A stretch of DNA of 63,962 nucleotides, the filler included, from Choristocarpus tenellus KU-1152 (lineage: Eukaryota > Protista > Phaeophyceae): the NCBI GenBank assembly GCA_964200185.2. It is 12 parts of 12 records of this genome, joined end to end, with 100 filler letters (N's around TTAATTAATTAA, not from the genome) between each part and the next. Parts side by side here need not be neighbours in the genome. Positions count along the whole stretch, not along the records: positions 45,685 to 51,100 come from CAXNAD020010849.1; 11 more parts are not named here. One strand, given 5' to 3'. Position numbers and translations under genes: made by a program. The notes under the pieces are model-generated. The model saw nothing but the letters and a program-made list of their open reading frames with translations. It was not told where the DNA came from and searched no databases. Below are positions 1-63,962 of the stretch, in pieces (within the stretch, counting starts at the first letter, position 1; each line of letters begins with the position of its first letter).

Positions 1-2222
1 ATTGCTGATGCTGCTGCAAAAAAAAAAAAACACTTCCGGGTGGCTAAAACAAGGGGGGTACTTGCAGCTGAGGAAATGCTACGGCTTTTGCTGGATGGTT
101 GTTGATACATTTGATTATTTTCATTGGCTATCCAATCCTTCCCTTTGTAAGTATCTGGACAAAGGTGTGGATAGAAAAATCTAGCTACAAAGGAAGATTT
201 AATAAGCTTTTAATCAGCACCTTATAAAAACCTGATGGATAATGTCATAGATTGGACAAGATAGCATTTTACGCAGTCTGGGGAGGTCAGCCTAGAATGA
301 GTGGATGTGCCTTGTGTATCTAGTGACTTTATTGAATCCAACGTTTAGTATTGTTAGCATATATGTGCTCATTTAGTGGGGAGATGATTTTGGTGAGTAC
401 AGAGGTAGTGGTAGAGCAAATGTGCTTTTTGTGTAAGGTGTTATTATAGGTGAGTTGTTGGTTATGTTTGCATTGATGATCTCAATGGTCGACTAGGTTT
501 TGAAACGTCCTTTTTCTCTGTTCCTGTGAGCAATATTTGGGTCCTGTTCTTTCTGAACCCATCCCCTATAATCTCATGAGTTTCCACATGGTTATGTACC
601 CCCTGATCTTTTCCTTCTACCTTAATGCTTACACTCACAGCAGCTTGCAGATGTGAAGTTTCAATTGGTATGACACTTTAGGCAGAGCATCTTTGAAACA
701 AGATAAGTATGTAAGTGGATGGTCGGTGTGCGATAACTTTGCAAGTACATGGGCTATCAAGGTATGTATTATTTGATGTTATGTCAGTGGTGCCAAGAGT
801 GATCACAATATTTCCTTTGCTTTCGTGAGGAGACTCATAATCACCTGCTTCTGGGAATCTTCACTGATATCTAGAGTGCCTTCTTGGTCCTTGTGAAGAA
901 GAGCCAAGCCATAGTATTTTGGTTACTTCATCAAGTGCTTGGAACTAGGTGATGCATCCATTTCAATTGTGTCCCAATCATTTCGTATCAACTCACCCCC
1001 CTCTGTAGTCCCCACCTGACATGGCAACTGATTTGCGGACACATTTTGCTGTATTTTGTCTGTCTCCACTCCCCCCGACAATGCCTGCACAAAGTCAGCA
1101 GTCTTACAAATGATAAACGATCTGTCTTCGGTGTGCATTTGATTGAACAGCTGCTTAATAAATCTATTGGAATTAATAGGACGTGGATGAGGTTGAAGTA
1201 GTCATTACTATTGTGCAGGATTGATTGCAGCACAACAATCTTCATCTTAAGTGGAGAAAAAAGGACTTCAGTGTCCTACAGAAGGCTATGGCGTTAAGCA
1301 ATAGAACAATCACCTTCTGGGGTGTGCTCAGAACATGCTCACACACTGAGAATCTCCCAGTTGAAATGGAATAGAGTTGTGACAATTTGTGCTACAGAAA
1401 GAGTTACTGTTAGTATTTATGGGTGAGTTGACCTTACGAATCTATGGGCTTAGATGGCCTTAGATTTGGTAGCTGTCGGGGGTACAAATTTATCACAAAT
1501 ATTATTGAAGGTATGAGTGCTCACAAGTATGCCCGTACAAAGGCGTTTTCCATTCTTCAGTACTGGATGCGTGTTGATATTTCCAAGACATTTATAATGT
1601 CCAATCAGGTGCGTATCACTATATTTGATTTGTATTCAGGAGGAGAAAATTTCCTTATGGATCTCAATCTGCTTACTCATTGAAACTTTTGAGGGATAAT
1701 ATGTAGTATATCACACACTCATGTTGATCATACCTGGTCATTTACCTCACCTATCTCACTTTTTTTTTAATTGCTCAACAATATTAGTAGTGTTAAGCAA
1801 AATGTAGCGCACTTGACCTGTGGCAGGATTGAGTTAGACTTTGTTCAAAGCTATCAAAGCACTCTGTTAGTGTAGTGGATCAAAAGGACACCATGAGTGT
1901 TTCATTAATTGATTCAATTAATTCCATTGAATCAAGGTGTGTGCCCAGCGCATGAATGAGGTGGCACTGAAGAAGCACTGAGTGCCAGACAGAAGAAGTA
2001 TAAATCAAAACTGGCATTGCACATATGTGAGACAAAGTAATGGACTGATTGAAAGGTTTTGATTAAAAGAATAAATCAACCCGATTAAATAAATGCGAAT
2101 CACTACACACACATGATTTTGTTGTACAGAAACACAATCTCCACGGGTTAGTTTAGGGCCACAAGCATCTGGCAATGAAACGATGTACAGGCACAAATAG
2201 TCTGCTTTTGGAGATGGTGCTT

Positions 2223-2481
2223 GAGTGAAAGTATCTTAGAGGGTACGAGTTTTGCCCTGTTTGTCCATTTGGGGCTTGGCTTCCCATTGGTTCTTTGATG
2301 ATATTTTCCTTCTCCAAAATGTTTAGGAGTAGGTAAAGTGTATACGTGATGAAAAGGTGTGTTCAGAACATGGATATTGACACTTCCTAATAAACACGAT
2401 GGCCAAAATTACATCAAAATCGCAACATTGGGTTTTGACCCCCAAATGGATGCGACTCTACCCTCAAAGATACTTCAGGTC
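2223..2481 (+). mobile_element. MITE family A (~255 bp), complete copy with 4-bp TSD GCTT
   Basis: TIRs GAGTGAAAGTATCTTAGAGGGTA ... TACCCTCAAAGATACTTCAGGTC; GCTT at 2219-2222 and 2482-2485; about 10 related copies in the window. Confidence 0.85.
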
Positions 2482-2984
2482 GCTTGACCCGGTCCTTGCT
2501 TCATACTTTCCTCTCAGAGAAGGGCATTGTACTTCTGGATGAGTGAGGTCTGGATGAAGCAAGGCTCAGAGAATGAATGGAATATGAAAACAGTGACTTT
2601 AATAATAAAGGCCTTGGCACACCACTGCAGCAGAGTGAGTGACAGACACAGTTGTAAGAAATAATAAGCACGCATTTATCTACTGTGTGGTGTGCTATCT
2701 TGACACATCATGCAAATTCTAGCTTGCAGAGGCCAAGAGCAAAGCATGAAAATAAACATCCACCAGTTACGATCACCCTCATTCCCTCCTCTACAGGAGT
2801 GGTTATATGCAACATACACCAAAATGCGTAAGACAATATATGTAGCAAGAGACTTACGACCTGCTAAAGCTCATCACACCCTGCCTTAGCCTGACCCAGC
2901 CATCTCCTCCTGGTTGGTTCAACCATCCCCCTGCAATTGGTTTCCATGTCTGTAAGGTTTTGTACAATGAAAAGGCTGTGTCCT

Positions 2985-3028
<44 letters not shown>

Positions 3029-3092
3029 AAACACCCCCAAAAACACAAATAACAACAAAAAGGACGGGGGGGGGAAAAGGGTAGGTCATGAT

Positions 3093-3192
3093 NNNNNNNN
3101 NNNNNNNNNNNNNNNNNNNNNNNNNNNNNNNNNNNNTTAATTAATTAANNNNNNNNNNNNNNNNNNNNNNNNNNNNNNNNNNNNNNNNNNNN
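3093..3192. other. Artificial contig spacer N44-TTAATTAATTAA-N44 (first of 11; others at 6345, 9065, 26290, 30713, 36892, 45585, 51101, 53970, 58083, 61081, each 100 nt)
   Basis: Identical 100-nt structure every time; TTAATTAATTAA gives stops in all six frames. Confidence 0.98.
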
Positions 3193-3693
3193 TTAGAATT
3201 TTAGATAACAGAAAGGAAAAGACCACTTTTTTCGATTGTCGATGCTCAGAGCGTCAAAAATACTGGGGTGCCCATTGAGGGCATAACCAGTAAAAGTGCA
3301 CTTGCATTGTCCATACCTTGTATGCAACCAAATCTCCCAAATATTGTGATATGATTAATTTGGAACCAAATAAATAGCCATAACTCTCCCCCACATACTT
3401 TGAGGTTATGACAAGTGTTACATTTCTAGTTTTTCTGACTTTAGAATAGTTTTGATTGGTTTTCCCTCTAACACGTTTCCAAAATGTGGAAATCTATATT
3501 CATAGAGTATATTTCAATTTATATGGCACATACAATTCTTGGATGGGTTTCAAACATTAGAAGAACCAAATATGATATACAGTATAACATTCAACCAATA
3601 GGTACCTACCTACCAATTACACCATTCATGACCGAGATGAGATGATCCACAACACGAAGACAATTTTAAGGTAGTAACATACTACCTACCTGG

Positions 3694-5080
3694 ATGCTTC
3701 ACCCAACCATCTTCAGAAACGTCGTCAATCCTTGTCCTAAACGAACGTTCATAATGCACGGACTACGGTTCACCTTTGTCACATCAGTGTTTGCAGGACT
3801 GACCCTCATCGATTTTTGTCGATCTATAATGCTCAACAACAAAACAGAATTGGAAGGGACGTTCGAAAAGCTAGATCGATCCTTTTCCCAGTCAAGCCTC
3901 AACTCTTCCCTTGAAGTCATTCATAAGACAGTCTACAGTGATAAACTGCGCCTTATATTCTTCGCTGGCCTGGAGGGTACTGGTCATCATTATTGGTATC
4001 AAGTTAATGGTTTGTGTTTAGGGAATAAATGGTGCACCACTAACTGCGAACTATCGCACGCGCTATACCCTGAATTAGCGACAGCGCCAACATTGGCTGA
4101 GTACAATGGTGCAATTGAGAAGCTTGAACACGGCCTGGATGACCTGAAAAAGTTAGAGGATGAGGTTGCTGTTGGGAATAGGTCAGAAAGCAATGGATTT
4201 AATGGATTGATCGTCCCAGTCAATGCAGCTCCCTGCGGATCTACAGGCATGATGTCCTATCCAAACTATGGTGGTGTACACAAGGCTTTGCAGTACGTGA
4301 ATATTATCCTCCTAGCGCAGATGAGCGAGGAGAAGGGAATTGATTTACGTATCATCTACCTCCAGCGCTCTTCAGTAGATATTATCAGGTGGGATGATCA
4401 GTTTTGGAATCACTTCACTAATTAGCCGCTCCCTCTCGTCGAATTGTCTCTTCCTCTTTCAGCTGAAGGCCTTCTCCGCGAAGATGTTGAGGGGTAGGGA
4501 GAGAATATCCCTTTCTGGATATATCGTGCTCATTATTTTCTTTGTTGTTGGACGCTTTAAAAAGGTCAACAGAATCGACCTCACACTTGATTTTGTCTCG
4601 CCGTTAACCCACCCCCTACTTTTAGCTTCTGAGGTGTGTTGGACGTCTTGAATTCACATTGCCGTGATTACCACTTGTGCCCCATGAGAGCGAAATATTT
4701 CTCCAAGTAATGATAGGTATTGCGTTGATTGTGCAAGGCATGTCGGACTATTACGGTAACCCCCTTCCCTTCACTCCCTTCTCTCTGCTGTTCCCACCCT
4801 TTGTGTATGTGTCATCCTGCTATTTGCCTTTTCAAGATCTGATGATAGGAGGGGTTTTGGTGGAGGTTTCATGACTGAGTCCAGGACCCTCGGAGTAGAT
4901 GCGAATGCCTTGTCGTACATGCTCTCCAACATTGACTCGAAGTTCGTGGAGTGCTTTAATTTCGCCGTGACTGACGACCCCGAGGAATTCTTGAGGATTG
5001 CGACATTCATCTCTCCAAACAAAGGCATTGCAGATGAGATGACAGCTGTCCTTGAGGAGACATTTCACATACCCAGGTGA
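3694..5080 (+). CDS. Sulfotransferase-like (P-loop) protein with N-terminal signal/anchor; exons ~3694/3754-4389 and 4837-5076/5080
   Basis: LIFFAGLEGTGHH resembles a 5'-PSB-like motif; DLRIIYLQRS strand; hydrophobic N-terminus; GT-AG join CAG|gtggga...ttcaag|A keeps frame into RSDDRRGFGGG. Confidence 0.7.
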
Positions 5081-5655
5081 GGAATCATGCCTACCTGATT
5101 CACGCAGGTCCTCCTGCAAGTCCAATGTTCATTACAACCTCTGTGATTCAGGATAGAATGATAGAGTAGGACATAAAAAAAAAAAATCACATCAAGTCAC
5201 CGTCTACTACTTCAGCATATATATTCGTGTTTTCTTCTCAACTGCTGGATGTACCATTTATGGTGATATAAGGTTAGGGTTGAGGTATAGAGTCTTTCAA
5301 GGACACTTTGCAATTACTCTTGGTTCTTCAACAAGTTGTGGCTACTCTACTCTCACATCTCACATTCCATGTACCACATTCCATGTACCACACTCCATTG
5401 CAATATACTCTAACTACTGCTCCTTAAGAACCTTACAAACGTTGTATTATAAATGGACGAAGTATGTTGTGTGAACGATGGATGGATTTATCAGTTTTCG
5501 TGTGTTCTTCCAAAGGTTGGGGGGTGTTGTATCGACTGAGTGGAAAGGGACAAATCAGATAAAGACCTTTTCACCCTTGGGAATACCCTATCTCTGCCCT
5601 GGCCCATCAGTACTTTATTTATATTGCCCCATTCATCACCGTGCTGATGCAAACC

Positions 5656-6152
5656 AACTGAAAAGTAGGCAAATTTGGACCCTTTTGCATTCCAATCTGT
5701 CTTTCTTAACCCTATGCAGCATACTCTATTTCATTCCTTTAGGTGCAAAATAGTGTACGCAGAATTGGAGTCAAAGTGTCTTAGAGGGTAGGGTCATGTC
5801 CATTTGGGGACAAAATCCAATGTTGTGATTTTGATGTAATTTTGGCTATTGCTTTTGTTAGGAAGTGTCATTATCCTTGTTCGGACACACCTTTTCATAA
5901 TGCATACATTTTACATACTCTGAAACATTTTGTAGTAGGTAAAATGTCATAAAAATCCTGTTGGAAGCCAAGCCCCAAATGGACAAACAGGGCAAAAATC
6001 GTACCCTCTAAGATAATTTCAATCTTCTTCCCCCATCACGCCCACAAAGTGACACCGCAATTAAGCAAAGGCTCTTTTGGCAATGGTGCAAAATGACAAA
6101 CTTTATTCTTTCTCGGGACCCTTAAAATGCAACACTATCTACCTATCAATTG
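5656..6152. mobile_element. MITE family C copy interrupted by a family A insertion
   Basis: 5656-5767 plus 6025-6152 align with the uninterrupted copy at 23969-24209; family TIR consensus CA(A/T)TTGAGAGGTAGGC ... GCCTACCTCTCAATTG, degenerate in this copy. Confidence 0.7.
5768..6024 (-). mobile_element. MITE family A, inverted copy
   Basis: Reverse-complement similarity to 2223-2481; ends GAGTCAAAGTGTCTTAGAGGGTAG ... TACCCTCTAAGATAATTTCAATC. Confidence 0.85.
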
Positions 6153-6344
6153 ACTCCAAGTATCTGGGGGGGGTGACGGCTGTCCATTTGAGGCCCATCT
6201 TTCCATGTCGTGATTTTGGTTGAATTTGTTTGCATGTGTTGGATGGATAATGTAAGTGCACTTCTCGTCAGGACCTGAATGGACACCCTGGTGTAGACTC
6301 CCCCCTCCCCCCCCCCCCCCCCCCCCCCACCAGCCCCCACCCGT
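6152..6344 (+). mobile_element. MITE family B (poly-G/poly-C TIRs), truncated at gap
   Basis: GACTCCAAGTATCTGGGGGGGGG start; internal similarity to 25131-25316 and 53181-53383. Confidence 0.8.
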
Positions 6345-8086
6345 NNNNNNNNNNNNNNNNNNNNNNNNNNNNNNNNNNNNNNNNNNNNTTAATTAATTAA
6401 NNNNNNNNNNNNNNNNNNNNNNNNNNNNNNNNNNNNNNNNNNNNCCTTTAGAAGAGGTCGCAAAGCAGGTGGAGGTAGCCATCGACGGTGCGCCGTAGTC
6501 CCACACACGAAGAAGTTAGAGTTAGGGTTAGGGTCTGGAGCGTAAGTACGTATATGTTGCAATTTAGTCCACCAACATGAGCACTTCTTCTAACCCTAAC
6601 CCTAACGCCAAGAAGCGACAGATTGTACAGAAAGGCTTGAACTAAAACTCACCAATAGAGCCCAACAAGAGGCTTACACACATCTAAAGTGCATGTAGGT
6701 CGCTTCATTAAAGAAGTAACGGAAAGTTGCTTCAAAGAAATCAGCACCGAAATATTCATCAAATTTATAGTATGTACTGTAATGAAAACAAGGAGCTGGA
6801 AGTGAATGCTTCCAAGAAAAAATAGTAGCTGATAATCTACTACACCACTACTGCACTGCAGGGAGAAGAACATATGAGAGGATCACAAGAACCAAGATAT
6901 AACCAACATATACCCCACAGTATCAAAAAAGAAAAGGAGGTGTGGAGCAAAGCAATGGCAAGAGAAGTAACTCCTTCTACATAGGATTGATCGTGTTCCC
7001 AAGTACCTATACCTGAACAGTCTGCACCACCAGACCAGAAATTGCAGCAGCAACAATTCTGTGATGCTCTCTCAGCAAATCAGCATCCTCCCTCTCCTCA
7101 GTACATGACCCCTGCTCACTAAGAGAAGGTCCAGAGAAAAAAAAGGGGATACGGCATAGACACTTTACTGTGATTTGCTTCAGCAGCACACAACCAAGTA
7201 CATTTCAACAGCATGATAGCCGTGAACTCTGTTTCTATAGGGGGTATTCAGGGATGAAGTTACAGCACTTTTGGAAAATCATGCTTGAGCAGAAGAATCG
7301 CTTCTGAGCTTTCCTAATGCAATGGAAAAATGGCAGGCAAAGGCAGGAAGGAACCTGTGCAACAGTTGACTTGTTGACCTTGTCTCCAGTCCAGTGAAAT
7401 TTATTACCCATCGTCCAACATCGTACTCAATGAATAAGAAAAGTGTAGAAAGGTAAGCGAATATTGATGCACATTGTGCATCATGTTTGGGATGACATAT
7501 TTTGCCCTGTTCTGGGAACAAGGAGGGTGGGTTACCTTCCGAGTATTGATGAGAGTTTGGGGAACATAGGCGTTGGTGTTTCACAGTTGTACTTGTACTA
7601 GGGGTGCCTCTGCAGGAGTTCAGTTGACTTTAACAACCATCAAGAGTACAACTGAGTGTGATGATTATGGGTTGAATATGGCTTGATCATTGAGAGAATT
7701 TGCAAGGGTCACCTTTCAGCAATGATCTCAAGGAGAGAACCTCAAAAGAGACGATACAGTGCAGAGGAGCAACACAGAGCGTCTCTCCTACCACCTGTTT
7801 TAAAGTGGACAGAGAACTCAATCCTGTAGGTGGTGCTAGCATCACCAATACGGTCGCTGCATGCATAACCTCCTTGGACAAAATTGTACGCCTAACTAAT
7901 CCAAGCCTTCAGCTGTATTGCGTCCGAAAACTTCCCCCACCTGATCCCTCCTGGTTACCTTTCAGTCGCCTAGCAATTGGCTAGAAATTCTCACGCGGCA
8001 ATAACCGAGGGCGAGTATCACAGATTGAGCGTAAGAAGGGAATAGTCAATGGACAGGGACAGCAGATCATGGATTTTTTCCCATAC

Positions 8087-8428
8087 CTCTTTGTCCATGG
8101 CAACCCACAGTTCGAAGCCGAAGAACACGGCCAGGCCAGGGTAGAGGATGAATGCCAATACTTTGTTCACGAATATGACAGGTTGCTCAAAATGTGAGAT
8201 CACTGCAAGCCGGTTGCTGTTCGCAACCTTCAGTTTCGCCAGCAGAAAAAGAATCAGGAAGAAGATACCGAGCTCGGAGAGCAACTCCATGACGGCAAGC
8301 GGCACCTCGCAGGACACCTCCCATCTTCCCCCAAAGAAAATGCTAAGGTTCACTGCCGATTGAAGCCCATTCATAAGACTTATGTCGAACAGGAGAAGGT
8401 GGAGTGTCCTGAAGATCCATTGGGAAGC
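8087..8428 (-). CDS. Internal exon of a multi-pass membrane protein (family unassigned); further possible exons near 7690-7880 and 7012-7118
   Basis: atcag| ... AAAGAG|gtatgg boundaries; three hydrophobic segments including LGIFFLILFLLA and VLAFILYPGLAVFFGF. Confidence 0.5.
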
Positions 8429-9194
8429 CTGATACAATCATTGCTTTCATCATGGGTTGTCATAGTTGAGACAAAGATCCAAAGGTTCACACGGAGGCAT
8501 CATCACGCACAGCCTTTGTCAAAGTACAACACCTGAAATTTGCTGATCCACCACTTTCACCAGTCACTCGGTAGATGCATGTAGGACAGGCTGGTCAGCC
8601 TATTCAGAAAAAATCTCCATTATATCAGATTCGCGGAGTGTCCGTTTATTGAGTTCTACTTTAGACAGGCAGATAGTTCTTGTTCTAAAGCAGCACCCCA
8701 TCAGGATAGCGTTTTGATCATTTATGAGAAGGTGATATAGAGTATACTCAAATTCATTGTTTTGGTACATTACAATACTTAGGGCTAGGGTTAGTACTTT
8801 GACCTCAAAAATATTGTGTCAATGTTAGTCTGATACTAACATTCTGAAATTGCTCGGCATGGAGATTAAATTGGACCACACAAATGAACTTGAAGTACAC
8901 TGCTGATAGCTCAACTCAAAAGTTGTTGGTGAGGTGTGTTCATACTGTGAGTTACCAAGGTTCCTGACTGATACATCGTCGCTACTGCTCTGGGTTTATA
9001 ACAGCCGATCACCAAAATTGAGGATGGAGCATACTATGGAGGATGGGTTTGACCCAAAATGGTGNNNNNNNNNNNNNNNNNNNNNNNNNNNNNNNNNNNN
9101 NNNNNNNNTTAATTAATTAANNNNNNNNNNNNNNNNNNNNNNNNNNNNNNNNNNNNNNNNNNNNAAAAACAAACAAATGTTTTTTTCTGGGGCC

Positions 9195-9227
<33 letters not shown>

Positions 9228-10112
9228 AGATACTTTGACCCCTTAGCCTATTGCTCTTGCCGGTCACCTGCCCACAGCATCACAGCGAGGGGGATCCGAT
9301 CCTGGCAGGAGCTGTGTGATACACACGACAAGCCTTTTGCTACCAATAGGAGTCAGCACGTAGAGCCAAAGCATAAAGGTCAAAGTGCACAAGAGATCCA
9401 GCAAAACAAATGCATGTTGCAACACACGCATTGGACATGTGGATGCCAGCACAACTCAGTGTCCAACGCAGGGTGTTCCGCCTAGGGCACACCAAACCTC
9501 TTGGCCCAAGCAAGTCTTCGTAACAAACTATCCAACCCCAGTATCATACACTCCATAGGATACGAAGAATCTTTCAGATATACTTTAGAAGAATATAACT
9601 CTACATGTATTTTTTTGTTCATATATGCTCTTCCATATACCCTACCCCCTAACCACACGCACACGCATACACACACACACAAATATAGTCGAATACCATC
9701 ACATCTTCTCATTTCAAATTTCAAATTTCACAACACCCGTGAACATTGTTTCAATAGAGCACATTCACAGATCGCTGAAGTCAGCGACATCTCCGTGTGT
9801 ATCTGGCGAGCTTGTATTCGCCCTAGTCGTTTCAGTTTAGCAGCAGAACAGCATGGCAAAGTCGCAGGGGTAGAAAACCAATAGGAGAGAGGGGGGGAGA
9901 TGGTGGGGTAAGAGAGGAGTTCCGTCATTTTCCTGTTGCAGCAAAATGCCAGGGGAGTATGATTATCGATACTGAGTGCTTTGTAGTGATGAGGAGGTGT
10001 AGGATTGGGATACCAATGTTAGCCAGATGATGATAGCAACCAGAAGCAAGATAGCAGTTCCACATAAAACACCCGCATTCAGCTGCACACTGCTGTACAA
10101 TACAAAGCATAC

Positions 10113-10545
10113 CTGTTCTCGGTGTGGTCTTGGGTGTCACTGAGTCCATCACCCTCCCCCGACTGACGAGGGATGGAGGGTCCTCCCCCATTCCTGGTCT
10201 GAAGGAGGAGTTTGTAGACCAATTCCGAGAGCTCACGGATCCTCTCCTTTGTGTTCTTCTCCTCCTCTGGCCCCATGGTGTTGCTTTTCGCTCTGGCCTT
10301 CAGGTGAGTGATTTCCAGGTTGATCACGTCCACATTTAATGCGGCTGTGTTCGTTGGTACCCTAGATGAGGCTGTGTGATTTCCCCCATTCTTGGTCTGA
10401 AGGAAGAGTTTGTATGCCTGTTCTGAGAGCTCATGGAGCCTCTCCATTGCACTCTCCTCCTCCTCTGCCCCCATGGTATTGCTCTCCACTTCTGCCTTCA
10501 GGCGAGCGGCTTCTAGATCGATCTTGTGCATGTAGAATGTGTCCA
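10113..10545 (-). CDS. Unknown protein exon containing two tandem 66-aa helical repeats
   Basis: Stop-free; KIDLEAARLKA..NTMG.EEE...ER..ELSE..YKL.LQT.NGG occurs twice 198 bp apart; donor AG|gtatgc. Confidence 0.45.
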
Positions 10546-10930
10546 TGAAGCACAACGCAATGGGAATGAGGAGGGAGTGAGGATGCACGGTGCTTTGGGG
10601 AGCATTAATGGTAGAAGAGAGCACGGTCATTCAACAAAGGGTTGGGATGCAATGCAACGTGGTGTTACCTGATCCCTATATTTTCATATGTTGAAACTTC
10701 CCACCTCAAAACGACTGCAGCACGAATACTTCAAGTACTACATTGCATGACATTAGTAGCAGTATGAAACACATCTTAGTGATCAACAAAACAGTGGAAA
10801 AATTGTAGTAAGCAGTTCCCACCTCCAAGGTACGCCAATGGAGGTAGTATCAGTGGAGGAAAGACTGGAGTGATGACTATCAGCATTACAGAAGAAAACA
10901 CTTGAGTCACATTCTACAAATCCCAAAGGC

Positions 10931-13055
10931 TCAGGCCTCAGTGCAAATGTGTGTGTGTGTGTGTGTGTTATTATGTTTCCATAATATTGAGCCCTGGGCA
11001 TTCACAACCTCACTTCCACTCCCCCATAAAATTTCTGGTACCCCAATCAATAGTTGAGGGTGCCTGGGAAGTTCTTGGCAGTCACGTTTGAGCGTCTTGA
11101 AGCATTTACAGAACGATTTAATCTCGAACTCCCCCTGACTTGGTTTAATGGAACAATTCTGCTTTGAAAAATTCAACGTCAATCCAATTCCTTCCAGCAA
11201 ACATCTCTTCTTGTCTTTTGTTGACGAGTGATAAACGGTAACTCCACTGCGGCACTAATATCATTTTCTCTTCCCCTGCAGCACTACCTGCATCAAGCTG
11301 AGAACACAACAACAGCCCACCACGTACCTCTGTGTGCTTGATTTCCCAGAGTCTGTCAGACAGCACTCGAGAGGAAGATCTTGTCTGCATTTGGGACTGA
11401 GACGGTGCCTGAACATTGGTTGCCTTTCCCGTCCTTGCCTTTTTTGTTGTGGCAGGACGTTCGGGTAATACCACTTCGCTACCTGGTCCGGGTGCACCAC
11501 AGGTCAAGAATCCAAGTTGGCTATGTTGGCACTTTAGGAACGGAAAAGGGCTTCTTCTACTAACTGTTCCTAAGAAATACAACAAACAGGTGTCTCCACA
11601 AGAGCTTGCACTGCTGCAAAGTATATGCAAGGAAGTGCTACCATGTTAGGCATGTATCTTGTTCCTCTCCAAAATGTCTCCCAATAGCGGGAACGATTTG
11701 GTTCCAACCAGTGCGGTGGAAGGGATACCACGTACAGGAAGAGAGATCTTCCCATTGAGGCCTAGAGTACTACCTCTCACCAGATGGATATGAATATTTT
11801 GAAAGACGAGAATCACATGTCCACGAACCCATACCAAGTACAAGAAGAAAGCGCTACTCCTGGTTGAAGGGTATTGTATGCATGTCCTACCCTCCTCCTC
11901 CTCGACCTCACCTCTCTTCCCCTTTGCCTTCTGTCTCTTACGCTGTGGAGAAGGAGATGCCACCTGTTGAGAACGACCCCTGTGGTCTTTCCTCTTCAAG
12001 TGGGCACCTGAAAACCGACTGCTGCGTCTTGGCTCATGGGGCACTGCTGGGGTCTGGAGGCTGTGGGTAGAGTCGGTCGCCATTGTTGGTGTCGACTCTC
12101 CAAGATCAGGCAACTCAACCTTAACTGGGACGTTGGATTCAAAACCTGTGCCCACAGTAGCCTTTTCCTCCTTCACTCCACTTGCAGTGCCCCACAACAG
12201 AGATGGTCTGGCATGGTAACCTGCGGTAGGTATTTCCATCGGCTCGAGTTTGATGGGTATCACCAAATCGTAAAGAACACCTCCCCCCGTGCTGTCAGGG
12301 CCAACACGTGACGTAGATTGAGCAGCAGAACCGGTCCCAGTCTCCACTCCAGACGAAAGAGGCAAGGAATGATGGCGGGCTTTCCCTTTCCCCTTTCCTC
12401 CGGCAGCCTTGCCCTTACCTTTTCCCCTCCTTGCACCCTGGCCACCCTCAGAGGCCTCAGCAGGAATCACTTCAGCTTGTGACCAGCCCTCTGCTGAAGG
12501 TTGCAGTACATATAGAAGGAGATGACTGTACATTGAAGGTATGAGGTTGAGGTAGGGTACGTTGCCTTGGTGGACTGCAACGACGGTAGCTCCTGGGGGA
12601 ACAACCACAACAAATCTGGTGGCAGTGGGGAATGTATTTGTTGCCCCGATGGTGCCGATTGTGATGGCAGCCCCCACTGTGTGCAGAGGCAGGTGCTGAC
12701 ACATAGAAGGATCATTGTCCAAGTAGTGGACATGGCCTTCATTTACGGCAACAACAGTACCACCTGGGGGAACTTCCACTACAAATCTGGTGGAGACAGG
12801 GTACTCATTTGTTGCCTCATCAATGCCGAGTGCGATGACTGGCCTTCCTGCTGCTTTTGTTGGTATATTCACGGGGCGTGACGAGGAGCATGGGGGTCCA
12901 CCAATGTTTGGTTGATGTGCAGGGAGAAGATTTGGTATATGTTCGATTTGCTGCACTTAACAAGAGGGAGTCAACTTGGCAAGCAAATAGACCACGCTCG
13001 GGTGGCCCAATTCTGAACAAGTGGGAGAGTAGCAGCTACTCAGCCGTGCCATCTT
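10931..13055 (-). pseudogene. Long degenerate reading frame (>600 codons) with a 2x57-aa internal repeat and a basic low-complexity region
   Basis: The 436-aa ORF (11646-12956) and 161-aa ORF (11145-11630) share a frame across a single TAA; another TAA lies at ~12957-12959; probable frameshift into the 10931-11200 frame. Confidence 0.5.
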
Positions 13056-14014
13056 GAAGGCGTAAGTACGAGAATGTAGAGAGATGAGGGAATGAGATAG
13101 ATACAGTTAAGATCATCCCCATTAACATTACTCACCACGATGTGATGCCGCCATTGTGATGGTGGTGAAACTCTCAACCTTGAGTAAACACGTGCTGGAG
13201 TTGTACTACCTTGCTGTAGAGGCCACTTGCATATGAAGTTGCGAGCTCCAGTAGATTCTCAGCCAGAGACTACGAAGAAGCAGTGTGTAAGGATAAGGGA
13301 GGCGGCAGTAGAAATAGGGTTGGAGAAGGGAAGTATATGAAATGAAGGGCCAGCGGACGGGGGTAGGCAGGAAACGCGATGCAGCCCTTCTTAGGGAGGC
13401 TGAACATTTCGCACTTGGAGGTGTAACTCAAGTCCCTAACACGGCATGCGCAGAAGAAGGAGAAGGTACTCGATAATATATTATGACAAAGCATTCTCAA
13501 GCAACCAATAGGACTGAGGACAGACCGCATGGTTGATCGGACGGAAGAGATATCAAGGGCTTACACCAAATGAAAATGGTCATTAGCGCGGAACGTCATG
13601 ACTTCGTCTCGACCGTACCGATCCATTTGATTATCGCGGTGTGTATCTGGATGCCGAAGAGAGAATACGGAAGGAACCTCCAGCCTATGTCTAACGCGAG
13701 GATCAGTCAGTCTAAATATGAATATCTGTCTGTCGTCAAGGCCTGCCTGCTCTTGACTCGCGTTGACAAGACCACCACGTACCTACCTACAACACCAACC
13801 AACCCTTTCTCTTTCGCGAATGGAGACTGGCCCAGAACTGAAATCTCGAGAGAGGATACACACGCAAGATACCCAAAACATGGGATAGCCAATTTCGCGA
13901 CATTGATCAGCGACACTTTCGCCCACCCTCGCAACTTGAGCACAACAGGCACCCTGTGCAACTATCACCCCAATCTCTGCTACATATATACACCCTCGGG
14001 ATCCTCTGCTCTAA

Positions 14015-14232
14015 TGTTTGGGGTGGTGAGAAAGGAATATCGGCAATCCAATCTCGTCTTACTGTCGACGTAGATACGCGATGTTTAGTGGGTGTGTGGG
14101 GTGGCGAGAAAGGAATGTCGGCAATCAACTCCCACCTTACTGTCGACGTCGATACGCGATGTTTAGTGAGTGTTTGGGGTGGTGAGAAAGGAATGTCGGC
14201 AATCAACTCCCACCTTACTGTCGATGTCGAGA
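14015..14232. repeat. Tandem repeat, 78-bp unit x ~2.8
   Basis: GTTTGGGGTGGTGAGAAAGGAATGTCGGCAATC...TTACTGTCGACGT.GATACGCGATGTTTAGT repeated. Confidence 0.9.
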
Positions 14233-17200
14233 TTTGGCGGCTAACTGGAGAATCGGGACTGAAGGCGGCAATATCTGGCTTGAGGCTTATCTCGATGTCT
14301 TGTGTTTTTGGTGTGCGTCCTGTGGATGTGTTGTTCGGTTTCAAAGGAGTTGGAAGAGTTCGCGAGCGAACACTTGCGCGCACTCATGATCTGTATCAAG
14401 GTAAACAATGAAATGAGATCGGACATGCCGTGGAACAACACCCATCAGGCGTGCCGGTAGGAGTTGAAGGCAATGTCCAATTTTCTCAGCATCTGAGCTC
14501 CCTCTAGCGCCACCTACCACAAGCACCACCCTTTGCTCACCTCACACACGACGGTTGTAGGAGGAAAAGTTTTGTGACCTCTCGAATTTGCTGTGAGGAC
14601 ATGTCCTTAAGACGCAATATGGAGAGATCCTGCAGCCGACTTGTACCTTGGAGAGGGGCAGAGTATAACATGACACCAATGCACCCGCAGAAGGTGGAAT
14701 CCGACTCGAATATACGCGACGGGGACCCTGTACGTGGTTGAGGCGCTGGTGCCATATGCAGCATGACGTGGACCTCAAGAGGCTTTCAACTCTCGGGTAT
14801 CTCATCCACGCAAGGAATGTCCCACGCAAACCTCGAGTACGATGCTGTCACTTTGCGTGTTGCCAGCTATACAAGGGGGGAGGGTACAAGAGAATCGTTT
14901 TTGAGACAAGCTGTGTTAGGGATGGGACATACGGCAACCATTTGTGAAGGAGTGGAGGAGTGGAGGAGCAGTCCCGAAGTGGAAGGGGTGCCAGGTGAGA
15001 GGGATACTTTTCGACTACAGATGAAAAACCTCCGTTCATTCAGGTAGAAACGCACTGGAGATTCAATCTCTCAGTGGTTCGAGATCACGTCACTACAAAT
15101 ACTATTGTGACGATGAAGTTGAAGGGGAACTTTGAGGGAAGTGGTATGGATCCTACTACTGTATTCTTTTCGTGGATGTGTGGATGGAATGGTTGCCAAT
15201 CAAAGATCATATTTGAAAAGTTGTATGTATGTTGTAGGGTAGGTTGTACGTGGAGAGAGAGTGCGGTATGTATGTGTTGTGAAATAGTATTGGTCCGTTC
15301 GCTTGGGCTCTAGGTTCCTACTCCTTAAACCGTAAGAGTCTAGTGACCTGTGGCGCTCAAAATATTCATTCCCTCTTCTTTACTCCTACATATGGCGCCA
15401 ATTTCCGATGTGGGAGATAGGAGCGGGTCCTAGGTAGGTCTCAGCGGTGCCGTAGAAGTATGAACGCCCGCCCCACAGAGTGCTAGCTAGCTAGGTGCAA
15501 GGGCACGACCGCAAAATGATAGGCCTCTGTTTGATGGTCTTATCCCCGATCTCTACCCAGTCACGAGGGGGCGATGAATGCTTCCTGGTGATGAATACTT
15601 TGCGTCTTTCCTTTCAAAGGGAGGGGTGTCACCCCCGCATTAAATATAGCATGTTGCGTAGTCCGTGGAGGGCTTCGTGGGTCTAGTGGTCTCAGTGGGG
15701 GACTTGGCGCACTTGGTGAGGTCACCTCCTACCATGTGTGGTGCACATTTTCGTATCTGCATTGTTGCTATGAGGGGGTAGGGTTTCCTTTTGTGAGCAA
15801 ACGCGCCTGGGATGGAAAACATGGCTCTTTCCAGCCTCCAAAGGGTGGGCTCGGGTTTCTATGTTGACGTACTGTGAGGGAGACAGGGGACAGTCCGTAA
15901 CACAAAAATACTGGTCTGTATAACTCTATTGATGAAGACACACCAAACCTTAGCATTGCAAGCCCAACAGCACAGGGTAGGCTAGTGTAAATGCAGACTA
16001 TAATTCATAGTGTATTTGATGACAAGCTGAGTATACAGGCATTAGAGAGTCAATGCCAAGACCGGGGGAAAGAATTCCACCCTCAGTCTCCAGACCTTGC
16101 CAGTAGCATGTTCTCGAAACAATATTTGCAGGCCAGGTATGGGTTCGGCGAGGAGAAGCTGGTTTACAGGGACGGCTTTAAATATGTGATTGCTAAGGCT
16201 TCGGACTGGAGGAGATGGGGGCAACGTGGAAGAGAGGTAAGGTCAAGAAGGAGGGCGATATTATGTACGATATCATTCGACTGTGAGTGGTGCTGCTTTC
16301 TCAGGTGTAGATTAGTGTAGATGTGATTTATGTTGCAAAAGATGTCCTTATCCTGTTGGCGATCCCTTTGCCTCCTGAGGATTGATTGCCTTGACTCAAT
16401 TCATGTTTTGTTCAGTACATGGTGGGTATTTGTGGGGTAGTTCAAATTTGAGGCCATGAAACAACATATGGTTATAACGGCAACAGCTTTGCCGCTTGCC
16501 GAGGTCAATATTTTTCTTGGTTTGATTGACAAGAACATTGTTACGAGTATGACATGTGCTGCAGAATAATTTCAGGTGATTTCCTGTGTTGCAGCATGAG
16601 TTGAGCAGTCTTTTTGAGAAGGGGGTTCCAATGCAGTGTGTGACCTTGGCGACCATGTAGTGTCCCCACTGCACCAGGCCAAGCCTTGTGTGAGGATTGA
16701 AAGTAGTTGAAAATACCATCTATCAGGTATCTGTCTGAGTTAGGACCAAATGCAAGGTGATAATGGTTTGGGGGATAAGTACTTTATTTCATCTTTGTCA
16801 AGGCTGCTGTCATTGAAGAGCACGAACCTTTGTGTTGGTGTGGGTATTTGTGGTGGGAAACTTGACTAAGCGAAATGATTTTGGTGTTTTTTTTAAATTT
16901 TTTAATTTTTTGAAGGGAGAATGATAGATGGTAAAAGAAGACTTTGGTTGACAAAATCCTAGTGGACATGCTGTCAAGAGCCTTCCTGGAGGCAAGAGTC
17001 CTTGCGTGAACACTGCAACTTCATATTGTTCACACCCCTCCTGTAAGTAGCTGGAGGAGGAGAAGTGGGGTACCACTAGGGCATCGAGATGTTCCTATTA
17101 TTTTGTTTACGGAGATCCTGTAGAGGTTTGTCCAACCGGCCTCGAGCTTCTGGCATTGTTTCACCGGCCAAGGTGTGACTCTTGTTCTTGTGCACAGTTG

Positions 17201-18570
17201 CTTCAATCCTATCTCTGGAGAGTACCTCCCTGCCTGGACTAACAAGGGTTGTTGTTCCTTCCTGTAGTAAAGGATGGATGGGGCCTCTTGTTTCACTGCC
17301 CAGTTGTACTTGTTGATTTTGTTCTGATTCAAAATAGAAAAAAAAAAGTAACGCGGTGTAATTTATTTTGGGTGTGCGAGGATCAAGCCGTGATGTTTGT
17401 GAGAATCTTAGATTCCCTCCTTGGTTGTATTGTGCACGGTGCAAAGTAGACAGAAACAGCAGCACTCCATTCCATGATTCATGTAGACAGGTGGCTCAGT
17501 CTTTCAAACGGTCAGACAGGCAAAATCCCACATATCTCTGGGACTATTTTTTTGTATCTGCATACTATTAGTGTAGTAGGAAACGTGTTTGATCCCCTAG
17601 TTTGGCCAATATTATTATTACTATTATTATCATTGTTATTATTATTTTCTTGTACGTGTTGGATTTGTTATGTGGGCGGAAAGACCTTTTTGGTAAGGGA
17701 TCAGAACTAGTTGGGGATACACACCCCTCTGAGACCTTGGAGTCCAAACTTGGAAAATTGTGTGTGTCACTACTTTGAACAAGGTTAGTCCGTCCCTTGT
17801 TGGGGCTGCGGTTGGCATGCAATTGATTTCCTTTCTGAATCTGTGTTATGGAGTTGAAAAAACTTGCCCCAGGCGTAGTACAATTCCATTACCCTTACAA
17901 CTACCGTATCCACTAGTGCATAATATTGTACTATCTCAAGGAAGGGAGGGGGCAGGGCACCGCCTTGAAGACACATGCTGTATTGAGAGTGGAGTGACTC
18001 ATAAATGCATTGGCTGCAGGCTGGGTGTATTCAGGCAGAAAGAGTAGTACTTTGAGGACTGATTCATGAGTGGCCTGCATGTTGAAAAAGTAGATGAGTC
18101 ATTGTGGGCCGTGGACTCTTGTGACTGGCAACCAATAAATTTTCAAGATGAATAGTTGAGAAATATGAGAAGTGAAGTCAGTATGTCTGTTCAATGAAAA
18201 CAAAATATCACCCGTTGCTTGAAGAATTTTAGTGAATTGAGATCAGAAATTTGGTGTGTCTTTAGGGTTAGGCTTGGTTTTTCAACCTACTCAGAAGGCG
18301 GTGCTGTATCTAGATTGATGAGTAAATTATGAGGAGGGGATCATATTCAATTCCGGTGGGTGCCCTCTCCCCTCGTACAATGGCGGCCCGTTTCTTATGC
18401 ACTATCCCCAACGCTGCCATGACAATACTCCACCTTTGGAGAACCTCTGGCTTTCTTTTATAGTGACAAACCTTCTCCTCTGCACCATTCCTCTCCCCCC
18501 CCCCCCCCCCTGCTGCTGTTCCCATCGCCATCACCACTTCACCGGGAATAATCATTGGTATACCCTACAG

Positions 18571-18799
18571 TATCCTAGGGTACTGCTTACTCCCAGTGAT
18601 ACTGTTAGCAGCCGTTAACATTGCAGTGGACCTCACAGGGGTTTTGGGGCAAGTGTTAGGGACTGCCTCAGTTTTGTGGTGTACCTTTGCTGCGACACGT
18701 CTGTTTGAGGAGTACCTCGGAATGCGCCAGCAGAGGTACCTGGTGGCCTATCCTGTCTGTCTTCTGTACTGGAGCTTTGTGCTGATCACCATATACTGA
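18571..18799 (+). CDS. YIPF5: Yip1/YIPF5-family Golgi membrane protein, terminal exon
   Basis: ctacag|T then ILGYCLLPVILL...WC..AA...GM..QRYLVAYP..LLY..F.LIT.Y* matches the Yip1/YIPF5 C-terminus. Confidence 0.85.
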
Positions 18800-21700
18800 G
18801 GGGAGGGGGAGTGCAGATGTGGCTGGTTTATGAGGGAGGCTAGCTGTGGAGGAGAGCGTTCCTGGCGTAGAGCCTGTGTTGGGTTGTGTTTGGGCAGTCT
18901 GTTGGGGGGTAGGTTTACTAGTGTGTTGATGGGCATTGTATTTTGTTGTCTTTTGTGTCCTGAGTGTGTGTGAATATGTGTTAGGGAGGGTGTTTTGGGT
19001 TTGGTGTTGGTGGTCAATGGTTCAATAAGTACTGCCAATGGTTCTCGTGTTATGGTTATGGTGGGGTGAAGCGAGATTTTTGTGACATCTGTTTAGAATG
19101 GAATGGTATGATAGGGGCAGTGCAAACTCAAGGAAGGAGCACTACTGACACAAAGACATGACATAGAAACCTTGCAAATACATGTGACCACCATGCACCA
19201 CGCATAGTACCTGAATGGAACCATAACATCTAACTCGGCGTTGGATGCCTAGAGGATGCCTTGTATGAGGAAAACCATTATATCTTGATCATCCTTTGCC
19301 AGGCAATGGCCCCATGATACTTTTAGTTGGAGTGTGTAGTTGGCCTCCGATTGTTTATTGACGATATTTTGAGTTTGCCACTGTAGTGCTTAATCTCTTC
19401 CCTTGTTTTTGAGATTGGTACTTTGAAGTAGAACCCTGCCCATGTGGGACACACCAATACTCCTCAGTGTTGAGCCGTTCGCCACCGTGTTGTTTGCTGC
19501 AGGTTGTGCTACAAACAGTATCGCAGACTAAGTTGCAGTATGTTGCGATTTCAATGTCAATTTTTTAGAATGGTGAAGTAAGTATTTTGTGTGCGTTGTA
19601 TTCTTTTCTTTGTGATACCTACTTACCTTGGCATTGCTCTGCATGGTACATTATCAAACAGTTGAAACATTTGATCCATCCATTATTGTGAGATTTGTTC
19701 ATTACTACTTTTATGTCTCTGGAGACAGAGGAAAGAGGCGGCCTGGGACTGATGCCCCAGAATAGTCTACCTGCAGCAACACTTGGTCTTTGTTATTGGA
19801 GACAGGGCTTGCGACCGACTCGATTTTTGTATATAATTCTGGTTCTACCATTGATGGTACTACGAGTATTGTTAAACTTATGCCTGTGAATGATTGGAAG
19901 TACACGAGGTAATGATATAAGATGCCACAGGCCGCTTCCAAAGCAGTGTCCTAATAAATGCAGGAAGTAACTGATATTGTTTTCACCTGCCTCTTCTTAT
20001 TACAAATCAAGTAGGGTGACGATGAAAGTACAGATGTGTAGACCATGGGAAAAGCGTGTGTGAGGTGGTCTAGCTGAAAAGGAAAAGCATCACTCAACTC
20101 AAGTTTTCCGTTGAGGAATTTTATGTGGGTCGTTTGAAGTAATACAGGTGCACCGATATTGGTTAGTTCATTTGTGGTTGTGCGTGTCGGAGGCCGAGGC
20201 AAGGAGGGTCCAGCAATGGAATACAAGGTTTGTCAGCGGTAGCGAGAGAGGCCCAACCCAGCCAAAGGCAGCGCAATGAAGAAGTGGCTAATGAAGTTGA
20301 TGTGGTCGATGCAGTTGGGAGATGTCGATGCATTGGCAACTAGAAGAGACGAGTGATTCATGTATGAAGTTTGGGAGAGTGGATGGTAAATGGCAATGTA
20401 ATATAGAACGTAGGTGCACGATAGGGAGCAAAGAATGGGTCAATACTTGAATGACTTTCATATATAGGGTATTTGTGCCCATGACGTGGCCAGGATAGTT
20501 GTGGTAACCGGTCTGACCACAAATAGCAAACACACAGCTTCCTAGATAGGCAAGGTTAGAGGAGGACTATGTCATTCAACACATGAATTTCGATATTTTG
20601 TACCCTAAGGCTAACCTGTCCAGCAGGTCTTCTGACATGATTGATGCTGAGGAGTGAGTTGTAGGTTTGTTTTTGTCTTCTAGTCCCTGAGATATGGATA
20701 GGTAAATTGTGTGTGTTTTTAAAGGAGTAGAGAGGATTTGGGGGTTTGGTGAAAGGACATGTGCTGTCTGCCATCGATAATAGCAAGGAATAGGAAGGAT
20801 TACTGTATTGTTTATGGGTTGGTGGGTGAAGTGGAATACAGTTGAGTCAGGCACTCCAGAACTGGACTAGGACCATGAAATAGCAAGTGGGAGTGGGTAT
20901 CGCATAAACTGTGAGGGTGTGGGTGTCCTGCCACCTAATATCTGGCAAATCGTTTTTATTGGTGTGATAGCTTGTGTCATTCATTTTTTTGTTTTTAGAC
21001 TCGATGAATCTTTCTTAGTCTGTCATGGCCTTTGCCACAGGAAGATCAATGTGTGTGTGCCATCATGTGCGTGCTTATGGTACATATCTGGCAACGCTAT
21101 GTTCTCTACTGTTGAAGTTGCAGTGAGGTTGCATGGTTTGCTCGGAATGGTAGGTGTTGATGAGGTGGTAGAAAGATTTGAGCAACAGGAGTTGTATACT
21201 TCACAATATATTGTCAGCTCTGAAATGCTTTTGAGATACGGTCAAAGACTTGCTCAATTGATACAATCACTTTCATCGAAGCTCCCAACTAAATGCTAAA
21301 AAATGCAAACTCCATTTCTTTGGTGAGCTAAATCACTTGCATCATCTACCATAAACTGTGGTACATTAGTTTGCTGTATACAGGTAGACTATTTTTGATG
21401 CCGTTGCATGTATTGCAATGATTCTGTAATGTGTTTTGTTGGCACGTTTCTGACCCAGGAATGCTTTGCATGTGCAAGATCATCTCTAATGTTTTTGAGG
21501 ATAGTTTGGAATATGTGAAGAGTAGTAGTATGTTTGGAAGTAAGGACTCCCACAAGTGCAAGATAATAAAAAAGAGAAGAACTGGACCTTCATTTATTGC
21601 TCTGTAATATTACTGTGAACACCCAAAAACAAACCCTTAAGGTGGAGACTCGGCTTCATTTTGCCTAGCTTCATTATGTATGCACCTACCGACGTTTTGG

Positions 21701-23968
21701 CGGAGAACTGGAGGAGAGGGTAATTGCATATTTGATCAGATTCTCATTGAATTACTGTTGTTGAAGTTGAAATATCTTCTTTATCGCAGTAGAGTGATTG
21801 GTGTTGGGAGGAATGAAAGAGGATGCGTCATGTCCAGGACCAACTCTCACCATGAAAAAGACTCGTCATTGATGCTTTCTGCACATCACCATGCGCCTCA
21901 CAAGACAATAACGAACAAATACGTGCAGTGGTAGTGGTAGTTGTAGTGTGTTGAACACATTGCACATACAAATAAGAAACAAACACTTCATACCTCCTCC
22001 AAAATAAAACATGAAAATACATGTAATTCCACAGAAGGCAGTGTGGTGGTGGTGTTTTGTGGTACACTTAATCAGACATACTACTTCGAATACAAACAAT
22101 AGACACATACTATTCACAGTTTCTCTGAGACCAAGAAATGCAAGCAGAATCCACCACAATCCTAGCAATTGGTAAACCATACGAGCCTAAGTTGTTGTAC
22201 CTCAACAATCTACTCAGGCCCTAGGAAGTCAAAAGTGGGCTGAACTCATTACCAACCAGTCGGTAACATCCCCACCATTTGCCCCAAGGTTCTGCTAGTA
22301 CGTGTGACATGTACATAGTGCTCCTTCCAGTGCATGCACTGTTCTCCCACCATATTGCTGAACATAACGCAACTTCAAATATTGAAACCCATCATGCCGT
22401 TGAACACGATTGTCTGCCCAATTAACATCCAAAGTTGTAGCATACTTGCCACAACCCCCAGGACTTCAACCTCCAGGTATGAGCTACGATTAAGTATCCT
22501 CTCATCAATATTCCTCAGGAGGAGATTGCGTTGCTGCTCCATTGCCCTTTCCACTTGCCAGATTTTATCCATCTCAACGTGGAGGTGTTGGAAATGACCG
22601 TTCAACCGTTCCCAACCAGCCACACTGGTCGTGGCACCGTTGGCAATCCAGTAACAACCATTGCATCACCCAAGTGGCAATGTGGGTTCTGCACCTCCGT
22701 ATAAAGCGTTGCCTGGAGACACAAAGGTGTACAAAACACTGTAATAATGCCTGCCTGCTATGTTGTTGGGGGCATGATTCATCATGTTGGTCAGTGTCTG
22801 CAAGAAGTAGATGTGTACAACATTCACTAATTAACTGGTTCAAAAAGGTGAGAGGTGATGAGCTGGAACGACGTGAATGATATAGGGTTAAAGGATTACT
22901 AATGGTGGACATAATGCAAAATATTCAACAGAGGCATATTAGTTGTATATCATCTTGTCCTTCTTGAGAGCGTTTAACGGGGTGTAGAAATCACTTCTAA
23001 CTGCCGTCCGCATGGCTTAGGTACATATTGAATCTATTGAGTAGCACCCCAAATGTCCTTCAACCCTGCACACATCTCTCGCCAATCTGTCCATCTGTCC
23101 CTTCAATGTGGATGGGAGTGTTAACCTCCGTAGATCCTCCTTGTTGATGATGTAGCAGTCAGTACCCACCAATTTACAAGAAATAAGGATTGCGTTTAGG
23201 AAGGAAACGGAAATGATTTGATGACTTGGAGTTCTCTAAACCCTGCTTACAGGAGACTAGCTGATGCAATGATGGGCGTACTACCAGCACCAGTACAAAT
23301 ATGGTAGGAACTGCTACAAGGATAACACAACTACTCAACCGAAAAATACCAGCACTACTGCTTACTCTACTTGGAGCTATCATTTCTAACACCACCACGA
23401 GTATAGTGAGTAATTGTGCTATAATGATCAGATGAACAGCCGCCACTACTCACTGTAAATGAGAACTACTTCCATCACGACTCATTACAAGTGAATGACA
23501 AGGGGCACTATCCATCCCAGCACATATAAGAACGACAAGGGTTGTAATCAGACAGTGTGGTTTGCAGCGAGCTTGTTGAAAAAATGAGGTGCCACTGTGG
23601 AAGAAGCAATGTGTAGAAGCATGGAGAAGGAACGAAGAATAGATGCAGCACCAGTGTCAAAGAAGAACCTGATACAATAGCATGTCTTCAAGGGATACTA
23701 TGAACATAGTATACAATTTATAATGCTTTATCCACAGGTTCAAGAATAGAAAATATACAATATGAACGCATTTGATGAACAGTGCTAGTACTAGTAATCC
23801 AGCCACGAAGATCCCCTCCAAGTAACAGGTTGGATATCAACGCTTGGTCAGACCACATAGCTCTAACCCTAACCCTAATTTCAAACCCGAGGGTCATCCA
23901 ACAAACATTACAAAGCGATTGTGCATATCATACATCATACAAGAAGTTTGCGTACATATGACCCAAGT

Positions 23969-24209
23969 CATTTGAGAGGTAGGCAGGATTGGAACCTTTT
24001 GCATTCGAAGCCATCTTTCTTATTCTGTGCAATACACTCTATTTCATTGCTATATATCCAGAATAGTGTAGACAAAATGGATCTTCTCCCTTTCCACACA
24101 CAGAGTGACACCACAATTCACCAAAGGCTCTTCCTGCAATTTTATAAAATGGTGTATTTTTGCCCTTCATTGGGATCCTTAAAATACAACCCTGCCTACC
24201 TCTCAATTG
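23969..24209. mobile_element. MITE family C, intact copy (partial third copy from ~36524)
   Basis: TIRs CATTTGAGAGGTAGGCAGG ... CCTGCCTACCTCTCAATTG. Confidence 0.75.
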
Positions 24210-25130
24210 ATTTGGCTCGTATCCAGCAAGCACTGGCCAGAGTATACCAAAAAGTATATATCCACCATTGACATCATTGGGAGTGGTGGATCGACCCTAT
24301 CCTTCTCCAGTCGCAGATCCATCCACCTCTTCCTCCCCTCCATCTGACAATTACCATGCTCTTGGTATCACTCTCAACCTCCTTGTTGGAGGCATTCTTG
24401 CAATGGGTCCTGCAGTCCACAACTCTGTGACTCCCGATAGTTATTTCTATTCGCTCTACTCGCGGTTCGATGCATCCACAAGAAAACAGCGCAAATTGGC
24501 CACGAACTGTCCTAAACAGTTTGGAGCCACTTCCTCTTCCTCTTCCTCTACAACTGTGCATCCCCCGTCACACGAGCTGCTTTCCTGGGGACTTCGGCAT
24601 GTCCACGGACAGGTTGAAGTCATCATCAAGAGTTACAACTGCTTTTTGTACAAGCTCTTGTCGATGACCATGTGCAGCACTTTTATTGTTCCAAAGGTCT
24701 CTTTCCAGTGTGAGCATAGAGTTAATCTCTGAGTTGGTCGAAGACCTGTACCATCCTGGGCATGAGAATATTATCATTCTTCATATACATACTTCTCATG
24801 CTGTCAGCCTATACAAGTGACAGTGTTACTTTACAAAATACAATGCGATTGGTGAATTACTATATGGCGAAAAGATATATACATACCTTGCCTCGTCTGC
24901 GTGTGAGAGGTGAACAGTTGACACTCCCTCGGCACAGAAAATGTCGACCACCTTGAAGCCCTCCCTGAAGAATATCACCTGGTCGCCAGTACTGAACTTC
25001 CCCCGTAGCTGGAGTGTTCCCTGGTGTTCCCTTCTACAGTCTCCTTCTGGTGAACAGTGAAAGGAAGGAACCCAATCCGTTTTAGTCTGGTGCCTCTTTT
25101 CGCGCAATACAAACATTGCCCACTTCTAGT

Positions 25131-25316
25131 GGCTCAAAGTATCTGGGGGGGGGGGTGGCGGCTATCCATTCCAGATCCATTTTTCCATGTCGCGATTTTT
25201 GGGTGGATTTGGTTGCATGCGTAAGATGGATAATGTAAGTGAACTTCTCCTGGTCAGGGCCCGAATGGACACCCCGGGGTAGAACCCCCCCCCTCCCCCT
25301 CAAGATACTTTGAGCC
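25131..25316 (+). mobile_element. MITE family B, complete copy
   Basis: Perfect 14-bp terminal inverted repeat GGCTCAAAGTATCT ... AGATACTTTGAGCC flanking G and C runs. Confidence 0.85.
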
Positions 25317-26389
25317 TGAACAACCTATGCAAAAATAGCCTTTTTCGCAAAAATTCATTACTTTTCAATAATCCAAAACACTATGGATTCTTGCAAAATG
25401 GTGTAAAACGTGATACCTCTAACTCGTCCGAACGCAAAAGATGTACCAAAGAAAAGCTATAGATTTCGGAAGATGTGTTCGATGATGCATTTTTCTCCAG
25501 TTAGACCATATGTCACATGCATAATAAATTTCAGGTTTGTTGTGTTTTTAGCGTACGACAAACTGCTTTGTTTTGAAACCTGAGATCGAATGGATCGTGC
25601 TATTGTACGGTGGCAGGATGGTTGTGGTGAAGGGGTGTCACAATGCAATGAAGCACCAGTGACTTCGGGCTGATGAACCTAGTGACATGCTTTGCACAGT
25701 CAGAGGTTATCTGGTACAGCGATGTGGGGTATTCCTTGGTACATTCGAAGGAAGAGATTCGTGCTGTGTATAGAAGCTTGTCACCTTGCGAAGAAGGGTT
25801 TTGTGGATATTTTAACTCTGAACATATTGCATCCAGTTTTGTATCAGGTACACTTAGGGCAGAGTGAATTCGAGAGGTCTAAGCACTAAGTGGGGGCAAA
25901 GCCCAACCAGAGAAAAATGAACAATCGACATATGAGATGGAACAGGTGGTTCTGATGTGAAGATAAAAAAACAAAGAAACAAACTGGAATCAATACCTGT
26001 GACAATTCATATGGCACATACTATGCTTGTATGTTTGATAAATATATAGATATCGACTGTTCCATACTTGCTATGTGTATCATGGGTTCTTACAGTAATT
26101 GGGAATCCTATGATGAGGTGTCAATAAATAAATGTGAGTAACGACCTGTTGTACCGATGTGCGAAAATCAACAGTATGAACTGGCAATATTGTACTGTTG
26201 TTATTATGCCGTCTGTGGAAAGCATGTTTGTCTGTTATTATACCGTATTGCTCGTATACCATATACCGTTATACCGTGGTACTGAGTGANNNNNNNNNNN
26301 NNNNNNNNNNNNNNNNNNNNNNNNNNNNNNNNNTTAATTAATTAANNNNNNNNNNNNNNNNNNNNNNNNNNNNNNNNNNNNNNNNNNNN

Positions 26390-29300
26390 GGGGAATCTTC
26401 TCACCAAGGAACGCCAATGGGTCTCCTTCAACTCCCTCGTCAAGAAGCACAGGGGGAAGGGGTTGTTGTAGGGGGGTCATGTGCACTACCTGGCTGCTGA
26501 CAGGGTCATAGACCCACTGAAGAAAGAAAAAAGAACACATAGAAGTAGTTTAACATAAGAGGTTGGGGACGGGTGAGCAGTGGCATACAGCGGTGAATGG
26601 AGGTGAAAGGTGTTGGCACATGCCAAGGGAGGATGCAACAGCCAGGTGGTGGGGAGGAGGGTTGCACTATGTAGAGTGTACCAAACATTGTAGCTGGGGA
26701 GTGGTACAGGATATTGGAAGCCCTAAAACGAACTCCTCTCCAATTTCAAATACTCGTAAGTATTAGTACCATCCCAGACTTGAATTGTCATCTGAGCATG
26801 CATTTTGTGTATGCCACAAGCAGAGTCAGGGATTTAGAGTGGTACAAAACCAAGTGCTGACGGTTCCTGGTACAAGAAAAATGAACGCATACACACCTTT
26901 CAATGTTCCACAATCCATTCACAAAGCCATAATCCACTCTACACCCACGGTCGCAAGACTTTGTGGACTGTGCCAATAGCATGGATGGTCCTATTCCCAG
27001 CCACAACCCTCTCTCCCCGCCCCCACACCCAGAGCCTAACTTTCTCTTTCAAACACTAGGCTATCATACTTCCTCACTGAAAAAAAATTCTATTACCTGG
27101 TGGCGAAAGGTCAATAGCGCTCGTTCAAAGTCAGCTACATATCCTTTGGGAAACAGCCTTGGGTTTGCCAACTTTACTGCACGAAGAATCTTTGGTACCT
27201 GAAATGAGGGCACACAATTGATCACCCAGAGGGAACATCAAGGGGAGTGGGAGGTCAGCAACTGTACCACAAACACGTTTTCTAATATGCTTTGAGCTCT
27301 GGGGCAAAGGTCGTGGTCACAGAGCTACAGATGTAGGATCCTATCTCCATTCTCTGTGAGTATGCCATTTAGAGGAAGGGTAGATATGGTGGGGTGACAG
27401 TGGACAAAGGATTTCGCCAGGAAAATAGCTCCACAGCTCCATGCCCATTTAGTTTCACAGCGAGCTGGCTTCCAGTCTCATCTAATGCAATTATAAAGAT
27501 CTACTGTGAGGCAATATACATGCATGGTGGTTGAGGGCATTCTGCTGTTTCTAAACAAGGAGTAGATGGGCAAGAAGATAGTCAATGGAGAGAATTTTTT
27601 GATGACAAGGGCAGCAGATCCTGCAGTTTGAAGCTGAAGAGTCCAACCACAACTTGGCTTAAGACCGTGTACTAAGCTCACTTCCTTGTGCCTCTTGACG
27701 AGCTGATAGGCCTTCTTAAGGCCCACACCATGCACAGAGGGGAGATAATCACATCCTGACAGGGCACATAAGGTCACCAATGACTCCTCTTTCATGCCCC
27801 GCAAGTCCAGCTCATCGTTCCTGATGTAGAATGAACAGAAAATACACACAAGTACACACAAGTACAAACATGGATTCGGGGTATCAAGCATGTCCACAGG
27901 CAGAAGGAGACACAGCAAAGCCGGCAGAGTCAGGAAATAACCAGATTTTTACTGTGTGAACAAGAGTGGCAGCAGTGTGCGTGCACGCGCGTGTGAGATT
28001 GGTGAAGAGGGTGATTGGGGTGTGTTAATGAAATAAACTCACAGATGTCTAGGGAATTTGGCCAACCTCCTATAATGAACAAGTCTGATGTATACTGGGT
28101 GTACTTGATGGGAAAAACACCCACAATATGCCCAAATCACTAATGAAGTGGTTATTGGGATAGGATTCACCAAATCCTTGGATGTGATTTCAAGCAGCAC
28201 CTCTAGCGTAGTTTCCGAGATGCCACAGATGTAGCAGGGACAGGGATATGTTTCACTCATGATCTGATAGTGATTTGCAATAGGTCTCCAGGTAAAGTGG
28301 TCCATTCCACTGGACTTCGAGACAAGCTATTTCATATGGAAAAATGCAAGGATGGTGGAGGGACAGAGGGAGGGAGTGGGGGTGGTGGGAGATAGCTTGC
28401 CTGGTTGAAAAGACATCACGGAGGTCCACCATTTGCCCATGCCCGTCTCTGTCCAACTTGAAGAGAACACGTGAGCAGCCAAAGAGTAGTATGTCAGAGT
28501 CTTCGGTGATCACCGCATCCACGAGGTTGTTCCTTGCGAGGAAGCCCAGCTGAGCATCGGCCTCATATGGGGCAACCACATAATTAATTCCAGGGATGCG
28601 CTTAATTTCCTGCAGGGATGAGAGGAGATGAGGGAGTTCACAATGGATTGCTAGGATTCAGGTAGACCAAGGGATAGCAGTAGAGCAAAGGGAGTTGGGG
28701 TGTTCAGGTGAACCAAGGAGTAGGGATAGAGCAGCTATTGGTGTGGGTGCCAAAGTCTCCAGGTGCGTGGGAGTCGAGAGCAGGGTTCGAGGTGAAGTTG
28801 CAGATTGCAGCTTGAACTAGTATGTACTGGTGGGTGGGTCATAGTGTTCTATGCAACCCTCTCCTTGCGGCCCAACACCAAACCTAATCAATGGTTATCA
28901 CAGCTTACAAAACAGGCGAAAGAGGGGGCTGGTCTGTATTCTGTTGGTAACAGAACTTGGTGTAACTAGCTTGAAGAGAGGAGTGGAGAGGGAGGTAAGG
29001 GTTAGACTTGCAGTGGAATGCACAAATATTTGGCAATTGGGCAAGGGAGTTGGTGTTGTGTGGAGCCTGGAGGTAAGAGGGTAAAGGTTCACATCATTGT
29101 CCCGAACACAATCTACGAGACCCCAAAAAGGTTACACAACTCTTGTCCCCCCTTTCTTGCAAGGAGAAAGCAGTTTGTGAGACCGGGGGGGCGTGCTGAG
29201 ACGTCGAGTGAATCTCCAGTGGATTCTCATGTTTTCTGCTTACAAATCGGAAGTAAACCAGGAAAAGCTCAAAACTCTACCCCAATAAAAGCTCCCCGTG

Positions 29301-30082
29301 CTCCGACACCCAAAATCTTTTCTTGAGCATAAAACATTGAAAGTCAAGAAAAACCGCAACGTACAGGCTTTGTGGAGGTTTTCCTTCACAAACCTGAATA
29401 AGCTGATGCGCCATGAATGGAGTGACATCGGCCGCCTTGGAGAAGAATTGGTGAGCAGCAGCGGTGTTACCTTGCCGGAGGAGCTGTGCCCCCCGACTCT
29501 TGTTCTCTTCTCTTCGTTTGCGTCGCTCCGTTTCTTTGCCCGCCTTCGCCGGCAGGTAACCCCCATCAAACACAAGGTAGGGCTTCACCCCATGTCTCAG
29601 AAGTAAATATAGCCTGGAAGTGAAGCATATATCAAGGTCAGCATATACCCATCAGCAAGAATATACTCTCAACTTGTTAATCTCTTCAGCACTCAGCATC
29701 GATCAAGAGCATCAGAGTACTTTGTTTCATCGATCGACTGTAGCGATGCGAAATCACGTGCCTGTCTAAGCAGTACTTGATGAATTTGTCGGTGGGGATT
29801 CCCTGACAGAGCTCAGAGCTGCAGCTGTAGATGCCCTTGTGAAGCCAGCAATAGGTGTCGACCCCAACAGTCTATGTCAGGTAAGCAGGAGAGGGAAGGA
29901 GAATGGGGAGTTGATGAAAAAAATGTTGAACTTAGCCAGGCATATATATATCCTTTCTTATCATGTCATAGGGAGAGACTGGTGAGCACTAGAGTACATA
30001 CACACACCAATCCTTTGAGGTCACTGATATGTGTATCCTTGGTCACTGGCTTCAGCAGTGGCAGGAGTCCAGAAATACCCAT
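26390..30082 (-). CDS. EXO1: Exonuclease 1 (XPG/Rad2 family), 5' part; exons 30082-30008, 29871-29762, 29613-29394, 28609-28401, 27820-27682, 27198-27097, 26516-26390 (runs into gap)
   Basis: Motifs MGISGLLPLLK, VDTYCWLHKG, KPYLVFDGGYLP.K..E..R, VAPYEADAQL, ITEDSD, LSGCDYLPS..GVGLKKA and F.HQ.VYDP; all junctions in frame, two with GC donors. Confidence 0.96.
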
Positions 30083-30812
30083 CGAGCTGCGACCTCTTAT
30101 CAGTTCACCTTCGACGAGATTTCAAGAGTCACAAACGTTGCTGTCCAGTCTCTAGAATCGAGTATCTCGTGAATTCAAGACATGAGAGAGAGTATCTCTT
30201 CATAGTGTTTGGGGAATGTTTGTTTCAGATTTCAAAATTGGCGCGATTGAACGCGAGCGCAATGGTTCCAGTTTTGAAAGAAACTCATATTTTTGCACCC
30301 TCTTCTCTATTAGAGTACAGTAGGTTCCCCTATTTTGGGCCTAAGAATTATGAAGCAAATCGAAAAATATGCAATTTTGTACCTCTTTTTTCGATATGCT
30401 AAAAAAAATAGGCTTTTGTACGGAATTCTTGTATTCGAGCGATTTAGCACAAACTCCCAGAGATATTCACGCGAGTTTAGCACGCGCGAAAAAAATTCTC
30501 GCGAAAAGTGCCTTTCTTCCTCTATCATACACCAGTACAGTACGTTGCTGGTATAGGAATAAAGTGGAAGCCATGCCTTGTCAAACACACCGGGTCCGCC
30601 TTTCTACACAATCCACAAGTGCCGTAAATGCGGTGAGCACCTCCATGGTATATGTGGTGTAAGGGATCCCGAACCCGATGATAACTGCGAACGTTTGTGT
30701 GAGGGGCAGTAGNNNNNNNNNNNNNNNNNNNNNNNNNNNNNNNNNNNNNNNNNNNNTTAATTAATTAANNNNNNNNNNNNNNNNNNNNNNNNNNNNNNNN
30801 NNNNNNNNNNNN

Positions 30813-31758
30813 CAGTAAGGTGACTCTCGTCATATCCATACCAATCCTGTACACCTTGGGCATCTTACACCTTGGTCGTCATCTCCCCCCATTCTTGCAG
30901 AGGCACCAGCGCGTCGTCCCCTGTCTAGGTCGGGGCAGTAATTTTTCGTGCGGCTGTCTTTGCTACACATGTAACAAACTATGCGCCCCTTCCAGTGCCC
31001 CTTTCTTCCCGAGGAACTCTTTCCCACACTCGCAACCAAAGTATGGCCACTCCCAGTGGACTTGCCCATATTAATCGTTTGCAGGTCTTTATACCTCGCC
31101 ACCACCATATCTTCAACCTCCTTCACCGTCTTCGTTTCCCCGAAATTTACGAAGCTCTTGACTTGGGAGTAGTTCTCCTTACGCTTGTTGAGAATCGTGG
31201 CCACCTTTGTCTCTTCTGCTATCACCTCTCCCATCGACTCCAGTCTCGTAGTTAAGCTGGATAGTTCAGTCAGTCCTGGCGACGGGTCCTTCCTATCATC
31301 AATCGTAAGTTGACCGAGCTCCTGGCGCACGCGCCTTGCCTCCTGGCGGGTCTTTGGCACAAACGCCACATCAAGGGCGTGCCACCCTGCACTTGGAGAC
31401 CCAGGCGCGATGAACACATGTAAGGCACGGTCTTGCAGCATGATCAGCATGAGTTGTCACGCTTTCTTTGCCCATGTAGTTGCCAGTCGGAGGTTGGCGT
31501 TGCTGGCCATAACAGGAACAGGTACTGTTGAAGGTCGCTCGAAGCTGTTGCCTTCATCACTCAACGACCTCGGTGATTCCACGTCCACTGCCCAGATGGG
31601 CCCACCATGATGATGTCTTGACCATGCAGAGCGGTTTCGCAGTCATGAACGCCAAGCGTAGCCTGAGCCGGAACCACGAAAGCATAAAAGTCTTCGCCCA
31701 ATTTTCCAGCGAACGTGGGCAGTGATGTTACCTTGGTGGTGTTGTTGGTTGCAGACAT
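30813..31758 (-). mobile_element. Ty1/Copia gag remnant (frameshifted) with degenerate zinc knuckles
   Basis: UBN2-like helical gag; CYMCSKDSRTKNYC and CPRC knuckle-like motifs; adjacent to TG..CA LTRs. Confidence 0.8.
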
Positions 31759-31846
31759 CTTGCACTCAATAATTTGCTCATTATTAGACTAGTCGATCAG
31801 CACAACGTCCCAGGAATAATCGGTCCGCTACGTAGCATGGTGAAGT

Positions 31847-32249
31847 TGTTGAAGTATCCCACACTGGACCTGCGGCTTTGATGCTTTGATGAAAGACAGT
31901 GAATGACTTAGTGTAGATGTACAACGTTAGTATTACAAGAGGGCTTATGGTCTCGATTCCACTGACTGAATTGGTTGGTGAGACAAGTGCAAACTACAAT
32001 ACCACACACGGTTCTGATAATATCTATTTACGGTATGTGGCATATATGATATATCAACGGATGATCCAATATCAGGTCCCTACCATACATGAACTACCAT
32101 ACGTGAACGTTGTGTAGAGCTCAACTGAAATATACGCAAACATATATCTGACTCTACCTTTCCTCCATTACTCCACTACTGGTGTCTGCATTTCCTAAAT
32201 TACTTCACCGATGGTGTCTACAGTGTATCAGCAGCACTATTCACGAACA
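31847..32249 (-). mobile_element. LTR (~400 bp) upstream of the Copia gag
   Basis: TGTTGAAGTA ... CACTATTCACGAACA termini; homologous to 32250-32616 and 54070-54135. Confidence 0.8.
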
Positions 32250-32616
32250 GAAGTATCCCACACTGTGGACCCGCGGCTTTGGTGCTTTGATGAAAGAAAT
32301 TAACAACTTGATGTAGATATGCAAAGTTAATATTACAAGGGGGCTTATGGTCTCGATTCCGCAGACTGAATACGTGGGTGAGAGTAGCCTTATCTATCAT
32401 TATTATTTCTATAGTGTGGGTTTGCAATCGTCCGCACTACTTCGCTGTGATTCACTTATTAACTTGTTTTAAGTATAGGAAGTGTATCTTGAACATTACG
32501 TAAGAGCCAATGAACACCATGAATCAGTACATATAATATATCTGTCACTGGCTCTCCGTCCTATTACATAATCCACCGGTGGTGTCTATGTGTATCAGCA
32601 GCACTATCTACGAACA
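32250..32616 (-). mobile_element. Second LTR in direct tandem with the first
   Basis: Starts GAAGTATCCCACACTG (lacking TGTT) and ends CACTATCTACGAACA. Confidence 0.78.
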
Positions 32617-33390
32617 GATGGTAGCTAAGGCTAGATCTTTGAAGAAATTTCCAATTTATTGGTAGAGGTTAGGGTTAGGGTTAGAATACCATCACATCGT
32701 AGGTCGTCGCTCTGGAAGTATCAGAGTAGGAAGAGCAAATTCAGGAGCAAGATCCACCAAGTTTAATATATTCCGAGACATGTACTGCAGACAACCAAAA
32801 CCCCACGATTTCATAGTCGCTTGTTTGAAGACCATACTCCTGTTGTACCAATAGAAGTGGGTACAATGTAGTCGGAGACATGGGCAATATGTATAATATA
32901 CGTACGCACCCAGGTACGATTGTTTTATGGCTCACTGTCGCTATCTTGGCTCAAAACCACGATGCCAACCCTTCCATGCCAGTCGCGCCACCTCCTCATT
33001 CTATAGAGCTATATACACCTGCATGTATAATGTATGCAAAATAAGTGTGGTCTGACTCAGGTATAGTACCCAAGGAACCGTGAACATGTAAGTTATATAA
33101 TGGAAGGGTTTTGTGTTAGTTGATTTTGTGATCCCATATCATAGAGTTAGAGAACTCACATCTACATAATTTATACATTTTTATTTTTCTCTTACATACT
33201 GCGGTCGCTCTAAGTGTCTTGAAACGAAACCGTTCTAGTGCTTCCCTTCATTTGAAACTGATGAATCACGAACCAACCAGTCCTATAGCAAAGTAGCATG
33301 CACGCAGAAGAGTGCGTAAGTATCGAGAGATTAGTCGGAAATTACTTCGATTGACGCTATCCCTAAACCTGATGCAACCAGCCTAACGGC

Positions 33391-36113
33391 ATGCCAGGAA
33401 CATGTACATTGGAACGACAAAGGGGAGAGTTTTCAGATGCGCAGGGGGCGGCAGACGAAGAAGCTATTATGAGAAAGGTGATGGGGGTTGCGAGAAGAGA
33501 ATCGATGATTCATTGGGCATTCAAAAATTTCATGGGGTATGCTGACAGTAGACCCACTATTCCCACATTTGTCCTCTCTCACTTCCTGCAGGGCCCCGAA
33601 AGTCTGATTCGGCCGTTGAAGGATAGACTGCGTTTCCTTTGCAAACAGCGCCGAATTCGCCTCCAGGACTTCTTCGGATCCTTCGATTTACACCATAACA
33701 AAAAGGTGTAGCGTTGGTTCTACAACCCAGACTAAGAAAATAACCCAATTTTCTCTTCTTCAGTTTTGCTTTTCAAAGTGGCATTCCCTTTCCACCTCTG
33801 TTGGTGGCTTGGGCTGAGAAAGTAGAACTGAGAACTGCCCTGTACCTGCTTCTTGTCCCGTTGACGACCTAGTCGCTCCGTCCTGCATAACGAATCGAAC
33901 TACTGGTTATCCTTTTACCTGACATCAACCAGAGCTCTAGAAACCACAGCAATTTATCAGAAAATGTAACTATCACTCTTCCTTCCAATGATCACACTGT
34001 TACATGTCTCATCGATACAATGTTATACAGACGTTGTGAGGCCCCATTATTATGCGACAACACCCTCCAGTAGAGGTGGCAGAGAGCACCTTCCTTGTAC
34101 CTTCTATTTGCAAACCCACCCGCTAAAGATTCCCAACATTGAATATTGGTGATCGCATTCTCATGTACCCTACACATCCTCCATGACAAACATGCAGGCC
34201 CTAGTGTGGACCAAGCTCCACAACAAGAGACAAGCACATTCAAATGCCTCCAGTTCTCCAATCGCTTTTCCAAGAAGCAGATGATCCAGTTCTTGATTAA
34301 GTTGGTTGTTTGACATCGGTGCAGAACTTGTCAAAAGGCCTGACATCATTCCACCCCAAGTGCTCCAATGGTACATTGTTTCTCTATTTAGCAATGTTGA
34401 ACGTCCCATCCCCACCTACCACAGATTTATCGATTTTGCTGCGGCCAACTGTCAGGTCACTAAGGCGCAGTTCAAGCGTGCTATGGATCTAGCTGGACTC
34501 ACAACACTGGCACTGGGCATCCATCCCTCCCCTCTTCTCACCCCCAAGGAGATCGCAATGCTTGAAATGCGATACAGGGTTGAGGAAAATACAGACTTGG
34601 TCAACTACGGAAAACTTTGCGAGCAAATCGAAAAGGTTTGGATGGGTAAGGGTAAGCGCAAGTCAAAAGGGTTTTCATGTATTGCCAACTATGATAGGAT
34701 ATGTGAATCAGTGTGGGGTGAAATTGTGGGGAGTGAGTAAAGTCAGGACGAACAGGGCTGACAAGGGTAGACAAGAGTGGACAAGGCCAAACCCAGAAGA
34801 GGGCGAGCATGCAACAATCTCTTCCACCTCTCATTGAGTACAGGTCTCCACCTAGAGTTTCCAACATTAGAACACTACCTCCAATACTACTTAGATGCAC
34901 ACTTCCCAAATCGATTGTATCAAATAGATGTCAAGGAGTACTCTGAAATTTATCCACAGTTCCTGAACCTCCCTCTCCTCCGTTCAACTACATCTCACTC
35001 AGGTTTTTAACAGAATCTGACCTTAGGCGGGACTAACCGTACCCTAATCACTAACCATTCCTTCATCCTCATTATGTAAGATATTTACCCACCGAGGTCT
35101 GGAAATGAAACCCACCAAGGACCTGAAGCTATCTCTAGAAGGACGAGCTGAGTCTGCGTATGGCCGTCAACGACCTGGACTCTCACCCCTGGAAGTGAAT
35201 GTGGTGGACTGCACACTGCAGGAGCTTAGAAAACTTAGCAGGACCCAGGGCTTGATAATAAAGGTGGGGTCTCGAAAAAGTGAGGAGGATGAAACAGGTG
35301 TACATGTGGCTAGACATATGAGAACACCAGTTGATAAAGGAAAATGCATAATGTGTCAGTCAAAAAACCCTCCCTGTCTACCCACGCATACCTGGACCTT
35401 TACCTTGTTACCGAACCTCGCACAAGGATCTTTTCTCGGGATTTGACAGACACAACAATGGAAGGGTGACATCCACCCAGTTCCTGCGCCAGGTGGATTT
35501 GATCTTCAAGGGGAGAATCTCCAAGGAGAAAGCAAAGTGAGGGTCAACATCGTACGCTTCCATTAGGCTCTCTGTTATTCATTTTTTATTTTAATAAGGA
35601 TTTTTGTCAAAGATTTTGTGACAGTGGAAGTTGTATCAATAGCAATGTTGACACCAATAGCAGATTGTGTGTATGTCACATCGAAACTATAGGATCAATC
35701 CGCCCCGCAACTCAACTCCCATCACGGCCCCAACCTTGAGAAACAATTTGTCACATATGTGTTGGCATACCCACAGGTCTTACAGAGGCAAAGGTTGTGT
35801 CCTTTCATTTGAAGATATTTTCACAACATCAACATCAAAGCACACAGGGATTGATATCAAGTCTTGTCAGAGATAAAAACTGTGGTACCCATCTCCCCTT
35901 TCATCCTATCACAATAGCCACCAAACAGATGTATACCCATCCCCAAAATCTCATGCCCTCCATATTGCTCACCATGCACAACCACCATCAATAGGATCCT
36001 CCTGCGGGCCTATCAGACAGTCAATGGCGATGTTAACTACAGGGCCCTTGAGCAGGATGGAACCCTTCCAGAAGATCAGGAAGGGGGGGGTTCAGCCCTT
36101 GCCTCTGATGTGT
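33391..36113 (+). CDS. EF-hand-containing protein; exons 33391-33706, 34456-34635, 35081-35263, 35428-35537, 35994-36113 (approx.)
   Basis: Repeated QDFFGSFDLHHNKKVT..QF and DLFSGFDRHNNGRVT..QF loops plus VNY motifs; four GT-AG introns in frame; ends ...SDV*. Confidence 0.8.
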
Positions 36114-37714
36114 GAGATACTCAAGAGACCCCTCAAGTACCCTAACTTATTCCGGTATATATTTAAATTCATATGTGTTAGTGTGTCTTTGGCTCCAGTT
36201 AGTTGGTGTATGTCTCTGACCTTCCTCCTACTTTGAGAGTTTGATTCCAGTACAATTCTTGAACATGGCCATTCTAATCAATTTGTGTAGTATTCAAGAG
36301 CACAACGTGGACACACTCTAATTTTCCCTTCCTGCCTTCTTGTTCAGATACTTCCTTTCCTACTCTTACCAGTCTGTACCACAAACCAAGCACTTTCAAT
36401 TACTATTGTGTTATGGCAATGGTGGACTAGACCTTTCCCCTAATTCCAACATGTTTTGAATAAAGTATGTGCCTGAGATGCAGTTGATACAATGACCAAG
36501 GGATGTGCCTATTTGGAGTCAAAGCAAACGAGAGGTAACCAGAGTTGCATTTTAAGGGTGCTGAGAAGTATGTGCAAAATTTGACTTTTTTTTTCCAATG
36601 TGTACAGAATAGTTTCTGGATGTGTCGGAAAACTTTCAAACACTAGAGAAATAAACGCCCTCGAGTCAAACTTAGAACTTCCTCCATAAAATACAGGTGA
36701 ATTGCAAAAGTTGAAAAAACAGACTAAGTATGCAATACCGCCAAAACCTGGGTACCTCTCACTTACCTTGGCTCAGGGTCATTTTTAGTTCGGACCCAAA
36801 GTATCTGGGGGGGGGGGGGGGGGGGGGGTGTTACCCCGGGGGGCCTTTTGGAGCCAAACCAGGAAAGGGGCAGTTAATATTTCATCCAAAANNNNNNNNN
36901 NNNNNNNNNNNNNNNNNNNNNNNNNNNNNNNNNNNTTAATTAATTAANNNNNNNNNNNNNNNNNNNNNNNNNNNNNNNNNNNNNNNNNNNNCCCCTCACA
37001 AATCACCCCCCCCTCCCTCCAGATGCTTTGACCCACTGACTCTCTGTTCAGCAATGCCCGCCAAAATGCTTCACCACTGACGGAGAACTACTCAGAGTGA
37101 CAAGGAATCAATCATACGGAGTCAAAATCGACATTGTTATGGACATGATTGTGGCAGTTGAACTAATCTCTTTTCTCCAATTCATTTGCACGGGCAAGCT
37201 CCACACAGACATGGCCATTGAAGAAATCAATGCATCAAAGCATTTTGAGTCATGCAGATGCCAGTTCAATAGTTTTTGTATATTGATATTTGGATACCAT
37301 CAACAATATAGAAGTGGTGTGGCAGTTGAGGGAGTGGTAGAGGTTGCAAGGTGACAAAAATATTCTATTGGCTTGATGTCATCTGTAGGTAGTTCAATTC
37401 GTGCAAATAGTACTGTTTTCACTATTGTCCCAAGGTCTCAATTTCTTAGTGTCTTGAATCATGGAGTGAGTAGATATAGTGATGGCACCCCAGGGCATCA
37501 AGAAGACACGAAAATGCAATAAGTTTTTCTTTCAGGCTACGACAATGTCACAATGTCCTGTGTCTTGCCTTGAACAAAGGAACAGTGAGTAGGAACAATT
37601 TCTTTAACCCTTTTTGCAGTACAGCAGGATAGATCTGGGGAGGCACACATCATTGAGCTCTTCTTGCATCCATTGATTGTTGAAGCACGGGGATATCGCT
37701 CGCATTTCATTCAC

Positions 37715-40054
37715 CTTATAGGACACCAGACTCTCTCCTGCATTCTTCAGTCGAATGAATGGCACATGTTCTGCTTCGGAGCATGGTTCATACACACTTC
37801 GGTACTTGGAAATGCGCTCATAGAAGTCGTGCATGGCATCCTATATTTGCAGGTGGTGAAATAGGAGAATAATAATGTTCAGTTGCCAACATGGACATAG
37901 GGTAAGTAAGGTTGTAGGGTGTAGATGTGAGTGTAAGTATCTTAGAGGGTACGAGTTTTGCCCTGTTTGTCCATTTCGGGCTTGGCTTCCAATGTTTTTT
38001 TTAATGGCATTTTGCCTACTCCAAAACATTTTGGAGTAGGCAAAATGTGTATGTTACGAAATGGTGTGTCCGGAACAAGGATATTGACACTTCCTAACAA
38101 ACATGATAGCCAAAATTACATCAAAATCTCAACATTGGATTTTGGCCCCCAAATGGACGCGGTTCTACCCTCCTAGATACTTCGTCTCCATCCTATTGAC
38201 CTATTTTGGCATAGGGACTACTCGATAGGTGATAAATATTGCTTGTTGTGCCATCTCCCATACTCCACATTTTGGTAATATTGTAAAGACCCCATTCAGC
38301 AACACTTGAACCACTGTCCCTGCTCTTGAAAAAATATCACTATGCACCTCTGGGTCCCACCCTGCATAGTCTGGTGAATGGAGCTTGACTTCCTTGATGT
38401 TATTCCACACCAATGCATCATCATCACAGACTAGCTCCAGGAACACAAGGCGTACACCTGATCCTCTCTCTATATTCGCTCTCGTGTTGACTCTTTCTCC
38501 TTCTGAATAGTTCTTTCTCCCCTCCTCATTTACAAGGTTCAAGCGTTTTTGTACCTCTGACCGAAGCCACAGACGTCTCTTCTTGGTGCTGTTTGTTGCA
38601 TCTGGGAAACACACGCCACTGTTATGTTAATGTGATTTTGGTTTTCTTGACTGGTACATATTCAAGGGACTAGTGCATGCCATCAGTTGGATTCATCATC
38701 TGTAAATACAGCAGATGGGTAATTTAACAGAGGAGTAAACCTGATGGATGAGCAAAGTGCTTGGACTCACCCAACACAGCGACATATGAGCCTTTGCGAA
38801 AGCTCTCGAGAGCATCGTCAAGGGCCATTTCAGCGCATTTCTGGCGTATATGCATCCCCTCTGTATTGTCAGGGTCGAAAAGACTTGCAGAGGCATCAGA
38901 CCCCAAGATCTTTCTCCTGTAGTTACCAGCATTGAATATCTTAGCTGGTATTCCAAGCCATTCCAAGTGCCGTGTTGCAGTCTTAGCAACATACGTCTTG
39001 CCCCTACTTCCACACAATACATTTTCCAGAAAAGTTCGGCGCGAGGGGATACCAAATTTCAAGACAGAAAATTATTGAGTGGACGGAAAGGAGGTACCTA
39101 ATATATGTATGAACAATACCTGGTCACAGATGACAGGGCTTATACAGGATGAGAAGTATGGCATCCATGGAAGCACTTCAAAATATGACGACGTAATCCA
39201 AACAGCAGAAGTATTTTTTATAGTAGTGCTTGCCTGGCAGGTAACCCAACCATGGCCAGGAGAATTTTATCTTGTCTTTGCATAGCATATTGGGAAAGGG
39301 AGAGACTCCTTGGAGGCTGGTCTGGAGCATGAACTACCGGAACTGGCATTGCTTTGGCTGACATGCAAAACGCACTGGCAGTTCGCCGAGCAATAGCCTG
39401 CAGTGTGAAGCAGTGGGTCAGATATCAATCGCATTGTACAATTTTCGGGAGAGTTCTATACAATGCATTCACTCAACCCCATCCTAAATCAATTAATTAT
39501 ATATCACAGGTCGAACTGCGATTTGTCAGCTGCGAATTGCTAGGGAGTCCATAACTCGTTCAAGGCCCTCGCCATTCAACAGAGTTGGGCACAGTTCGCA
39601 CAGGGTCACCTTGGTCCTGTTTGGGTTCACATTCGCGTCATATTCTCGGTCGTTTACAGTCTTGTCAGCAATCCTTGCCCTCATGAAAAGCGAAGGTATC
39701 TCCTGCTGATCGCAAATATCGGTTGCAAATTTTGAAGAAGGCAATTCCACTTCCGCACTGCTTCCATAGCCATTCTGGGGTTGGCTGGCACCCCCCTCAG
39801 GTGAGGCCTGGCGATCATCTAGATTGCATTTATCGTCCTGGACACCGTTCAGCCTTTCTGGTCGTTCGGGCAGTGTGTGCCACCTTTTGCCGCATGAAAC
39901 ATTGATCTGCATGGCAATATAAAGATACTATGGGTCATCGTTTGGACAAATGCGACTTCAGATCAGACTTTTTTTTACTTTCTCGCATTACCTTTTCCCA
40001 TCCAATGCTTCCCCCTCTTGGTCTGAATGTCATGTTGGCCTCATCTTCGGACAT
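37715..40054 (-). CDS. PFKFB: 6-phosphofructo-2-kinase / fructose-2,6-bisphosphatase, 5' part; exons 40054-39992, 39906-39610, 39397-39234, 39003-38771, 38601-38348, 37840-37715
   Basis: MVGLPARGKTY P-loop, FNAGNYRR, DATNST..RR, FLE..C.D, K..SPDY and DF..RI..Y...YEP motifs. Confidence 0.92.
37929..38188 (+). mobile_element. MITE family A inside a PFK-2 intron
   Basis: GAGTGTAAGTATCTTAGAGGGTACG ... TACCCTCCTAGATACTTCGTCTC. Confidence 0.85.
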
Positions 40055-40298
40055 AAGCAATACGTCTAGTAATAATTACTCGATCGTGTGGCAAAGCATG
40101 TGGTGTGTTGAAGATGTGCTGCGGAGAAGTGTAGATCAAGACACAACCGAGACATAACTATTTCTAGTTTATTTTGAAATTTCAGTCACACACAGTTTCA
40201 AGAAGCGGTAACGCCATTTATTCTTCCAAAAATGAGTAGGGTTAGGGATGAATGGATTGTGGGTGTTTCAGTTAACCTTCACATCACCAGCAATCGAC
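40055..40298. promoter_or_regulatory. Putative bidirectional promoter with telo-box-like TAGGGTTAGGG (40237-40247)
   Basis: About 245 bp between the divergent modelled ATGs at 40054(-) and 40299(+). Confidence 0.5.
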
Positions 40299-41714
40299 AT
40301 GGTGGATGGAAAACGAAAGGGCACGGCTGTCGTGGTATCAACAAGTGGTGTCCAATTTTATGAGGCCCCAAAAGCGTACTCATCTTCCCAAGCTACGAAA
40401 GTACGAAGTCGTTCTGATTACCACAGTGACTGCCACCACTCTAAGCGGTCATCACCCAATAACTTCATTTTCGGTTCTCATTCGCTGAACAAAACACTCA
40501 GGTCAATACCCCAAGACCAAAGGAGGTGAAGAAGCTGGAAGGGAATGATGATGATCATGGTAGTGGCAAGCGTAAGCGAAGGCGGTCGCCCTCTTGGGAG
40601 CGTGAATATGCTCAGATCTGGAAAACAGTTACTAACCTTGGTGCAGAGCAGTTCACCGGGAAGAAGAAGAAAGCATTCGAAGCGAGCAAGATTATCGAGA
40701 GGGGAGGAAGGGTATGTTTCCTGTGGCCGTTCCTCTAAGCGGTCCTGTAATGGAAGCCTCAAGCGTTGGAATTAGTGACAAGATAGCACTCGTAAGTCTC
40801 AAGGTCGTTGCTGATGGATAGCACTCCGTTGTCCCCTTCCCGTTTGGGTCTATTCCTTTACTTCCACCTTCTCACTAGGCTCCAAAGAGCACAAAGATCC
40901 CGTACCCCATGCTGCAAGGCATACGGAAAAAGACCAAAGAGAGGAAGCAACGGATCAATGAGTTTGAGTCCCAGGCCGACTTGGTAACTGGGACCCCGAA
41001 ACAGAGAATCCACAAGCAGCGCAGCTATCGAGGGGGAAATGGTGGTAGCAGTGGCCGCGTGGCCGACTCGAGGTATAGTACTATGCATATTCTGCAGATG
41101 CTTTGTGTTCTATCAAGGATTAGACCCTATTTTTTGTCCACATGTTTAGAAGGGGCTCAAGATTTACTGTGGCAGCCTCTCGAGATGTTAAAACCCCTGA
41201 TACCATTTTCATTTACCCTAAATAATTACTAAATGGTAAATAGATCCCAAGCTTGAAATTCTGCTAATATCTCTCAGCAAGAACTGTCCCTTCAAAATTT
41301 TGAATTGAGCGAGTTCTGCCAGAGTTACTTCCAGCTCTCTTGCAATTTGTGTAGCACACTTTCATTTCCTTCCCCCTCTCCCCTCTCCCCTTTCATTTCA
41401 ATCCTCTACCAACCACGTCTTTGCCGTCTCCTGCACTAACATTACTTTGAGCTATGAGCTGGTTTTGGCTCCTTCCCTCGTTTCTCCCCCTTCTCCCATT
41501 TAAAATGATGTGCTGGTGACATAAACCATGCAGCTTTGGACCAGCTCCATCTGTGGGAATGATGAAGTCAGGTGTCCTGCACATTAGCAGGAAGGCAGTC
41601 ACTGGGTCATCTGATGGGGGACAGAGAGGAGGGGATACTGGGGCAAGTAAACGGAGGGGGTCATGGGCAGGAAGGGGTGGCAGTGGTGGAAGGAAAAGTG
41701 GAAGTGGGAGATGA
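40299..41714 (+). CDS. C1orf131: C1orf131/DUF4602 (Faf1-like SSU processome assembly factor); exons 40299-40400, 40502-40711, 40879-41072, 41534-41714
   Basis: V..LG...FTGKKKK.FE...I..RGGR.PK..KIPY.MLQG and C-terminal SVGMMKSGVLHIS; canonical in-frame introns. Confidence 0.8.
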
Positions 41715-44700
41715 TACTGAGGTTTTGCATTTCGATATATTTTTTCAGTTCAGGCTCTTGTGCTTCGTACTGGCAGATGACATAGTGAGGTGTGCCTTTC
41801 TGCAAAGTGGATCAGTGTGTTTGACCCTCAAAGTTTTCTGTGTTTTTGGACTGTTTATGTTATTTGTGGTTATAGTGGTATGGAGCGACAGGCTGCAGGG
41901 CGAATCAGACTCTGCCTTCATATACCGTGGTGTAGAAGAACTGATGTGGAGAGTTTGTGGCTTTTCTTCTACAAGTCCTTAATATATTTCTTCGTCGGAG
42001 GTTGTTAACATGTATGTATTGGACAGAAAAGACTATTCTAGCCTTTCGTTTGTGCCCCCAAAAAACAGTATTGTCCCTACTGTGCAGAACAAAGAAGTAG
42101 GTGCAAATTCCTTCAGTGGGACCAAAATTTCCTTGGTGATGTTTTGATCTGAAGTTTGAGGCCTTTGGGTGTCAAACTTGTAGGGTGTCTCAGGTCTGGA
42201 CTCAGACAACCGCAGAGGAAGGAAATATAGGTTGAATAGTGGTGCAAGTCACACAGAACAGGAGGATCTGTGCAGTAGTCCAGAATGGAAGTTGTGTTTT
42301 GTAGCGCGTACGTTGAATTTCAACCTGCTTGTGGAACAGTTCAATGTTCCTAACGAAGTTAATATATTCAGGGTCACCCTTCATTCCTACACAACTTTCA
42401 TGGTGTACGTCATACTTTGTGTGTATACTTCTAGACGCGTGAGGAGCAGGCGTTTTCCCCATGCAGTTGTCTGCAATAGACTGGAAAACCCCCCAAGAAA
42501 CAAGGGGAGTTCTGTACCTTCGGAGGTGCTAAAAAGTATTATATGTTGGATTTCTCCACATGGCAAGTTCCGTATGACATGTGCTTCCATATGCATTTAA
42601 CATGTTTTTCCGAATCCTCAATTTACGAATTTATCATTTGTTGTAACCCATCTGGTGTGACCAATCCTTACTGATAGATTTCCTCTCCTAGAAACAAGTA
42701 CCTGGCATTGAGGAAATCAGCACCATTACACATTACCACACCTTTTGAGTGGCTTTCAGCTGAAATTATATAGATTCCACCGAGAAAAATAATTGATAGC
42801 CCCATGGTCTAATTTCTCTGGCAATGATTATTTGGCCCCAAGAATCACTCAGTGTATACCCTTGCTTTTCAATAAGGAACCTTTGGCTTGTCATGATATG
42901 AAAGTAGATTAGAGGCTGTTCGTGTAAACATCCACAAGAAAACGAACCTCTAGAATCCATGTCCAAATCTGCTTTGATCAACGGGAGCATTGATGGCACC
43001 CCTTCAACAATGCATGGGTGTTGAGTCATTCCCAGTCTTTGGTGAACTCTGCGAGTGGTGCGTAAGACGTTACTTCAACGCATTCTTGTTTTTAGCGGTG
43101 CTATGCATGAGGCACACTGTGCCCTTGGTGTGATTTGCTGTGTCACATTCCTCTTAGATGTCTCACAACTAGTGTCATTAGTGTTGACATTGATTGAACT
43201 ATCAACAATTAGATTACTTTTTACTTAGATTGCGACAACTGCTGCAGTTGCTTCACCTCTTGTGCGGTAGAAGCAACAACTCTACTGCTCGTTAAGGTAC
43301 TAGTACGACTATTGATAGGGCCGCGATTGGTCTAGTCTTATGTTTATGTATGTGCACATATAGTACAGTAATCTCCTTCCTATTCTCTTTTCGTCTGGCA
43401 GGTTGGCCACGCACAAATGTATCTTGGGTATTCCTTCACTTGACTGCTTGTCCCCACTTGTTCTTGAGAGGCAGTCCACAGTCGGATTTGTTATCGCGCT
43501 TCCATTGTTACCTGTGCGTGATTTGATCGTGGGCATAGTCATGTACCTGCTGGTGCTGAAGCAAATATGTCAACCGCGAAAATATTTGGCCAACAGATGC
43601 CTACTGGTCCTTTTAATGCTTTTCAGTTTTGCGGGTGACCATGTGATCATATCATTATTTTTCCCCCTTTTGGACCACTAATGAGCTGACTTGAGTGTAC
43701 GTTACAACCCAAGGGGGTATGATAGCAGTGGCATCCACGACTGCATCCCCAGACAAGCAGTAGTTGTGCATGGCAGTTCAATGTATTGCCAGCAATAGAG
43801 ATGAAGCAGTCAATTGATGTTCACACGTACACATATCAGTTGTGCTTAAACTTGCTCAGTCAGCTCTCCAGTCATTAGACCTCGCAGCAGAGGGTTGGCG
43901 ATATTACTTTCAGGAAAGTGATGTTTGTGATGTTGGTGGTGACTACAAGACTATGCTGGATATAGTCTTACTTTGAGTAATAACGAAGGAAATCAGTGGT
44001 GGGTGTGTTGTAGCTATGCAGCATACATGCCTCAAGTCGATGAGATTGTGGTGAAACAACTTCTTCTGGGCTCATAAGCATACCAACTAAGAAGCAATAT
44101 ACAGAGAACTATGTTGTGTAGCTCAGTGGGTACACGATTCCCTCAAGTGGTAAAAAAAGCTAAGGAGGAGACTGTTTTTGTACTTCTGAGCACCTTTACT
44201 TTGGTGTTGGTACAGCAAATAGTGTTGCCAGTTTGGATGCAAAGCTATTCAATAATTTAAGACCAAGACTACAATGCTCGTGTCAAAGTACTGGGGGGGG
44301 AATTTGATTCATATGTGTTGCACAGGTCACCTATGAGGGCTGCACTGGCGAGTATGTTTGCCGACAGACTGAATGCCAATGATGTTCTGGCATATCGCAG
44401 TACAAGCAAGTGAGAGCATGGATGTATTGCGAGCACAGTAGTCACCTTCACCGCTAGTTGCTAAAGACTGCAGAGGAAATCATGTAAGTGGTGGTTCAGC
44501 ACATTTGTGGTGGTTGAAGCAAAAGTTTGACTGATTGGCATTGCATCAAGCTTGCCATGGTTACATCTTGTTGGTATATAGCAGTACTAGCATGTGTGCC
44601 ATAGCATAGAGATGTTCCTGTCTTTGGTTTGTTTCCTCATTCAATTCCCAATGATTTTACCTGATTATTGGCCTTCTAGACCACTAGGAAACTACAAAAA

Positions 44701-45684
44701 GGTAAGTACTTCATGGAAGAGAGTTGTTCAAGGACATGTGTGGTTTTATAAGCCAAGAAATTCATGTATAGTTGGCATTATTATGTCAAACTCTCCATGA
44801 CCATACCTCGTTGGTAGTGGTCCTAGTATAGACCATAGTACATAAAGTGAGGTGATAGTTGTAACTCAAAATAAGTAATACGTATGTATGTGTGTGTTCG
44901 TGTGTCTTTTTTTGCTCAAAGCAATTTGATTAAGTCAATTGAATCTAAGCATTTTCACTTTATGTGGGTCAACACAAAGAGCTGAACATTGCAAGTGGCC
45001 GTGAGGAGAGGTTGTGCAAGAAGTTAAAGAGAATTGGACCTTGTGCACATACACGAGAAATCAATGGACTAATTTAGAGAAATGTATAATTTTGGTGTCG
45101 GTTAGTCCTTGATTTTAAAATGATATGAGCAAAATTGAATTGTTCCTATCAGCAACACTAGTGGCAGCTAGATATATACCCCCCCTGTCCCATAAGTCTG
45201 GGCCGTGAAGTGTAGATCTTCAAACTGACCTCCAAGTACAAAACAAACCTTTGCGTTGGATTCCTTGGAATACTTAACACTAAAAACATTATTTCTTGCC
45301 CTTATTCTACGCCGTCAACCAACCAATCCAGGGCCACTGCAGAGACCACTCAATCTACTTCAACTGATCTAGTTAGCCCTCCCTCCTGCTGCCTTTTTTC
45401 GTCTCGGTGAGCTCTACCTCGAAATCATTCCCCCCGCCCTTAATACCTGATTGTCCTCTTAGACAAACTCTGCCACAACCTCTTGAGCGTGTCTGTGCCG
45501 TACGCATGGAACATGGTCGAAACCCCCTGTAACAGCCTCTCACCAAAATTGAGGATGGAGCATACTATGGAGGACAGGTTTGACNNNNNNNNNNNNNNNN
45601 NNNNNNNNNNNNNNNNNNNNNNNNNNNNTTAATTAATTAANNNNNNNNNNNNNNNNNNNNNNNNNNNNNNNNNNNNNNNNNNNN

Positions 45685-45826
45685 CCAAGCCCATCAAACG
45701 TATACATTTTACCTACTCTAAAACATACCAATGAGACGGAAAATGTCCTAAAAAAATCCATCATGTGCGAAGCCCCACAAATGGATAAACAGTGAAAAAT
45801 TCGTTCCCTCTAAGATACTTTCACTC
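45685..45826 (-). mobile_element. MITE family A, partial at contig edge
   Basis: Ends CCCTCTAAGATACTTTCACTC. Confidence 0.8.
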
Positions 45827-48800
45827 ATTCCATACCACATTCACCTCGATCTGGTAGCCGTAGCCCGTTGCCACCGCCTTTGCTACGAGTATGGTCGCCT
45901 CATCGCGTCCCATCGCCATTCCCTGAGGATGGACAGCCTCAGCGAAACATCGCTGCGTCTCCATTGGGACGATGGAGTGCCCTAAGCTCTCGGCAGGCAG
46001 GAAGGGCCTATCACGCGTTCTTGAGCGAGAGACGTGGCTACCTGTAGCATCACGTGCGTATATGTGACAGTCCAACAATGTGGCAGTGAAGTGGGTTAGC
46101 CATGAGAAAAGGTTTTGTCATATATGTATGGGTTAGGGTTAGTTGGTTAAGGATGTTGCGATGTACTGTAGCATGTTTTTATATTTTTGTTTGTGTGGGA
46201 ATGGGGACATTACAACGTACCGACGATCACAGCAAAGACTTGGGGACTCGCGATTTCCAGCGGTGGTGTGGGTAACTGCACGAACAAAGTTGGCTACGTG
46301 TAAACATCTACAAGGAAACATCATCATTACAATTGCAAGCTCGAGACCTATCCGTAGGGTTAGTAGTACAAACAACAAGTTGGAAAGCAATGGAAAAAAA
46401 AGCCAGCACACCCTTCTTACCTTCCACTTGCCCTCCCCGTAGGCTTGGCCAAAGGACCTGTCCATCCTCTACTTCACCTTGTCCTTTGACGCCGCGTTGG
46501 ACACGAACACCTCCACCCTCCTGCTCCGTTCTAGAGCCACCTCCACCACATTGTGCCTCTCTGCGCTGTAGGAGACATCGGTGTCCCCAGTGTTCGTGTA
46601 CCTAGCGTGGGAGGACAGTTTGTAAATTAGCCCTAACGTGGTACATTGTATTGCGCACAGATTCATCATTTCGCAGTGTATGTGGTACGTTCCGATACAG
46701 GGCAACACGCTCTTTGTGTGTTTCGACGCTTAACGTACCGATTCGTAAACTCGTGGTGTGGATTGACGCCCCTGAACCGTCACCCAGCTCGTTCTGTTAC
46801 TGTTTAACGATGTCCTACATATTCTACAAAAAAAATAAATCGCTGCTTCTGTGAAGAAGGATGTGTGTGACGTTATTAACGAACCTGTTAACAAGGAAGT
46901 TGAGGGCCCTCATGGGGATGTCCGAGGCAGCACCTTCGTATTCGACGTCCATCATGGATTGGAGTACAACAGGAGATGTATCACGCCCGTGTCCGAAGAT
47001 GTCGTCGATAGTGACTCGTTTATTGCATGCGAACATTGTTCTATCGTTGTGCGTGAGACAAATAATGTCCTGGTGGCTTTTGAGATGGTTATCTGTGCCT
47101 AATTGAGGGCGATCCCCCCCTCCTCGTCTTGGATATTAGCATTAGGGGATGATCCTCCAAAAAGAAGCCCACCTTTGACGCAGTAAGAGCCTCTGAATGA
47201 AGAGAATGCGGGAGGGAGCGCGTGAGTGCGACATGCGTCGAACTTGACAGTGACATCACACAAGTAGTCATGGTAGGGATTCATGAAATCTCGTACCACT
47301 AACATTATAATAGTACAATGAGTATGGAACGCAAGGGCAATAACCAATGCAGAAATTGCAAACAATAGGAGATTGAGTAATAAAAGGAGTAAATATGGCA
47401 AAAAAAAGTGGTGAACACGAGTAACACCAGCATGTGAGAGAATGGAAAATGAAACAAATAACATTGGTACTTGCTGGGGGGGGGGAGAGAAAGCGACACA
47501 AAAGGAAGTGGAAGGTATAAAGGACATGAAACAACATGGGAAAAGTGAAGAATATAGGAATACACAGGGATTCATGGAATCTCGTGCCACTAACATTATA
47601 ATAGTACAATGAGTGTGGAACGCAAGGCAAATAACCAATGCAAAAATTGTAAACAATAGGAGATTGAGCAATAATAGGAGAAAATATGGCAAAAACATGT
47701 GGTGAACACGAGTAACACCAGCATGCGAGAGAATGGACAATGAAACAAAGAAGTACGTACTTGCCGGGGGGAGAGAGCAAGCGACACAAAAGGAAGTGGA
47801 AGGTATGAAGGACATGAAACAACATGGGGAAAGTGAAGAATATAGGAATACACACGACCTAATCCTCATCTACTGAACGATCGCACAATATTCGATCGGC
47901 ACACGGACGGAATGATAACAGTCATAGTTGATTTCAATAGTCTCCCGCAATACACCCCATATTTCAGCGCTAGCGAACTCTGCAACTCACCGTTTAGGCA
48001 GTGCAAATGCACCTTCCACGGGTGGGGCACCAAGAGCGCGATGGTGCACTGAGGATGCATCTTAGGCCGCAAGCATTGAAGCATATCGCGCAGGTGTGTG
48101 TTGGTTGCCTCTTCGTCAATGAGGAGTCTTGGCTCGGCGGCAAGAGACACTATGGCGAGCTTTGGCGCGTTGCGGAAGGCGAAATCACCAAGTTTGTCTA
48201 AGGATATCGTGGGGCCGAGAGGGTGAAGGTCGTGTAGTGCAGTGTTCTCACTCCTGTTAGGACATCATGACATACGACACAGTAGACGGACAGCACAACA
48301 AGAAGGACAACGCAATGGATAAAAATGAGAGCAAAGAAAAGGACCACAATGGACTTACTGTCAATGAACATAGCAAGGCAAACTTGACAACAACTTCATA
48401 TATCAGAATAGTCATCAGGCGGTTATGGAACAACGAAAACACTCCGTCACCCACCGTTGGCATCTAGCCTCTCTTCTGTTTGGTTGAACTCTATGTAGAT
48501 CTGCATGGTGAAAGCGCGCTCGGGATCAAACAATCTCTTCAGCACCGTTATCCTATGGTTTCTGTCCAATACTCGCCCTTCGATAGCAAGCGCTGTTTCG
48601 TCGTTCAGTTGGTCCATATTACCTAAGCCTTCTCGCTGGACGACAACACTCGGGGCAAACTGGTCCAGCCAACCTTTATCATTTATTGATTTCGTCACGC
48701 GCTCGAGGCCCCGCCCACTCAGGGGACGCACCATATCCGTGCATGTTATATGTCCCAGCTTCATTTTAAATGGCCCCAGATAATGATCATCAAATGGCCG

Positions 48801-48893
48801 GGACATGCTAGCTTGGCGTAGGTCCTGGCTTCTGGGTTCCCAACTTTTCCCATCGGCGGGCGGGTGGGTTGTTGTTCTTGAAATGTTCGGCAT
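45827..48893 (-). pseudogene. Spliced ParB/Srx-domain plus degenerate N4/N6 DNA-methyltransferase-like gene; exons 48893-48451, 48253-47991, 47192-46885, 46601-46432, possibly 46041-45827
   Basis: Exon 1 reads VRPLS...V..SI..KGW....P.V...VLDRNHRI (ParB DGNHR-like). Later exons read IPMRALNFLVNRYTNTGDT...VALERSRR, like the beta-class MTase C-terminus. Splice phases are consistent. One frameshift in a G7 run (~47114-47120) and a TAG at 46469-46471. Confidence 0.6.
47274..47855. repeat. 291-bp tandem duplication inside intron 2 of the ParB-MTase-like locus
   Basis: GGGATTCATG(A/G)AATCTCGT...GAATATAGGAATACACA occurs twice. Confidence 0.92.
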
Positions 48894-49209
48894 GACAAAG
48901 ATTTCGATCCTAAAAACTCAGATTGCACATTTTTTATGAGATTCGCGTTACAAGAATACGAATATCAAACAGCATCGGATTTCATATTGAACTGAGACAG
49001 AGGGTGTCTGTTTTTTCGTGACCCTTTCGTCCTACTATCACGTTTTGAATGTATGAGATCAATAAGGATGTGGAATGTATCTATGTTTGTTGGTGTAAAG
49101 ATGAGAATACCATTCTACTTTTGGAAAAACCGTACTGCACATGTTCTGAGTGTTCAACGGTATTCATTCTTACTGGAAAAAGGAATACGTTAGAACCGCT
49201 TCTTTATGC

Positions 49210-49405
49210 TATCTATGGTTTAAATAAACCTTAAACACACCAAAAGTGGATTTGAGGTTTATTTAAATAATTGGTGCCATTTGGAATGACCTCTTAGGTT
49301 TCTGAAATTGAAACGTTTGAGACCCCTAAAGTCCGTCCTTAGGGTTAAAATAAACCCTAATCACGGTCTTCATTGGTTTACGGTTTATTTAAACCCTAAC
49401 GCACT
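49210..49405. mobile_element. Small foldback/MITE-like element
   Basis: GGTTTAAATAAACCTTAAAC and GTTTACGGTTTATTTAAACC form an inverted pair, with inner GGTTTATTT/AAATAAACC repeats. Confidence 0.5.
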
Positions 49406-49536
49406 TGTAAAGTGACTTGTATCGAATGCATTCTTAGTGGTGCGAACGTTTACATAAAGTGACTATTATTATCGACTTGCACGTTTATGACAAGCGCTGT
49501 GTGACTCAGAGCAAGTTAGAGGTTAGGGTCGAGTCT

Positions 49537-50298
49537 GAGTAAAGTATCTTAGAGGGTACGAGTTTTGCTCTGTTTCTCAATTTGAGGCTTGACTTCCGGT
49601 GGGTTTCATTTTGACACTTTCCTACTCCAAAACGTTTTGGAGTATTGGGTAAAATGTAAATGTTACGGAAAACTGTGTCCAGAACATGGACATTGATACT
49701 TCATAACAACCAAAATGACCAAAACTATGTCCTAAACTATATGTTGGATTTTGGCTCCCAAATGGACGCGACTCTACCCTATAAGATACTTTGGCTCTCT
49801 CTTTGTTGTGTGTTTGGGGCAAATTCCAATTCTGCGATTTTGATTAATTTTGGCCTGTTGTGTATGTTAGGGAGTGTCAATATCCTTTTTCCATACACAC
49901 CTACTCTAATTTATTCAGGAGTAGGAAAACGTCTTTAAAAAATACATGTGATGCCAAGACCCAATTGGACAAACAAGGCTAAAAACGTACCCTCCAAGAT
50001 ACTATCACTTATCATGTCCGATTTGGTAAGTTTCTGAGCTGAGTGAAAGTAACTTAGAGGGTACAAGTTTTGCTCTATCTGTCCATTTGGGGCTTGACTT
50101 CCCTCGGGGTTTTTATGATATTTTCCTACTCGAATATATTTCAGAGTAGGTAAAATGTATATGTTATGAAAAGGTGTGTTGGGAATAAGGACATTGATAC
50201 TACCTAACAAACACGATAGCCAAAATTACATCGAAATCGCAATATTGGATTATGACCCCCGAATGGACGCGGCTCTACCCTCTAAGATACTTTGGCTC
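49537..50298. mobile_element. Cluster of three MITE family A copies (49537-49797 +, ~49810-50010 -, 50041-50298 + with TSD AGCT)
   Basis: TIRs and internal similarity; AGCT at 50037-50040 and 50299-50302. Confidence 0.85.
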
Positions 50299-50367
50299 AG
50301 CTTCAAATACGTAGAGGGGGTTGTTTTTTGTCTAAACCTGGTTACTTAAAGTGGAAACGTACAAGAT

Positions 50368-50972
50368 TAATTAAGTATGTGATTGATATCTTCAAAAATA
50401 CAAATCACTCCTGATATAATTGTATTTTTTGTAGAAATATAATTAACGGAAATTATCTGATTTACAACTTCTGAAAATGTGACGCACGGATTTTCAAGAT
50501 CGGTGGGATCGAAAGGGTGGTTCCACTGATAGCCCGAGGATGAAACAAAGTTGACTTCGGAACATTGGAAATGTACAATAACAATGAAGTATGTGTTTGG
50601 TGTCTTAAAAAATACAAACACTGATACATCTGGAATTTACAAGAATAGAAATCACTGATATAATCTGATTTACATCTTCTGAAAAATGTAACGCACGGAT
50701 TTTCAGGATCGGTGGTATGGAAAAGGTGGTCCCATCTATCACCCAAGGACGAAACAAAGCTGATTTCGGAACATTGAAAATATACAATAACAATTAATTA
50801 TGTGATTGGTATCTTAAAGACTATAAATCACTGATATAATTGGATTTAAAAAAAATAGAAATCACGGATATAATCTGATTTACAACTTCTGGAAAATGTG
50901 ATGCACGGATTTTCAGGATCGGTGGGATCGAAAGGGTGGTCTCACCGATCATGAAAAGGATAAAACAAAGTT
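50368..50972. repeat. Tandem repeat, ~210-bp unit x ~2.9
   Basis: GCACGGATTTTCA(A/G)GATCGGTGG recurs at ~50484, ~50693 and ~50903. Confidence 0.9.
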
Positions 50973-51200
50973 CATATGCTCGTCTTCAAATCTAATAACT
51001 CCTATACCTTCTCACTACCTCCCAAGACCGCCTGTTGCTGGAAAAGACCATGCCAGTTGCTTCCACAGCAAGTGGATGGCTTGTGTCGCCTACGTCTCCC
51101 NNNNNNNNNNNNNNNNNNNNNNNNNNNNNNNNNNNNNNNNNNNNTTAATTAATTAANNNNNNNNNNNNNNNNNNNNNNNNNNNNNNNNNNNNNNNNNNNN

Positions 51201-51839
51201 ATGCGTGTTGACCCCCCCACCAACACAACCTCATCCACCTCCCCCTTGGATAGTGCCGCGTCCTTCAGCACCTTCGCTACCGGCTACATAGCACACAAAA
51301 AAAAATGTATGTATGTATGTATTATGTATGTATGTGTATGTAAGGGTTGAATTTGCCGGCACAAAAAAAAAATGGTTAATATATATTTTTTAGACAATCA
51401 AGCAACAGCACTACAGTACTCTGGAAACAAATCAATCGAACCCTAATAGTACGATCATTTAAAAAAATAAAAAATACACAAGTCTGATCACTACAATTAC
51501 TAATGGTACAAAAAGGATCTAACTTCACAGAAATCTATTAACATATGTACACACAGCGGGAGGGTATATAGAGCTGTACTACCGCTTCCAGTGAGTTTTC
51601 AGTGTGGTTTCGGGAAATTTGACTTTCCTAAAAAAACAATATATCACAGCGGGGCTTGAACCCAGGCATTCCCTTTCACTAAGAACAGTGCACTACCACT
51701 CACCTACCAAAACACAAAGGTTAAATCGCACCTCAAGGGTCTTCCTGAAGAGGTCATTGTTGAGCTCCTCAAACTTGGCTCGGGAGAGTGGAAGGGAAAA
51801 GTCAATCCCCTGGTGCAATGCTTCCACATCAATTGTAGC
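51201..51839 (-). CDS. HSP70: HSP70-family chaperone, internal exons 51839-51732 and 51283-51201
   Basis: [36 protein letters not shown]|[28 protein letters not shown]. Confidence 0.95.
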
Positions 51840-53180
51840 CTGATTGCATAAGAAAGATATTCAATTTGGTTCAGTTACCGTTCACACAAATAGAGTAAAT
51901 TTAACCATGAGGTCAAGCATGCTATATATATATATGAGGTGACATGGTGGATACCATTCACACATCAGACCAATCCAATGCCTGTTCCATGTCATAAATC
52001 TGAATTATGAATGTTGGGGCACACCATCACAAACAACAGATCTAGTTAGGTTAGGAGTTTACTCCTCCATCTGTGAATCCCAACCACTTTGTACCATTTT
52101 CTATTTCCGAAGGTGGAGTGGAACAGATACCTTGTGACTTCCTGTCAAATGTCAAATGACATATTAACAGACAGCCACACTTGTAAAAGTTGTCCTCACA
52201 AGAGACAAATCAACTCCACACCTTGCACCAGGGAACCACTTACGCATGATCGGTGACAGGGTACAGGAGTGACTTGACAGGGTATGCACAAAAATATTTC
52301 TACATGTTTCACAGCGGGTGATTTGCATTTTATAAAAAAGACTTCAAAAAAGGAACACTTTTTTGGAGGGAGTGGTTCATAATACGAAAAACCATCTTGG
52401 TACATGAGCAAATAAAATTTACTGACTTCAGAAGAGCAAAGTGGAATGCCCACAGGTAGCAAACCCGGGGGTTTGGCATACTACAGTCACTTCAACAAAC
52501 AGCACTCTAGTAGAGCTTCCACAATGTTCTTGTTTGGATGGGCTTAGGGTTAGGGTTAGGGTGATGCTACTTTAAGACGACTCTGACTACTACTATCATA
52601 GATACAGTAGCAGTAACCTAAAGCATTGTACATTATTATTATTATTATTATTGACTACAAATCACAAATTTAACAAGGTAAGATGGTAGTACTCGATATA
52701 CTCCACAATATCCCTGGGTAGTCAACGACTTGTAGACCTTCACCACTCTTTCAACCCTCACACACAAACATTCACAGAGACTATTTGCCCACTAACCTGT
52801 GAAGCACAAATGAGTTCAATCATGACTTGACACTGTTTGCTCCACCTTGAAGTGTTGAAATCATTTCAAAACCTCATGCAACCGTGCACTATCCAGACCG
52901 TGTTTAAATCATCAGTACCCCCCCCAACCACCTGCCCAACCCAATGAACAATCCTGGAAATTTCTTAGTGGACCTCCCTCCCCTCCCTTTGCTGTTTCGT
53001 ACAGTGCATTTTTTTTAAATCATATTAAATTCGAGACAATTTCAGCAACACGACTATCTTCAAAACATGACGTCTTACGACAATAACATCCCTTACCCTT
53101 ATTCTAATCCTAAAATACACTCTCTTTACAGTTAGTTAACACACCATTGCCTCCCACATACTAATAAAGCTTGCCCTGTT

Positions 53181-53383
53181 GACCCAAAGTATCTGGGGGG
53201 GGGGGAAGGGGGTCTACACCAGGGTGTCCATTTTGGGTCATAACCAGGAAAAGCGTACTTACATTATACATCCGATGAATGCACAACCTAACACTAACCC
53301 TAACCCTAACACAAAAAACCACGACATGAAAAATTGGGCCCAAATGGACAGCTGCCCCCCCTACCCCCCAGATACTTTGAGTC
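53181..53383 (-). mobile_element. MITE family B, complete copy with 4-bp TSD TGTT and an internal CCCTAA run
   Basis: GACCCAAAGTATCTGGGG ... CCCCAGATACTTTGAGTC; TGTT on both sides. Confidence 0.85.
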
Positions 53384-54069
53384 TGTTGTGTGTCAATTCT
53401 ACACAGGCAACAAGCATACTTCCACCTTCTGTGAAGCTCCTATGAATTAATCAAGTAAATCCCACAAAAAATAAGTATTCCAGTTCATGTACTCACTACA
53501 AAAGAAAAAAGGATACGTCTATTCAATTTCAAATGTATACTTTTAAAAATATATTTTTATTAGAACACTTTTTTCCAAATTAAAAGAAAATAGAAATAAA
53601 AAAACACATTATTTCAACTTGTGTTTACATACATAGCACACCACAGAAGAGCAGAACAAGGACATTAGGGTTAATGTGTAGATTGAGATCTAACTAACTC
53701 CAAAGGCAGTTTGCAGTGACAAAGCAATTCACACATGACAACACATACAAACCCTTCTAATCCTAACCCTTTGCCAGCAATGCTCTTCAAAACGTCACAA
53801 CTCTCTCTTCCAAATGCTTAACTCCTCTTCATAATAATCAACATTTACATTCTAGAGATCACTTGAGATGCTTCCTGTCCTATCACATCAACACAAGGAA
53901 TGTAAATATGACACATCATACGCAAGCACTGCATAAGGATACAAAAACCCAGAGTCGTGCACTCCCCCCNNNNNNNNNNNNNNNNNNNNNNNNNNNNNNN
54001 NNNNNNNNNNNNNTTAATTAATTAANNNNNNNNNNNNNNNNNNNNNNNNNNNNNNNNNNNNNNNNNNNN

Positions 54070-54135
54070 CTCTCTACCTTATCACATAATCCACCAGTGG
54101 TGTCTATAGTGTATCAGCAGCACTATCTACCAACA
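54070..54135 (-). mobile_element. LTR terminus of the same Copia family
   Basis: GGTGTCTATAGTGTATCAGCAGCACTATCTACCAACA matches 32580-32616. Confidence 0.75.
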
Positions 54136-54618
54136 GTCTCATCCGTCCAGCACCTTCTCTCACCCTCTTCTTCCTAATTAGCGTCCTTTTCCCCTTTCCG
54201 TTGCCCTTCTCGGAAGGCTTGTCCCTCGGGGTTGGGGTAGGATCGGCATGGATGCGATTCTCACTTCGCCTCACAGTATGGTCGTAGGTGTTCCCTGACA
54301 CTTGTGACTCGTCGCCGCCGCTGCCCACCAAATGGACATTTGGGGGCATTCTGGGGTCACTCCCGACAGGCGTGGACTCTCAGTGCGTGCCTGAACGTCC
54401 ACCCACGTCCTCCTGTACAAGTTCCTCTGGACCTGACAAAGCGTCACAACCGGGTCGGTCCCCATTGCATTCAGAGTCTTCTCTCAGCCTGTTCTTCTGA
54501 AATATCGTCGTTTTCCTCTTTCCGTTACCTTTCATGGAAGGCTTATCCCTCGGTGTTGTGGTTAGATGAGCATGGGCGTGGTTCTCACTTCGCCCCACAG
54601 TATGAGCAAACGTATTGC

Positions 54619-54840
54619 AGAGGGTAGAGCTGCATCCATTGGGGTTTAAACTCCAATGTTGCGATTTTGATGTAATTTTGGGCATTGCGTTTGTTTAGGA
54701 AGTGTCAATATCTGCGTTTCGGACACACCTTTTTCATAATGTATACATTTTACCTACTCCTAAACATTTTGGAGTTGCAAAATGTCATTAAAAAAAACAT
54801 GAGAAGCCAAGGCCCAAATGGACAAACAGGGCATTCGTAT
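54619..54840 (-). mobile_element. MITE family A, inverted partial copy
   Basis: Reverse-complement similarity, including CCCAAATGGACAAACAGGGC. Confidence 0.75.
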
Positions 54841-55889
54841 AGAGAAATGGCGTTTTGATCTGGAGACGTCCAAGATTGTAATCAATGGCCCACCGCATAT
54901 GTACAATCCTAGACCCTGTCGTGATGGCTACTGAAAGACAGTTGTAGATGGCAATTTGTCGCCTATGATTGAGGGGTATGGAATGCTTGACCCAAAACGC
55001 AAAGTAGGTCAGCATAAGAACATACATGACACATTGGAGTCCATCGGCTCTCTTTCCCCAGTTCTGCAATTGATATTTTTTCCTCTCGCTCCTGATGTAT
55101 GTGTGATGGGGTTGCAATGAACGATATCCATGACGCTTACCACATGTACCATGGGGTAGGTTTACTACTCAAATGTTTAGTGGGAGGATGATATGAACTC
55201 GGCACATGCCGTGTGCTTGAAGCCCCTTGTACCCTTTTCCCCTTGTCGAGGAGAGGGAAACTCAAATCTGTGTATTCCCTTCACATCCGCCCAAGTACTA
55301 GAAAGGCAAGTCTGCTCTCAGTTCAAGAGCTGAGGGGTACTGAGGACGGTATCTCCTAGACTGGTAGAGGGTACAAGCGGATATATCCTGTTCAGATGGA
55401 CAAGACAGTGATAGGAGATTTTTTCTAGATTGGTGAGAGTTCAGGAAGTGGAGAGTAAGTCAGAGATAAAAATGCTGAAGTTAGAATCAAGACATATCGC
55501 CTGTATAACATCCCCCCGTAGCATGAAGCATTTGACTGCTTCAATGCGAAGAACAAGCAATTGGACAAGGAAATATGATATCACTCCTTATCCTATCGTG
55601 AATGGAACAGAAATAAAATGACTGTCTCTTCCAGGTCCTAAGGTATTTGTAGGTAACGTTGAGGATTCAGCGGAGGAGGAAACCTGAAGGCAAAACCCCC
55701 TTCCCACGTTTTCCCTGACGACATACATGCTAGGACGACACTCACACCTCACGGCACGCACTCTGCAATTGATTCAACGTTCCACGAGAAAACCTCCTAC
55801 ACCAGAGTCTCACACTCGTGTCGAAAATAGGGTAATGTTCTAAAAGAACTTTCCCCATTTCAAAACCATGGAACAAAAAGTAATGTAGG

Positions 55890-56402
55890 CGCAAAAATAA
55901 TGCCTCACAGTCACAGAGAAATAGGGCGCTGCCAGAGAAAGATTCTCGCTCCTTGAGAACTATGAGCATGTAAACAAATGCAGACAAAAAAATGTCTCAA
56001 AACGACAAAATAGTAGGGTTATGTCATAGAGAGACTTCACCTCTTCAAAACTATTAACACAAATTAATACAGACACAAAATCACAGTAGCACTGGATTAG
56101 GTACTGCCACAGACTCTCCCCCTTCAGAACTATAAACAAACAACTATAGTAGGACACCAAGATAATGTCTCAAAGTCGCAAAGAGAGGGTGGTGTCAAGG
56201 AAAGGCTTACCCTCCCTACGAACTATGAACATACAAAAAAATAAAGACAAATATCAGAAAAATAGGGAGTGTCATAGCAAGAATCTCCCCCTTCACAACT
56301 ATCGAGACAACCAAATGCAAGACACAAGAAAAATATCACAACAAATACAGACAAAAATGTCTAACAACAACATAAAAATAGGGAATATCATAGCAAGACA
56401 GC
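55890..56402. repeat. Degenerate tandem repeat, ~85-95-bp unit x ~6
   Basis: Recurring AATGTCTCA..., TAGGG..TGTCATAG..AGA.TCTC.CC.TTC..AACTAT motifs. Confidence 0.65.
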
Positions 56403-56629
56403 TGCTCGCACTAGTTAGAACGCGAAAGCAGACGTGCTAATCGCCTGTAATATACCCCTCAGCGTGAACTGGGTACACATGTTTCATACTTACCACAGGC
56501 GATAGCCATAGGCAAGGACAAAAAATATCGTCCATCACCTCCATCGCGCTGCAGCAGCATGTATTGGTTGCCATTGGATGACAAGCCAAAAGTTCCAAAT
56601 AATTAGATTCCAGATTGGTCTTACAGGGA

Positions 56630-57570
56630 CCTACAGTCCAGATTCGAATTTACCAGTTGTTTCCACCAATGATCGATATATCTCCTTGTTTCTTTTGAGG
56701 ACGAATCTCCAAAAGTCGCAAGAAAATGTCAGAGTCAGTTCATGTTTGACCTAATTCAGAGTATACAGTTACGAATATACCCTCAATAGATCAACAGATA
56801 TCCTTGTTCTCTTTGAGATAATATTTCCCAAAGGTCACGGAATACCATCAGAGTCAGTTTGCATCTGGTCCAATCCGAGTATGCGCTTGTAACTTTTTGT
56901 TGGTCGAGTTCAAGAGTTGCGAAGCATACATCTCTGACGTGGCCTAGAAATGATGGGTGTCCGATTCCAATCTCCCTAATCATATATGTGATTATTGTAT
57001 ATCCTTGTTTCCTTGGGAAGTGTCCGTCCACAAGGTCACAGGATACAATCTCAGTCAGTTTGCATCTGGCTAATCCGAGTATACACTTGTTCCTTCGAGG
57101 ATCTGATTCAAAGGATACAAGGCATACATCTCTGACTTCGTCTACAATTAATGGGTCCCCAGGTCCAATCTTCCCAATCACAACTGTTATCAATGTATAT
57201 CGTCGTTTCCTTTGGGAGTGTCCCTCCTACAAGTCACAGCATAAAATCATCGTTAGTTCGCATCTGGCCTTATCTGAGTATACACGTACTCCTTCTGATC
57301 CACACCTTCAAAAGTTACAAAGTATATACTTCTGACTTGGCCTACAATTAGTGGGTCCCCAGTTTCGATCTTCGCAATCACCACTGTGATCAATGTGATT
57401 TTTTTCTTCCTTTGGGAGAGTCCCTCCTAAAGATCACACAGGATATAGTCACATTCAACTTGCATCTAGCCTAATCTGACGGTACACTTGTTCCTTCTGA
57501 ACCACATCTTCAAACGTCACAAGGCATACACCTCTAATTCGGCTTACAATAAAAGGGTCCCCAGTTCCGG
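56630..57570. repeat. Degenerate tandem repeat, ~201-bp unit x ~4-5
   Basis: AGTCAGTTTGCATCTGG.C.AATC.GAGTATAC recurs at ~56850, ~57053, ~57253 and ~57455. Confidence 0.8.
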
Positions 57571-57629
57571 CCTTGTCATGTCATACATAACCCTCCAAGT
57601 GCACATTTGTTACCCTTGGGATAGGCAAC

Positions 57630-57888
57630 GAGTCAAAGCATTTAAGAGGGAAGGGTTACGTCTGTTTGGGGTTCAAATTCCAGTGTTGCAATTTTGATGT
57701 CATTCTTGTCATCGTGTTTTTTTGCAAGTGTCAATATCCTTGCTCCGGACACACCTTTCATAGTCATACAAATTTTAGGTAGCTGTGTTCACACAGAAAA
57801 CCGAAAAAGGGCATAAAATAACATTGGGAAGCCGAGCCCCCAACGGACAAACAAGACAAAACTCCTACCTTCTTAAATGCTTTGGGCC
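57630..57888 (-). mobile_element. MITE family A, diverged inverted copy
   Basis: GAGTCAAAGCATTTAAGAGGG ... CCTTCTTAAATGCTTTGGGCC. Confidence 0.7.
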
Positions 57889-58447
57889 AAATAATTTTGT
57901 CCTGTGGAGTTCCTCCTAGTCTCCATCTTCAAAAAGTACCCTCCAGGTGTTGTAAAGCTTAGCGCATGTAAGGCTCGTCGCCCAAAGCCGCTCGTTGAGT
58001 TACACGGTGAACTTACACTGAATATTTTTTTTTTTATTGTTACGCCCTCTGACATTTTGCAGATGTGTCAGGGGGGAAACCANNNNNNNNNNNNNNNNNN
58101 NNNNNNNNNNNNNNNNNNNNNNNNNNTTAATTAATTAANNNNNNNNNNNNNNNNNNNNNNNNNNNNNNNNNNNNNNNNNNNNGCATAGCAGGATTGGCGA
58201 GTTGGTCCGAAGACTATGACAAGTGGGGGTGTGTGGGGGGGGGGGGGGGGGTGAGAAAGCAGTATTGCACATGTCTGAAACCCAACGCAGGTGCCAATGG
58301 TTCTTCCAATAAATTCACAGTCAAGTTGGGTCCCAAACCCTCACGTTTGCGATGCTATTGTTGAGTACCACTTCGACCAGAACCCTGGCATAAATAATTG
58401 TGCAAGTATGTTCGCATGGTGCTAACCTTAAACAAGTAATGCGATTA

Positions 58448-58672
58448 GAGTGAAAGTGTCTTAGAGGGGTATGATTTTTGCCATGTTTTTTCATGACATT
58501 TTACCTACTCCAAAAAGTTTTCCGCGTAGGTAAAATGTATGTTATGAGAAGGTGTATCCGGAACAAGGATGTTGACACTTCCTAACAAACACGATATCCA
58601 AAATTTTATCAAAATCACAACATTGAATTTTGGGCCCCAAACGGACGCAGCTCTACCCTCTAAGATACTTTG
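58448..58672 (+). mobile_element. MITE family A with internal deletion
   Basis: GAGTGAAAGTGTCTTAGAGGG ... TACCCTCTAAGATACTTTG. Confidence 0.8.
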
Positions 58673-59404
58673 AAGAACGATGTTTGCACTACCCTTTCAG
58701 CAACTTTCAAAACCACATAAATCAAAATAGGCAACGGTCATTCACAGAATGATTAAAAAAAAGGCATTTCTAGACGTTTTTCTTCCTTGGAGGGTGGGGT
58801 TACAAACTATCAAGATGCTAAAATCACTACCTCAAGCTCATCATAGAACCGGTCGGTGATCATAGAACGAGAATGACTGCCTTCAAACTGCAACACGAAA
58901 CTGCAGTGAAACAACCCATACAGGGTATCTATCACATCACAGATGGGATGCTTCCCTCTCCAAATCCAATGAAGAAATAATTTCAACAGTGAGCGAGATG
59001 ATTCTCACCCCCGCAGTGTGGGACTAGAAAGGACAAAAATATGATGGAGCATTTCATGTTTCAACTCTCTCTCCCCCCCTCTCTGAGACATGATAGTGAA
59101 TTGGCAACAAGTCATTTAAAACTCCATCAGTTTCATCTGTCGAACAAAACATCGACATATCCTGACTTTATAGGACATGTACAGCTTGGTCAGCAACACA
59201 GTATGCCCATGTGAGAAATCATTCACATTATTGTCAAGACTCCTTACACTGTCTCAATAATCGGTCTGTCTTACTGCAATACCTGGGCTAAACAATTCCT
59301 GCAGTTGCAATCTCTGAAATTAGTCAATTTTTCTAACGGGCTGCTCTACTAATACTATCAAAATAACCCTAACCCTTTGATTCCCAACACCATGCCTATC
59401 TCAC

Positions 59405-61036
59405 CATCAACAATGCCATCCATCAGAGGGATCACATCGCTTTTCTCGACTGCATCACGGAAAGGCCCCAGAACGGTCTCCGATAGATACTCCCTCTTCT
59501 CTTCAGTGAGCATGTGTTCCACCACCGTGCTGGTAATCTTGGTCCACATCTGAAATATAAAAAAACACAAAAACACCAACCAAAAAAGAAAATAGAAGGG
59601 ATGGGAAAAGATGGCGCTCAAGTAGCCAGCCAACAAGAGAGATCCAAGCAAGGTATACCGCCCTGTCCTATTTAAATATGTATACATATTTTCGAAGGGA
59701 AAAAACGCCTTCCTCACGACAGAAAATGCACCAACGAGAAATGAGGGCCGATCAACTCAGCACTCAACACCAAGTTTGCTTCAGTTGTTGCCCTACGAGG
59801 ATGGTTGATATTTGCGGTAGGCGGATGGAGACAACTGAAAAACATGAATGTGCTTGTCAGTTTCAAAGGAAAAACAGTTTCACTTAAGGACAGATTTTAA
59901 AAAGTCGTTCTTGTAGTCACCACATCCTCAGGGGGCGGGGAAGATGTCCCTGTTCATGATTGGTGAGAACCATATCGTTTATCAAGGTGTGCGAAGCAGG
60001 ATTTACAGCCAGGGGAGGGGCAGGTGCAGAGAAGAAACTACCAGACCTATATGGGCTCTCTTGGAGCCCCACACAAAAAGGAAACAGATTGCCTTTGAGC
60101 TTCCAGCACCAAGCATGGTAATCAGACAGGTTCACAACCTCAACTGCACCATATAGTAGCAAGCCTCAAGAGGTCAGCGCGCACTCTCACAAGCAATCTC
60201 ATGATCAACCAACAAATAACACAGCAAGGAACCACAGTGTTGAAGAGAGACAAGTAAGGCGAGGGGATATACTGTAACATGCTACCTTTAGACCCAGCAG
60301 CAAATCTTCTACACCACAATCAGCCAATCAAAACCATGGGTCTACTACCCTATCACCTCCCCTGCTATCTTGGAGTTACCAAAAACTATCTTATCCTTCC
60401 TGGGACCAACACATGACAGAGGTTCAGGAACACAAACAGTGCTACGAATCCATCTGTAGAATTATGTAACTGTTGATGAAATAATGACAATACGCCGGGC
60501 TTCCCATTGTACCTTTGTATACCTCAAACTGTCATATCAATCCAATTGTTGCTGCAGAGGATATCATCAGGCACACTTAGTGAGTCCCACACTTTCCCCT
60601 CACCAATAGAGGCGCTTCCCCCTTTGCATGTTGTCCTGATCTAAGAGCCATGAGGACAGTAGACAGCTTGGATAGTGCAGACTTGTATTCTGTAACGTGA
60701 AGGGTAGAGCAAGACCCCAGGTAGACAGGACATGCAGTCAAGAGGAAAAAAAATATATCAGAGGGTTAGCACAGCACCAAGCACTGCATAACATACACTG
60801 TAGTGAGAGGGGTCACCAGTGCCACACAGCAGAAGGTTGAGTACCATAGTGAAATCCCATTGCATCAAGGATACCTCAATTGAGACCTGTGGAATTTCAT
60901 CATCCCGGGGGAAAAATGCCCCTCCTGGCTCATCTCACACTCAAGTACACTTACGAGTTACATTGCCTTGGGTTGAAAGAGCATCCCATAGGCCAGATCC
61001 CATCACAATTACATCCGGCCTGAACTTTGAAACATC
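59405..61036 (-). CDS. SGNH/PC-esterase-like (CAS1/TBL-type) protein, internal exons 61036-60955, 60689-60604, 59549-59405
   Basis: RPDVIVMGSGLWD motif, then QYKSALSKL...PLLMW...V...L..EKREYLSE; in-frame GT-AG introns. Confidence 0.7.
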
Positions 61037-63524
61037 CTGAGACATATAGAAGTCAGATAGCTGAAATTATTACAGCAGGGNNNNNNNNNNNNNNNNNNNN
61101 NNNNNNNNNNNNNNNNNNNNNNNNTTAATTAATTAANNNNNNNNNNNNNNNNNNNNNNNNNNNNNNNNNNNNNNNNNNNNGGGGGGGAAGGGGAAGGGGA
61201 AGAGGTAGGGGATGATTCGACTGCTCATCATCCGATTGACCCTCAGTGGTGTGCTTCGTTGGTAATTTGTTGGTGAATCAGAAATTCATGACTGGGATTT
61301 TTGAATATGGAGGGTAGATTTTTACACAATGGTGAGGGGAACATAGGTTTGTAAAGTTACAAGGTGATAAAACTTGTGGAGTGGGTTGTATGGAGTATCA
61401 GAATATGTTTCGTGTTCTTGTTTATTGGGGAAGTGAGGACAGGGTGAGGTAGGAATTAAGTCGAGCAAGGTAAGGGGCGTGTTTGAGGAGAACAGTGCCC
61501 TTTTCTGAGGAAGAGAGGAACGGGTTTTGGATGGTGAATGAGCTGGTTGATGTTGTTGGCTAATGTGTAAGGAGCGTTGTCATGATTGTTGGCATCTGAT
61601 TTTATCGTGTGTGGGTATGCAATGTAGAGGCAAGGAAGGGAGAGTATTGTCTGTGGTGGATAAACTTGAAATGATGCTGAGCTGTGACTAAATATTGTGC
61701 TTCAGGATTGGTACTTGATATTATTTGCTGCTCTATTTTTTTTTTATTCTGTGTTTTATTTCTTTTCGAGTGTGCTTTTTCTGTCACAAATCGGTTCTGT
61801 CATGAAGTCCACACACACAGAGTGTAGTATTTAGGAGCAGTTTACTAGAGTTAAGATGTCAAGCTTGGGATGCTACAAAGTCATCAGTGACAATTCCAGT
61901 GGTCAAGCTATTCATCTCAAAAATCGGTAGACAGACGAGTCGTTTCCAAATATTTTTTGTGTGCTCAAGGATCAGTTCAAGTTACCAGCAATTAATCCAT
62001 GCTCATACTTCCACTGCTGCTACTGTAAGGGTATCAACAATGTCTTGAAATATGCCTTCAGCTGTGTAATGTTCAGGCAATGTCGCCATGAAACGTCTGA
62101 GTCCCTTTTCTCAATATCGTCCGTTACCCAGTGCAAGGTACAGACTAAGCAATTGTCCAGCACATATCCAATTCTATTTGGTCAATTTTTATATCTTGAA
62201 GTAGTCCACTCCCACATTAGTTTGAATAAAGTATGAACCAGGGAAAGTAGCCAATGAAATAAAATTTGGCAGAAAAAAAATTTGATGTCAAGAACAATGA
62301 AATATTTATATTGTAGTAGCTCTTAACACCTGTATGGTGTCAAGTATACTGTTGGGCACATTATTGCCTTTTGTCTGGGACAGCACTAACGATCATCTAA
62401 AATGTGATTTATATCATAACAAACGCTTGAGTTGAAATTCTTCCCCAAGCATGCTCTCTTTGGCATGTAGTGCACTCTGTTTAGTAACCAAAATAAGAAA
62501 CTATATTGTGAAGATTACAATTAATTGAGGTGTGAATGATTCACACCCTGATGGTAATTTATCACAAAACCAATCAAACTGAAATGCACAGTTTCCTAGG
62601 GTGGGAGGACATGAAGGTGATTAGTAGTGCCACACATAGTGAATGAAGTACACGCACACACACAAAGGATTGTCAGGTACAATAACATTATACAGTGCTC
62701 CAAGAGGCAAACGATTTGCTGTGACGTTTCCCTCGCCTGGTCTACATGAACCAACAAAAACTGTGAAGAGGAGCTGGTGGCGTTCACCAATGCATATTTG
62801 CAACAGCTGTCAGAAAAGAAAGAAAGAAAATGACTAGACATGAGATGAACTGTGTGTTATGCCACTTCTTCCCTACACACACCCTCTGCCTAAACAGAGG
62901 GACTTGCAGCATTCTAGGGGAAAATACAACTAAATTCAATTATGATTGTATCAGTATAGCACACAAGTATAATAAACAAAAAAAAGATCTGCTCAGAGCA
63001 GAGATGGAGGGAAGTGACTGTCTTTCCCCTTTCATCGATTTTACATACATCAAACTCCTCAACCTAAAAATGGACTTTCACATAAAACAAAATCTACCCT
63101 TCCCCTGTCCCAGGATCATGGAAACAAGCCTATTACGTCTCGACTAACGTACCTAAATAACTCCAAACTCACACTGGAAGGTCTACCCACAATTCTTGAA
63201 GGCTCCTCTTCTTAACATGCCCTAATCCCCCTTTGCACACTAGTGGAAACTTAAAAACTCGTTCGTAACCGCCAGTACTCACACCCAGCACTATTACGTA
63301 TTCAAGTAAATAGATCCTGTACAGCCTGAAGACTGGGCTCACATACACCCCTTGCTAGTTCTTTCAGCCCACCTCACCAACCACTTGAGACATCACTCCA
63401 CTGCCCCTTCCTACCTCACACACGCTTAACTCCCATCCATCGTGAGTACTACATATTGCACCCATAACCAGATAAGGGTTAGGGCTAGGTAAGGTTTGAC
63501 AAGATATTTTCATGCCTTGCACAC

Positions 63525-63962
63525 CTGACGCATGTCCATGGAGACATACTCTTTACCCTTCACATTCACGCCTGTTCCCCCATCAAAATCCTCCATAACC
63601 TTCACACCCTCTTTCATCACAGAGGCCACAGCTTCTCCATTCAATACAATAGATCTTCCCTGTTCCCTTTTCCAGGAAGACTGCGGATCCCCCATTTCTG
63701 CATCCACTGATCCAACTCTAAAACCCCTCTTTTCCACTACTAACTCTGTAGTAGAGGCATCCTTGTCAGAACCACCCCACGAGCCTCCCCTCAATATTGG
63801 TTTCCCTAACCACTCATCACTTTTCTCATCGCCCTCCGGTCGAACTTCAGACCCCCTGTCCTTCCTGAGAGGCAACAAGCCAGAGTCCACGGGGTGTATG
63901 TGGGTAGGTGGAAGAGCCCTAGCCTCCCTCACCCAAGTCCATCGATGCAGGAATTTTGAGAT
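63525..63962 (-). CDS. Exon of an unknown low-complexity protein
   Basis: Stop-free for >140 codons; plausible donor CAG|gtgtgc near 63524; no recognisable motif. Confidence 0.35.

What the first reader, a model, noticed from the sequence alone, without database searches (positions are those of the whole stretch)
45827..48893. Intron-containing ParB-methyltransferase-like fusion in a eukaryotic genome
Seen in the sequence: four to five exons splice in consistent phase into one protein. The N-terminal ParB/Srx-like domain (VRPLS..V.KSI..KGW...PSV...VLDRNHRITVLK) is followed by segments that line up in order with beta-class N4/N6 DNA methyltransferases (PF01555 type). These are HLRDMLQCLRPKMHPQCTIALLV, FFLEDHPLMLISK, LKSHQDIICLTH and IPMRALNFLVNRYTNTGDT....VVEVALERSRR (compare KP..L...L...YT..GD.V.D.F.G.G....AA....R). 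The catalytic DPPY and SAM-binding FxGxG positions look replaced (LAIVSLAAEP, YSAERHN). Established knowledge: ParB-MTase fusions are typical of phages and prokaryotic mobile elements. Inference: a horizontally acquired or TE/virus-borne gene gained spliceosomal introns and lost catalysis, so it may mark an undescribed DNA-element or chromatin-protein family. This copy is probably decayed (DGNHR to DRNHR, frameshift in G7). The ORF track misses the fusion because it is split by introns.
Basis: partly seen in the sequence, partly recalled or inferred. Interest (0 to 1): 0.78.

Follow-up and report, generated by a model that had tools for sequence, protein, structure and literature searches.

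The report
Brown-algal transposon helper with dead methylase
This is a broken copy of a much-repeated, intron-containing gene, likely from a brown seaweed and likely carried by a jumping gene, that joins a bacterial-type ParB-fold domain to a likely DNA-methylase fold lacking its catalytic motifs, so it would bind rather than mark its own DNA; the pairing itself was already reported in the seaweed Ectocarpus in 2025.

Summary
Exon 1 has a ParB/Srx fold (structure Z 9.7) and 70 real homologues; the named ones are brown algal. Three downstream introns are spliced in related copies. Exon 1 is out of phase with the next exon, because this copy has lost middle exon(s). It also carries two frameshifts, a stop, a G-to-R change and a MITE at its 3' end. 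Thousands of diverged contigs cover the whole gene, so it belongs to a high-copy family. Exons 2-5 match beta-class amino-methyltransferases only moderately (E 0.009; 3e-4 with read-majority letters); no fold test was possible. DPPY and FxGxG are absent here and in related spliced contigs. Three like palindromes lie 320-505 nt upstream. ParB + N4/N6 methylase transposon helpers are published (Ectocarpus Sola1-1_Ec32), and this scan noted them repeatedly in plant DNA. What may be new is a family that lost both motifs while keeping the scaffold, likely a non-catalytic self-binding protein. No transposase or element ends were found. New variant of a known kind; interest 0.4.

The parts
48455..48893 (-). 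Exon 1, ParB/Srx-fold domain (146 codons); G111R in the DGxH motif; ends in a conserved phase-1 donor
   Evidence: 71 HMMER hits; AF2 pLDDT 85; ParB/Noc/PadC Z 9.3-9.7; motif counts
48254..48454 (-). Likely hybrid intron holding an internal deletion that removed middle exon(s); breakpoint probably near 48315-48329
   Evidence: phase mismatch; loose ends at 48329 (X1), 48315 (X4), 48455 (X3) and at 48250/48253; missing exons not in window
47991..48253 (-). Exon 2, likely methyltransferase motif IV-VI region; reads IVSLAAEP where DPPY/SPPY is expected
   Evidence: hhalign; X3 joint 47192-47991 and variant 48144
47193..47990 (-). Intron (798 nt) with a 291-nt tandem duplication at 47275-47854, 91% identical
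46885..47192 (-).
   Evidence: one base fewer in 21-34% of contig depth
46421..46601 (-). Exon 4, likely motif I region without DPFxGxG; in-frame TAG at 46469-46471
   Evidence: ungapped 58-column match with 11 identities; X3 loose end at 46883
45827..46041 (-). Last exon present, with a frameshift near 45986; the frame runs into the MITE
   Evidence: X3 joint 46038-46418 and insertions at 45985/45986
45685..45826 (-). End of a ~260-nt MITE, cut by the contig gap; supplies the last codon and the stop (45821-45823)
   Evidence: loose ends at 45826/45827
49213..49399 (.). Three clear and one decayed 20-22-nt palindromes (consensus TTAGGGTTTA-nn-TAAACCCTAA), centres 39, 87 and 39 nt apart; candidate binding sites
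   Evidence: cluster test 0 of 2000 shuffles
49536..50298 (.). Two full MITE copies (49536-49797; 50041-50298 with a 4-nt target duplication) and one partial inverted copy (49813-50009)
50369..50949 (.). 209-nt tandem repeat, 2.8 copies; link to the element untested

Best explanation
This is a dead, internally deleted copy of a high-copy, intron-containing gene that likely rides on a brown-algal DNA transposon and whose product joins a ParB-fold domain to a likely amino-methyltransferase fold that lacks both catalytic motifs, so intact relatives would bind their own element without methylating it. Shown: ParB fold, splicing in related copies, many diverged copies, the lesions of this copy, absent DPPY and FxGxG, a palindrome cluster upstream. 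Inferred: methylase ancestry (about 85%); transposon carrier (about 85%); loss of the motifs before this copy decayed, with the fold kept by selection (about 60%); the protein loads as a dimer on the upstream palindromes, as ParB does on parS, and coats or autoregulates the element (about 50%, untested).
For: ParB: every listed Foldseek row (31 of 31) is a ParB, Noc, KorB, PadC, sulfiredoxin, SbnI or serine-kinase chain or one unnamed archaeal protein; Z 9.7, rmsd 2.5 over 93 residues. Copies: 4528, 3473, 940 and 175 contigs laid over all 30 bins, most under 95% alike; one homologue cluster has 45 members. Splicing: CT..AC joints in X3 and none in X1, X2 or X4. Methylase: hhalign E 0.009 over 134 columns, 0 of 100 shuffles. 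With 23 read-majority letters E 2.9e-4, and 0 of 150 random-change controls reach it. The majority letters restore the conserved G of LKPxG and the V of GDxV. Motif loss: at least 9 of 15 base changes separate the window from DPFxGxG, while the flanks stay in ungapped register. All 11 X3 contigs at 48144 exclude Pro after the Ser, and 5 spliced X3 contigs read GDTVVS. Palindromes. Precedent: PMC12477816; bioRxiv 2025.02.11.637652.
Against: hmmsearch of exons 2-5 was not significant: 106 of 2000 shuffles scored as high. hhalign probability was only 4.5% (40% with majority letters), and the best block permutation nearly tied (23.22 against 23.34). Pfam, PHROGs and the Atlas gave nothing for the methylase exons. 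No full-length relative was found in three searches. No transposase or element ends are seen on the 5.4-kb contig. The frame-restoring indels occur in only about a fifth to a third of contig depth in most runs, so many copies may be broken too. No dN/dS test was possible. All read evidence is from one study, and only X3 speaks to the motifs. The plain count of palindromes is not above chance (134 of 1000 shuffles).
Confidence: 0.5

Rival explanations
1. Ordinary decay: the working protein is an active ParB + 4mC/6mA methylase in other family members, as proposed for Ectocarpus, and this window belongs to a long-dead non-autonomous subfamily that is copied and spliced passively.
For: Frame-restoring indels are a minority of depth. 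One X3 contig appears to carry a stop in exon 2 (my reading of table 5c). Only contigs at least 80% alike were seen. The Ectocarpus paper says many giant elements carry pseudogenised genes and move in trans.
Against: Motif I differs at all five defining residues while structural flanks keep exact register, which neutral decay of 5-20% would rarely do. One X3 loose end in exon 3 shows four silent and two replacing differences in ten codons (read by hand).
Confidence: 0.3
2. The C-terminal half is not a methyltransferase; ParB is fused to an unrelated alpha/beta domain, as with the ParB + 2OG-oxygenase PAG3 of red algae.
For: Null results; low hhalign probability; both signature motifs are absent.
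Against: Collinear 134-column match. Only 2 of 51 natural control ORFs scored higher, and both look like other SAM-dependent methyltransferases by their motifs (recognised by eye, not scanned). Independent read-majority letters raise the score.
Confidence: 0.12
3. The gene is a host multigene family or part of an integrated giant virus, not a DNA-transposon passenger.
For: No transposase or element ends found; brown algae carry integrated phaeoviruses (own knowledge).
Against: Spliceosomal introns with a conserved position. No true relative in IMG/VR or JGI metagenomes: only motif-level hits in prokaryote-like contigs. Neighbouring contigs hold host genes and repeats.
Confidence: 0.08

Closest known systems
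Accessory gene of Ectocarpus Sola1-1_Ec32 (Dinatale et al. 2025, PMC12477816; seen: search passages, second part of section 5, supplement table rows; the two FASTA supplements could not be read)
   Same: Brown alga; transcribed gene; ParB-like domain plus N4C/N6A methyltransferase domain; proposed to bind its own transposon.
   Different: That protein is 1104 aa and is predicted to methylate; here about 470 codons remain and both motifs are absent. Its element has AACCG termini, 282-bp TIRs and a transposase; none is seen here. Orthology was not tested.
Plavaka accessory genes PAG2 and PAG3 of Bostrychia (bioRxiv 10.1101/2025.02.11.637652; passages seen, supplements closed)
   Same: Algal DNA transposon with a ParB-like gene next to arrays of inverted repeats, and a PF01555 methylase gene.
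   Different: There ParB is fused to a 2OG oxygenase and the methylase to a SET domain, in separate genes.
Bacterial ParB/Noc/PadC and sulfiredoxin (ParB/Srx fold)
   Same: Fold of exon 1 (Z 9.3-9.7 to 6ryk, 7ol9, 6sdk, 7bnk); palindromic candidate sites nearby.
   Different: Motif is DGNHR, not the GxxR arginine patch recalled for CTPase ParB; 12-15% identity; helix-turn-helix and CTP binding untested.
Phage ParB-terminase-locus methylases and chlorophyte-type Dam with ParB-type HTH (Iyer et al., PMC4738411; passages seen)
   Same: ParB-linked adenine methylases of mobile elements, some moved into eukaryotes; the paper also lists inactive transposon-borne methylase domains (DIRS1).
   Different: Different methylase clades and architecture; no brown-algal spliced form in the passages seen.

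Membership tests
ParB/Srx fold | Structural match of the N-terminal domain | tested here: met
ParB/Srx fold | Conserved DGxH(R) motif | tested here: met
   D 61, G 60, H 59, R 54 of 64 homologues; this copy has G to R
ParB CTPase clamps | Helix-turn-helix domain, CTP binding, spreading from parS | not testable with these tools
   middle exons missing here; single-sequence model of P0024 unusable, pLDDT 39.7
Beta-class N4C/N6A methyltransferase (PF01555) | Collinear profile match in the order IV-VIII, X, I | tested here: inconclusive
   hhalign E 0.009 to 2.9e-4 with controls; hmmsearch and Pfam negative
Beta-class N4C/N6A methyltransferase (PF01555) | Catalytic motif IV [DNS]PP[YFW] | tested here: not met
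   absent in the window read-through; Pro excluded in 11 of 11 X3 contigs at 48144
Beta-class N4C/N6A methyltransferase (PF01555) | SAM-binding motif I DxFxGxG | tested here: not met
   reads SYSAERH in register; 5 X3 contigs read GDTVVS
Beta-class N4C/N6A methyltransferase (PF01555) | Rossmann fold by structure | not testable with these tools
   the folding tool takes no joined protein and no intact relative was found
Algal transposon ParB-methylase accessory genes | High copy number, spliced gene | tested here: met
   (one study; run kinds not on record)
Algal transposon ParB-methylase accessory genes | Lies within an element with TIRs, target duplication and a DDE transposase | tested here: inconclusive
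   5.4-kb contig, no genome held; flanking MITEs face outward but are only 72% alike
Sola-type MITE (flanking repeat) | Short TIRs and 4-nt target duplication | tested here: met
   3 of 8 paired copies have an exact 4-nt duplication; 4-bp TSD fits Sola2 (PMC3627910, passages); GAG termini as a Sola2/3 trait is recalled, not from a call

The most novel reading that the evidence does not exclude
A brown-algal transposon family keeps, under selection, a spliced ParB-pseudomethylase: the enzyme died but the protein stayed as a sequence-specific clamp on palindromes in its own element. That would mean binding, not methylation, is the core job of the ParB-methylase helpers of eukaryotic transposons, here in a lineage reported to lack host DNA methyltransferases.
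Probability: 0.3. Interest if true: 0.65.

Novelty: new variant of a known kind. Interest (0 to 1): 0.4.

Why it matters
ParB-methylase helper genes have been proposed to mark their own transposons, but the two papers read offer this only as a proposal. A natural family that keeps the scaffold and candidate binding sites but has lost both catalytic motifs would separate binding from marking, and gives an exact 22-nt site to test. Brown algae are reported to lack DNMT1, DNMT3 and DNMT5 (PMC13076208, passages), so how their transposons are marked or shielded is an open question. If selection on the dead domain is not found, this is one more decayed copy of a published design.

Tried and rejected
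Word-indexed protein searches for longer relatives found none: exon 1, alignment A2, exon 3 read-through; these are weak negatives. Pfam on six pieces gave only two hits near E 0.1; on 65 alignment members, single weak hits to GmrSD_N, DUF6551, DUF1015 and three other families. PDB sequence search gave two phycocyanin chains, judged chance. PHROGs gave nothing useful; Rfam none. The Atlas for exon 2 gave no hit of 0.9 or more. Locus searches gave five prokaryote-like contigs sharing only the short motif, with no methylase in them; genome contigs was not scanned. No RNA holder was listed. Contig depth (exon against intron) was computed but is not used, since the tool says depth cannot rank parts of a gene or give copy number. 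The single-sequence model of P0024 was unusable. The palindrome pattern search is circular and was replaced by the cluster test; the pattern has no match in IMG/VR. Rejected: P0061 as a homologue (repetitive tail-fibre protein). Rejected: the flanking MITEs as proven element ends; other contigs join the MITE end to four other positions of the gene (one or two contigs each, short sides), which fits independent insertions. Paper searches for an inactive ParB-methylase in transposons found nothing (0 papers; only PMC12477816); the library lacks most subscription journals, and reference 50 of that paper was not read.

Full report
Setting. The window is 12 short contigs joined by 100-nt spacers; the finding lies on the contig 45685-51100, minus strand. 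No genome is held. The host is likely a brown alga: of 20 homologues looked up, the clusters with names gave Choristocarpus tenellus (2, one 81% identical), Sphacelaria rigidula (2), Ascophyllum nodosum (1) and one spurious tail-fibre protein.

Exon structure. Five exons with GT-AG ends are present: 48893-48455, 48253-47991, 47192-46885, 46601-46421 and 46041 onward. Four runs of one study hold related DNA; their kind is not on record. Contigs of X3 skip 47193-47990 (joints with sides of 28 and 111 nt) and 46042-46420 (2 contigs, side 41), and five contigs leave the window at 46883 and continue in the sequence of the exon at 46601. X1, X2 and X4 show none of the listed CT..AC joints. I infer that X3 is RNA-derived. 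These contigs are related copies at 80% identity or more, so they show that the family is spliced, not that this copy is.

The fusion is not intact here. The donor at 48454 is phase 1 and the acceptor at 48254 is phase 2, so the direct splice hits a stop within 20 codons. The phase-1 donor is the ancestral one: 45 of 59 homologues with a readable tail show the [GCSR][EK] signature of an unspliced xGT-GAG/AAG at the same place. Three annotated spliced relatives continue into a further exon, X3 reads the same exon at 48455 (2 contigs), and X3 enters exon 2 from yet another exon (loose ends at 48250 and 48253). Neither is in the window: one search found one 3-mismatch chance hit, none, and tBLASTn matched exon 1 only. 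Loose ends at 48329 and 48315 suggest the breakpoint. Further lesions: G111R (G in 60 of 64 homologues), the G7 frameshift, a TAG at 46469-46471, a frameshift near 45986, and a MITE whose terminal bases supply the last codon and stop. The G-run is one base shorter in 21-34% of contig depth, not in a majority, so other copies may share the break. Whether the TAG and G111R are shared could not be seen, because 616 and 79 variant rows were hidden.

ParB domain. HMMER found 71 proteins at E 0.001 or better, 31 at 1e-10 or better. I aligned 64 of the 71 with the window exon, leaving out six fragments or mixed ORFs and the tail fibre. The model has mean pLDDT 85. Foldseek gave no match under E 0.001, but its listed rows are ParB, Noc, KorB, PadC, sulfiredoxin, SbnI and serine-kinase chains and one unnamed archaeal protein. 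Re-alignment gave Z 9.7, rmsd 2.5 over 93 residues to PadC and Z 9.3-9.6 to Noc and ParB. The Atlas gave feature scores of 0.94 to clusters with ParB_N (11% of members) and DUF3723 (31%).

Copy number. 4528, 3473, 940 and 175 contigs lie on the 3.3-kb stretch, covering all 30 bins, introns included; in X1, 3244 of 4528 are under 95% alike. This indicates many diverged copies, though depth gives no count, and part of the total comes from the MITE at the left end.

Methyltransferase half. I built a 32-sequence alignment from E. coli YhdJ and 75 viral loci (74 hits, thinned at 70% identity). The exon 2-5 read-through scored -0.6 bits by hmmsearch, matched by 106 of 2000 shuffles. hhalign gave E 0.009, probability 4.5%, 134 collinear columns, above all 100 shuffles and all 80 block permutations, the best by only 0.1. 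Two of 51 natural control ORFs scored higher; both look like SAM-dependent methyltransferases by eye. Applying the 23 listed read-majority letters in these exons (14 residues) raised the match to E 2.9e-4 and probability 40%; 0 of 150 random 23-letter changes reached that score. Two of the changes restore the G of LKPxG and the V of GDxV. From motif X to the last helix the window aligns without gaps over 58 columns with 11 identities. Pfam, PHROGs and the Atlas saw nothing in these exons, and no fold test was possible. I put methylase ancestry at about 85%.

Catalytic motifs. In that register motif I reads SYSAERH for DPFxGxG, at least 9 base changes in 15, and motif IV reads SLAA, at least 4 in 12 from SPPY. 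In X3, 11 of 11 contigs at 48144 make the residue after the Ser begin with A, which excludes Pro, and five spliced contigs read GDTVVS. So the loss is not private to this copy. That it happened under selection for the fold is inferred from the kept register, not measured.

Flanks. Prompted by the Bostrychia preprint and earlier scan notes, I looked for palindromes. Three clear and one decayed 20-22-nt palindromes lie 320-505 nt upstream of the ATG, as two pairs 126 nt apart whose spacers have diverged (56 of 126 identical). The bare count is not unusual (134 of 1000 shuffles), but three like palindromes occur in 0 of 2000 shuffles and in 2 of 198 overlapping tiles of the window, both at this site. 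A ~260-nt MITE with mostly GAG...CTC ends flanks the gene on both sides; 3 of 8 paired copies in the window have exact 4-nt target duplications. No transposase is seen on the contig; its short ORFs in the repeats were not scanned.

What is known. Dinatale et al. 2025 (PMC12477816) describe a 1104-aa ParB-like + N4C/N6A methyltransferase gene in the 21.5-kb Sola1-1_Ec32 element and propose that such proteins bind and modify their own transposon. Its protein sequence is probably in FASTA supplements that could not be read, so orthology and the state of its motifs are unchecked. Red-algal Plavaka elements carry related but differently fused genes. Earlier notes of this scan list 17 findings with these words in at least 2 genomes; the 8 shown are in plant DNA and report ParB-methylase transposon genes, three of them with palindromes. 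They are unchecked and not independent support. Searches for an inactive version found nothing in papers or notes (one search returned none with all the words).

Verdict. A real, decayed and internally deleted copy of a known kind of algal transposon helper gene. The possibly new point is family-wide loss of both methylase motifs beside a candidate binding array. New variant of a known kind; interest 0.4.

Noticed in passing
window 2223-2481, 5768-6024, 25131-25316, 37929-38188, 49536-49797, 50041-50298, 53181-53383, 58448-58676: MITE family of 186-262 nt with ~25-nt terminal inverted repeats; 3 of 8 have exact 4-nt target duplications, Sola-like. A G-run variant occurs at several contig ends.
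   Followed up: partly
window 46042-48454: One X3 contig joins exon 1 directly to the last exon (side 30 nt); in the window sequence this splice is in frame to the end. Could be exon skipping or a more deleted copy.
   Followed up: no
window 49213-49399: The palindrome arms contain TTAGGG, a telomere-like hexamer (own knowledge); a host telomere-binding protein is another possible binder.
   Followed up: no
window 48450-48893: The Atlas links exon 1 to DUF3723 clusters of ascomycetes (0.94, 31% of members); the papers listed for DUF3723 are mostly on Starship elements (search listing only). A lead that fungal giant elements carry a similar ParB-like gene.
   Followed up: partly
window 27478-28657 (-): Exons of an XPG/Exo1-type nuclease (PF00867, E 9.8e-19).
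   Followed up: no
window 38201-38626 (-): 6-phosphofructo-2-kinase exon (PF01591, E 6.5e-12).
   Followed up: no
window 30830-31456 (-): Copia-type gag fragment (PF14223, E 2.9e-7).
   Followed up: no
window 3670-4425 (+), 10079-10630 (-), 11646-12956 (-): Open frames of 251, 183 and 436 codons without a Pfam hit; the second overlaps a 198-nt direct repeat.
   Followed up: no
window 14015-14230, 50369-50949, 56831-57568: Tandem repeats of 78, 209 and 198 nt.
   Followed up: no
window 8999-9053 and 45530-45584: Two contigs end in the same 55-nt sequence, 93% identical, probably a repeat that breaks the assembly.
   Followed up: no
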